Below are positions 1 to 64,000 of a stretch of DNA of 64,000 bases, piece by piece. A program made the translations under genes and the position numbers. Within the stretch, counting starts at the first letter, position 1. Every line of letters starts with the position of its first letter. The notes under the pieces were generated by a model, which was not told where the DNA came from, did no database searches, and worked only from the letters and a program-made list of their open reading frames with translations. The DNA is from Macrostomum lignano (lineage: Eukaryota). The DNA lies in the NCBI GenBank assembly GCA_002269645.1, contig NIVC01001994.1:62001-126000 (forward strand), in the 5' to 3' direction.

Positions 1-449
1 CTCAATTTTTTGGCGTGCATTTGTAGGCCTAACTATTGATTTTTGTTTAAGCATGCACCCAGCATGATCCAGACTATGAGGGGAAGTGCATACAGTATAT
101 ACTACTGAGAAGTAGAATGTTGGAAGGAGAAGAAATATACAGAGTAGATCTTGAAACAGATAAGGGCCAAGGGCCATGACCTTTTGATCTTGGTAATGCC
201 TAGGACTAGAAATATATGCAATGTATTATGTAATATAACAATAGTAATTTAAATATACTAAATCTTCAAGTAATAGTAATATATCTGATTGTCAATAAAG
301 TACTTTTAAATTCCATAATATTCTATTTTTGCCTGTTTTGGAACATTCTGGGACATTCTTAATGTAATGTACATATAAATAGTAGTGTAATGTGCATAAA
401 AAACTACAATAGATAAAAAATTCTTTGCTCAACTATCTGAAATGCTGAA

Positions 450-1651
450 ATGGCGAAAGATACTCTGTACTCAAAAGACCTGCAGCAAATTCTGCTTTTC
501 TATGACTATTGCTCTGGCAAGAATGCAAGACAATTGGCCACTGACATCAATGCTACTTTTGGTGCAGGAACCCTCACCCATCAGACTACCAACAATTGGT
601 TCAGGCAATTCAAAGATGGAGATGAGGGCCTTAAAGACAAGCCCCACAATGGCCAGCTGGCAGAGCTTGACGACAGTGCACTTGAGCAACTGCTTGAGTG
701 GGACACCCAGCAGACTACGCATGAGCTGGCCACGCAGCTAGGTGTGCATCATTCCACTGTTGCTGACCACCTTCACTGTCTGAACAAGAAACCAAAGCTG
801 GGATGTTGGGTGCCCTACCAGCTGACTGGCACTGACAAGGACCGGCATATTGAGGCTGCCCTCACCATGCTCTCCTGATCCTGCCATCTGGATTGGCTGG
901 ATGATGTGGTGACAGGTGACAAAAAATAGTGCCTCTACATCAACATCCAATGCGAGCAACAGTGGGTTGATTTGGATGCAAAGCCAGAGCGAGAGGCCAA
1001 GGCTGAACTATACCCCAAAAAGGTCATGCTTTCAGTCTTCTAGGACACGAAAGGAATCATAATGTGGGAGCTGCTGCCAAAGAACAATAGCATACATGCG
1101 CAACTTTGGGAATCACCTGGCCGTTTCTATTGGCAACACACACATGTAAGTCGCTATTGGCTGAGAGCAGTCACGTGACTACTATTCCGTCCAATAGCGA
1201 CTTACATGTGTGTGTTGCCAATAGAAACGGCCGAGTGAATCCCAAGGTTGCGCCCAAGCATGAACAATAGTATCAATGCTCCTTCTACCAGGAGCAGCTT
1301 GAGCGCCTGCAGCAGAAGCTGGCTGAGGTGCACCTTGAATGTTGCCAGGTCATCTTGCTGCATGACAATGCACCTGCGCACAAGGCACAGTTGACCCATC
1401 AGAAGCTGCTCCTCAAGCTATGAGTAGGCTGGGAGATTCTTCCCCACCCACCATACAGCCCAGATCTTGCACCTACCAGTTATCACATGTTTGCTGCCCT
1501 TGACCATTCTTTGGCCGGCCAGCAATTCAATGACGAGGACAACCTGACAAACTTGTTTGAGGGCCAGTGCCCGGGGTTCTATAGCCAGGGCATCCGCTCC
1601 CTACATACATGCTGGCAGATAGTTATTGACCATGATGGTGACTACATTTAA
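450..1651 (+). mobile_element. Mariner (Tc1/mariner, DD34D-type) transposase pseudogene
   Basis: ORF 450-878 has HTH-like N-terminus and WVPYQL (WVPHEL motif); continuing by hand gives TGDKK, KKVMLSVF, HDNAPAH, HPPYSPDLAPTSY. Several stops, a 1-bp frameshift after the MITE, third catalytic Asp reads Ser. Possible degenerate TIRs near 282 (tatctgattg) and 1725-1735 (caatcaggta) are weak. Confidence 0.93.
1091..1262. mobile_element. 172-bp palindromic MITE (P/hAT-like, 8-bp TSD) inserted in mariner
   Basis: TSD aacaatag at 1083-1090 and 1263-1270; starts CATACATGCGCAAC; near-perfect hairpin around central gtcacgtgac; removing it restores ELLPKNNSINA. Confidence 0.88.
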
Positions 1652-3260
1652 GATTGATAACCTTGTTGTACAGAAAAGTGTTATATTGAATAAACTTGTA
1701 ACAAATGTAAAAAAATGTCCCAACAATCAGGTATATACTGCTCAGGTCAAATTTGCATACAATGCTACTAGAATAACAGTGAGAATGCTAGAAATGCTAC
1801 CAATATAAGGGATAACTAATACTTAGAATAATACTGAGATAAATACTAAGAATAATTCTTAGACTAATACTCAGACATATACTTAGACCAATACTAAGGC
1901 TAATTCTAAAAAAGTATAGATTTAGCCTTGTTATAACTTGGTAACAGCATTTAAGGACATTTGCAACGATAAAAGCAAAATCCCTATGACAATTATAATA
2001 TATATAGATTTCTAAAACTTGGCCTTAAAAGACTTGTGCATTTTATAAACCCTATGACATAATTTTCATAGTATAAATTAACATTGGGGCTAGTTTTACA
2101 ATTATTCATGTTTATTTTCATATTTAAAATGCTTAGGACCTACTTAAAGTAGAAATTTAAAACCCATCACTTTTTCTGTCTTTAATCAATGACTAATAAA
2201 ATTGTTTGGTAAAAAAACAATTACCAAAAATTACCAAACAATCAGGTAGCCTAGACAATGGGTTAGACAATGTACATGATCCCCTGCAAACAAATTTTCA
2301 ACTTGGGGGATCATATTACAAAATTGATGAAAAGCCCAAGTTTTGTTATCCAACCCCTCTCCATACATTTCCTCTATTTGAATGATTGTATAACGGAAGT
2401 GAATATAGAGATGTCCCTACTCTTGCCAAGAATCGTGGCTTACAATTAATTAGGGTAGGCCTAATCTTGCTTCAAATATATTCCACTGATATGCAAACAA
2501 GACTCCTATCTTTTACATAGGGGATCGTATAACAAAAGTGCCATGTTCTATAGGAAAAATGTAAGGGGATCGTAAAACGAAAGAATGCCAAAGTTACATA
2601 TCAGAGACGTCTAACCTATTGGATACGTAGTTTTTCTGCTTGGCCGCTTGGGTGGAATTATATATTTCTAGAAGAATTGGAGTTGGATTAATTAGATAGC
2701 TGAACAAAAGGTAAGGAATGATAAAGATTCACCAGCTTATATTTACTTTTGTCACACGATCATCAGCTTTCAAATGATGAAATTATATGTAGGTGATCGT
2801 AAGACAAAACCAAAAGAGCTTGTTTATTTCGAATTACGATAACACTATTAATAAAATTGTATTGGAGGGATCGTATTTGGAGCGTAGGGATAAAAGGTAT
2901 CGTAGTTTTCAGAAAAAAATGGCCCACTTTTATTTTCATTACGTAAGTGTGTTTTAGGTCTAATTCTAATTCTTTGAAAGGGCTTGTAGATGTATATAAC
3001 TTTGGCCGATCGGTTTTTACCGACGTTAAACCGACGTTAAAATGTACATAGAGGGAGTGGGGTGGCTGCACACTGATGACAAGTAGAATGGGGTGGCTGA
3101 CAGGGAAATCCCCAAGGCCACCACAAGGCGCCTACCAATAAAAAGCAAAGCAAACTTAAGCAAATGGCGTGATTCTGAATTGATGACTCACTCGACACTC
3201 CTTACCGGTCTGTCTCTGCAGTGCGCAACTACATGCATATACTGTTTGCATTTAAATACA

Positions 3261-4145
3261 CTGCCGACGTAAACTTTTGCCGACGCTAACTTTTCCCATT
3301 CAAAATACATTGCCGACGTAAACTTTTGCCGACGCTAACTTTTCCCATTCAAAATACATTGCCGACGTAAACTTTTGCCGACGCTAACTTTTCCCGTTCA
3401 AAATACATTGCCGACGTAAACTTTTTCCGACGCTAACTTTTCCCATTCAAAATACATTGCCGACGTAAACTTTTGCCGACGCTAACTTTTTCTATAAATT
3501 ATATATTCTAATACATTGCCGACGTAAACTTTTGCCGATGCTAACTTTTCCCATTCAAAATACATTGCCGACGTAAACTTTTGCCGACGCTAACTTTTCC
3601 CGTTCAAAATACATTGCCGACGTAAACTGTTGCCGACGCTAACTTTTCCCGTTCAAAATACATTGCCGACGTAAACTGTTGCCGACGCTAACTTTTTCTA
3701 TAAATTATATATTCTAATACATTGCCGACGTAAACTTTTGCCGACGCTAACTTTTTCTATAAATTATATATTATAATACATTGCCGACGTAAACTTTTGC
3801 CGATGCTAACTTTTCCCATTAAAAATACATTGCCGACGTAAACTTTTGCCGACGCTAACTTTTCCCGTTCAAAATACATTGCCGACGTAAACTTTTTCCG
3901 ACGCTAACTTTTCCCATTCAAAATACATTGCCGACGTAAACTGTTGCCGACGCTAACTTTTTCTATAAATTATATATTCTAATACATTGCCGACGTAAAC
4001 TTTTGCCGACGCTATTTTTTCCAGTTCAAAATACATTGCCGACGTAAAATTTTGCCGACGCTAACTTTTTCTATAAATTATATATTCTAATACATTGCCG
4101 ACGTAAACTTGCCGACGCTAACTTTTCCCGTTCAAAATACATTGC
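3261..4145 (+). repeat. Left TIR tandem array (~49-bp unit tgccgacgtaaacttttgccgacgctaacttttcccattcaaaatacat and a longer variant)
   Basis: About 17 units read directly. Confidence 0.95.
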
Positions 4146-4379
4146 TGTGGCGGCCAGACTGTACGCGACCGGCAGCACCAGTGCAGCCGCCCTGGAAACC
4201 CCCCAACCTCTGTCTAGCTGAGGTGGGGTTGTTGCGCATCAGGCTAGCCGGCTCGCTAAGCCAGGGGGGTTGGCGTAGCCTATCATGCCACGCCACCTGT
4301 TCGCACCTCCATAGGCCCCTCATGAATCTCGCGCAGTTTGTGTAAATATAACAACATAACTAAAAATACGTTGTCAGGA

Positions 4380-4950
4380 TGGCAAAAGTTAGCGTCACAG
4401 GGCGCGCTTCATGGCTTTGGGCGCGAACAAAGGCCGCGCCACCGGCAGTGTCCGGGGCGTCGGCGTCAGCCAGCAGACAGTCGACGTAACGCCGAGTTCG
4501 CGCTTGACATCGCCGGTAGGGTGCCTGCAGCGTGAGCAGCAGCACCTCCTGCACCGGCTGTGGGCAGTACGACTCGGCGCGGATGAGATGGCCTGCGAGC
4601 TGGAGTCGCCGACGGCGCAGTAGATCGCTTGGACGTGGCAGGCCAGCGCGGCGATAGAGTGCCGCGTTGTTGACTCGCTCGACGTCGATGTTGAAGGCGG
4701 CGCGCAGCAGGCCAGCCTGCGCCGCATCGACTTGCTGTTCGAGTGAGTCCGTCAGCGTCCAGGTCTCGGCGTTGTAGAGCAGGACGGTCTCGATTACCGC
4801 CTGGAATAGCGCCGCCCTCTGGCGGTCCGGTAGGGCCTCGGACTGCAGGCTAGGACTGCCCTCACAGAACGAAAGGCAGCCCAGGCAAGCCCGCGGCGGC
4901 GTCGCAGGTCCTCGCGAGCGTCTGGAAACAGACCGCCGAGGTAGACGTAA
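4380..4950 (-). mobile_element. 3' fragment of RTE-like LINE (same family as 10915-14310)
   Basis: YLGG...[15 protein letters not shown] and [29 protein letters not shown] match the intron copy nearly residue for residue; frameshifts present. Confidence 0.88.
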
Positions 4951-5139
4951 TGCGTAAATATGAATATATGCGCAAAGCAGCACAAAACTTTTCGCTGCCA
5001 TTCCATCTATTGAAATGAAAAGGCCTTCCGCCTCATTGGTGAGCCCGACTCCCAGCGCGGAACGCTGGGCCTACCTGGACAGCCCTGTGCGGTCCTGGCA
5101 GCCAACCGCCTTGGCCGACTGCAACGGCAGCACAGCAGC

Positions 5140-6190
5140 ACCGCAGCACCGTAGCACCGTAGCACTGCACTATTCAGCCTCGACACGAGGCGAGTGACAG
5201 CTGGAGCGATTCTGAAGTCCACTGTTACACTGACGGCTCAATGAGGCATGGTCTTTCAGGCTTCGGAGCTTGGGTCTTCTTCAAGGGTGAAGTGGTGGGG
5301 AGCTACTCCCAGCACACTGGGCTCAACTCCAGTGTTTTTCAGAGCGAGGTGCTTGCCATCAGCTGCTGCGCGGCAGAGCTGCGCCAAAGGCAGCACTGTC
5401 GGAATCTATTTTTCACTCTGACAGCCAAGCAGCCCATCGGGCCGCAGCACCACCAGCTCCAAATCTGTCCTGGACTGCAACACCCAGCTCAACGGGCTTG
5501 CGCTAGGCAACCAAGTGGAGCTCAGATGGATCAAGGGCCATGTTGGTTTCCTCGGCAACGAGTGCCCTGACCTGCTGGCTAAGGCTGGCTCCGCCGGCGC
5601 GCTGCTGGGGCTGGGCCGGGGGGCCCCATCCCCGCCTCGGTGAGCAACTCCCGCGTTAAGCGCTGGACTGATTCCGAGCATCTCCGCAGGTGGCAAGACC
5701 GTGCTGCCGTCCCCTCCCCGTCTCCTCTCCTGCGTAGAGCCCTTAACCGCAGAGACCTAAGAGCAGTCAGAATGGCCCTCTCCGGGCATGGCTGCTTCTC
5801 TCGCCACCACTTCCTTCAGGGCCAAGTACCCGAGGAGCGGTGCCCCTTCTGCCGCTCAGGCAGTGAAAACACCGAGCACTTTATCTGCCACTGTCCGGTT
5901 TCCACCAGGGCCAGGCTCACTCACCTCGGGCCAAACCCGGTTCCCTCCGACGTTTGCAGGCCCGAGAGCATCCCGCTGCTCGCCCGGTACCTCAGGGACA
6001 CGGGACGAGCTGATTTCTTCCCCACCGCCGGTGAGAAGGACCGCGCTGCAGGCGAGACCGACGGGTCCCCCTGAGAGACATTACTTCGATGGAAGTCATT
6101 GGTTGCCAGGGCCTAGCGGAATGGGCGGTCTCCTCCGCCTCCTCGCTGCATCTGCCGGACGCCCCCTGCAGCTAAATCAAGTTAAGTCAA
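5140..6190 (+). mobile_element. 3' fragment of I-group LINE (RNase H plus C-terminal CCHC knuckle)
   Basis: HCYTDGS, VFQSEVLAI, WIKGHVG..GNE (RNase H); CPFC..ENTEHFICHCP zinc motif; ends ccccctgcagctaa plus short-repeat tail. Confidence 0.85.
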
Positions 6191-6659
6191 CCTCCCTGGC
6201 GATCAATTCACTTCTTGAAATCGGTCGCGCAGCGCCCGGATGTCGCTAATGTACATATGTACGTGTAGAACTCTGCCGATTGATTCTCTAGCCACTGGTT
6301 GGCAAGGGGTTAGGTTCCTAGAGACTTATAGCTCTTCGTTACACTCGAAATGGGGCCCACGGAGCGGCCGCTTATTTACATGCAAAAGTCGACAGAGCAG
6401 CTTACATGTAATTATAAAGTTGGAGGGTGCCAGGTCTGGTGAATTGGCCAGTGCCGCGTCGCCATGGATTTTATGGTGGGGGGACAAAGCCGGGAATTCT
6501 ACATGTACATGTACATGACTGAAGTCGTACATGTACATTTTTTCAGAATCGGTGTTCTCATCGCTCATTTTTGGCTCCGCAGGCATTTAGCAACAGTAAA
6601 AGGTATCAAAGCAACCGGTGTAACCAAAAGTGTCCGAACTACATATACATCTATCAACA

Positions 6660-7860
6660 TCAAAGCGTGGCATAGCCGCTGTGGCTGGACCTGGAGCTGC
6701 GGTCTCAGGTTCTCTGAGTCTAAAACTGTGGCTATTATGTTCACCAGCCGCCGAAACTGGAGGATCGAACCGCTCTTCCTCTATGGCAAACCCGTTGCCA
6801 TGGAGAAACAAACCAGATGTCTGGGCATCACCCTCTCTACCACAGGTTGAACTGGACTCCACACGTCCAAACCAAAGCCCGCAAAGCTCTCTCGATTCTC
6901 GCACAGATCTGCAAAGCCTTTGGCGCTACCTGGGGCCTCACACCCCGTCGCCTCTGGTGGATTTACTCTGCCATCGTGAATACCGGCCATCTCCTTCGCC
7001 GGCTTCATTTGGAACAGTTCCCTAGATGTGAAAGGGGTTCTCGATGCTCTTAACAGGGTGCAAGACCGCGCTTGTCGAGCTATCATGAGCACGGCTCCCT
7101 CTACACCCTTCGCCGGCATGAACTCCTTCTTGGACATCCCCCCCTCGACCTCTTTGTTAGAGGGCAGGCAAAGAAGACCAACCCGACCCGCCGTCTGCTT
7201 GACGCGGGTGTCCCCATCCAGAAGCAGTTCGCCTTCAAAAAGCGGAACCTCCCGCCGCACGGTGACAGCCTGCGAGACCTGGAAGCAGTAGGAAGCATGC
7301 TGACCCTCTCGGACGGAATTCCGTCCCCGCTCTGCCCTCCGCTCAAATTCAAAACCAGCATTCCACCACGCCATGCTGAGGCTAGGGACAACCGGAAACC
7401 CCGTGAAATCCACTGCTTCACTGACGGGTCCCAAATCAACTCCGCCTCTGGCTACGGCTTGCATCGTGTCTGGAGGGAGAACTGTGGTGGCCTTCTCCCG
7501 AAACACCGGCACCTGCTCCACCGATTTCCAGACCGAAGTTCTTGCCATCAGCTCCTGCGCCATCAGCGCATCTGGGGGAAGGAGATGATCCTCCACTCGG
7601 TCAAGCGGCGATCCACGCCCTTGAGCGCACACCATCACCTGCTATCGTACAGTCCTCGACTGCATCAGGCAGCTCAACCGCTTAGTCGCATCTAACAAGG
7701 TGTCCCTATAAGGTGGATCCCCGGGCACTCGGGCCACCCTGGCAACGAGCTGGCCGATCGCCTGACCAAGGCTGGCTCGACCGGTTCTTTTACTGGTCCC
7801 CTTGCCCGTGGCCCCCTCCCCCAGATGCACGGAGCCCCCTGCAGCTAATTCTAAGTAAAA
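6660..7860 (+). mobile_element. Degenerate I-group LINE fragment (RT thumb plus RNase H), internally deleted
   Basis: GLRFSESKTVAIMF, CLGITL, LNWTPHV, WGLTPRRLWWIY; HCFTDGS, FQTEVLAI, GNELADRLTK across frameshifts; same ccccctgcagctaa 3' end as the copy near 6165. Confidence 0.85.
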
Positions 7861-8489
7861 ATTCCCTCTAAGATGTACATGTACACCACGGGAGAGCTCT
7901 AATCGGACCTTCACTTCCCCATCCCCATGCCGCTTCGAATCAGTCTAGGAGGAAAGACATTATTTTATAAAAATTCTGTTTTAGAAATTTATTTATGCAG
8001 GCGAATAATCGTCAAAAAGTTGGACTAAAAATGGTTTTTGTCAAACCGCTATAAACTGCGAATATTTCAGTACCAAATTTTTCACTGACTGACTTTATGT
8101 TTGCTAACAAACGTCGGCTGCTGAAAAACGTTGCTATGCCACGCTTTGGTGCTGCTGATGTAGTTTAGACAGTCTTGGTTACATCAGTTTCTTTTGGTAC
8201 ATGTTAGCTACTAAAAGAAGACGAAGAGGGTTTTAGTGTGCAGTAGTTTGTTAGTGACCTGTATTTAGTAGCAGTAGAAGGGAGCGATGTGGCATTAGAT
8301 TGGTGCTATGTCCGCAGTTTTCAAATGCAAGTACATGTAAGCCTAGAGAGGGCATAATTCTTTAACCCATTGCCGCATGCAAATGTCCGGCTGGCAAACG
8401 TCGGCTGGCAAACGTTGGCTGGCAAACGTCGGATGGCGAACGTCGGCTCGCAAAATTCGGCTGGCGAACGTCGCTATTTCTTCCATCGG

Positions 8490-9145
8490 AAATGTATTTA
8501 AAAAGAAAAAGTTAGCGTCGGCAATGTATTTTGAATGGGAAAAGTTAGCGTCGGCAAAAGTTTACGTCGGCAATGTATTAGAATATATAATTTATAGAAA
8601 AAGTTAGCGTCGGCAAAAGTTTACGTCGGCAATGTATTAGAATATATAATTTATAGAAAAAGTTAGCGTCGGCAAAAGTTTACGTCGGCAATGTATTTTG
8701 AACGGGAAAAGTTAGCGTCGGCAACAGTTTACGTCGGCAATGTATTTTGAACGGGAAAAGTTATGCGTCGGCAAAAGTTTACGTCGGCAATGTATTTTGA
8801 ATGTGAAAAGTTAGCGTCGGCAAAAGTTTACGTCGGCAATGTATTTCGAATGGGAAAAGTTAGCATCGGCAAAAGTTTACGTCGGCAATGTATTAGAATA
8901 TATAATTTATAGAAAAAGTTAGCGTCGGCAAAAGTTTACGTCGGCAATGTATTTTGAATGGGAAAAGTTAGCGTCGGCAACAGTTTACGTCGGCAATGTA
9001 TTTTGAACGGGAAAAGTTAGCGTCGGCAAAAGTTTACGTCGGCAATGTATTTTCAATGTGAAAAGTTAGCGTCGGCAAAAGTTTACGTCGGCAATGTATT
9101 TTGAATGGGAAAAGTTAGCGTCGGCAAAAGTTTACGTCGGCAGTG
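8490..9145 (-). repeat. Right TIR tandem array (inverted ~49-bp unit)
   Basis: Reverse complement of the 3261-4145 array, fewer units (about 12-13); preceded by cggctggcaaacgt repeats at about 8388-8470. Confidence 0.95.
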
Positions 9146-9850
9146 TATTTAAATGCAAACAGTATATGCATGTAGTTGCGCACTGCAGAGACAGATCGGT
9201 AAGGAGTGTCGAGTGAGTCATCAATTCAGAATCACGCCATTTGCTTAAGTTTGCTTTGCTTTTTATTGGTAGGCGCCTTGTGGTGGCCTTGGGGATTTCC
9301 CTGTCAGCCACCCCATTCTACTTGTCATCAGTGTGCAGCCACCCCACTCCCTCTATGTACATTTTAACGTCGGTTTAACGTCGGTAAAAACCGATCGGCC
9401 AAAGTTATATACATGCTTGTAGTTGTACGCGTTACACCTTACGGCACGAGCTAGTCGGTACGTTTCGGTGAAATGTCACCTTTAAAATTCCTTTACTAAA
9501 AAATATTGTGACCAATTTTTAAAATAAATGTTAGCGAAAACTTTTAAAAAAGTGTTTTCTTGCAGAATTTTTTATGCTTCTTAACGTTTAGCATATTACA
9601 AAGAAATATATTTTTTAAATTGTTTTTTAACACAAGTAAATTTCCGGTAAATTATAGTAACGTCGCCGACTGCTCTAACTGGTACAGCTAAAATATTATT
9701 ATTCATTTTCACAAGTTGTAGACTTTATTTATTCCGAAATCACATCTTTTGTATTCGCTGTTAGGACTAGGGGCTTACGTCAAGGGCAAGGCCGATCAAG
9801 TTTTAGTTTTTGGCTGCTATTTTATGAAGTAGGCCCTAACCTGTCCTAAG

Positions 9851-9878
9851 TTCTAACGCCTAATTTATATTTTTTTAG
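9851..9878 (+). promoter_or_regulatory. Branch point plus 3' splice acceptor upstream of the first coding exon of the STAR gene
   Basis: ttctaac (9851-9857), T-rich tract, ag at 9877-9878, 90 nt before ATG 9969. Confidence 0.55.
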
Positions 9879-9968
9879 GCCCGCCTATTGCCTAACGCTT
9901 GTTACCATTTTAAACTTAAAGCCATTTTGTTGAAAAAAAGCCACCGTTTTACTAACACTGAAATCGCC

Positions 9969-12900
9969 ATGAGCTCAGAATCTAATGTACAATCGCATTT
10001 GCTAGGCCCACAGCCTTCACCAGGTGTCAATAGTTTGTCTTCATCTATGGGGATGGCTACTTCACCAGACAATAATATTGCAGTTGTGACACCTGAGTAT
10101 TATCAAGAACTACTTAAAGATAAAAGAAGTCTACAGAGCTTTCCAAATGCCTTCCATCATGTTGAAAGAATCTTAGATACAGGTATGTCCAAGTCTTACT
10201 CTTGTGATTTAATTTAGGCCTAGTATTAGGGGCCTAATCAAATTAAAAGCCTAGGCCTACTAATGCCATAATGGTAATGCTAATGATAATTTTATTAATA
10301 ACATTACATTAACAATGTCAATTGTCAATATAATAGGTCTACACTCTAGGCCTAATGTTAGTTTTTTGTGCAATAAAGATATTTAGCATCTTGACTTTCA
10401 AAATTGCATCCTCAAATTTTAGACCTTAGGCCTATGTCTAAGACCTAGTCTTAGATACAATTTTGTAAGCCTATCTTAGCATTAGCCATTAGGCTTTAGT
10501 GAAAACCCTAGCCTAGGCTAGGTTTTTTTAAAAATAATATAAATGTTAAATAATATCTTGAATCTTTAAATCAAATCCTAAAGTTTGATTTAGGCCTAAG
10601 AATTAAGATGCAATTTTACCTAGGCCTACATCTTGGTGCCTTCTCATGCCTATAAAAAATGACATTTTTTATCTTATATTCCTTTCCTTAATTTTAGGCT
10701 AACTTAACTTAGGCCTTAGCTTCATTTTATGACATCTAATAAATTAAATAACAATAACAATAACAAATTATGCAACCACGCATATAAGGTCATAGTTAGA
10801 AATAGGTGCATTAGATAGCATGCTATAGAGCCTAAGAATAGACAAAGTCTACCTTAGTCCCTATTGGCATAGTATTAGCATTGTTAGGCACCTTGGTATC
10901 ACATAAGAAGCAGTCTAAATATTGACAGCTTGGGCGCGAACAAAAGCCGCACCGTCGGCAGAGTCCGGGGCGCCGGCGTCAGCCAGCAGACAGTCGACGT
11001 AGCGCTGAGTCTTCGCCTGTCCCTGCCGGTAGGGTGCCTGCAATGTAAGTAGCAGCACCTCCTGCACCGGCTCCGGACAGTAGGCCTCGGCGTGGATGAC
11101 GTGGCCTGCCAGCTGGAGTCGCTGACGGCGCAGCAGATTGCTAGGATAGGCCAGGCCGGCGCGATGATAGAGCGCCGTGTTGGTGACTCGCTCGTTGCCG
11201 ATCTTGAAGGCGGCGCGCAGCAGGCCAGCATGCGCCGCGTCGACTTGAGCCTCGAGCGAGTCTGTCAGCGTCCAGGTCTCGGCGTTGTATAACAGGACGG
11301 TCTCGATCACCGCCTGGAACAGCGCCGCCCTCTGGCGGTCCGGTAGGGCCTCGGACTGCAGGACTGACCTTATAGAACGAAAGGCAGCCCAAGCAAGTCC
11401 TCGGCGACGCCGCAGATCCTCGCGGACGTCGGGAACCAGACCGCCGAGGTAGACGAACTGCTGACATCTTGAAAGCTCACTCGCCTGTCCATCAGCGCCT
11501 CGGCAGAAGATTGCAGCCTCGGTGTCGTCCGGCACGCATACATGCGCAACCTCCAAAATTCGGTCGGCCATGCGACTAAGTTTTAACAAAAATGCGACGC
11601 AGTTTTTGGCCAAAAATGCGACTTACATGTAAAAAAACCCTAAAGCAAAATTAACGCAACTTTGGGTAAACGGCAGGAGTAACTATGACTGTCTTATTAA
11701 GTCAAAATGCCTCGTCAGCTACTTAGTACTACTACTTGGGTGTTTTTTCGGGTGGGCATTTTTGCGACTTCCTTGGTTGGCCGCCAAATCGGTCGGCCAG
11801 ATCGGCCGACTCGGCCGACTGTTGCGCATGTATGCCGGCACGCATAGCACGACGGTCTTCTGCGTGTTGACCACCAGGCCGACGCTCGCCGCAACGGCAA
11901 CCAGCCTATCCAGCTGTCGTTGGGCGCCCTCGACGGTCGAGGACAGCAGGGCGAGGTCATCGGCGTAACCAAGCATGCTGAGCCGTCTCTCCGGTTGGCG
12001 TCAACCCACGCGTCGCCGCAGCAGGAAGCCATCGTCGTTGGAAGGCAGAGCAGTCCGTAGCACCCAGTCAAGCACCAGAATAAATAGGAACAGCGCTAGC
12101 GTATCTCCCTGGAGCACCCCGGAGGATGTCTCGAAGAAATCCGATAGGCCGTCCGGTGTTGAGACAGCAGCCGTCGTGCCGTGGTACAGCGCCATGACAG
12201 CAGAAATCAGCAGCTCTGGCACGTTGTACACACGGAGCACCTCTGGGAGCGCGTCCCTCATGACCGAGTCAAAAGCCTTCCTGAAATCGACGAAGATCAG
12301 GATCAGGGTCAACTGGCGGATGCGCGCCTCCTTGATGACTTGTCGAAGAGCCAGGATCTGCGTCACTGTGCCGCAATGGGGCCGGAATCCGTTCTGCTCA
12401 GGTCGCAGGTACGGGTCCAGCACAGGCTGTAACCGCGATAGCAGCATGCGGTTGAACAGCTTCGCGGCGCAGGACTGTAGGCAGATGCCTCGATGCTCCT
12501 CGAGCTTGGTGGTGCCCGGCTTCTTTGGAATGGCGACGATGTGCGCCGTGGTCCATTCGTTTGGCGCCACCTCACCGAAAAGCACGCGGTTCATCACTCT
12601 GGCGACCTCAGTGGCCACGCAGTGGATCCGCAGCGCCTCGGTGGGCACCTCGTCCGGACCAAGCGCTTTGCTGCCTGGCGACTGCCGAGCAAACTTCACA
12701 ACGTTGGCTGTGCTGACTGGGGCAACATTGAAGCTCTCCTCCGCCGGCAACGGTGTCTCCGGCGGCAGCCTCAGCTTTTCTGGATCTGGAAGCAGCTCGT
12801 TCCTGCGCTCATCCGGAGTGTCGCCTGCCAGGTTGAGCGCGATGCGCCGCTTTTGCCCCGTCAGAGTGTTGATGGCGGACCAGGCCACGCGCACTCTGGC

Positions 12901-15900
12901 ATCGGGCCCTGCGGCAGAGATGGCTTGGATGGCGTCATCGACAGCGGACTGCTGCCGCTGCAGGTAGACAGCCGCCAGAGCCTCCTCCGCCTCGCGAGTT
13001 GGCCGCCCACTCAGTCGGAGCCTCTCCAGATCTTCCCTCGCTTCGTCGATCGCGGGGTCGTCCTGCCAGACCGGCTGCCCGCGCTGGGCCGGTCGCATCA
13101 GCGGGACTGCTTGCTCCGCAGCGGCTCGAACTGCAGCGCTCACCTCCGCGTACTCGGCTCCTCCACGCTTGTCGCCCAGCGCAGTGACAAAGGCACCAGC
13201 AAAGCGACGTCGCGTCTCGGCGTCCCTGAGCGCGCGGTAGTAGCGCTGCGGTGGCCGCTTTGGCGGACAGTAGAGCGGGTCCCGAAGCCGAAGGTCGCAG
13301 ATGAGCAGCCGATGGTCGGACCGCAGAGCCAGCGGCGTAATGGTGTGGCAGTTGGTGACGCGGCGGCGCTCACGAAAGCGCACAAGCACGTGGTCAAGCT
13401 GTGCCAGCCTCCGCGTAGCATTCCGGCCGGGCACGTTCCGCGGCCTCCGCTTGCAGCCCACGAAGGTCGCGAGCCTGCCCAGTGACTTGCGGAATCTGGT
13501 GTTGGCCGACACCATGTCCTGTCTCTCCAGGAAGTCCTCTAGCGCTCCGGTGTTGCCGTTCTCGCGCGCTGTCACAAACAGCGATCGCTCGGACCTACGC
13601 AGAACTGCGTTCAGGTCTCCGAGAATGACCACTGTGTCACGTTGCACCATCTCCTCCACCCGCACCGAGAGTTGCTCGAAGAAGGCCTGAGCGTCATCGG
13701 AGCGGGTAGCAGGCGGCGCATACACGCAGAACAGGCGGGTGTTCCGGCCGCGAAGCCGGACGTCGACCCAAAGCAGCCGAGAAGACAGGGAGATGCAGCG
13801 ATAGCTCTGCTGCAGCCTCGGTCCGATCAGCGCTCCAACTCCTCCACGGCCTCGCTCATCCGCTGAGGTGTACCAGAGTGTCCAACCGGTGCCCAGGTCC
13901 TCACAGTGAAGTCCGGGGTCGGCTCTGATAGACACCTCCTGTAGTGCAATGACATCACAGCTGAGGTCGAGCGCTAGCCTCGCCAGCAGCCCTCTCCGCC
14001 ATGTGGCCTTGAGAGTGCGGCAGTTCAGCGTCCCAACCCAAAGCGTGCCCTCTGGTATGGCTGGGGCTCGATGCTGGTGAGCCTCATGGTCCCCGGCGCC
14101 ACCCGGAAGATCCAATTGGGCCAGCGCAGCAGCAGCTCGGCGGGCGGCGCCACGTTGCTGACCTCGCCAGTTTTGCTCACGACGGCATTCAACTCGCCGA
14201 CGCGTGCTCCGCTGCCCTTGCTTGGTCCTGCCACATTTGGCCGCCGCAGCAGTTAAGCGCGGCTCTCCACTTTCACCATGAGGAGGTAGCGGCATTTATC
14301 TGCACCGTGGTGCAAATAAATTAAGACTGCAAATAAATTAAGACTGCAAATAAATTAAGACTGCAAATAAATTAAGACTGCAAATAAATTAAGACTGCAA
14401 ATAAATTAAGACTGCAAATAAATTAAGACTGCAAATAAATTAAGACTGCAAATAAATTAAGACTGCAAATAAATTAAGACTGCAAATAAATTAAGACTGC
14501 AAATAAATTAAGACTGCAAATAAATTAAGACTGCAAATAAATTAAGACTGCAAATAAATTAAGACTGCAAATAAATTAAGACTGCAAATAAATTAAGACT
14601 GCAAATAAATTAAGACTGCAAATAAATTAAGACTGCAAAAAAATTAAGACTGCAAATAAATTAAGACTGCAAATAAATTAAGACTGCAAATAAATTAAGA
14701 CTGCAAATAAATTAAGACTGCAAATAAATTAAGACTGCAAATAAATTAAGACTGCAAATAAATTAAGACTGCAAATAAATTAAGACTGCAAATAAATTAA
14801 GACTGTAAATAAATAAAGACTGCAAATAAATTAAGACTGCAAATAAATTAAAACTGCAAATAAATTAAGACTGCAAATAAATTTAGATAACTAAGATAAT
14901 TAAGATACTACTGAAAGTACCACTACTAAACTTTTTAACATTGATAAAAGTAAGAATTTGTTAGTATTTTATTGTACTATATAAGGTATAATTTTTAAGT
15001 TTTTGAATCTGTGATGCAATTTATACTAAGCATCTTTGTTTTATTTTACCTCTAATATTTAATTTTTTTAATATATAATTAAAGCTACAGTAAACTACAG
15101 AATGTGACTGCAATTAAAATTACCATTTTTCTATAGTTATAGCCATAAGAGCAACTATCTACCATAGGCATATTCATAGCTGCTATAGGCACCTATTTTA
15201 CCATATTTGCTGTAAAATCCCATAGCTGTAGCCATAGCTATAGTGGAACACTAGTTTGAGTCCAACTGCATATTTCAACAATTGGATAAGTAGAGTTCCT
15301 CATTGCTACTTGGAATTAAAATACTTTTTTTGCCATAAAAAAACAAAAAATCTAGTTACTCCTAGCTTGCTACTGGGTACATGTATACATAGTGTAGTCT
15401 GGACCATCTTCTTTACATGTAGTCCCTTTGCTTGAATGATACTATATAAACTGCATAATATACTTGTATTCATACTTTTTCTATAGCTTTCCTGTCCGAG
15501 TCTTGGCAGTATTGTACTATCCTTTTGTATAGTTACCACTACTATAAAGATGGTCATGTAACCACTATTGCATATACTCTTGTAGTAATCCTAACTTCAA
15601 AATAAAATAGTACTCATTAATAAACTAAATAAACATTTGAATTTGAGCTAGATATTTGTGCAACTTTATGGCTAAAGTTTATTATAAATTATTAAAGCTA
15701 TTTTGAGTATATTTATAGTGCTTGAAGAGTTTAAATCCAGGACAAGTGTTTTTGGATATATTTTAAATATTCCCAACTCGCTACTTGTTAGTAGTATTCT
15801 CAAAATTACAAAATATTGCCCTATTGACGTTTTCCTTAGAAATCAGCCGCGCCAGGAGCCATCTCTACCATCAGAATGGATCCTCTCGTCGTCACACCGA

Positions 15901-18900
15901 AGACCTACCCGAAGGCGAAGGCCCGATCGTAACTGTGCAAGAGAAAGTTTACATCCCTGTGAAAGAGAATCCTAATTATAATTTTGTTGGCAGACTGCTC
16001 GGCCCGCGAGGCATGACAGCTAAGCAGCTGGAGACCGATCTGGATTGCAAGATTATGGTTCGCGGGAAAGGCTCCATGCGGGACAAGAAAAAAGTTAGTG
16101 GGTCAGCTGTGCTTCTTGTTTTCTTCACATCATCTAGTCTTTAATATTAGTTGTAGGTTAATCCATTCAACTAGTGTGCATGATATATTTACTGGCTACA
16201 GATGTGAGTTTGTGCATTTTAATTGAGTCGGACTAGTAGCTGGTAGATAGATTACACTAGAATGACTAGTGGTAGATAGATTACACTGTAATGACTAGTG
16301 GTAGATAGATTACACTGTAATGACTAAATAGATAGATTACACTGTAATGACTAAATAGATAGATTACACTGTAATGGCTAGTGGTAGATAGATTACACTG
16401 TAATGACTAGTGGTAGATAGATTACACTGTAATGACTAGTGGTAGATAGATTACACTGTAATGACTAGTGGTAGATAGATTACACTGTAATGACTAGTGG
16501 TAGATAGATTACACTGTAATGACTAAATAGATAGATTACACTGTAATGGCTAGTGGTAGATAGATTACACTGTAATGACTAGTGGTAGATAGATTACACT
16601 GTAATGACTAAATAGATAGATTACACTGTAATGACTAGTGGTAGATAGATTACACTGTAATGACTAGTGGTAGATAGATTACACTGTAATGACTAGTGGT
16701 AGATAGATTACACTGTAATGACTAAATAGATAGATTACACTGTAATGACTAAATAGATAGATTACACTGTAATGGCTAGTGGTAGATAGATTACACTGTA
16801 ATGACTAGTGGTAGATAGATTACACTATAATGACTAGTGGTAGATAGATTACACTATAATGACTAGTGGTAGATAGATTACACTATAATGACTAGTGGTA
16901 GATAGATTACACTATAATGACTAGTGGTAGATAGATTACATTATAAGGAGTGGCGGTAAATATTCTATGAAAAGCCACTAATAATTTTGAGCTCAACAGT
17001 CTCCAGTTGATTTTAATAAAAGAAAAGAATTAACTAATTGATTATTACAACTGTAACATCCAGGAAGATCAGAATCGCGGCAAGCCAAATTGGGAGCACC
17101 TGTCCGAGGATTTGCACGTTCTCGTATCGGTTGAAGATCATCAGAATCGAGCCGAGATCAAAGCCAAACGAGCCGCAGATGAAATTCGAATTTTCCTTGA
17201 ACAGGCGGTTAAAATGGTATGAACTTATTTGCAATTTGGTTGTTTTACTAGATACAAAAACTACACAATATATTTGCCAAGAACCGCTACAGTCGTATAA
17301 CAGGACTTGAAATTCAAAAATATTTTTTCATGAAAATATCCATGATAGGATCTGATCTAGGGCAGTGAATATTACCATTCCTTAAATTTAGCATGTACAA
17401 CATTATTCGCCATTTTTGTTGGTTTAAATGCATACTAGTTGCTATATTCCTACACCTGTCTAAATAATTATAGGTAGACAATGTTTACTAATATATATTT
17501 TCGTATTATTATTGACCTAGACTTAGGCCTCGCTTAAGGCTAGCTTCTCTGCCTCAAATCAAATGCAATCATTGTATTGTCCAGTAGAAAACAGGCCTAA
17601 ATATTTGATCCTTGACATTTGCTTGCATTTCTACTTGTCAGTAGTGCATTTAATGCTTGGTTTCAATACAAATTTAGCCGGAGAACGAGGACAGATTAAA
17701 ACAAATGCAACTAATGGAGGTTGCCGCTATGAATGGTAAAAAATTGCCCTGCTTTATTATCTGACAGTAAATATAACCCATCATTCTGCCGTGTTTTAAT
17801 CCTTTTTAATCATATTCTTAATCGCTTTTTCACCAATATAGTTTTATATACAATATTTATAGTATTACAATATTTACACTCTAAAAAGCATTAATTATTT
17901 AACATTTCGTTAATCCCGCGGTAATTAGCAACAAAATGGCGAAGACTCGGCCAAGCGCTGTCAACTGGCCGAGTTTGCCCTGTTGAAAGGCAATTTTCGG
18001 CCACCACTGTCCGGACAGCAGGGTGTCCGAGTGTTTAACTGTCTACAATTGGCTGGGCAGTTGCGTAAGGCCCTACAAGTCTGTGTTGTTGGCATGATGT
18101 TGTCGTAGTGCTGTGATTGCTATGTTGTGATACTGCACAAAGACTACTTGTCCCTGTGTTCTCATTGATTATTAAAGCATGTTTAACATGCGATTCTCTG
18201 TTGTGATGCTGCACAAAGACTACATTAATAAATAAGTTCGAAAATTTAGAATAAAAATTCCTAAATAATATAAAACACCAACTTGTTTTTGTCATTTTGT
18301 CATTTGTCAAAAAATACGCTTATGTTGGCAACTCATTGCTATTTGCCACTCAAATTTATAACAAATTCTTAGAATATGGTAAACAGAATTTAAAATTTTA
18401 GAAAAAAACATTTGCGATTTGAATTCAAACAAAAAATGATTTCAATATGGCTTTTTAGTTCTCTTTCAAATTTAATTTGTTGGCATCAACCTTAGAAAAA
18501 CGGGTTGTCAATTTGGCATTGGGGTTCAAATCCCCATTGGTGTACCATTGAGCCCATTGAGCCTTCAAAAACATTTCCAGAAACGACTTTTTTTACAATA
18601 CCTAGATAGATACCGACAGACAATTTTTTAGTATATGGATATAATAAATGTACTTTTAACCCAAACTTGTAAACTATTCATATTGAAGATACTAACAAGT
18701 AGGATGATAAGAATGATGTTGCTAATGTTGTGAATGTTGTGTTTTAAATAACATTGTAACAAATATTGCACTAAACAATATTCTCTTCAAATTTATTTTA
18801 ATTGCACGCAAAAGCTAATAGACTTATATAATGTATAATTTGCGCTAGTAACTAGATATAACAAAAATTAGCATTGTCTGTTGTAGTTAGTGTTTTGTAT

Positions 18901-19110
18901 GTTTATATCAATATGGTTTGATAGAATATATTACTTAAAAATAAATACCCTCAACAAGTTAGTACTTGTATGATAATTATTTGGTATTGCTTGTGTTATT
19001 TGATACTACTGTTCGTTTTATACTACTGTTATACAGCTAAGAGTAGTATCGTAATAGTATAATTCTGCTTCTACTACCACTACTGCTACTACTGCTACTA
19101 TTACTACTGT

Positions 19111-19165
<55 letters not shown>

Positions 19166-19197
19166 GCTACTACTACTACTGCTACTATTACTACTGT

Positions 19198-19231
<34 letters not shown>

Positions 19232-19257
19232 GCTACTATTACTACTGTTACTACTGT

Positions 19258-19291
<34 letters not shown>

Positions 19292-19383
19292 GCTACTACT
19301 ACTACTACTGCTTCTATTACTACTGCTACTACTACTACTACTACTACTACTGCTACTACTACTACTGCTACTATTACTACTGT

Positions 19384-19414
<31 letters not shown>

Positions 19415-19431
19415 GCTACTAATACTACTGT

Positions 19432-19465
<34 letters not shown>

Positions 19466-19502
19466 GCTACTACTGCTACTACTACTACTACTACTACTAC
19501 TG

Positions 19503-19534
<32 letters not shown>

Positions 19535-19662
19535 GCTACTATTACTACTGTTACTGCTACTACTACTACTACTACTACTGCTACTACTACTACTACTGCT
19601 ACTATTACTACTGTTACTACTACTACTGCTACTACTACCACTACTGCTACTATTACTACTGT

Positions 19663-19693
<31 letters not shown>

Positions 19694-19767
19694 GCTACTA
19701 TTACTACTGTTACTACTACTACTACTACTACTGCTACTACTACTACTACTGCTACTATTACTACTGT

Positions 19768-19798
<31 letters not shown>

Positions 19799-22700
19799 GC
19801 TACTACTACTACTGCTACTATTACTACTGTTACTACTACTACTACTACTGCTGCTACTACTACTACCACTACTATTATTATTATTATTATTATTCAACGA
19901 GCAAAATGTGCTAGGCTACTACTAACAAGAGTATCAATTCAAGCTTATCTCGTCTTTTTGGCCTAATTTATCCAAATAATCAAATTTAAATTTATAACAA
20001 ATTTTATACCCGTCGCAGAGGCCACCCGAGCGTCAAACGCGGCCAATGCGCTGTCCATGGCCGCTGCCGCCGCGGCTGCCCAGCAACAGCAGCAGCAGTT
20101 TAATCCTGCCAGCTTTCTCCGCTTGCCAACGTCTGTCGCCGCTGTCGGACTTCAACAGCAGCAACAGCAGCAACTCGCTGCCCAGCAGTTGCTCCTACAG
20201 CAGGGCCATCTTGGCGGCTTGCCAATTTTTCAAACGCCGGTCGTGTCCGCGGCGGGTTCGGGCGCTCCTAGCAGCGCCGACCTGTCCGCCTATCTGATGG
20301 CGGCCGCCGCCGCCGCAGCCACTTCGACGTCGTCTGCCGTCAGCAGCGGCGGCGCTGTCGATCCGTCGACATCCTCCATCATGTCGTCACTGATCTCCTA
20401 CCCTGGCGGGGCAGCAGCCGCCGCCGCTGCTGCTGCTGCTGCCGCTTCTGGTGGACTCGACATGGGCGGTCAGACTGGTGAGTTTTTTTGCTGTGCGTTT
20501 CATCAAGTAGGAGCTTCGAGTGTGTGAAGCATCAAGCTTGTTAAGCATCGAGCTTGTAAAGCATCAAGTGTGTGAAGCATCGAGCTTGTGAAGATTAGAG
20601 CTTGTGAAGCATCGAGCTTGTAAAGCATCAAGTGTGTGAAGCATCGAGCTTGTGAAGATTAGAGCTTGTGAAGCATCGAGTGTGTGAAGCATCGAGTGTG
20701 TGAAGCATCGAGCTTGTGAAGCATCGAGTGTGTGAAGCATCGAGCTTGTGAAGCATCGAGCTTGTGAAGCATCGAGCTTGTGAATATCGAGCTTGTGAAG
20801 ATCGAGCTTGTGAAGATCGAGCTTGTGAAGATCGAGCTTGTGAAGATCGAGCTTGTGAAGATCGAGCTTGTGAAGATCGAGCTTGTGAAGATCGAGCTTG
20901 TGAAGCATCGAGCTTGTGAAGCTTCGAGTGTATGAAGCATCGAGCTTGTGAAGCATCGAGCTTGTGAAGCATCGAGCTTGTGAAGCATCGAGTGTGTGAA
21001 GCATCGAGCTTGTGAATATCGAGCTTGTGAAGCATCGAGCTTGTGAAGATCGAGCTTGTGAAGATCGAGCTTGTGAAGATCGAGCTTGTGAAGATCGAGC
21101 TTGTGAAGCATCGAGCTTGTAAAGCATCAAGTGTGTGAAGCATCGAGCTTGTGAAGCATCGAGCTTGTGAATATTTGAGCTTGTGAAGCATCGAGCTTGT
21201 GAAGCATCGAGCTTGTGAAGCATCGAGTGTGTGAAGCATCGAGTGTGTGAAGCATCGAGCTTGTGAAGCATCGAGTGTGTGAAGCATCGAGCTTGTGAAG
21301 CATCGAGCTTGTGAAGCATCGAGCTTGTGAATATCGAGCTTGTGAAGATCGAGCTTGTGAAGATCGAGCTTGTGAAGATCGAGCTTGTGAAGCATCGAGC
21401 TTGTGAAGCTTCGAGTGTATGAAGCATCGAGCTTGTGAAGCATCGAGCTTGTGAAGCATCGAGTGTGTGAAGCATCGAGCTTGTGAAGATTTGAGCTTGT
21501 GAAGCATCGAACTTGTGAAGCATCGAGCTTGTGAAGATTCGAGTGTGTGAAGCATCGAGCTCGTGGAGCTTCGAGTGTATGAAGCATCGAGCTTGTGAAG
21601 CATCGAGCTTGTGAAGCATCGAGCTTTTGAATATCGAGCTTGTGAAGCATCGAGCTTGTGAAGATCGAGCTTGTGAAGATCGAGCTTGTGAAGATCGAGC
21701 TTGTGAAGCATCGAGCTTGTGAAGCATCGAGCTTGTGAAGCATCGAGCTTGTGAAGATCGAGCTTGTGAAGATCGAGCTTGTGAAGCATCGAGTGTGTGA
21801 AGCATCGAGCTTGTGAAGATTTGAGCTTGTGAAGCATCGAACTTGTGAAGCATCGAGCTTGTGAAGATTCGAGTGTGTGAAGCATCGAGCTCGTGGAGCT
21901 TCGAGTGTATGAAGCATCGAGCTTGTGAAGCATCGAGCTTGTGAAGCATCGAGCTTGTGAATATCGAGCTTGTGAAGCATCGAGCTTGTGAAGATCGAGC
22001 TTGTGAAGATCGAGCTTGTGAAGATCGAGCTTGTGAAGATCGAGCTTGTGAAGATCGAGCTTGTGAAGATCGAGCTTGTGAAGATCGAGCTTGTGAAGAT
22101 CGAGCTTGTGAAGATCGAGCTTGTGAAGCATCGAGCTTGTGAAGCTTCGAGTGTATGAAGCATCGAGCTTGTGAAGCATCGAGCTTGTGAAGCATCGAGC
22201 TTGTGAAGCATCGAGTGTGTGAAGCATCGAGCTTGTGAAGATTTGAGCTTGTGAAGCATCGAACTTGTGAAGCATCGAGCTTGTGAAGATTCGAGTGTGT
22301 GAAGCATCGAGCTCGTGGAGCTTCGAGTGTATGAAGCATCGAGCTTGTGAAGCATCGAGCTTGTGAAGCATCGAGCTTGTGAAGCATCGAGCTTGTGAAG
22401 CATCGAGCTTGTGAAGCATCGAGCTTGTGAAGCATCGAGTGTGTGAAGCATCGAGTGTGTGAAGCATCGAGCTTGTGAAGCATCGAGTGTGTGAAGCATC
22501 GAGCTTGTGAAGCATCGAGCTTGTGAAGCATCGAGCTTGTGAAGCATCGAGCTTGTGAAGATCGAGCTTGTGAAGATCGAGTGTGTGAAGCATCGAGCTT
22601 GTGAAGATTTGAGCTTGTGAAGCATCGAACTTGTGAAGCATCGAGCTTGTGAAGATTCGAGTGTGTGAAGCATCGAGCTCGTGGAGCTTCGAGTGTATGA

Positions 22701-24337
22701 AGCATCGAGCTTGTGAAGCATCGAGCTTGTGAAGCATCGAGCTTGTGAATATCGAGCTTGTGAAGCATCGAGCTTGTGAAGATCGAGCTTGTGAAGATCG
22801 AGCTTGTGAAGATCGAGCTTGTGAAGATCGAGCTTGTGAAGATCGAGCTTGTGAAGATCGAGCTTGTGAAGATCGAGCTTGTGAAGCATCGAGCTTGTGA
22901 AGCTTCGAGTGTATGAAGCATCGAGCTTGTGAAGCATCGAGCTTGTGAAGCATCGAGCTTGTGAAGCATCGAGTGTGTGAAGCATCGAGCTTGTGAAGAT
23001 TTGAGCTTGTGAAGCATCGAACTTGTGAAGCATCGAGCTTGTGAAGATTCGAGTGTGTGAAGCATCGAGCTCGTGGAGCTTCGAGTGTATGAAGCATCGA
23101 GCTTGTGAAGCATCGAGCTTGTGAAGCATCGAGCTTGTGAATATCGAGCTTGTGAAGCATCGAGCTTGTGAAGATCGAGCTTGTGAAGATCGAGCTTGTG
23201 AAGATCGAGCTTGTGAAGATCGAGCTTGTGAAGATCGAGCTTGTGAAGATCGAGCTTGTGAAGATCGAGCTTGTGAAGATCGAGCTTGTGAAGATCGAGC
23301 TTGTGAAGATCGAGCTTGTGAAGCATCGAGCTTGTGAAGCTTCGAGTGTATGAAGCATCGAGCTTGTGAAGCATCGAGCTTGTGAAGCATCGAGCTTGTG
23401 AAGCATCGAGCTTGTGAAGCATCGAGTGTGTGAAGCATCGAGCTTGTGAAGATTTGAGCTTGTGAAGCATCGAACTTGTGAAGCATCGAGCTTGTGAAGA
23501 TTCGAGTGTGTGAAGCATCGAGCTCGTGGAGCTTCGAGTGTATGAAGCATCGAGCTTGTGAAGCATCGAGCTTGTGAAGCATCGAGCTTGTGAAGCATCG
23601 AGCTTGTGAAGCATCGAGCTTGTGAAGCATCGAGCTTGTGAAGCATCGAGCTTGTGAAGCATCGATCTTGTGAACAGTGGTGTGATTCAGGCGCGAATTC
23701 GCGCCAGGCGCGAAAATGGCGCGAATGCGCGAATCCTGGGGGTCTGGCGCGAAATTTTGTGGAACCATGGGCGCGAAAATTGCATTCTTATTTTCTGCTT
23801 TTTACACTTATTCTCTTGTCAGACAGTATGAAATACAAGAATGTCATAGCTTAGGAGATTAATCTAACAAACTGAGTTCAATCTCAGGCGTCAGCAGCAG
23901 AATGTGCAGAAGAAGAAACAGAAGAAGGCAGGGAAGCTAGCTGAGCTCGTCTTAAAGCGCAAGGCTGCTGAGCTGCTGTCAACGTCGTCAATCACCAGCA
24001 CGAGCAGTCGTCTGTCTGCAGACATCGCCAACAAGAAGTTCAGGGGGGACACGGCTGTGACTTAAGAGACATGCTAATTGGTAGCCAGACGCATCTTCAA
24101 AAGTGTCATCAATTGACTTATTTGGCTGTCAGTAGAATTTTATTGGCATGGCGCGAAAATTTTCAGTCGGCGCGAAATTTGGCAAACTTTCCAATCACAC
24201 CACTGCTTGTGAAGATCCGAACTGTATCATTATTTGCCCCCTGTGTTGCAGGTCCAATGAAGTCGCGACAGCATGTGGGCGGCGGTGCTGGTGGCAGCGG
24301 TGCCAGGAACCACCCGTACAGCAGGCCTGGTTTCTAG
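9969..24337 (+). CDS. QKI: STAR/GSG-family KH RNA-binding protein (quaking/how/asd-2-like); exons 9969-10182, 15840-16093, 17064-17216, 17678-17735, 20019-20477, 24252-24337
   Basis: QUA1 [22 protein letters not shown]|EISR; [36 protein letters not shown]|[20 protein letters not shown]; QUA2 [11 protein letters not shown]; Ala/Gln-rich exon; C-terminal RNHPY. All introns GT-AG with consistent phases. Orthology to QKI rather than another STAR paralog is inferred. Confidence 0.92.
10915..14310 (-). mobile_element. Near full-length RTE-like LINE (single ORF, APE endonuclease plus RT) in intron 1, antisense
   Basis: [35 protein letters not shown] (APE); [31 protein letters not shown] (RT). One in-frame TGA at 12001-12003 and a MITE at 11537-11834 interrupt it. 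Confidence 0.93.
11537..11834. mobile_element. 298-bp MITE, perfect 14-bp TIR CATACATGCGCAAC, 8-bp TSD
   Basis: TSD ccggcacg at 11529-11536 and 11835-11842; excision restores [12 protein letters not shown] in the LINE frame. Confidence 0.93.
14311..14883. repeat. 17-bp minisatellite (tgcaaataaattaagac)n
   Basis: About 33 nearly identical units abutting the LINE 5' end. Confidence 0.97.
16245..16945. repeat. 29/27-bp minisatellite (gactagtggtagatagattacactgtaat)n
   Basis: Read directly; intron 2 of the STAR gene. Confidence 0.96.
19070..19895. repeat. Compound (TAC)n/(TGC)/(TAT)n microsatellite
   Basis: Read directly. Confidence 0.97.
20510..23674. repeat. 15/16-bp complex satellite (gaagcatcgagcttgt / gaagatcgagcttgt) with higher-order blocks
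   Basis: Fills intron 5 of the STAR gene; variant blocks recur. Confidence 0.97.
23675..24205. mobile_element. 531-bp hAT-like non-autonomous element
   Basis: TIR cagtggtgtgatt / aatcacaccactg; TSD cttgtgaa at 23667-23674 and 24206-24213; subterminal ggcgcgaa repeats; internal ORF-like remnant ending in TAA. Confidence 0.9.
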
Positions 24338-25104
24338 TGGCCAAAAACATGGATCTTTGTGTGTCCGTCATTTATTAATATTATTAATAATCGAATCTAA
24401 TTTGTTTATCAACAATCTGATATTCTACTATCGGGCATATCTGAAGCGTGTTGTAATCATATTGAAAATTTAGCTTCCATAGGTAATGTTTTGCGCATAG
24501 TAGTTTTTTCTGTATGATAATTGAATTGAATTTATTGTATAATTTATCATTATAATTTGTTTTATATCTGCGACACAGCTGGACTTTTGTATCGATTTTA
24601 ACTAGTGTCTGTAATCTTTGTTTGCTATATATTCGTTTATTTAAACAACCACGCAAAGAAACATAAATGGCTTTGTCTCTCAATTTTAATTTTGACTATT
24701 TTGTCACAAAAATATTTATTTACATACGTTTTTATTTTTATAATGTCTTCACTTTACTATACTGTTGCTGAATCTTTTTTGACTTTTATAATGTAAGTAT
24801 TGGTCTCATTATTCTGTTGTTTTGTTGTCCAATTAGTTAGCTACGAGTATCTGCTTTTACAATCTCTCTGTTTAGCTGTTTTTTTTAAACTGGTGCTCCT
24901 GTGTGTTTTTTATTATTATAACATCTTTTCAGCTTCGAAGTTGAAAGGGTGGGTGTGTTAAGCCTGAGTAGCAAGCTATTTAAAAAAATCAGTGGAAAAC
25001 ATTCTTTAAATTCCGCCAACCCTGAGCAGGCACACACTCACACAGAAGTGTACAGCGGCCCTAGCTTAGACATGTACACTTCACTGTGCCTTTTGAATTG
25101 TATC

Positions 25105-25300
25105 ATAAGGGTTAGAGCGACTTGAAGGTCGGTGGTTCGATTCCCGATGCCACTGAAACAATTTGTGTTTGTTGAGCAAAGACACTTAACTCTGCATTGC
25201 TTCAGTTCACCCAGCTGTAAAATGGGTGCCAGCATTAGCTGGGGTGATTGAGGCTGTGTGTGGCGACCCCCCAGTCCTTGGGATTGTAATCTATTATTAT
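25105..25300 (+). mobile_element. tRNA-derived CORE-type SINE
   Basis: Partial A box ggttagagcg, B box ggttcgattcc, CORE-like gagcaaagacacttaact...ctgtaaaatggg, (tat)n tail; second copy at 34250. Confidence 0.72.
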
Positions 25301-25671
25301 TATTGTTATTTAGGGTTGGCTATTTAATTGATTGGCTCTCTCACTAATGATTAAATTGCTTGCTCTTGGGTTTAATTGGATTGCTATATTTTGCATGCCA
25401 TTATTGTTTGCAAATATTGCGTCAAGTTTCTCATTATGTCCTACAATTTAATTATACCCTTTAAGCAGCAGCTGCCAAATTCTATGTTTGGGAATTAAAT
25501 ATATATAATATATATATAACATTTTGTGTGCCTATTAGTGGTCACAACCGACAGTTTTCACGTGTTTTTTGTCTGTCTGTCTGCTTGTGCCAATACATCA
25601 TTCGATGACAAAACAAATTGTGTTAATCAGCCTTCCTTACTGTTTTTTATTTGCTTGCTAACATATATAAC

Positions 25672-26680
25672 TGTAGGTTAATGTCAGTTTGTCTGGATTA
25701 TAAACAGTAGGTTAATGTCAGTTCGTCTGGATTGTAAACAGTAGGTTAATGTCAGTTTGTCTGGATTATAAACAGTAGGTTAATGTCAGTTTGTCTGGAT
25801 TGTAAACAGTAGGTTAATGTCAGTTTGTCTGGATTATAAACAGTAGGTTGATGTCAGTTTGTCTGGATTATAAACAGTAGGTTGATGTCAGTTTGTCTGG
25901 ATTATAAACAGTAGGTTAATGTCAGTTCGTCTGGATTGTAAACAGTAGGTTGATGTCAGTTTGTCTGGATTATAAACAGTAGGTTAATGTCAGTTCGTCT
26001 GGATTATAAACAGTAGGTTAATGTCAGTTTGTCTGGATTATAAACAGTAGGTTAATGTCAGTTTGTCAGGATTGTAAACAGTAGGTTGATGTCAGTTTGT
26101 CTGGATTGTAAACAGTAGGTTAATGTCAGTTTGTCTGGATTATAAACAGTAGGTTAATGTCAGTTTGTCTGGATTATAAACAGTAGGTTAATGTCAGTTC
26201 GTCTGGATTGTAAACAGTAGGTTGATGTCAGTTTGTCTGGATTATAAACAGTAGGTTAATGTCAGTTCGTCTGGATTATAAACAGTAGGTTAATGTCAGT
26301 TTGTCTGGATTATAAACAGTAGGTTAATGTCAGTTTGTCAGGATTGTAAACAGTAGGTTGATGTCAGTTTGTCTGGATTGTAAACAGTAGGTTAATGTCA
26401 GTTCGTCTGGATTGTAAACAGTAGGTTAATGTCAGTTTGTCAGGATTATTATAAACAGTAGGTTGATGTCAGTTTGTCAGGATTATTATAAACAGTAGGT
26501 TGATGTCAGTTTGTCAGGATTATAAACAGTAGGTTAATGTCAGTTTGTTAGGATTATAAACAGTAGGTTAATGTCAGTTTGTTAGGATTATAAACAGTAG
26601 GTTAATGTCAGTTTGTCTGGATTGTAAACAGTAGGTTAATGTCAGTTTGTCTGGATTGTAAATAGTAGGATGATGTCTGT
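25672..26680. repeat. 34-bp minisatellite (aaacagtaggttaatgtcagtttgtctggattat)n
   Basis: Read directly. Confidence 0.96.
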
Positions 26681-27177
26681 TTTGTCTTATTGATTAATTG
26701 TGTGTAATAAATTATGTAATTTTTGTCTAGTGCAGGTAAATAAACGTCAAGAAACAAAATTGTGGCCATTTAGTGCTGCAAAAGCTGATTATATTATTAA
26801 GTAAAGCAATAATGAAATAAAGGACTTTTTTGAAGCAGCTGGACAATACAGTGTAACAAATTTCAAGTTTTCCGTAGACTAAAACAGATTGGACATTATT
26901 TATCAACTCTAGAATGCTTTGTTTAAAGTAATATCAGTGCTAAAACGCATTGGTTATTTGATTAAAGGCTACTAAAGTGAATGCAGTTACAGTATCAAAT
27001 TATTAAGTACAGCTTGGGGTCGCATTTAATTGTTTTTTAAAATATCAACTAGCTAAGGTACTGTAAAAGCTAAACAGTGAATTCTAAAAGCTAATTTTGC
27101 TACTATTGAAGCTAGTAGTATCATCTAACGGGTAATTCAGTATGAAGAACACTTCCATTTCGTCAGGCTAGACTAAA

Positions 27178-27700
27178 GGCCATATCGACAATTGCAACCC
27201 AGTCTACTTGAAGCCATAGACAATTGCATTCAGTCTATACTTTAGGCCATAGACAATTGCACTTCAATCTAGACTTGAGGCCATAGACAATTGCGATTCC
27301 GACTAGACTTGAGGCCATAGATAATTGCACTTTAATCTAGACTTGAGGCCATAGACAATTGCATTCAGTCTATACTTTAGGCCATAGACAATTGCACTTC
27401 AATCTAGACTTGAGGCCATAGACAATTGCGATTCCGACTAGACTTGAGGCCATAGATAATTGCACTTTAATCTAGACTTGAGGCCATAGACAATTGCACT
27501 TCAGTCTAGACTTGAGGCCATAGACAATTGCGATTCCGACTAGACTTGAGGCCATAGATAATTGCACTTTAATCTAGACTTGAGGCCATAGACAATTGCA
27601 CTTCAGTCTAGACTTGAGGCCATAGACAACTGCGATTCCGACTAGACTTGAGGCCATAGATAATTGCACTTCAGTCTTGACTGAAGTGAGGCCATAGACA
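27178..27700. repeat. 34-bp minisatellite (ggccatagacaattgcacttcaatctagacttga)n
   Basis: Read directly; alternating variants. Confidence 0.95.
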
Positions 27701-27909
27701 AACATCGCGATTTGCGCTTAATATTATATCACCCGTTGTTGTAAATATGCGAGTATTACATGTAGAGAATGAACGCCAAAATCGAAAGTATTTGTATGTA
27801 CCGTATAATATAGAGTTGAGAAAAAAAGCATTTTTAGCTAAGTTGCAATAGCAGCGAAATTCAAAGCGGGTTTTCTTTGTTAGAAAATATTTTATTCAAA
27901 CTGCGGCCA

Positions 27910-28075
27910 TCACTGACGAAAGTAGTTCGGGTCGTGGCGGCTTCGAGTGATGAGGCGCCTGATGCGGCCGCGCAACTCGGAGACTGGGGGCCCGCCGCCC
28001 GGTAGAAGACCCTGGCTGTAGCCCTGCGGACCCGGGGGAGGGTACCTTCCAGTCTGTCGAATTGTCTGTTTGTCT

Positions 28076-28160
<85 letters not shown>

Positions 28161-28161
28161 G

Positions 28162-28214
<53 letters not shown>

Positions 28215-31200
28215 GTCTGTCTGTCTCTCTGTCTGTATCTGTCTGTCTGTCGGTCTATCTTTCTGTCTGTCTGTATCTGTCGGTCTGTCTGTCTGTCGGT
28301 CTATCTTTCTGTCTGTCTGTATCTGTCTGTCTGTCTGCCTGTCTGTCTGTCTGTCTGACTGTCTGTCCGAATGGCAGGGAGACAAACCTTGACCGCGTAG
28401 TTGTTCGAGTTCGAGTAGTCGGCCGAGCAGCGGCGGCCAGGGTTGAGGTTTCTCTCCAGCTCCGGCATCCTGATTAAAAATGGAGTGAGACTGGTTTAAT
28501 ACAATGGCAATTGCCAACAAAGGAAACGGTGGCACTATATAGTGTTGAAATAGAAAAGGCTTAACCCAAACTTACCTGGAAACCAGTTCCAGGTACTTGT
28601 CGTTGATCCTCTCGTCCACAGACGATTGGGGATTGAGGTCCACCCCGGTGTACCTGTCCATCATCAGCTTGTGCTGAAGAACCTTCTCGTTGACGTCGCG
28701 AAGTCGATTCTTCATGTTGGTGAAATTTTCAGCCGACGGCATCTCGTAGCTAACCAGAGAGTCGAGGTGGCGCTGAAATTAAATTCGATCGCGTTATAGA
28801 CTACTGAGTAAACTAAAATGAGTAGCAAGTATGGCATCCTATTATATGAAATTAAAATAAAACAAAATTTTTCCTAATTATATCCTAAATTTCCTAGTAG
28901 CAGAATCGGTATTTTAAGCAATTTCTTAAAAATGGCCTAATTTTTGCACAACAAAAACGATTCATTCGATTTTTTCGAAGTTTGTTTTAATTTTACCTCG
29001 ATACGTCTACGCTCGGCGCTGTTTGGCAAAACGCCGTCTACAATGACGCCGCCACCGCCGCCGCCTCCGGGCCTTCTCGGCAGTGGGATATTGCGAACGC
29101 GAACCTGTTTGATGTACAAGTATGTATAATATGTATGCATACATAGTACAATTATATTCAGAGCTTCGTGTAAGTACAAGCAGATGTACGGAGAGGGTAA
29201 TTAACCAATTAACTTACCTGCACGCCCGATCCAGCGTAGGCATGATTTATGGCTCTGGTGGTGGCTGGCGAGTAGCCGCTCTGAATTAACAATTTTTATT
29301 ATTTAATGAATATACCATACAGTAATTTTACTTTGATGAGGAACATTTTAATGCTCGCTCACCTGTCCAAACTCGTTCACACCAGAGCCGCTGCTCACGC
29401 TGGACCTTCGAAGCACCTTGCGGCAGCCGTCCAGCGCGCTCTGCGTGTCGTGAATCTGCGGAGCCGATATGTATCGAATATAAATATGAATATATGGACA
29501 TGCATATTGAATCTTCTGTGCCGATATGTATCGAAAATACATAAAAATTACGTTCTTCTGGCTAAAGATAGTTATTGTAATATCACAGACTTTTATGGTA
29601 AATTTCCTGTTCAAACTTCAGGCATGGGTTCAATTTTTTCTTGCCAAGAATCCAATATTTAAAGTTAATTTGCTGAAGCCAATAATTCAATAAAATATTT
29701 ATTTTCTAATTTTTTTCGATAAGCATGTAATCTCCTTTTGCGTTTAATTTTGCAAAAACCGACACAAATTAAGACGCGACCATGCGCATTTCAATTACTT
29801 TTAGTAGCGAGTAGCGCGTTTTATTGTTAAACTATCGGAATAAATAAAAGTGAACTAAATAATAATGTTAAGTATAGCGGCAGGATTCCATCAACTACAG
29901 CTCGTCTCGAACAGTTTTATGAATCGAGTTCAAGAACAGGGCCAGCTTGTCGAGAGTCTGGGCTGGCAGCTTCATCAGAGCGTCCTTCGTCAGCACTTGC
30001 TTCTTTTCGCTCTGCAACAATTGCTGAAATGCTCTCTTAGCTCCAATACTGCGACTGTCGCCTGCCGCCTTGGCAATGGCTTTCTCGTAGTTTCTCTGGA
30101 ACACAGGAAAGGTCAGGCCGCCATCCTTTCCAATCCAGCTTAGCAACAGACTGCGCAGCGATTCGGCGTCCAGTTTCTCATTCTTCAACTGCGAATAGCC
30201 GTCCTTGATGGTCCAGACCAGGTCGAATTGGTCCAGGCCTCGCACTGCTTTGCTCAGCGCGCGACAGTCGCCCAGATTTTTGTCCTCAACTGGCCGGAAC
30301 AGAAAAGTGTACGACAGGCTGCGGCCGTACGACCGCACCTGGTGGAGGTGACCGGTTGGGATGAACAGACAATCTCCCGGCAGCAGTGTGGTGTACCGCC
30401 ATGGCGTCTTCTCCACGTCTGGACTGTCGAACATGTTCACCATGTCGACATCGATTGTGGAAGCTCCGTTTCCGCTTCCCGGCGGCTGTTCGACGCACTT
30501 CAAATTGTCCTTGTACTTGTGCTCGATCAGGATGAAGTCCTTGCGACCGTCCGCCATGCAGTGCAGCTGGTGCTCGCTGTGGTAGTGCAGCAGACTGCCT
30601 GTGCCGCCTGACGACATCCACATCACCGCCTCAGTGATCTGCCGGCTGACTGGGCCGCACTGGGCCACGTGCGGCACCGTGAAGCCGGCCTCCATCTCGG
30701 CTGGAATCAGCGACGCCATGTACAAATCCTCGAATTTGTACCTGTCTAGAAATCTTTCCAGCGTCATCACTTCAACTTGACCTTTGATGATCTCTTTCTT
30801 GTGCGTCACGGTGACCTTGTGCTGGCCAAAGTAACGCTTGAGATACTCGTCGGTCCAGCGGTCCATCATCGGCGAGGACTTGTCAATGGCGTCTCTGAGC
30901 ACTAGCGGCTTGAGGCGGAGCACGTACTCGGCGTAGAACTCCACGGGGCTGGGCAGACGGCTCGCCACCTTGATTGGACCGTCGGCGTGGCGCTGGTAGC
31001 CCAGAGATCGAAGATGACCAGCGGGCAGTTCCGGGTGCTTCCAGATCACGGGCGGGAACACCGTGTCCATGGCGTGATCCTTCTCAAACAGCGGATGTTT
31101 CTCGCTGTTGCTGAATTCTGCTACTAGAAGCAGCAAAACTAGAAACATATTCGACTGCATTTCTGTATGAGGTGCTGCAAAGCGAAGATTTCTCAAAGGA

Positions 31201-32753
31201 ATTGTTGCTCGGATTCCTTTGCTGCTCTGCATTTTCAACTGAACCCGCAACCTCTCCTTCCAGGTGGACACGTGGCACAGATCGTTGCTGACTGGGCAGG
31301 GGTCTCTCTCTCTCTCTCTCTCTCTCGGCAGTCTTACGCAGAGGATTAAGGATTAGATTTCGTCAGCTGTTGCAGCCAAGCCGCCCCCCAAAAAAACCTT
31401 GAGAGGAAGGTAGAGAGAGAGCTGCAGAGAGTAAGCGAGGTCTCCAGGGCGCAAGACCGACCGAACGCCACGTCGGCTATGCAGCTACGGCGCATAAGCA
31501 ATTGGGGGCGCGGGCCCTCTGTTTGGAAATTCATGATCAGTCAGTGCTCTGGTGCTCATCGCCACCTCTGCTCTGTCTCTGTTGCTATGCCCTCTCATCA
31601 GCAACTGTTTCTGACATCCACCTCCACCTCCCTCTCCTCCTCGCTCGTTTTATCTCCCTCCTCCTCTCACTCTCTCTCTCTCCCTCTCTGTCTACCTCTC
31701 GATCCCAATCTCTCCCTCTCTCCCTCTCTGTCTACCTTTCGCTCCCAATCTCTCTCTCTCTCCCTCTCTGTCTACCTCTCGCTCCCTATCTCTCCCTCTC
31801 TCCCTCTCTGTCCACTTTCTGCTCTCTTTATCACTCCCTCTCCTTCCATTCCTCTTCTTCTCAACTCACAGCGCTTCTCGTCACAGACGAGGCTCTCAGA
31901 TGCGAAGTGGGCAGGTAATAAAAATTAGCCGTGTTGGCGTCGTACGGGCTTGGCGAAGCGAACCGCTGCACAGAGCCGGCCCGCTGCGGCGGCAGAGACG
32001 ACGCTCGATTGTACATCACGAATGGCGACTGGGATTGCCTCTGTTTTGGTTTGGTGGTTCAGGGTGAATCAGGATGTGATTCGTCTCTCATTTGCCAATT
32101 AGCAATTAAAACCAGACGCTTAATTGGCGCCAAAACTATAATTTGAATTGACGCCAAAGCTAAAGTTTAAATTGGCGCCAAAACTATAATTTAAATTGGC
32201 GCTAAAACTATAATTTAAATTGGCGCCAAAACTATAATTTGAATTGACGCCAAAGCTAAAGTTTAAATTGGCGCCAAAACTATAATTTAAATTGGCGCTA
32301 AAACTATAATTTTAATTGGCACTAAAGTATATCTCAAAATGGCACAAATATTTTTAAAAAGAGTAATTATAATTGAGTAAACTAACCAAAATGTGATCAA
32401 CCGAAGATAACAGATGGTGATCCTTCAGCCTCGAGGAGCGCTGTATGTCCTCCGCTTCCTGTAGTATTTAATCACGACGGTAACTATGGTAACTATACAC
32501 GATAGATAGCCTTTCTTATAAGCTTATAGTCGATTAATTAGTTTTACCTGTTCAAGCTGGCCGACACGACTAAGACTGGCGCTGCGATAGTTCCTGCTAT
32601 CCTGCGGTAAAATAAAGTTTGTTACTTGTAGATTTCGAATATTATATATTCGATCAGGTATTTGTCATATACACTTCCAGTGAGGTTAAGAATGCCAGTG
32701 TTTACCTGATCCACTGGCTCCCCTAGAACGGTGACCGCGCGAAGCACCACCAT
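27910..32753 (-). CDS. Uncharacterised ~262-286 aa protein; exons 32706-32753, 32548-32601, (32387-32458 less certain), 29363-29455, 29218-29280, 28997-29104, 28576-28772, 28388-28469, 27910-28053
   Basis: All introns GT-AG and phases join into one open frame from MVVLRAVTV to RRLITRSRHDPNYFRQ*; AATAAA just downstream (about 27890). Linking the 32 kb exons to the 29 kb exons is inferred. Confidence 0.72.
28065..28365. repeat. (CTGT)n microsatellite
   Basis: Intron of the uncharacterised gene. Confidence 0.96.
29895..31160 (-). CDS. Intronless JmjC/cupin-like (Cupin_8-type) protein with signal peptide and RDEL ER-retention end, ~421 aa
   Basis: MQSNMFLVLLLLVAEFSNS hydrophobic leader; KPLVLRDA, RWTDEYL, WMSSGGTGSLLHYH, GRKDF, LLPGDCLFIPTGHLHQVRS; ends VRDEL*; AATAAA near 29820. 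True start probably 31160, not 31271. Confidence 0.9.
   Translation of the reverse strand: MQSNMFLVLLLLVAEFSNSEKHPLFEKDHAMDTVFPPVIWKHPELPAGHLRSLGYQRHADGPIKVASRLPSPVEFYAEYVLRLKPLVLRDAIDKSSPMMDRWTDEYLKRYFGQHKVTVTHKKEIIKGQVEVMTLERFLDRYKFEDLYMASLIPAEMEAGFTVPHVAQCGPVSRQITEAVMWMSSGGTGSLLHYHSEHQLHCMADGRKDFILIEHKYKDNLKCVEQPPGSGNGASTIDVDMVNMFDSPDVEKTPWRYTTLLPGDCLFIPTGHLHQVRSYGRSLSYTFLFRPVEDKNLGDCRALSKAVRGLDQFDLVWTIKDGYSQLKNEKLDAESLRSLLLSWIGKDGGLTFPVFQRNYEKAIAKAAGDSRSIGAKRAFQQLLQSEKKQVLTKDALMKLPAQTLDKLALFLNSIHKTVRDEL
31610..31860. repeat. CT-rich low-complexity tract
   Basis: Read directly. Confidence 0.9.
32120..32330. repeat. 24-bp minisatellite (aaattggcgccaaaactataattt)n
   Basis: About 8-9 units. 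Confidence 0.9.
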
Positions 32754-33104
32754 AGAGACGAGAGGATCGAACTTGCGCTTTACAGGGTGGGGGGGACCTT
32801 AGTGTAGGGGATGCTGTGGGTGGCGCGGGTTTAAAGCTGGGGGGCCGGGGTGGATTGGGCGAGGGAGAACGCTGGCTGAAATGCAGGGATGCTGGGGGCG
32901 GTGAGGGAAGGCCGGCTGAACACAAGCCGCCAGAGTGGATCGATAGTCGGGCTTCGAATAGGGGACCTCTGGAACTGCCCACTCTGGACTGGGGCTGGAA
33001 CTGCGGTCTCTGACAGTTTTGAATTGGCTAGAACAGTATAAGGGTTGTAGGTAGGCTTCAAATACCTACCTAGGTTTCAAAACGCATAGGCTTTTAATAG
33101 TGCC

Positions 33105-33680
33105 CCTCTCTCTCCCCCTCTATATCTCTCCCTCTCTTTCCATCTCTCCCTCTCCGTCCCTCCTCTATCGCTCCCTCCCTCTCTTTATCTCTCCCTCTAT
33201 CCCTCTCTCCCTCTCCATCTCTCCGACTCTATCTCTCCCCCTCTTCCTCTCCCTCTTTATCTCTTCCTCTATCTCCCCCTCTCTCCCCCTCTCTCTCTAT
33301 CTCCCCCTCTCTCCCCCCCTCTCTCTCACTCTCTCTGTCTCTTTCTCCCTCTCTCCCTCTCCATCTCTCCCCTTTTTCCCTCCCACTCCCTCTATCCCTC
33401 TTTATCTCTACCTCTATCTCTCCCTCTATCTCTCCCTCTATCTCTCCCTCTATCTCTCCCTCTATCTCTCCCTCTATCTCTCCCTCTATCTCTCCCTCTC
33501 TATTCCTCCTTCTCTATCTCCCCCTCTCCCTCTCCATCTCTCCCCCCTCTCTCTCTCTCCCTCTCCCTCTCTCTCTATCACCCCTCTCTATCTCTTACTC
33601 TCTCTCCCTCTCTCTCTCTCGCTCTCTCTCTATCTCTCCCTCTCTCTCTCTCTCTACATTGCTATCTCTATCTCTCTATC
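33105..33680. repeat. CT-rich microsatellite tract
   Basis: Read directly. Confidence 0.93.
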
Positions 33681-33926
33681 TTATTCGTTTTGTTTCCAAT
33701 CCAAGTGTTCAATTCGATTAGGTAGTCCTGGGCTGGGTGACTCGACAGTTCTATTTTTATAACCATTATTTGGACTGGACCGGACCGTCGGCGAGTGAAA
33801 CACTTTGCGCTGTGCCGTGTTGCGGCAGCGGCGGTCCACACTGGCAAACCCCCCCCCCCTGTACATCCTCTCTCAGATCCCAGCTTACTAGCTAAGCTTC
33901 CACACGGTAGGAATGCCAAAAAATAA

Positions 33927-33936
33927 CCATATTTGG
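33927..33936. promoter_or_regulatory. CArG box CCATATTTGG
   Basis: Exact CC(A/T)6GG match upstream of the minus-strand uncharacterised gene; function unproven. Confidence 0.35.
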
Positions 33937-34249
33937 CAATGCCTACCAAGGTTAAGACCAGTTCAGTCTAGGCTGGCCCGGGGGGCTGGAGGAAGAAAAT
34001 CTTTCCTAGAAATACAGGTACGAGCGTGCATCCTCGCAGCTGGAACTGTCATGCGTCTTGGCAGGAACGCACGCGCTAGGAGTGATGTACACGCATGTAC
34101 ACACTTGCTTTTATCTTGCTGCCCGGCTGGTTAATACTACTGCAGACGTTTTCTAACTTTGACCTTTCTTTTTGTAGCAAAATATCCCAGCAACGAAAAA
34201 TATGTGAAGCCAAGCCAACACAGGTTTTTTTCTTTGGCTTCAAAAATTG

Positions 34250-34525
34250 CACAGGCCGGGGGTTCGATTCCCTAACCCAATTCGGAAGAATTTGTGTCCT
34301 TTAGCAAGACACTTAACTCTCCAAGCTGTAAAATAGGTAGCCAGCATTAGCTGGGGTAATTGAGGGTGTGTGTGGCAACCCCCCCCCCCCCAGTCTATGG
34401 ACTGAACAGCCGTACGCAGCCTTCAGATGCGCCGCACAATAGCTGCGGCTGAGCTGTCGGTTGCACATCTGGCCCAGTTGAGGCAGGTGTATTCAGTTAT
34501 TGTTATTATTAATATTATTATATGG
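34250..34525 (+). mobile_element. Second CORE-type SINE copy
   Basis: ggttcgattccc, agcaagacacttaactct, gccagcattagctggggtaattgagg shared with the 25.1 kb copy; (tta)n-like tail. Confidence 0.72.
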
Positions 34526-34586
34526 GTAAGCAAGTTGAAGCTGTACGATTCAAAATTTCTGGTGTGCATTTGATAATTTTATTTCA

Positions 34587-37149
34587 TCAACTCCTAGGCG
34601 AAACATCGTAGCCATTGATTCGCCTGAACTGATCAACTTGTTGAGCCAAGTCGGCGCCGAATTTCTCGCAAGCCGTCGGGTTCAGCCGAATTCCGCTGGC
34701 GATCTCCACCTGGATGGCGTCGATCTGGCCGGAGATCAGCGAGCTGTACCTCTGGGTGATGTAGCCGCCGCTGAAATAGTTGCCAGATCCCGGAGACGGG
34801 TGAGAACGCGATGGAACCACTTTGTAACCAGCTGACTCCATTAGGGAGCCCAGACTGAGGCGACCGCTGAGCAGCTCTTGAGCTGATTGGTCAGTTCGAG
34901 CCTGAAGTGCCCGAATGCTGCTGCCGGAGAGGTCCTGGGGTCCGGCGTTGAGTAGCTCTTTGGACAGGCTGAGGTTGGAGCAGGGTGGTTTAACTGACAC
35001 TTGCGCTAACGCATCCTGACACTTATTTCAAAGATTTAACTGACACTTGCGCTAACGCATCCTGACACTTATTTCAAAGATTTAACTGACACTTGCGCTA
35101 ACGCATCCTGACACTTATTTCAAAGGTTTAACTGACACTTGCGCTAACGCATCCTGACACTTATTTCAAAGATTTAACTGACACTTGCGCTAACGCATCC
35201 TGACACTTATTTTAATGGTTTAACTGACACTTGCGCTAACGCGTCCTGACACTTATGTTAAGGTTTAACTGACACTTGCGCTAACGCATCCTGACACTTA
35301 TTTTAAGGTTTAACTGACACTTGCGCTAACGCGTCCTGACACTTATGTTAAGGTTTAACTGACACTTGCGCTAACGCGTCCTGACACTTATGTTAAGGTT
35401 TAACTGACACTTGCGCTAACGCGTCCTGACACTTATGTTAAGGTTTAACTGACACTTGCGCTAACGCGTCCTGACACTTATGTTAAGGTTTAACTGACAC
35501 TTGCGCTAACGCATCCTGACACTTATTTTTAGATGCTGACACTGACACTTGCTCGGCCTAGTACTGACAATCTTTGGGAGAATTCGGTCTAACAAAAATC
35601 ACGGAGCTTTCTTAATATACTACTAACCAACTCCGAATAGTATCAGTAGCAGCAGTAGTATTATTGCCTTACACATAACCCAGCTCGGTCCACTGCTCAG
35701 GATGGGACTGGCCGTGGATATCCAGCACCAGGCCGATCCCGTATCGAGATTGGACTCGCTCCATGGCGGCAGTCATAAAAGTCTCATGGTAAGCCTTCCA
35801 GGCCGCCTGGGCCAGCCGGTCACCTTGGGCGGCTTGTTCGACTGGTCGGTTGGGATCCAGCTTGCTGCGATGCAGATTGGCCCTGATGAAGTGCGGCCGG
35901 CAGCTGTACCGCTCGGCAAGGTGCTCCACCAGCTGGGCTGCAACCTGGGTACCGGATTCAGATTACGGTAAAGGTCGAGAGTAAGGTCGCCGAGGACAGG
36001 GACAGGGACACCGGTAGAATGTCACATGTCACCAAGGATATGGGCAGAATGTTAGTAGGAACAGGGGTAGTATGCCAGTAACAGGGGTAGAATGTCACCA
36101 GGGACAGGGGTAGAATGTCACCAGGGACAGGGGTAGAATGTCACCAGGGACAGGGGTAGAATGTCACCAGGGACAGGGGTAGAATGTCACCTGGGACAGG
36201 GGTAGAATGTCACAGGGACAGGGGTAGAATGTCAGTAACAGGGGTAGAATGTCACAGGGACAGGGGTAGAATGTCACCAGGGACAGGGGTAGAATGTCAC
36301 CTGGGACAGGGGTAGAATGTCACCTGGGACAGGGGTAGAATGTCACAGGGACAGGGGTAGAATGTCACAGGGACAGGGGTAGAATGTCACCATGCAGGGA
36401 CAGGGGTAGAATGTCACCATGCAGGGACAGGGGTAGAATGTCAGAGGGACATGGGTAGAATGTCACAGGGACAGGGGTAGAATGTCCCAGGGACAGGGGT
36501 AGAATGTCACAGGGACAGGGGTAGAATGTCACCTGGGACAGGGGTAGAATGTCACAGGGACAGGGGTAGAATGTCCCAGGGACAGGGGTAGAATGTCACA
36601 GGGACAGGGGTAGAATGTCACAGGGACAGGGGTAGAATGTCACAGGGACAGGGGTAGAATGTCACCAGGGACAGGGGTAGAATGTCACAGGGACAGGGGT
36701 AGAATGTCATCTGGGACAGGGGTAGAATGTCACAGGGACAGGGGTAGAATGTCACCAGGGACAGGGGTAGAATGTCACCAGGGACAGGGGTAGAATGTCA
36801 GGGACAGGGGTAGAATGTCACCAGGGACGGGCACAATGGCGCCAAGAGCAGAAAACTGTCATCAGAGGCCAAGAACCTGTTGAGTGTTAATGTCAGCCCC
36901 AGTGACAGCTCTACAAGCCGTTGGCGCGACCGGACTGCAGGACTTCTCCCATCGGCAGGTGACGCCGTCGGCAGCCAGACAACCATGAGTCCGGTCCTCG
37001 ATCTCCGCAGGTCGAAGCCAGCCGCCGTGAGGCGACGAGATGATCAGATTGCAGTCGCCAGGAGTGTACTCAATCCAGTCATTGGGGATGCTGGTCTCTG
37101 CCGTTAGAGACGACAGCAACAGGCAGGGCAGAAGCAGCAGTGCAAGCAT
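34587..37149 (-). CDS. Secreted N-formylglutamate amidohydrolase-like protein (~308 aa); exons 36877-37149, 35673-35944, 34587-34968
   Basis: Signal peptide MLALLLLPCLLLSSLTA; SPHGG, LHRSKLDPNR, LDIHGQSH, ELGY|VLSK, YFSGGYIT, DAIQVE motifs; phases 0 and 2 consistent. First donor (GTTCTT) is weak. Confidence 0.82.
34988..35530. repeat. 45/46-bp intronic minisatellite (ttaactgacacttgcgctaacgcatcctgacacttatttcaaagat)
   Basis: Read directly. Confidence 0.95.
36050..36830. repeat. 22/23-bp G-rich intronic minisatellite (gggacaggggtagaatgtcacca)n
   Basis: Read directly. Confidence 0.95.
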
Positions 37150-40100
37150 GGCTATGGTTATTGCCAATTGCAAAGCTTAGCCAACTAAAACTCTTACACA
37201 GCATTGGCCCCACTTCATATTGGGGCTTTTTGTAATAACCAAAACTTTACAACAAGAAACGTGACAAGCCTGCAGTGAGCTCGCATTTCAGTTCTGTGAC
37301 CACAGCACACCTGACGAGTGTCTGTTCTGGCGTGGCACGGACTTGACGCTATAAACACCAATGAAAGATAAACTTTTCTGATAAGAGTAGAAAAACCTTA
37401 ACAATATTTGGAGACTGTTGGAGCTACGTGTACTTACATGTATACATGTACATGTGGGTGCAACTCATTCTGTATTGTAACAGTGTGGCTATATCACAGT
37501 GCAAGCTATCAGTGTGGATAGCGATTCTCCATGAGATTGATGGTGCGATTCTTAATGAGATTGATGGGGCGATTCTCCATGAGATTGATGGTGCGATTCT
37601 TAATGAGATTGATTGGGGCGATTCTTAATGAGATTGATGGGGCGATTCTCAATGAGATTGATGGGGCGATTCTTAATGAGATTGATGGGGCGATTCTCAA
37701 TGAGATTGATGGGGCGATTCTCAATGAGATTGATGGTGCAATTCTCAATGAGATTGATGGGGCGATTCTCAATGAGATTGATGGGGCGATTCTCAATGAG
37801 ATTGATGGGGCGATTCTCAATGAGATTGATGGGGCGATTCTTAATGAGATTGATGGTGCAATTCTCAATGAGATTGATGGGGCGATTCTTAATGAGATTG
37901 ATGGGGCGATTCTTAATGAGATTGATGGGGCGATTCTCAATGAGATTGATGGTGCAATTCTCAATGAGATTGATGGGGCGATTCTCAATGAGATTGATGG
38001 TGCAATTCTCAATGAGATTGATGGGGCGATTCTCAATGAGATTGACGGTGCAATTCTCAATGAGATTGATGGGGCGATTCTCAATGAGATTGATGGGGCG
38101 ATTCTCAATGAGATTGATGGGGCGATTCTCAATGAGATTGATGGGGCGATTCTTAATGAGATTGATGGGGCGATTCTCAATGAGATTGATGGTGCAATTC
38201 TCAATGAGATTGATGGGGCGATTCTTAATGAGATTGATGGTGCGATTCTTAATGAGATTGATGGGGCGATTCTTAATGAGATTGATGGGGCGATTCTTAA
38301 TGAGATTGATGGGGCGATTCTCAATGAGATTGATGGTGCGATTCTTAATGAGATTGATGGGGCGATTCTTAATGAGATTGATGGGGCGATTCTCAATGAG
38401 ATTGATGGTGCAATTCTCAATGAGATTGATGGGGCGATTCTCAATGAGATTGATGGTGCAATTCTCAATGAGATTGATGGGGCGATTCTCAATGAGATTG
38501 ACGGTGCAATTCTCAATGAGATTGATGGGGCGATTCTCAATGAGATTGATGGGGCGATTCTTAATGAGATTGATGGTGCGATTCTCAATGAGATTGATGG
38601 GGCGATTCTTAATGAGATTGATGGGGCGATTCTTAATGAGATTGATGGTGCAATTCTCAATGAGATTGATGGTGCGATTCTTAATGAGATTGATGGGGCG
38701 ATTCTTAATGAGATTGATGGGGCGATTCTTAATGAGATTGATGGGGCGATTCTCAATGAGATTGATGGTGCAATTCTCAATGAGATTGATGGGGCGATTC
38801 TCAATGAGATTGATGGTGCAATTCTCAATGAGATTGATGGGGCGATTCTCAATGAGATTGACGGTGCAATTCTCAATGAGATTGATGGGGCGATTCTCAA
38901 TGAGATTAATGGGGCGATTCTCAATGAGATTGATGGGGCGATTCTCAATGAGATTGATGGGGCGATTCTTAATGAGATTGATGGGGCGATTCTCAATGAG
39001 ATTGATGGTGCAATTCTCAATGAGATTGATGGGGCGATTCTTAATGAGATTGATGGTGCAATTCTCAATGAGATTGATGGGGCGATTCTCAATGAGATTG
39101 ATGGTGCGATTCTTAATGAGATTGATGGGGCGATTCTCAATGAAATTGATGGGGCGATTCTCAATGAGATTGATGGTGCAATTCTCAATGAGATTGATGG
39201 GGCGATTCTCAATGAGATTGATGGGGCGATTCTCAATGAGATTGATGGGGCGATTCTCAATGAGATTGATGGGGCGATTCTCAATGAGATTGATGGGGCG
39301 ATTCTTAATGAGATTGATGGTGCAATTCTCAATGAGATTGATGGGGCGATTCTTAATGAGATTGATGGGGCGATTCTCAATGAGATTGATGGGGCGATTC
39401 TCAATGAGATTGATGGTGCGATTCTCAATGAGATTGATGGTGCGATTCTCAATGAGATTGATGGGGTGATTCTCAATAAGATTGATGGGGCGATTCTCGA
39501 TGAGATTGATGGGGCGATTTTCAATGAGATTGATGGGGCGATTCTCAATGAGATTGATGGTGTGATTCTCAATTAGATTGATGGGGCGATTCTCAATGAG
39601 ATTGATGGTGCGATTCTCAATGAGATTGATGGGGCGATTCTCAATGAGATTGATGGTGCAATTCTCAATGAGATTGATGGGGCGATTCTCAATGAGATTG
39701 ATGGTGCAATTCTCAATGAGATTGATGGGGCGATTCTCAATGAGATTGATGGGGCGATTCTCAATGAGATTGATGGTGCGATTCTTAATGAGATTGATGG
39801 GGCGATTCTTAATGAGATTGATGGGGCGATTCTCAATGAGATTGATGGTGCAATTCTCAATGAGATTGATGGGGCGATTCTTAATGAGATTGATGGTGCA
39901 ATTCTCAATGAGATTGATGGGGCGATTCTCAATGAGATTGATGGGGCGATTCTCAATGAGATTGATGGGGCGATTCTCAATGAGATTGATGGGGCGATTC
40001 TTAATGAGATTGATGGTGCAATTCTCAATGAGATTGATGGTGCGATTCTTAATGAGATTGATGGGGCGATTCTTAATGAGATTGATGGTGCGATTCTTAA

Positions 40101-42953
40101 TGAGATTGATGGGGCGATTCTCAATGAGATTGATGGGGCGATTCTCAATGAGATTGATGGTGCAATTCTCAATGAGATTGATGGGGCGATTCTCAATGAG
40201 ATTGATGGTGCAATTCTCAATGAGATTGATGGGGCGATTCTCAATGAGATTGATGGTGCGATTCTCAATGAGATTGATGGGGCGATTCTCAATGAGATTG
40301 ATGGGGCGATTCTCAATGAGATTGATGGGGCGATTCTCAATGAGATTGATGGGGCGATTCTTAATGAGATTGATGGGGCGATTCTCAATGAGATTGATGG
40401 TGCAATTCTCAATGAGATTGATGGGGCGATTCTTAATGAGATTGATGGTGCAATTCTCAATGAGATTGATGGGGCGATTCTCAATGAGATTGATGGTGCG
40501 ATTCTTAATGAGATTGATGGGGCGATTCTCAATGAGATTGATGGGGCGATTCTCAATGAGATTGATGGTGCAATTCTCAATGAGATTGATGGGGCGATTC
40601 TCAATGAGATTGATGGGGCGATTCTCAATGAGATTGATGGGGCGATTCTCAATGAGATTGATGGGGCGATTCTCAATGAGATTGATGGTGTGATTCTCAA
40701 TGAGATTGATGGGGCGATTCTCAATGAGATTGATGGTGCGAGTCTCAATGAGATTGATGGGGCGATTCTCAATGAGATTGATGGTGCAATTCTCAATGAG
40801 ATTGATGGGGCGATTCTCAATGAGATTGATGGGGCGATTCTCAATGAGATTGATGGTGCAATTCTCAATGAGATTGATGGGGCGATTCTCAATGAGATTG
40901 ATGGGGCGATTCTCAATGAGATTGATGGGCGATTCTTAATGAGATTGATGGGGCGATTCTCAATGAGATTGATGGTGCAATTCTCAATGAGATTGATGGG
41001 GCGATTCTCAATGAGATTGATGGGGCGATTCTCAATGAGATTGATGGGGCGATTCTTAATGAGATTGATGGTGCAATTCTCAATGAGATTGATGGGCGAT
41101 TCTCAATGAGATTGATGGTGCGATTCTCAATGAGATTGATGGTGCAATTCTCAATGAGATTGATGGGGCGATTCTCAATGAGATTGATGGGCGATTCTCA
41201 ATGAGATTGATGGGGCGATTCTCAATGAGATTGATGGTGCAATTCTCAATGAGATTGATGGGCGATTCTCAATGAGATTGATGGTGCGATTCTCAATGAG
41301 ATTGATGGTGCAATTCTCAATGAGATTGATGGGGCGATTCTCAATGAGATTGATGGTGCAATTCTCAATGAGATTGATGGGGCGATTCTCAATGAGATTG
41401 ATGGTGCAATTCTCAATGAGATTGATGGGGCGATTCTTAATGAGATTGATGGGGCGATTCTCAATGAGATTGATGGTGCAATTCTCAATGAGATTGATGG
41501 GGCGATTCTCAATGAGATTGATGGTGCAATTCTCAATGAGATTGATGGGGCGATTCTCAATGAGATTGATGGTGCGATTCTCAATGAGATTGATGGGGCG
41601 ATTCTTAATGAGATTGATGGGGCGATTCTTAATGAGATTGATGGTGCGATTCTCAATGAGATTGATGGGGCGATTCTCAATGAGATTGATGGGGCGATTC
41701 TCAATGAGATTGATGGTGCAATTCTCAATGAGATTGATGGGGCGATTCTCAATGAGATTGATGGGCGATTCTCGATGAGATTGATGGGGATTCTCGATGA
41801 GATTGATGGGGGGCGATTCTCGATGAGATTGATGGGGGGCGATTCTCGATGAGATTGATGGGGGGCGATTCTCGATGAGATTGATGGGGGGCGATTCTCG
41901 ATGAGATTGATGGGAGGGCGATTCTCGATGAGATTGATGGGGCGATTCTCGATGAGATTGATGGGGCGATTCTCGAATGAGATTGATGGGGCGATTCTCA
42001 ATGAGATTGATGGGGCGATTCTCAATGAGATTGATGGGCGATTCTCAATGAGATTGATGGGGCGATTCTCAATGAGATTGATGGTGCAATTCTCAATGAG
42101 ATTGATGGGGCGATTCTCAATGAGATTGATGGGGCGATTCTCAATGAGATTGATGGGGCGATTCTCAATGAGATTGATGGGGCGATTCTTAATGAGATTG
42201 ATGGGGCGATTCTCAATGAGATTGATGGGGCGATTCTTAATGAGATTGATGGGCGATTCTCAATGAGATTGATGGGCGATTCTCAATGAGATTGATGGGG
42301 CGATTCTCAATGAGATTGATGGGCGATTCTCAATGAGATTGATGGGGCGATTCTCAATGAGATTGATGGGGCGATTCTCAATGAGATTGATGGGGCGATT
42401 CTCAATGAGATTGATGGGGCGATTCTCAATGAGATTGATGGGGCGATTCTCAATGAGATTGATGGGGCGATTCTCAATGAGATTGATGGGGCGATTCTCA
42501 ATGAGATTGATGGGGCGATTCTCAATGAGATTGATGGGGCGATTCTCAATGAGATTGATGGTGCGATTCTCAATGAGATTGATGGGGCGATTCTCAATGA
42601 GATTGATGGGGCGATTCTCAATGAGATTGATGGTGCGATTCTCAATTAGATTGATGGGACGATTCTCAATGAGATTGATGGTGCGATTCTCGATGAGATT
42701 GATGGTGCGATTGTTAATGAGATTGATGGTGCGATTCTCAATGAGATTGATGGGGCGATTCTCAATGAGATTGATGGTGCAATTCTCAATGAGATTGATG
42801 GGGCGATTCTCAATGAGATTGATGGGGCGATTCTCAATGAGATTGATGGGGCGATTCTCAATGAGATTGATGGTGCAATTCTCAATGAGATTGATGGGGC
42901 GATTCTCAATGAGACTGACCGAGTGATTATCAATACCTTTATGGAATAATCTT

Positions 42954-43003
<50 letters not shown>

Positions 43004-43017
43004 GGTCTGTCTGTCTG

Positions 43018-43049
<32 letters not shown>

Positions 43050-43062
43050 CATGTCTGTCTGC

Positions 43063-43094
<32 letters not shown>

Positions 43095-43289
43095 GTTAGT
43101 GTCTGTCTGTCTGTTTGTCTGTCCATGTCTGTCTGCCTGTCTGTCTGTCTGTCTGTCTGTCCCCGTCTGTCGGTCCCTGTCTGTCTGTCCCCGTCTATCG
43201 GTCCCTGTCTGTCTTAGTGTCTTAGTGTCTATCTGTCTGCCGTCAGTCAGTCCCAGCCGCATCAACCCCCCCCCCCACCCGCCACCCAG

Positions 43290-43507
43290 ACGAGGGCCTG
43301 ACCTTCCTGGACCATTTCCGGCTGCTCATCACGCAGATCGGCAACGCCATGGGCTACGTCCGCATGATCCGCAGTGGCGGACTCAACTGCTGCAGCAGCG
43401 CTATCAGATTTGTGCCGGACCTCGAGGATATCCCGGCGTTCGAGGAACTGGCGAGCAAGGCTGGATTGAGCCAGGGCACTGTGACTGCCGCCCAGCAACT
43501 GGACCAA
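43290..43507 (+). pseudogene. WASHC4: Inverted WASHC4 exon copy 1
   Basis: 218 bp, cacccag acceptor, gtaagt donor; matches the reverse complement of 62107-62324 except two synonymous sites. Confidence 0.93.
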
Positions 43508-46500
43508 GTAAGTAGAAACATCTCTTTTTTAAGAAGTCAAAAGAGATCCTCTGGCAATATCAAGAACTTTTTAGAATCATTCCGTCAAAAACTATAGTCA
43601 CCGCTATGAACTCTCTAGAGAATCGGCCTTCAAAACCCTCTTAGAATCGGCCCTGAAAATCATATAAAGATTCTCAATGAGATTGATGGGGCGATTCTCA
43701 ATGAGATTGATGGGGCGATTCTCAATAAGATTGATGGGGCGATTCTCAATGAGATTGATGGGGCGATTCTCAATGAGATTGATGGTGTGATTCTCAATTA
43801 GATTGATGGGACGATTCTCAATGAGATTGATGGTGCGATTCTCAATGAGATTGATGGTGCGATTCTCAATGAGATTGATGGGGCGATTCTCAATGAGATT
43901 GATGGTGCAATTCTCAATGAGATTGATGGGGCGATTCTCAATGAGATTGATGGGGCGATTCTCAATGAGATTGATGGTGCAATTCTCAATGAGATTGATG
44001 GGGCGATTCTCAATGAGATTGATGGGGCGATTCTCAATGAGATTGATGGGGCGATTCTTAATGAGATTGATGGGGCGATTCTCAATGAGATTGATGGTGC
44101 AATTCTCAATGAGATTGATGGGGCGATTCTTAATGAGATTGATGGGGCGATTCTCAATGAGATTGATGGGGCGATTCTTAATGAGATTGATGGTGCAATT
44201 CTCAATGAGATTGATGGGGCGATTCTCAATGAGATTGATGGGGCGATTCTCAATGAGATTGATGGTGCAATTCTCAATGAGATTGATGGTGCGAGTCTCA
44301 ATGAGATTGATGGGGCGATTCTCAATGAGATTGATGGTGCAATTCTCAATGAGATTGATGGGGCGATTCTCAATGAGATTGATGGGGCGATTCTCAATGA
44401 GATTGATGGGGCGATTCTTAATGAGATTGATGGGGCGATTCTCAATGAGATTGATGGTGCAATTCTCAATGAGATTGATGGGGCGATTCTTAATGAGATT
44501 GATGGGGCGATTCTAAATGAGATTGATGGTGCAATTCTCAATGAGATTGATGGGGCGATTCTCAATGAGATTGATGGGGCGATTCTCAATGAGATTGATG
44601 GGGCGATTCTCAATGAGATTGATGGTGCAATTCTCAATGAGATTGATGGGGCGATTCTTAATGAGATTGATGGTGCGATTCTCAATGAGATTGATGGTGC
44701 AATTCTCAATGAGATTGATGGGGCGATTCTCAATGAGATTGATGGGGCGATTCTCAATGAGATTGATGGGGCGATTCTCAATGAGATTGATGGTGCAATT
44801 CTCAATGAGATTGATGGGGCGATTCTCAATGAGATTGATGGTGCGATTCTCAATGAGATTGATGGTGCAATTCTCAATGAGATTGATGGGGCGATTCTCA
44901 ATGAGATTGATGGTGCAATTCTCAATGAGATTGATGGGGCGATTCTCAATGAGATTGATGGTGCAATTCTCAATGAGATTGATGGGGCGATTCTTAATGA
45001 GATTGATGGGGCGATTCTCAATGAGATTGATGGTGCAATTCTCAATGAGATTGATGGGGCGATTCTCAATGAGATTGATGGTGCAATTCTCAATGAGATT
45101 GATGGGGCGATTCTCAATGAGATTGATGGTGCAATTCTCAATGAGATTGATGGGGCGATTCTTAATGAGATTGATGGGGCGATTCTCAATGAGATTGATG
45201 GTGCGATTCTTAATGAGATTGATGGGGCGATTCTTAATGAGATTGATGGGGCGATTCTCAATGAGATTGATGGTGCAATTCTCAATGAGATTGATGGGGC
45301 GATTCTCAATGAGATTGATGGTGCAATTCTCAATGAGATTGATGGTGTGATTCTCAATGAGATTGATGGGGGGCGATTCTCGATGAGATTGATGGGGGGC
45401 GATTCTCGATGAGATTGATGGGGGCGATTCTCGATGAGATTGATGGGGAGGGCGATTCTCGATGAGATTGATGGGGAGGGCGATTCTCGATGAGACTGAT
45501 GGGGGGCGATTCTCGATGAGATTGATGGGGAGGGCGATTCTCGATGAGATTGATAGGGTGCGATTCTAAATGAGATTGATGGGGCGATTCTTAATGAGAT
45601 TGATGGGGCGATTCTCAATGAGATTGATGGGGCGATTCTCAATGAGATTGATGGTGCAATTCTCAATGAGATTGATGGGGCGATTCTCAATGAGATTGAT
45701 GGTGCAATTCTCAATGAGATTGATGGGGCGATTCTCAATGAGATTGATGGGGCGATTCTCAATGAGATTGATGGGGCGATTCTCAATGAGATTGATGGGG
45801 CGATTCTTAATGAGATTGATGGGGCGATTCTTAATGAGATTGATGGGGCGATTCTTAATGAGATTGATGGTGCGATTCTCAATGAGATTGATGGTGCGAT
45901 TCTCAATGAGATTGATGGGGCGATTCTCAATGAGATTGATGGGGCGATTCTCAATGAGATTGATGGTGTAATTCTCAATTAGATTGATGGGGCGATTCTC
46001 AATGAGATTGATGGGGCGATTCTCAATAAGATTGATGGGGCGATTCTTAATGAGATTGATGGGGCGATTCTCAATGAGATTGATGGGGCGATTCTCAATG
46101 AGATTGATGGGGCGATTCTCAATGAGATTGATGGTGCGATTCTCAATGAGATTGATGGGGCGATTCTCAATGAGATTGATGGGGCGATTCTCAATGAGAT
46201 TGATGGTGCGATTCTTAATGAGATTGATGGGGCGATTCTCAATGAGATTGATGGGGCGATTCTCAATGAGATTGATGGTGTGATTCTCAATTAGATTGAT
46301 GGGACGATTCTCAATGAGATTGATGGTGCGATTCTCGATGAGATTGATGGTGCGATTGTTAATGAGATTGATGGTGCGATTCTCAATGAGATTGATGGGG
46401 CGATTCTCAATGAGATTGATGGTGCAATTCTCAATGAGATTGATGGGGCGATTCTCAATGAGATTGATGGGGCGATTCTCAATGAGATTGATGGGCGATT

Positions 46501-46621
46501 CTCAATGAGATTGATGGTGCGATTCTCAATGAGATTGATGGGCGATTCTCAATGAGACTGACCAATGAGTTGATTATCAATACCTTTAATGAGACTGACC
46601 GAGTGATTATCAATACCTTTA

Positions 46622-46674
<53 letters not shown>

Positions 46675-46688
46675 GGTCTGTCTGTCTG

Positions 46689-46720
<32 letters not shown>

Positions 46721-46733
46721 CATGTCTGTCTGC

Positions 46734-46778
<45 letters not shown>

Positions 46779-46902
46779 CCCGTCTGTCGGTCCCTGTCTG
46801 TCTGTCCCCGTCTATCGGTCCCTGTCTGTCTTAGTGTCTTAGTGTCTATCTGTCTGCCGTCAGTCAGTCCCAGCCGCATCAACCCCCCCACCCGCCACCC
46901 AG

Positions 46903-47120
46903 ACGAGGGCCTGACCTTCCTGGACCATTTCCGGCTGCTCATCACGCAGATCGGCAACGCCATGGGCTACGTCCGCATGATCCGCAGCGGCGGACTCAAC
47001 TGCTGCAGCAGCGCTATCAGATTTGTGCCGGACCTCGAGGATATCCCGGCGTTCGAGGAACTGGCGAGCAAGGCTGGATTGAGCCAGGGCACTGTGACTG
47101 CCGCCCAGCAACTGGACCAA
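46903..47120 (+). pseudogene. WASHC4: Inverted WASHC4 exon copy 2
   Basis: As copy 1; cgcagcggc variant. Confidence 0.93.
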
Positions 47121-49419
47121 GTAAGTAGAAACATCTCTTTTTTAAGAAGTCAAAAGAGATCCTCTGGCAATATCAAGAACTTTTTAGAATCATTCCGTCA
47201 AAAACTATAGTCACCGCTATGAACTCTCTAGAGAATCGGCCTTCAAAACCCTCTTAGAATCGGCCCTGAAAATCATATAAAGATTCTCAATGAGATTGAT
47301 GGGGCGATTCTCAATGAGATTGATGGGGCGATTCTCAATAAGATTGATGGGGCGATTCTCAATGAGATTGATGGGGCGATTCTCAATGAGATTGATGGTG
47401 TGATTCTCAATTAGATTGATGGGACGATTCTCAATGAGATTGATGGTGCGATTCTCAATGAGATTGATGGTGCGATTCTCAATGAGATTGATGGGGCGAT
47501 TCTCAATGAGATTGATGGTGCAATTCTCAATGAGATTGATGGGGCGATTCTCAATGAGATTGATGGGGCGATTCTCAATGAGATTGATGGTGCAATTCTC
47601 AATGAGATTGATGGGGCGATTCTCAATGAGATTGATGGGGCGATTCTCAATGAGATTGATGGGGCGATTCTTAATGAGATTGATGGGGCGATTCTCAATG
47701 AGATTGATGGTGCAATTCTCAATGAGATTGATGGGGCGATTCTTAATGAGATTGATGGGGCGATTCTCAATGAGATTGATGGGGCGATTCTTAATGAGAT
47801 TGATGGTGCAATTCTCAATGAGATTGATGGGGCGATTCTCAATGAGATTGATGGTGCGATTCTCAATGAGATTGATGGTGCAATTCTCAATGAGATTGAT
47901 GGGGCGATTCTCAATGAGATTGATGGGGCGATTCTCAATGAGATTGATGGGGCGATTCTCAATGAGATTGATGGTGCAATTCTCAATGAGATTGATGGGG
48001 CGATTCTCAATGAGATTGATGGTGCGATTCTCAATGAGATTGATGGTGCAATTCTCAATGAGATTGATGGGGCGATTCTCAATGAGATTGATGGTGCAAT
48101 TCTCAATGAGATTGATGGGGCGATTCTCAATGAGATTGATGGTGCAATTCTCAATGAGATTGATGGGGCGATTCTTAATGAGATTGATGGGGCGATTCTC
48201 AATGAGATTGATGGTGCAATTCTCAATGAGATTGATGGGGCGATTCTCAATGAGATTGATGGTGCAATTCTCAATGAGATTGATGGGCGATTCTCAATGA
48301 GATTGATGGGGCGATTCTCAATGAGATTGATGGTGCGATTCTTAATGAGATTGATGGGGCGATTCTTAATGAGATTGATGGGGCGATTCTCAATGAGATT
48401 GATGGTGCAATTCTCAATGAGATTGATGGGGCGATTCTCAATGAGATTGATGGTGCAATTCTCAATGAGATTGATGGTGTGATTCTCAATGAGATTGATG
48501 GGGGGCGATTCTCGATGAGATTGATGGGGGGCGATTCTCGATGAGATTGATGGGGGGCGATTCTCGATGAGATTGATGGGGAGGGCGATTCTCGATGAGA
48601 TTGATGGGGAGGGCGATTCTCGATGAGATTGATGGGGGGCGATTCTGGATGAGATTGATGGGGAATGCGATTCTCGATGAGATTGATAGGGTGCGATTCT
48701 AAATGAGATTGATGGGGCGATTCTTAATGAGATTGATGGGGCGATTCTCAATGAGATTGATGGGGCGATTCTCAATGAGATTGATGGTGCAATTCTCAAT
48801 GAGATTGATGGGGCGATTCTCAATGAGATTAATGGTGCAATTCTCAATGAGATTGATGGGGCGATTCTCAATGAGATTGATGGGGCGATTCTCAATGAGA
48901 TTGATGGGGCGATTCTCAATGAGATTGATGGGGCGATTCTTAATGAGATTGATGGGGCGATTCTTAATGAGATTGATGGGGCGATTCTTAATGAGATTGA
49001 TGGTGCGATTCTCAATGAGATTGATGGTGCGATTCTCAATGAGATTGATGGGGCGATTCTCAATGAGATTGATGGGGCGATTCTCAATGAGATTGATGGT
49101 GTAATTCTCAATTAGATTGATGGGGCGATTCTCAATGAGATTGATGGGGCGATTCTCAATAAGATTGATGGGGCGATTCTTAATGAGATTGATGGGGCGA
49201 TTCTCAATGAGATTGATGGGGCGATTCTCAATGAGATTGATGGTGCAATTCTCAATGAGATTGATGGGGCGATTCTCAATGAGATTGATGGGGCGATTCT
49301 CAATGAGATTGATGGGGCGATTCTCAATGAGATTGATGGTGCAATTCTCAATGAGATTGATGGGGCGATTCTCAATGAGACTGACCGAGTGATTATCAAT
49401 ACCTTTATGGAATAATCTT

Positions 49420-49465
<46 letters not shown>

Positions 49466-49479
49466 GGTCTGTCTGTCTG

Positions 49480-49511
<32 letters not shown>

Positions 49512-49524
49512 CATGTCTGTCTGC

Positions 49525-49556
<32 letters not shown>

Positions 49557-49749
49557 GTTAGTGTCTGTCTGTCTGTTTGTCTGTCCATGTCTGTCTGCCT
49601 GTCTGTCTGTCTGTCTGTCTGTCCCCGTCTGTCGGTCCCTGTCTGTCTGTCCCCGTCTATCGGTCCCTGTCTGTCTTAGTGTCTTAGTGTCTATCTGTCT
49701 GCCGTCAGTCAGTCCCAGCCGCATCAACCCCCCCCCACCCCGCACCCAG

Positions 49750-49967
49750 ACGAGGGCCTGACCTTCCTGGACCATTTCCGGCTGCTCATCACGCAGATCG
49801 GCAACGCCATGGGCTACGTCCGCATGATCCGCAGCGGCGGACTCAACTGCTGCAGCAGCGCTATCAGATTTGTGCCGGACCTCGAGGATATCCCGGCGTT
49901 CGAGGAACTGGCGAGCAAGGCTGGATTGAGCCAGGGCACTGTGACTGCCGCCCAGCAACTGGACCAA
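49750..49967 (+). pseudogene. WASHC4: Inverted WASHC4 exon copy 3
   Basis: As copy 2. Confidence 0.93.
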
Positions 49968-52625
49968 GTAAGTAGAAACATCTCTTTTTTAAGAAGTCAA
50001 AAGAGATCCTCTGGCAATATCAAGAACTTTTTAGAATCATTCCGTCAAAAACTATAGTCACCGCTATGAACTCTCTAGAGAATCGGCCTTCAAAACCCTC
50101 TTAGAATCGGCCCTGAAAATCATATAAAGATTCTCAATGAGATTGATGGGGCGATTCTCAATGAGATTGATGGGGCGATTCTCAATAAGATTGATGGTGT
50201 GATTCTCAATGAGATTGATGGGCGATTCTCAATGAGATTGATGGTGTGATTCTCAATTAGATTGATGGGACGATTCTCAATGAGATTGATGGTGCGATTC
50301 TCAATGAGATTGATGGTGCGATTCTCAATGAGATTGATGGGGCGATTCTCAATGAGATTGATGGTGCAATTCTCAATGAGATTGATGGGGCGATTCTCAA
50401 TGAGATTGATGGGGCGATTCTCAATGAGATTGATGGTGCAATTCTCAATGAGATTGATGGGGCGATTCTCAATGAGATTGATGGGGCGATTCTCAATGAG
50501 ATTGATGGGGCGATTCTTAATGAGATTGATGGGGCGATTCTCAATGAGATTGATGGTGCAATTCTCAATGAGATTGATGGGGCGATTCTTAATGAGATTG
50601 ATGGGGCGATTCTCAATGAGATTGATGGGGCGATTCTTAATGAGATTGATGGTGCAATTCTCAATGAGATTGATGGGGCGATTCTCAATGAGATTGATGG
50701 TGCGATTCTCAATGAGATTGATGGTGCAATTCTCAATGAGATTGATGGGGCGATTCTCAATGAGATTGATGGGGCGATTCTCAATGAGATTGATGGGGCG
50801 ATTCTCAATGAGATTGATGGTGCAATTCTCAATGAGATTGATGGGGCGATTCTCAATGAGATTGATGGTGCGATTCTCAATGAGATTGATGGTGCAATTC
50901 TCAATGAGATTGATGGGGCGATTCTCAATGAGATTGATGGTGCAATTCTCAATGAGATTGATGGGGCGATTCTCAATGAGATTGATGGTGCAATTCTCAA
51001 TGAGATTGATGGGGCGATTCTTAATGAGATTGATGGGGCGATTCTCAATGAGATTGATGGTGCAATTCTCAATGAGATTGATGGGGCGATTCTCAATGAG
51101 ATTGATGGTGCAATTCTCAATGAGATTGATGGGGCGATTCTCAATGAGATTGATGGTGCAATTCTCAATGAGATTGATGGGGCGATTCTTAATGAGATTG
51201 ATGGGGCGATTCTCAATGAGATTGATGGTGCGATTCTTAATGAGATTGATGGGGCGATTCTTAATGAGATTGATGGGGCGATTCTCAATGAGATTGATGG
51301 TGCAATTCTCAATGAGATTGATGGGGCGATTCTCAATGAGATTGATGGTGCAATTCTCAATGAGATTGATGGTGTGATTCTCAATGAGATTGATGGGGGG
51401 CGATTCTCGATGAGATTGATGGGGGGCGATTCTCGATGAGATTGATGGGGGGCGATTCTCGATGAGATTGATGGGGAGGGCGATTCTCGATGAGATTGAT
51501 GGGGAGGGCGATTCTCGATGAGATTGATGGGGGGCGATTCTGGATGAGATTGATGGGGAGGGCGATTCTCGATGAGATTGATAGGGTGCGATTCTAAATG
51601 AGATTGATGGGGCGATTCTTAATGAGATTGATGGGGCGATTCTCAATGAGATTGATGGGGCGATTCTCAATGAGATTGATGGTGCAATTCTCAATGAGAT
51701 TGATGGGGCGATTCTCAATGAGATTAATGGTGCAATTCTCAATGAGATTGATGGGGCGATTCTCAATGAGATTGATGGGGCGATTCTCAATGAGATTGAT
51801 GGGGCGATTCTCAATGAGATTGATGGGGCGATTCTTAATGAGATTGATGGGGCGATTCTTAATGAGATTGATGGGCGATTCTTAATGAGATTGATGGTGC
51901 GATTCTCAATGAGATTGATGGTGCGATTCTCAATGAGATTGATGGGGCGATTCTCAATGAGATTGATGGGGCGATTCTCAATGAGATTGATGGTGTAATT
52001 CTCAATTAGATTGATGGGGCGATTCTCAATGAGATTGATGGGGCGATTCTCAATAAGATTGATGGGGCGATTCTTAATGAGATTGATGGGGCGATTCTCA
52101 ATGAGATTGATGGGGCGATTCTCAATGAGATTGATGGGGCGATTCTCAATGAGATTGATGGTGCGATTCTCAATGAGATTGATGGGGAAATTCTCAATGA
52201 GATTGATGGGGCGATTCTCAATGAGATTGATGGTGCGATTCTTAATGAGATTGATGGGGCGATTCTCAATGAGATTGATGGGGCGATTCTCAATGAGATT
52301 GATGGTGTGATTCTCAATTAGATTGATGGGACGATTCTCAATGAGATTGATGGTGCGATTCTCGATGAGATTGATGGTGCGATTGTTAATGAGATTGATG
52401 GTGCGATTCTCAATGAGATTGATGGGGCGATTCTCAATGAGATTGATGGTGCAATTCTCAATGAGATTGATGGGGCGATTCTCAATGAGATTGATGGGGC
52501 GATTCTCAATGAGATTGATGGGGCGATTCTCAATGAGATTGATGGTGCAATTCTCAATGAGATTGATGGGGCGATTCTCAATGAGACTGACCGAGTGATT
52601 ATCAATACCTTTATGGAATAATCTT

Positions 52626-52675
<50 letters not shown>

Positions 52676-52689
52676 GGTCTGTCTGTCTG

Positions 52690-52721
<32 letters not shown>

Positions 52722-52734
52722 CATGTCTGTCTGC

Positions 52735-52766
<32 letters not shown>

Positions 52767-52958
52767 GTTAGTGTCTGTCTGTCTGTTTGTCTGTCCATGT
52801 CTGTCTGCCTGTCTGTCTGTCTGTCTGTCTGTCCCCGTCTGTCGGTCCCTGTCTGTCTGTCCCCGTCTATCGGTCCCTGTCTGTCTTAGTGTCTTAGTGT
52901 CTATCTGTCTGCCGTCAGTCAGTCCCAGCCGCATCAACCCCCCCCACCCCGCACCCAG

Positions 52959-53176
52959 ACGAGGGCCTGACCTTCCTGGACCATTTCCGGCTGCTCATCA
53001 CGCAGATCGGCAACGCCATGGGCTACGTCCGCATGATCCGCAGTGGCGGACTCAACTGCTGCAGCAGCGCTATCAGATTTGTGCCGGACCTCGAGGATAT
53101 CCCGGCGTTCGAGGAACTGGCGAGCAAGGCTGGATTGAGCCAGGGCACTGTGACTGCCGCCCAGCAACTGGACCAA
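52959..53176 (+). pseudogene. WASHC4: Inverted WASHC4 exon copy 4
   Basis: As copy 1. Confidence 0.93.
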
Positions 53177-55832
53177 GTAAGTAGAAACATCTCTTTTTTA
53201 AGAAGTCAAAAGAGATCCTCTGGCAATATCAAGAACTTTTTAGAATCATTCCGTCAAAAACTATAGTCACCGCTATGAACTCTCTAGAGAATCGGCCTTC
53301 AAAACCCTCTTAGAATCGGCCCTGAAAATCATATAAAGATTCTCAATGAGATTGATGGGGCGATTCTCAATGAGATTGATGGGGCGATTCTCAATAAGAT
53401 TGATGGGGCGATTCTCAATGAGATTGATGGGGCGATTCTCAATGAGATTGATGGTGTGATTCTCAATTAGATTGATGGGACGATTCTCAATGAGATTGAT
53501 GGTGCGATTCTCAATGAGATTGATGGTGCGATTCTCAATGAGATTGATGGGGCGATTCTCAATGAGATTGATGGTGCAATTCTCAATGAGATTGATGGGG
53601 CGATTCTCAATGAGATTGATGGGGCGATTCTCAATGAGATTGATGGTGCAATTCTCAATGAGATTGATGGGGCGATTCTCAATGAGATTGATGGGGCGAT
53701 TCTCAATGAGATTGATGGGGCGATTCTTAATGAGATTGATGGGGCGATTCTCAATGAGATTGATGGTGCAATTCTCAATGAGATTGATGGGGCGATTCTT
53801 AATGAGATTGATGGGGCGATTCTCAATGAGATTGATGGGGCGATTCTCAATGAGATTGATGGTGCAATTCTCAATGAGATTGATGGGGCGATTCTCAATG
53901 AGATTGATGGTGCGATTCTCAATGAGATTGATGGTGCAATTCTCAATGAGATTGATGGGCGATTCTCAATGAGATTGATGGGGCGATTCTCAATGAGATT
54001 GATGGGGCGATTCTCAATGAGATTGATGGTGCAATTCTCAATGAGATTGATGGGGCGATTCTCAATGAGATTGATGGTGCGATTCTCAATGAGATTGATG
54101 GTGCAATTCTCAATGAGATTGATGGGGCGATTCTCAATGAGATTGATGGTGCAATTCTCAATGAGATTGATGGGGCGATTCTCAATGAGATTGATGGTGC
54201 AATTCTCAATGAGATTGATGGGGCGATTCTTAATGAGATTGATGGGGCGATTCTCAATGAGATTGATGGTGCAATTCTCAATGAGATTGATGGGGCGATT
54301 CTCAATGAGATTGATGGTGCAATTCTCAATGAGATTGATGGGGCGATTCTCAATGAGATTGATGGTGCAATTCTCAATGAGATTGATGGGGCGATTCTTA
54401 ATGAGATTGATGGGGCGATTCTCAATGAGATTGATGGTGCGATTCTTAATGAGATTGATGGGGCGATTCTCAATGAGATTGATGGGGCGATTCTCAATGA
54501 GATTGATGGTGCAATTCTCAATGAGATTGATGGGGCGATTCTCAATGAGATTGATGGTGCAATTCTCAATGAGATTGATGGTGTGATTCTCAATGAGATT
54601 GATGGGGGCGATTCTCGATGAGATTGATGGGGGCGATTCTCGATGAGATTGATGGGGGCGATTCTCGATGAGATTGATGGGGAGGGCGATTCTCGATGAG
54701 ATTGATGGGGAGGGCGATTCTTGATGAGATTGATGGGGGGCGATTCTCGATGAGATTGATGGGGAGGGCGATTCTCGATGAGATTGATAGGGTGCGATTC
54801 TAAATGAGATTGATGGGGCGATTCTTAATGAGATTGATGGGGCGATTCTCAATGAGATTGATGGGGCGATTCTCAATGAGATTGATGGTGCAATTCTCAA
54901 TGAGATTGATGGGGCGATTCTCAATGAGATTGATGGGGCGATTCTCAATGAGATTGATGGGGCGATTCTCAATGAGATTGATGGGGCGATTCTCAATGAG
55001 ATTGATGGGGCGATTCTCAATGAGATTGATGGGGCGATTCTTAATGAGATTGATGGGGCGATTCTTAATGAGATTGATGGGGCGATTCTTAATGAGATTG
55101 ATGGTGCGATTCTCAATGAGATTGATGGTGCGATTCTCAATGAGATTGATGGGGCGATTCTCAATGAGATTGATGGGGCGATTCTCAATGAGATTGATGG
55201 TGTAATTCTCAATTAGATTGATGGGGCGATTCTCAATGAGATTGATGGGGCGATTCTCAATAAGATTGATGGGGCGATTCTTAATGAGATTGATGGGGCG
55301 ATTCTCAATGAGATTGATGGGGCGATTCTCAATGAGATTGATGGGGCGATTCTCAATGAGATTGATGGTGCGATTCTCAATGAGATTGATGGGGCGATTC
55401 TCAATGAGATTGATGGGGCGATTCTTAATGAGATTGATGGTGCGATTCTTAATGAGATTGATGGGGCGATTCTCAATGAGATTGATGGGGCGATTCTCAA
55501 TGAGATTGATGGTGTGATTCTCAATTAGATTGATGGGACGATTCTCAATGAGATTGATGGTGCGATTCTCGATGAGATTGATGGTGCGATTGTTAATGAG
55601 ATTGATGGTGCGATTCTCAATGAGATTGATGGGGCGATTCTCAATGAGATTGATGGTGCAATTCTCAATGAGATTGATGGGGCGATTCTCAATGAGATTG
55701 ATGGGGCGATTCTCAATGAGATTGATGGTGTGATTCTCAATTAGATTGATGGTGCAATTCTCAATGAGATTGATGGGGCGATTCTCAATGAGACTGACCG
55801 AGTGATTATCAATACCTTTATGGAATAATCTT

Positions 55833-55874
<42 letters not shown>

Positions 55875-55888
55875 GGTCTGTCTGTCTG

Positions 55889-55920
<32 letters not shown>

Positions 55921-55933
55921 CATGTCTGTCTGC

Positions 55934-55965
<32 letters not shown>

Positions 55966-56158
55966 GTTAGTGTCTGTCTGTCTGTTTGTCTGTCCATGTC
56001 TGTCTGCCTGTCTGTCTGTCTGTCTGTCTGTCCCCGTCTGTCGGTCCCTGTCTGTCTGTCCCCGTCTATCGGTCCCTGTCTGTCTTAGTGTCTTAGTGTC
56101 TATCTGTCTGCCGTCAGTCAGTCCCAGCCGCATCAACCCCCCCCCACCCGCCACCCAG

Positions 56159-56376
56159 ACGAGGGCCTGACCTTCCTGGACCATTTCCGGCTGCTCATCA
56201 CGCAGATCGGCAACGCCATGGGCTACGTCCGCATGATCCGCAGTGGCGGATTCAACTGCTGCAGCAGCGCTATCAGATTTGTGCCGGACCTCGAGGATAT
56301 CCCGGCGTTCGAGGAACTGGCGAGCAAGGCTGGATTGAGCCAGGGCACTGTGACTGCCGCCCAGCAACTGGACCAA
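56159..56376 (+). pseudogene. WASHC4: Inverted WASHC4 exon copy 5
   Basis: As copy 1 plus private Leu-to-Phe change (ggattcaac). Confidence 0.93.
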
Positions 56377-58029
56377 GTAAGTAGAAACATCTCTTTTTTA
56401 AGAAGTCAAAAGAGATCCTCTGGCAATATCAAGAACTTTTTAGAATCATTCCGTCAAAAACTATAGTCACCGCTATGAACTCTCTAGAGAATCGGCCTTC
56501 AAAACCCTCTTAGAATCGGCCCTGAAAATCATATAAAGATTCTCAATGAGATTGATGGGGCGATTCTCAATGAGATTGATGGGGCGATTCTCAATAAGAT
56601 TGATGGGGCGATTCTCAATGAGATTGATGGGGCGATTCTCAATGAGATTGATGGGGCGATTCTCAATGAGATTGATGGGGCGATTCTCAATAAGATTGAT
56701 GGGGCGATTCTCAATGAGATTGATGGGGCGATTCTCAATGAGATTGATGGTGCGATTCTCGATGAGATTGATGGTGCGATTGTTAATGAGATTGATGGGG
56801 CGATTCTCAATGAGATTGATGGTGCGATTGTTAATGGGATTGATGGGGCGATTCTCAATGAGATTTATGGGGCGATTCTCAATGAGATTTATGGGGCGAT
56901 TCTCAATGAGATTGATGGGGCGATTCTCAATGAGATTTATGGGGCGATTCTTAATGAGATTTATGGGGCGATTCTCGATGAGATTGATGGTGCAATTCTC
57001 GATGAGATTGATGGGGCGATTCTCAATGAGATTGATGGTGCGATTCTCAATGAGATTGATGGTGCGATTCTCAATGAGATTGATGGGGCGATTCTCAATG
57101 AGATTGATGGGGCGATTCTCAATGAGATTGATGGGGCGATTCTCAATGAGATTGATGGGGCGATTCTCAATGAGATTGATGGGGCGATTCTCAATGAGAT
57201 TGATGGGGCGATTCTCAATGAGATTGATGGGGCGATTCTCAATGAGATTGATGGGGCGATTCTCGATGAGATTGATGGGGGGCGATTCTCGATGAGATTG
57301 ATGGGGCGATTCTCAATGAGATTGATGGGGCGATTCTCGATGAGATTGATGGGGGGCGATTCTCGATGAGATTGATGGGGCGATTCTCGATGAGATTGAT
57401 GGGGTGCGATTCTAAATGAGATTGATGGGGCGATTCTTACTGAGACTGACCGAGTGATTATCAATACCTTTATGGAAATGATGAACACAAAATCCTTTAA
57501 GATCTCAAAGTTTTTATGAATTTCAAAATTAAACTATAAAAATTACAGAGTTGGCGCAGTTTATAATTATTAGATTATTATTAATGCCTGCCTGAATCAG
57601 TCAAGTACTCGCGGTTTAATTAGGCTTTAAATTTTGAGTTGTTGAAAAAATATCACGATAGTAAAATAAATCGATCAAAATGTACTGGGTCAAGTATAAA
57701 TATTAACATGAATCATTAACGAAATTAACTTGAAAAATAACTTGTAAGAGTGGAAAAAATTAAATAATGAAACTAAACATACTACTGGTAGGCAATTGCT
57801 TGAATTTAAGCAAACAGTTTTTTTCTGAAGTAAATATTGCGTTTTTCATTTTGAGGGGCGCAGGCTAATCAAATAAATTTGGCTAAGATAAAAATTTACT
57901 GAATTCCAGTCCAGTGACACAAAAATAATCTTGTAGGATTCCTCAAAAGGTACATATCTTTATTAAACTGGGATTTATCTCAATGTAGATCCAAATAGTT
58001 CATGAGGATTTCCCTCCTCCTTCCCTTTC

Positions 58030-58490
58030 CCTCCACTGGGACTCCCCCTCCCCGAACATTTGGAAATTCCACTGGGAATTCCCCCTCTCCGAACATGGGG
58101 ATTCCCCTTCCCGAACATGGGGAAATTCCAATGGGGATTCCCCTTTCCGAACATGGGGAAATTCCAATGGGGATTCCCCTTTCCGAACATGGGGAAATTC
58201 CAATGGGGATTCCCCTTTCCGAACATGGGGAAATTCTAATGGGGATTCCCCTTTCCGAACATGGGGAAATTCCAATGGGATTCTCCTTCCCGAACATGGG
58301 GAAATTTCAATGGGGATTCCCCTTCCCGAACATGGGGAAATTCCAATGGGGATTCCCCTTCCCGAACATGGGGAAATTCCAATGGGGATTCCCCTTCTTG
58401 AACATGGGGAAATTCCAATGGGGATTCCCCCTTCCCGAACATGGGGAAATTCCAATGGGGATTCCCCTTTCCGAACATGGCTAAATTTTA
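58030..58490. repeat. 36-bp minisatellite (ggggaaattccaatggggattcccctttccgaacat)n
   Basis: About 12 units downstream of the WASHC4 stop. Confidence 0.94.
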
Positions 58491-58807
58491 CTGGGGATTT
58501 TCACGAACGTTGGGTATTTCCCTGGGGATTCTCCTCTACAAAAATGTGGGATTTTCCTGTGGTTATCAAAGAATGCACATTTACGGATTTCACTGGGATT
58601 TCCCTAAACGAAAATAGAAAAATCGCACTGTAATTTTCGTAAACAAACATTTAAGATTTCATGGGAATTCCCTAAAAGTAATTCTAGAATATACAAACGA
58701 TTTAAAATCAAAACATACTTGGAAGAATAATCAAATGTCATCAGAGTAATAGAACCGCACAGACTCCATAATTACGAGCTAAATGAAAGCATTGCTTAAT
58801 CAAATGT

Positions 58808-61800
58808 TCACGAAGCCGCAGTCGTCGTCGCTTCCGCTGACTCCGCTGATGTCGGGGCCGCAGCTGCAGAGTCGCCTGCGCCGCCACTTCCTCCGCTGCC
58901 TCCGCCTCCGCCGCCCTCTTTCTCGGCGCGGAAGAAGATTCTGGCGCTAGTGAGGCCCTGGTCTAGTAGGGCGAATTCGCGCGAATATCGCTCGTGCCGG
59001 CTGAGAGTCAGGGTCAGCGTCTGCTGGAGCTTCTCATCCGACCGGCCGGCCTTGTCCAACTGCTGCTTGGCCTGGGTGAGTTTAAGGCGATTCTCAGAGT
59101 GAGTTTAAGGCGATACTCAGAGTGAGTTTAAGGCGATTCTCAGAGTGAGTTTAAGGCGATACTCAGAGTGAGTTTGGGGCGATACTCAGAGTGAGTTTAA
59201 GGCGATACTCAGAGTGAGTTTAAGGCGAAACTCAGAGTGAGTTTAAGGCGATTCTCAGAGTGATTTTAAGGCGATTCTCAGAGTGAGTTTAAGGCGATAC
59301 TCAGAGTGAGTTTAAGGCGATACTCAGAGTGAGTTTGGGGCGATACTCAGAGTGAGTTTAAGGCGATACTCAGAGTGAGTTTAAGGCGATACTCAGAGTG
59401 AGTTTAAGGCGATACTCAGCGTGAGTTTAAGGCGATACTCGGAGTGAGTTTGGGGCGATACTCAGAGTGAGTTTAAGGCGATACTCAGAGTGAGTTTGGG
59501 GCGATACTCAGAGTGAGTTTAAGGCGATACTCAGAGTGAGTTTGGGGCGATACTCAGAGTGAGTTTAAGGCGATACTCAGAGTGAGTTTAAGGCGATTCT
59601 CAGAGTGAGTTTAAGGCGATACTCAGAGTGAGTTTGGGGCGATACTCAGAGTGAGTTTGGGGCGATTCTCAGAGTGAGTTTAAGGCGATACTCAGAGTGA
59701 GTTTGGGGCGATTCTCAGAGTGAGTTTAAGGCGATACTCAGAGTGAGTTTAAGGCGATACTCAGAGTGAGTTTAAGGCGATACTCAGAGTGAGTTTAAGG
59801 CGATACTCAGAGTGAGTTTAAGGCGATTCTCAGAGTGAGTTTAAGGCGATTCTCAGAGTGAGTTTAAGGCGATACTCAGAGTGAGTTTAAGGCGATACTC
59901 AGAGTGAGTTTAAGGCGATACTCAGCGTGAGTTTAAGGCGATACTCGGAGTGAGTTTGGGGCGATACTCAGAGTGAGTTTAAGGCGATACTCAGAGTGAG
60001 TTTGGGGCGATACTCAGAGTGAGTTTGGGGCGATTCTCAGAGTGAGTTTAAGGCGATACTCAGAGTGAGTTTAAGGCGATTCTCAGAGTGAGTTTAAGGC
60101 GATACTCAGAGTGAGTTTGGGGCGATACTCAGAGTGAGTTAAAGGCGATACTCAGTGTGAGTTTAAGGCGATTCTCAGAGTGAGTTTAAGGCGATACTCA
60201 GAGTGAGTTTGGGGCGATACTCAGAGTGAGTTTAAGGCGATACTCAGAGTGAGTTTGGGGCGATACTCAGAGTGAGTTTGGGGCGATTCTCAGAGTGAGT
60301 TTAAGGCGAAACTCAGAGTGAGTTTAAGGCGATTCTCAGAGTGAGTTTAAGGAGATACTCAGAGTGAGTTTAAGGCGAATCTCATAGTGATTTTAAGGAG
60401 ATACTCAGAGTGAGTTTAAGGCGATTCTCATAGTGATTTTAAGGAGATACTCAGAGTGAGTTTAAGGCGATTCTCAGAGTGAGTTTAAGAGGATTCTCAC
60501 GCTTAAAAACGTTCTATCCTTACGCTTTAAAACGTGTCGATATAAATCAATTACCTCAGCCTTAAGCGTTCCGTAGTGCCTCTGAACTGAGCGGAACCAA
60601 TGCAGGGAATCGAACTCGCGACTTTGATCCAACAGTTTCAACACGTAGGCCAGGCCCATGGCAAAGCCATCGTCGGAGAAAGCCGCTCCGGTTTTGTTTT
60701 TCTTATTCAGTCGATCTTTGCACTGGACCATGTGCTCCACAAAGTTCACAGTCAGGGCTGGCACAATCACGTGAACGTTGCGCAGATGGGCATTCTTTTT
60801 GTCGCGAAATTCTTTGGCGAACACGTCAACTAGCATAGCGAAATAGTCTGTGCCTTCGCTGTAGTTCTTGACTAGACCTGCGACTGTCTGCGGGAGGGTG
60901 CCAATGAGGGCCGATTCTTATAGGGTTTTGAGGGACGATTCTTACAGGGTTTTGAGGGCCGATTCTTACAGGGTTTTGAGGGCCGATTCTTACAGGGTTT
61001 TGAGGGCCGATTCTTAGAGGGTTTTGAGGGACGATTCTTAGAGGGTTTTGAGGGCCGATTCTTAGAGGGTTTTGAGGGACGATTCTTACAGGGTTTTGAG
61101 GGCCGATTCTTACAGGGTTTTGAGGGCCGATTCTTACAGGGTTTTGAGGGCCGATTCTTAGAGGGTTTTAAGGGCCGATTCTTACAGGGTTTTGAGGGCC
61201 GATTCTTACAGGGTTTTGAGGGCCGATTCTTACAGGGTTTTGAGGGCCGATTCTTAGAGGGTTTTGAGGGACGATTCTTACAGGGTTTTGAGGGCCGATT
61301 CTTACAGGGTTTTGAGGGCCGATTCTTAGAGGGTTTTAAGGGCCGATTCTTACAGGGTTTTGAGGGCCGATTCTTACAGGGTTTTGAGGGCCGATTCTTA
61401 TAGGGTTTTGAGGGCCGATTCTTATAGGGTTTTGAGGGCTGATTCTTAGAGGGTTTTGAGGGCCGATTCTTAGAGGGTTTTGGGGGCCGATTCTTATAGG
61501 GTTTTGAGGGCCGATTCTTAGAGGGTTTTGAGGGCCGATTCTTAAAGGGTTTTGGGGGCCGATTCTTATAGGGTTTTGAGGGCCGATTCTTACAGGGTTT
61601 TGGGGGCCGATTCTTACAGGGTTTTGAGGGACGATCCTTACAGGGTTTTGAGGGCCGATTCTTAGAGGGTTTTGGGGGCCGATTCTTACAGGGTTTTGAG
61701 GGATGATTCTTAGATAGTTTTGAGGGCCGGTTCTGAGAGGGTTTTGATAGCCGATTCTAAGTGGGTTTGAGGGCCGATTTTTATATGACTTTGAGGGACG

Positions 61801-62538
61801 ATTCTTAAAGGATTTTGAGGGCCGATTTTTTAAGTTTTGAGGGACGATTTTTAGAGGATTTAAAAGGCCGATTATTAGATGGTTCTGATGGCCGATTATT
61901 AGATGGTTTTGATGGCCGATTCTAAGCGGGTTGTAAAGGGCGATTTTTATATGATTTTCAGGGCCGATTCTAAGAGGGTTTTGAAGGCCGATTCTCTAGA
62001 GAGTTCATAGCGGTGACTATAGTTTTTGACGGAATGATTCTAAAAAGTTCTTGATATTGTCAGAGGATCTCTTTTTACTTCTTAAAAAAGTGATGTTTCT
62101 ACTTACTTGGTCCAGTTGCTGGGCGGCAGTCACAGTGCCCTGGCTCAATCCAGCCTTGCTCGCCAGTTCCTCGAACGCCGGGATATCTTCGAGGTCCGGC
62201 ACAAATCTGATAGCGCTGCTGCAGCAGTTGAGTCCGCCACTGCGGATCATGCGGACGTAGCCCATGGCGTTGCCGATCTGCGTGATGAGCAGCCGAAAAT
62301 GGTCCAGGAAGGTCAGGCCCTCGTCTGGGTGCGGGGTGGGGGGGGTTGATGCGGCTGGGACTGACTGATGGCAGAGATACAGACAGATAGACACTAAGAC
62401 AGACGGGGACCGACAGACCGGGACAGATAGACAGGGAGACAGACAGGCAGACAGACAGACACAGACACAGACAGACAGACAGACAGACACAGACAGACAG
62501 ACACAGACAGACAGACAGACACAGACAGACAGACAGAC

Positions 62539-62569
<31 letters not shown>

Positions 62570-62981
62570 CAGACAGACAGACAGACAGCCGTCACTCACC
62601 CGTGACCCCCAGCTGCCGGATCCCCTTATTGAACTTGTCTGCCCTCTCAAACGGGAACATCTGGTCCTTGGCGCCGCCTTCGACGTGATTTTCCAGGAAA
62701 TGCCGCCGATCCTTAATCAGGCGCGCCTTGATATGCTCGTCAAACATAAACTGAGAGAAAATGAAGAACTTCTTGCGCAAATACTGATAGGTGTAATTAA
62801 CCGTTGTGTTCATTATGCCGGTGCCGTGGGTTCGAATAGAGTTGGCGACATGACGAATATTGATGGTGTTCAAGTGCTTGTTGTTTGAAGCCTTCTCAAC
62901 GAAGATTTGGTTGTTAAGGTTGTACAGGTACTTGGCAACGAATACGTTAATGTTGCGCATGATCTCTAGCACGTCCAGGCC
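58808..62981 (-). CDS. WASHC4: WASH complex subunit 4 (SWIP/KIAA1033), last four exons 62600-62981, 62107-62324, 60555-60887, 58808-59071; 5' part lies beyond the window
   Basis: [99 protein letters not shown] recognised from WASHC4; GT-AG introns with consistent phases. Confidence 0.96.
59075..60500. repeat. 23-bp intronic minisatellite (ggcgatactcagagtgagtttaa)n
   Basis: Fills the last WASHC4 intron. Confidence 0.96.
60908..62000. repeat. 24-bp intronic minisatellite (gggccgattcttacagggttttga)n, diverged at right edge
   Basis: Read directly. Confidence 0.95.
62370..62588. repeat. (ACAG)n intronic microsatellite
   Basis: Read directly. Confidence 0.95.
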
Positions 62982-63044
62982 CTGTGGAAGGGGCGGTGTT
63001 TGAACAGAGGGTATTTGATTCTTTTATTTCGATTCTTGAGGGTT

Positions 63045-64000
63045 GTTTATGGCTATTCTTGAGGGTTGTTTATGGCGATTCTCGAGGGTTGTTTATGGCG
63101 ATTCTTGAGGGTTGTTTATGGCGATTCTTGAGGGTTGTTTATGACGATTCTTGAGGGTTGTTTATGGCGATTCTTGAGGGTTGTTTATAGCGATTCTTGA
63201 CGGTTGTTTATGACGATTTATGAGGGTTGTTTATGGCGATTCTTGACGGTTGTTTATGACGATTCTTGAGGGTTGTCTATGGCGATTCTTGAGGGTTGTT
63301 TATGGCTATTCTTGAGGGTTGTTTATGGCGATTCTCGAGGGTTGTTTTTGGCGATTCTTGAGGGTTGTTTTTGGCGATTCTTGAGGGTTGTTTATGGCGA
63401 TTCTTGAGGGTTGTTTATGGCGATTCTCGAGGGTTGTTTATGACGATTCTTGAGGGTTGTTTATGGCGATTCTTGAGGGTTGTTTATGACGATTCTTGAG
63501 GGTTGTCTTTGGCGATTCTTGAGGGTTGTTTTTGGCGATTCTTGAGGGTTGTTTATGGCGATTCTTGAGGGTTGTTTATGGCGATTCTTGAGGGTTGTTT
63601 ATGGCGATTCTTGAGGGTTGTTTATGACGATTCTTGAGGGTTGTTTTTGGCGATTCTTGAGGGTTGTTTATGGCGATTCTTGAGGGTTGTTTATGACGAT
63701 TCTTGAGGGTTGTTTATGGCGATTCTTGAGGGTTGTTTATGGCGATTCTTGAGGGTTGTTTATGGCGATTCTTGAGGGTTGTTTATGACGATTCTTGAGG
63801 GTTGTTTTTGGCGATTCTTGAGGGTTGTTAATGGCGATTCTTGAGGGTTGTTTTTGGCGATTCTTGAGGGTTGTTTATGGCGATTCTTGAGGGTTGTTTA
63901 TGGCGATTCTTGAGGGTTGTTTATGACGATTCTTGAGGGTTGTTTATGACGATTCTTGAGGGTTGTTTATGGCGATTCTTGAGGGTTGTTTATTGCGATT
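63045..64000. repeat. 23-bp intronic minisatellite (ggcgattcttgagggttgtttat)n
   Basis: Runs to the window end. Confidence 0.96.

Follow-up and report, generated by a model that had tools for sequence, protein, structure and literature searches.

The window analyzed here is a stretch of 64,000 nucleotides from a contig of Macrostomum lignano (NIVC01001994.1, positions 62,001 to 126,000). It carries, on the minus strand, exons of a gene and, beyond the stop codon, a long array of a 24-bp satellite, satA (Table 1). The original prediction had assigned one of the exons, 218 bp in length, to WASHC4. Indeed, the gene was identified as WASH complex subunit 7 (WASHC4, WASH-7) by matches to the Pfam families WASH-7_mid (PF14744, E = 7e-90) and WASH-7_C (PF14746, E = 1.7e-43). 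There were 374 homologues, the best of them 68 to 70% identical, and tblastn with homologues placed the exons collinearly at 62.98, 62.3, 60.9, and 59.05 kb. The satA array starts 1.36 kb downstream of the stop codon and thus lies outside the gene and not in an intron. Monomer parsing gave approximately 666 monomers, and the sole interruptions were five cassettes. The native edge of the array runs on into unique DNA at 57478, and in an older part at 37.5 to 39.5 kb the strings of monomer variants repeat at a shorter period of about 15 to 19 monomers.

Table 1. Features of the satA array and of the neighboring WASHC4 gene (positions in the window)
Feature	Position	Strand	Remarks
satA array	37521..57449	+	24-bp satellite, consensus GCGATTCTCAATGAGATTGATGGG; TRF, monomer parsing
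Satellite block S0'	40476..42909	+	Left of cassette 1; BLAST offsets, variant strings
Cassette 1	42910..43668	+	Flank copy 42910-42946, filler TAATCTT, (TCTG)n, exon copy 43290-43507, 161 bp of intron to 43668
Satellite block S1	43669..46552	+	117 monomers; unit pattern with 16-monomer insertion
Cassette 2	46553..47281	+	Exon copy 46903-47120
Satellite block S2	47282..49375	+	86 monomers; unit pattern with deletions
Cassette 3	49376..50128	+	Exon copy 49750-49967
Satellite block S3	50129..52581	+	101 monomers
Cassette 4	52582..53337	+	Exon copy 52959-53176
Satellite block S4	53338..55788	+	101 monomers; 99.4% identical to S3
Cassette 5	55789..56537	+	Exon copy 56159-56376
Terminal satellite block S5	56538..57440	+	37 monomers
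Native distal edge and flank of satA array	57441..57477	+	TGAGACTGACCGAGTGATTATCAATACCTTTATGGAA; template of the 37-bp piece left of the cassettes
Last WASHC4 coding exon	58808..59071	-	Stop codon TGA at 58808-58810
Next WASHC4 exon	60555..60887	-	WASH-7_C
Resident source segment	61946..62590	-	About 2.3 satB monomers, 100 bp of intron, exon, intron with (ACAG)n at 62372-62588
Resident WASHC4 exon, 218 bp	62107..62324	-	End of WASH-7_mid domain
Upstream WASHC4 exon	62600..62981	-	WASH-7_mid; splice sites read from sequence

Five exon-bearing cassettes of about 750 bp, set in the satellite antisense to the resident exon, had been predicted. When the reverse complement of 61901-62700 was used as the BLASTN query against the window, five full-length matches were found, all on the plus strand (43000-43668, 46637-47281, 49462-50128, 52672-53337, and 55871-56537), with E = 0 and identities of 92.7 to 94.0%, the microsatellite included. 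The predicted spacings of 3613, 2847, 3209, and 3200 bp from cassette to cassette were reproduced exactly. Each cassette, 0.73 to 0.76 kb in size, is an inverted copy of the WASHC4 segment at ~61946-62590 and reads (TCTG)n, acceptor, exon, donor, and 161 bp of intron; the intron part holds about 2.3 inverted monomers of satB, a neighboring intronic satellite (60905-62005). Cassette 2 is without GAATAATCTTTC, its microsatellite is 54 bp shorter, and its flank copy contains a local 33-bp tandem duplication (46551-46621).

All five exon copies are exactly 218 bp long and have kept the ...CACCCAG acceptor and the GTAAGT donor. To this extent the copies are, as had been suggested, splice competent; but an exon copy joined directly to the next reads TRA*, with a stop after three codons, and no plus-strand transcript is known. 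Alone or in series, the exon copy is untranslatable. A 154-amino-acid mechanical ORF over cassette 1 (43051-43515) was rejected as a gene since its frame is wrong with respect to the true exon frame. Among the exon copies only four substitutions were found, three synonymous and one nonsynonymous (Leu to Phe, in cassette 5 only), too few to judge constraint, and a selection test was therefore dropped. Exact-protein look-ups returned no record for the cassette ORF protein or for a JmjC ORF of the window, neither the cassette-satellite junction nor a 1.5-mer of the satellite had any match in exact scans of metagenome contigs, and nothing was found in an Rfam gathering scan or a tRNA scan over the entire window.

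The cassettes share a history. Six substitutions relative to the resident copy (1.4% of the 424-bp nonmicrosatellite core) are fixed in all five, as are microsatellite indels, whereas any two cassettes differ at only 1 to 4 positions of the core (0.2 to 0.9%); identity to the resident copy, in antisense orientation, is ~98.6% over the core. An example of a cassette-specific variant is CATTTCCGG, the resident counterpart of which is CATTTTCGG. The junctions agree as well. In cassettes 1, 3, 4, and 5, the left junction consists of 37 bp identical to native 57441-57477, followed by TAATCTT; cassette 2 has 34 bp of this flank piece. The right junction passes bluntly into the satellite and is identical in all five (...CATATAAA/GATTCTC...). 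The fixed substitutions, the few differences between cassettes, and the identical junctions together indicate one capture before amplification, just as the original prediction had proposed for an exon that was subsequently amplified within a larger satellite unit.

What was captured can be read from the same junctions. Since introns are retained, the segment was copied from DNA and not from mRNA; a processed retrocopy was rejected because intron is kept on both sides of the exon and poly(A) is absent. The flank copy is preceded by other monomers (...ABCAABC) than the native flank (...HFAHFH, then S-like), and thus only the short 37-bp stretch of flank was copied; a model in which the array end had been duplicated was replaced by one of a short templated patch for this reason. 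The left flank copy, the 7-bp filler, and the blunt right end make the founder a chimera of two templates and argue against transposition or a retrocopy, and simple insertion of a circle containing only the exon region does not explain such a piece. Microhomology amounts to approximately 5 bp (TGAGA) at the satellite-to-flank junction, where it is ambiguous inside the repeat; the second junction has the 7-bp filler, and the third has 0 bp.

The satellite between the cassettes is repeated along with them. The four intercassette blocks have nearly the same strings of monomer variants, with ~101 monomers per block and about 2.4 kb of satellite per cassette copy, and the unit lengths are 3193, 3613, 2847, 3209, and 3200 bp. 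In register, 82% of the monomers of S3 and S4 are identical, compared to 16% at other registers, and the nucleotide identity of 99.4% compares to about 94% in out-of-register alignments. That the same variant blocks recur was thus borne out. The term higher-order repeat, which had been applied to them, suits the recurrent variant order but less clearly the unit, which appears to be a macro-unit of variable length (86 to 117 monomers) rather than a classical higher-order repeat. A paralogue of the repeated block, S0' has diverged further; its landmark variants are in the same order, with several indels. S5 has a unit-like start (variants A-G-A) and a different order thereafter; we read it as what is left of the ancestral array on the right-hand side of the insertion. 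S1 to S4 start like S5 (A-G-A) and finish like S0 (...JMPABCAABCQ), a pattern expected of a crossover product between both sides of one insert. Moreover, two variable sites in the cassettes occur in all four combinations, and similarities among the blocks are mosaic (S1 resembles S4, and S2 resembles S3), which points to exchange or conversion among copies. The longest exact stretch common to any two units is 914 bp, so that every copy is individually distinguishable.

In our judgment, the locus is likely to be a real composite tandem repeat at the DNA level, with a macrosatellite-like unit of 2.8 to 3.6 kb, a two-stage origin, and an inert exon. The macro-unit is young. In the first stage, which happened only once, the 24-bp array beyond the end of WASHC4 would have suffered a break or a stalled fork, and the repair would have copied first one and then another template from close by. 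Synthesis would have used 37 bp of the distal edge and flank of the array (57441-57477) and, after the 7-bp filler, ~0.7 kb of WASHC4 intron-exon-intron from ~62590 down to 61946 in inverted orientation, and would then have rejoined the satellite bluntly. We infer this repair pathway from the junctions, and end-joining capture of fragments is equally possible; microhomology, the hallmark of template switching, is not clear at the junctions, which weakens that reading. In the second stage, misaligned homologous exchange between the satellite blocks flanking the insert would have raised the unit of about 101 monomers, flank copy, and cassette to a copy number of five. The unequal lengths and the mosaic variants may then stem from slippage and from further exchange or conversion. 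The copied exon is best seen as a passenger, most probably inert and assumed to lack function, since the copies lie outside the gene in antisense orientation, have no known transcript, and are unreadable in series.

Unequal exchange and rolling-circle or eccDNA amplification had both been offered as the amplifier, and we regard the former as most likely. A 3.2-kb extrachromosomal circle of cassette, about 101 monomers, and flank copy, derived from the same founder and reintegrated after rolling-circle replication, would equally give head-to-tail units with identical junctions and similar lengths, such as the last two (3209 and 3200 bp), and the 99.4% identity of S3 and S4. However, the units are of unequal length (3613, 2847, 3209, and 3200 bp), divergence is clearly greater in the leftmost block, S0', than in S1 to S4, and the variants show mosaic and four-gamete patterns. 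These patterns fit stepwise exchange, though they could also arise after a rolling-circle burst; in addition, the array is contiguous with the native flank, and no separate reintegration junction is visible. Amplification of such a circle is therefore unlikely, and insertion of a simple exon-only circle fails on the chimeric piece. An assembly artefact, in which the cassette or at least its 5-fold copy number came from a misassembled satellite through reads that were chimeric or folded back or through a graph loop passed several times, was considered because 20 kb of near-homogeneous 24-bp satellite is hard to assemble, because some of the differences between copies are homopolymer or microsatellite lengths, a typical class of long-read error, and because the metagenome scans and exact-protein look-ups gave no independent support. 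Both the reality of the array and its copy number are judged here from the internal consistency of one assembly window. Nevertheless, a chimeric read of the resident locus would not produce six shared substitutions, and the units differ by substitutions, by indels of 13 to 16 monomers, by a 54-bp deletion, and by a 33-bp duplication; with exact stretches of at most 914 bp, ordinary long reads resolve the units and repeated loop traversal is excluded. We thus consider an artefact improbable.

Helitrons capture exons and carry tandem repeats, and the window contains a LINE ORF (12001-14295) and an element with inverted tandem-repeat arms (3254-9150). A Helitron, Pack-type, or foldback-like element with an internal satellite could therefore be imagined to have captured the exon and inserted copies in tandem. 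However, the unit "end" is merely a copy of the native edge of the array, and the source lies only 5.6 to 18.6 kb away on the same chromosome. Neither terminal inverted or direct repeats nor a target-site duplication was found at the cassette or array boundaries, the left and right flanks of the array had no similarity to each other, and a Pfam scan of ORFs from other parts of the window showed no transposase. Such an element is very unlikely as the source. Could the array instead be a functional antisense or hairpin locus? WASHC4 read-through RNA would contain the sense exon and five antisense copies, and dsRNA of ~0.65 kb might feed RNAi or editing or mask the resident splice sites and so tune WASHC4. 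The copies are inverted and highly similar (~98.6% over the core), and lie on the transcribed strand, with their start 2.3 kb past the stop codon. However, the minus strand has candidate polyadenylation signals, AATAAA (TTTATT at 57959) and ATTAAA (TTTAAT at 57615), after the stop codon and before the array; hairpin RNAs usually control selfish targets, whereas WASHC4 is conserved and of the housekeeping type; and the arrangement needs no explanation beyond that of a neutral by-product. This makes a functional locus very improbable.

With a macrosatellite-like repeat formed in two stages as the preferred reading, composite and macrosatellite arrays with captured exons have already been described, and the locus alters nothing known about the class. 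As an example of a composite tandem repeat it appears to be real and very clean, and nothing points to a function. The birth of such arrays is usually inferred long afterwards; here, all three founder junctions and both templates are legible, and the first crossover product can be read to the base. The locus is thus a worked example of how a short-monomer satellite gains foreign DNA, a kilobase-scale periodicity, and a duplicated exon, and the cassettes are built-in markers of unequal exchange and conversion in an otherwise featureless array. They will also confuse read mapping and gene prediction at the WASHC4 exon, and, as five inverted repeats of 0.65 kb situated 5.6 to 18.6 kb away from that exon, they offer a substrate to inversions that would break the WASHC4 3' end. 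Judged by their position just past the WASHC4 polyadenylation region, the cassettes might conceivably be cotranscribed by read-through, pair with the resident exon and its splice sites in the nascent RNA, and act in cis, which we consider very unlikely. If so, a satellite-amplified exon copy would be a cis-acting regulator of its parent housekeeping gene, tunable by copy number, through dsRNA and RNAi, editing, or forced skipping of the frame-shifting 218-nucleotide exon.

Several known systems resemble the array in part. Alpha-satellite higher-order repeats likewise have a long-period order of monomer variants and an identity between units far above that between monomers, but the array here has no more than four or five units, which contain 0.76 kb of nonsatellite DNA and vary between 86 and 117 monomers. 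D4Z4/DUX4, RS447/USP17, and DYZ5/TSPY are gene-bearing macrosatellites; DUX macrosatellites figure in PMC13558733 too. These arrays are likewise built of kilobase-scale tandem units that include coding sequence, and unequal exchange alters their copy number, but they carry expressed whole ORFs or genes, whereas the units here carry one internal 218-bp exon. The founder resembles products of FoSTeS/MMBIR (Hastings et al. 2009, PMC2621351), in which several short nearby segments are joined, one of them inverted, with small filler: the order is satA, 57441-57477, filler, inverted ~62590-61946, and satA, the templates lie 0.9 to 19 kb away, and the breakpoints are in or beside stalling-prone repeats (microsatellite and satellites). 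Unlike in FoSTeS/MMBIR, microhomology is absent at one junction and filler is present at another, homology-driven amplification followed, and an equally good fit is given by nonhomologous or polymerase theta end joining that captured fragments. In Drosophila, gene-derived inverted repeats are sources of hairpin RNAs, and such loci, including those of the Su(Ste) type, are likewise tandem gene-derived copies antisense to the parent gene (PMC10317233, PMC10292708). In contrast, the arms here lie 5.6 to 18.6 kb from the target exon and form no compact hairpin, the locus is known from DNA alone, and the parent, WASHC4, is a conserved endosomal-trafficking gene. The array also matches the composite elements, defined by a repeating unit of three or more distinct repeated sequences (10.1101/2021.07.12.451456). 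The five units here are tandem, head to tail, and kilobase scale, and each consists of satA monomers, (TCTG)n, inverted satB monomers, and exon and flank. The composite elements and macrosatellite-type arrays of the complete human genome (Hoyt et al., 10.1101/2021.07.12.451456) are likewise head-to-tail, kilobase-scale units of three or more different repeats and unique DNA. Compared to the human arrays, the M. lignano array has only five copies and is very young (0.2 to 0.9% apart in the core), its unit is dominated by one short-monomer satellite, and its captured exon comes from the gene next door through founder junctions that can be read to the base.

A BLASTN search of the window with the reverse complement of 61901-62700 as the query returned five full-length copies within satA, a 24-bp satellite, with identities to the resident WASHC4 region of 92.7 to 94.0%, microsatellite included (E = 0). 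The predicted five regularly built cassettes in this satellite (here c1 to c5, from left to right) were thus confirmed, with exon-copy spacings exactly as originally given (3613, 2847, 3209, and 3200 bp), and so was their antisense orientation to the resident exon: they are inverted copies at a distance of 5.6 to 18.6 kb. Alignment with the resident region gave the same order of parts in all five, namely, (TCTG)n, a pyrimidine-rich acceptor, the 218-bp exon, a GTAAGT donor, and 161 bp of intron, whose final ~55 bp are ~2.3 inverted monomers of satB, an intronic satellite.

Coordinates of features in the window
Feature	Position	Strand	Remarks
satA, 24-bp satellite	37521-57449		Consensus GCGATTCTCAATGAGATTGATGGG; largest array of the window
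Full-length WASHC4 copies	43000-43668, 46637-47281, 49462-50128, 52672-53337, 55871-56537	+	BLASTN
Exon copies, 218 bp	43290-43507, 46903-47120, 49750-49967, 52959-53176, 56159-56376	+	
Resident exon	62107-62324	-	
Upstream WASHC4 exon	62600-62981		
Next WASHC4 exon	~60887-60555	-	WASH-7_C, E 1.7e-43; tblastn
Following WASHC4 exon	59071-58808	-	Stop codon 58808-58810; tblastn
satB	60905-62005		Fills resident WASHC4 intron
satD	59076-60489		
Fourth 23-24-bp satellite	63023-64000		
36-bp array, ~11 copies	58095-58499 (within 58038-58672)		Between WASHC4 stop codon and satA
103-aa ORF	36862-37173	-	Hydrophobic, signal-peptide-like start MLALLLLPCLLLSS...
458-aa uninterrupted ORF	29895-31271	-	Cupin_8/JmjC domain, E 2e-23
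(TGTC)n, ~300 bp	28063-28367		
16-bp array AGCATCGAGCTTGTGA, 3.1 kb, ~200 copies	20512-23674		
764-aa ORF	12001-14295	-	Endonuclease/exonuclease/phosphatase and reverse-transcriptase domains
49-bp repeat arrays	3254-4145, 8593-9150		Mutually inverted

In the 424-bp core without the microsatellite, six substitutions relative to the resident copy (1.4%) are common to all five cassettes, which differ among themselves at only 1 to 4 sites and in the length of a C run. The fixed exon differences number two, both synonymous (base 29 C and base 137 G in the cassettes, T and A in the resident copy); a further synonymous change is common to c2 and c3, and c5 is marked by a C-to-T change at exon base 93 (Leu to Phe). 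Exon changes are too few for any statement on selection. Variant motifs inside (TCTG)n are present in every cassette and missing from the resident copy, and the left and right junctions are identical across cassettes. Since substitutions, motifs, and junctions are shared, the copies bear the signature of one founder capture, multiplied later, which supports the proposal of a single capture amplified within a larger unit.

The satA array was parsed into 666 monomers, and each distinct variant was coded by one letter. On its left side, every cassette opens with a 37-bp stretch, TGAGACTGACCGAGTGATTATCAATACCTTTATGGAA, identical to native positions 57441-57477 (the right edge of the array and the first unique bases). 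Beyond it, the native sequence runs on ATGATGAAC...; the cassettes run on TAATCTT(TCTG)n. Entry into the stretch is at TGAGA, which is common to the satellite monomer. The monomers upstream read ...ABCAABC in the units (cassette plus satellite block) but ...HFAHFH and then an S-like monomer at the native flank, so only a short stretch was copied. At the right junction, the inverted intron end ...GAAAATCATATAAA abuts satA GATTCTCAATGAG with 0 shared bases; the resident copy goes on AATCGCC.... The junction sequences are ...TTTATGGAATAATCTTTCTGTCTG... and ...GAAAATCATATAAAGATTCTCAATGAG....

On this anatomy of both sides, the founder was a chimeric patch within the satellite, composed of a 37-bp copy of the array edge, a 7-bp filler, and an inverted ~0.7-kb copy from WASHC4. 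An exon was captured, as predicted, but the captured piece is chimeric. No terminal inverted repeats, target-site duplication, or poly(A) were found at the cassettes and the intron is retained, which rules out transposition and retroposition. Insertion of a circle of the exon region alone at the array edge was also rejected, because it would put unique flank, not satellite, to the right of each cassette. Patches that join several templates and contain fillers typically arise by replicative template switching or by end joining that captures fragments (PMC2621351); either may have made the founder, since its microhomology is ambiguous or absent. In c2 alone, the flank-copy junction is duplicated in tandem over 33 bp (46551-46621; first copy 89% identical) and the GAATAATCTTTC filler region is missing, so that this is a secondary rearrangement confined to a single unit; c2 also carries a 54-bp deletion.

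The satellite blocks between successive cassettes, S1 to S4, hold 117, 86, 101, and 101 monomers and follow nearly the same string, AGABIJBABCABCAADBCDAEC...KNFFFRbcWSTABC...ABIJMPABCAABCQ, from which S1 deviates by a 16-monomer insertion and S2 by deletions. Between S3 and S4, 83 of 101 monomer variants are equal in register (mean of 16% at other registers), and nucleotide identity is 99.4% (~94% in out-of-register satellite alignments). The same variant blocks do, as claimed, recur in each unit. Landmarks and order are kept in the 2.4 kb left of c1 (40476-42909), with many more differences, and the 37 monomers right of c5 have a unit-like start (A-G-A) followed by a different order. The oldest part of satA (37521-39500) has a shorter periodicity of its own, with the motif BCBCVC every 15 to 19 monomers, and hence a native higher-order pattern independent of the 3.2-kb unit.

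S1 to S4 start like the right side and end like the left side of a single insert, as expected if its two sides had recombined in a misaligned crossover. Such a crossover would yield blocks of this kind, and further in-register exchanges would lift the copy number. A GC/CG site 9-10 nt upstream of the acceptor separates c1, c2, and c5 from c3 and c4, T/C at exon base 86 separates c1, c4, and c5 from c2 and c3, and all four combinations are present; around the FFF landmark, block similarity is mosaic (S1 with S4, S2 with S3). Copies therefore exchanged sequence among themselves. The original prediction had named unequal exchange or rolling-circle/eccDNA amplification; from the crossover-like block ends and the mosaic variants, we infer unequal exchange, with a rolling-circle burst followed by exchange kept as a possible amplifier. 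Mis-assembly, mostly of copy number, is unlikely: no chimeric read through the resident locus could create the six fixed differences, and the units differ in substitutions and in large and small indels. Moreover, the longest exact stretch common to any two units is 914 bp, which excludes a repeatedly traversed graph loop; the copies would be separable with ordinary long reads. This internal evidence argues for a real locus.

The resident and upstream exons match Pfam WASH-7_mid (E 7e-90) and 374 homologues annotated WASH complex subunit 7/4 (best, 68-70% identical); downstream exons were placed by tblastn with ten homologues. From the position of the stop codon, 1.36 kb separate the end of WASHC4 from the right edge of satA. 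Capture and amplification stood, but their location was corrected: satA lies downstream of WASHC4, not within an intron or elsewhere in the gene, and extends toward the next - strand ORF (start near 37173). Between the start of this 103-aa ORF, which had no match in the Pfam search, and the left edge of satA lie only ~350 bp, which places the array directly upstream of the next gene's start.

Nothing in the sequence indicates a function for the cassettes. AG and GT splice signals are kept in all five exon copies, only because the copy is young. Their use would need a + strand transcript, and none can be inferred. An exon copy joined to the next reads ACG AGG GCC TGA, in which the fourth codon is already a stop; "splice-competent" thus holds for the signals but not for serial exon joining. 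A 154-aa ORF over c1 was dismissed as being in the wrong frame. WASHC4 read-through past the candidate - strand poly(A) signals (~57959 and ~57615) would put sense exon and antisense copies into one RNA and give long dsRNA, for which gene-derived hairpin loci in Drosophila are an analogue (PMC10317233, PMC10292708), but we consider this highly improbable.

The window is eukaryotic and very repeat-rich, with >20 distinct tandem arrays. Four different 23-24-bp satellites (satA, satB, satD, and a fourth) have a common GGCGATTCT core in the same orientation and almost fully fill three consecutive WASHC4 introns as well as the DNA downstream of the gene; satD begins 5 bp from the last-exon acceptor (59071), and the gap between the end of satB and the 60887 acceptor is ~17 bp. 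They look like a single family that is spreading through one gene and diverging there. Each 36-bp array unit holds two NF-kB/Rel-like palindromes, GGGGATTCCCC and GGGAAATTCC, and 59 of the 66 GGGRNWYYCC matches in the window fall in this region (5.6 expected by shuffling). The (TGTC)n microsatellite is a second one with the motif and strand of the cassettes; the sequence on either side of it looks coding on the - strand and bears no relation to the cassette junction. The 16-bp array yields spurious - strand ORFs of >1000 aa. The 49-bp arrays flank a 4.4-kb GC-rich segment (55-60% GC), whose ORFs gave no significant Pfam match, and resemble with it a foldback-type element with tandem-repeat arms. 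The 764-aa ORF is consistent with a LINE ORF2, and the 458-aa ORF, for which an exact-protein look-up found no record, appears to be either a large exon or a gene without introns.

"Higher-order repeat" is apt for the recurrent variant order but probably not in the classical sense, since the unit holds foreign DNA and its monomer number varies (86-117). In the repeat survey of the complete human genome, "composite elements" are tandem units of at least three repeats, likely expanded by unequal crossing over, in whose core unit exons can be "captured"; eight such arrays have coding annotations (10.1101/2021.07.12.451456). The cassette array is structurally alike, with three repeat types plus unique DNA in kilobase-scale, head-to-tail units. 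It is best filed as a very young composite/macrosatellite array, whose founder event is unusually legible.
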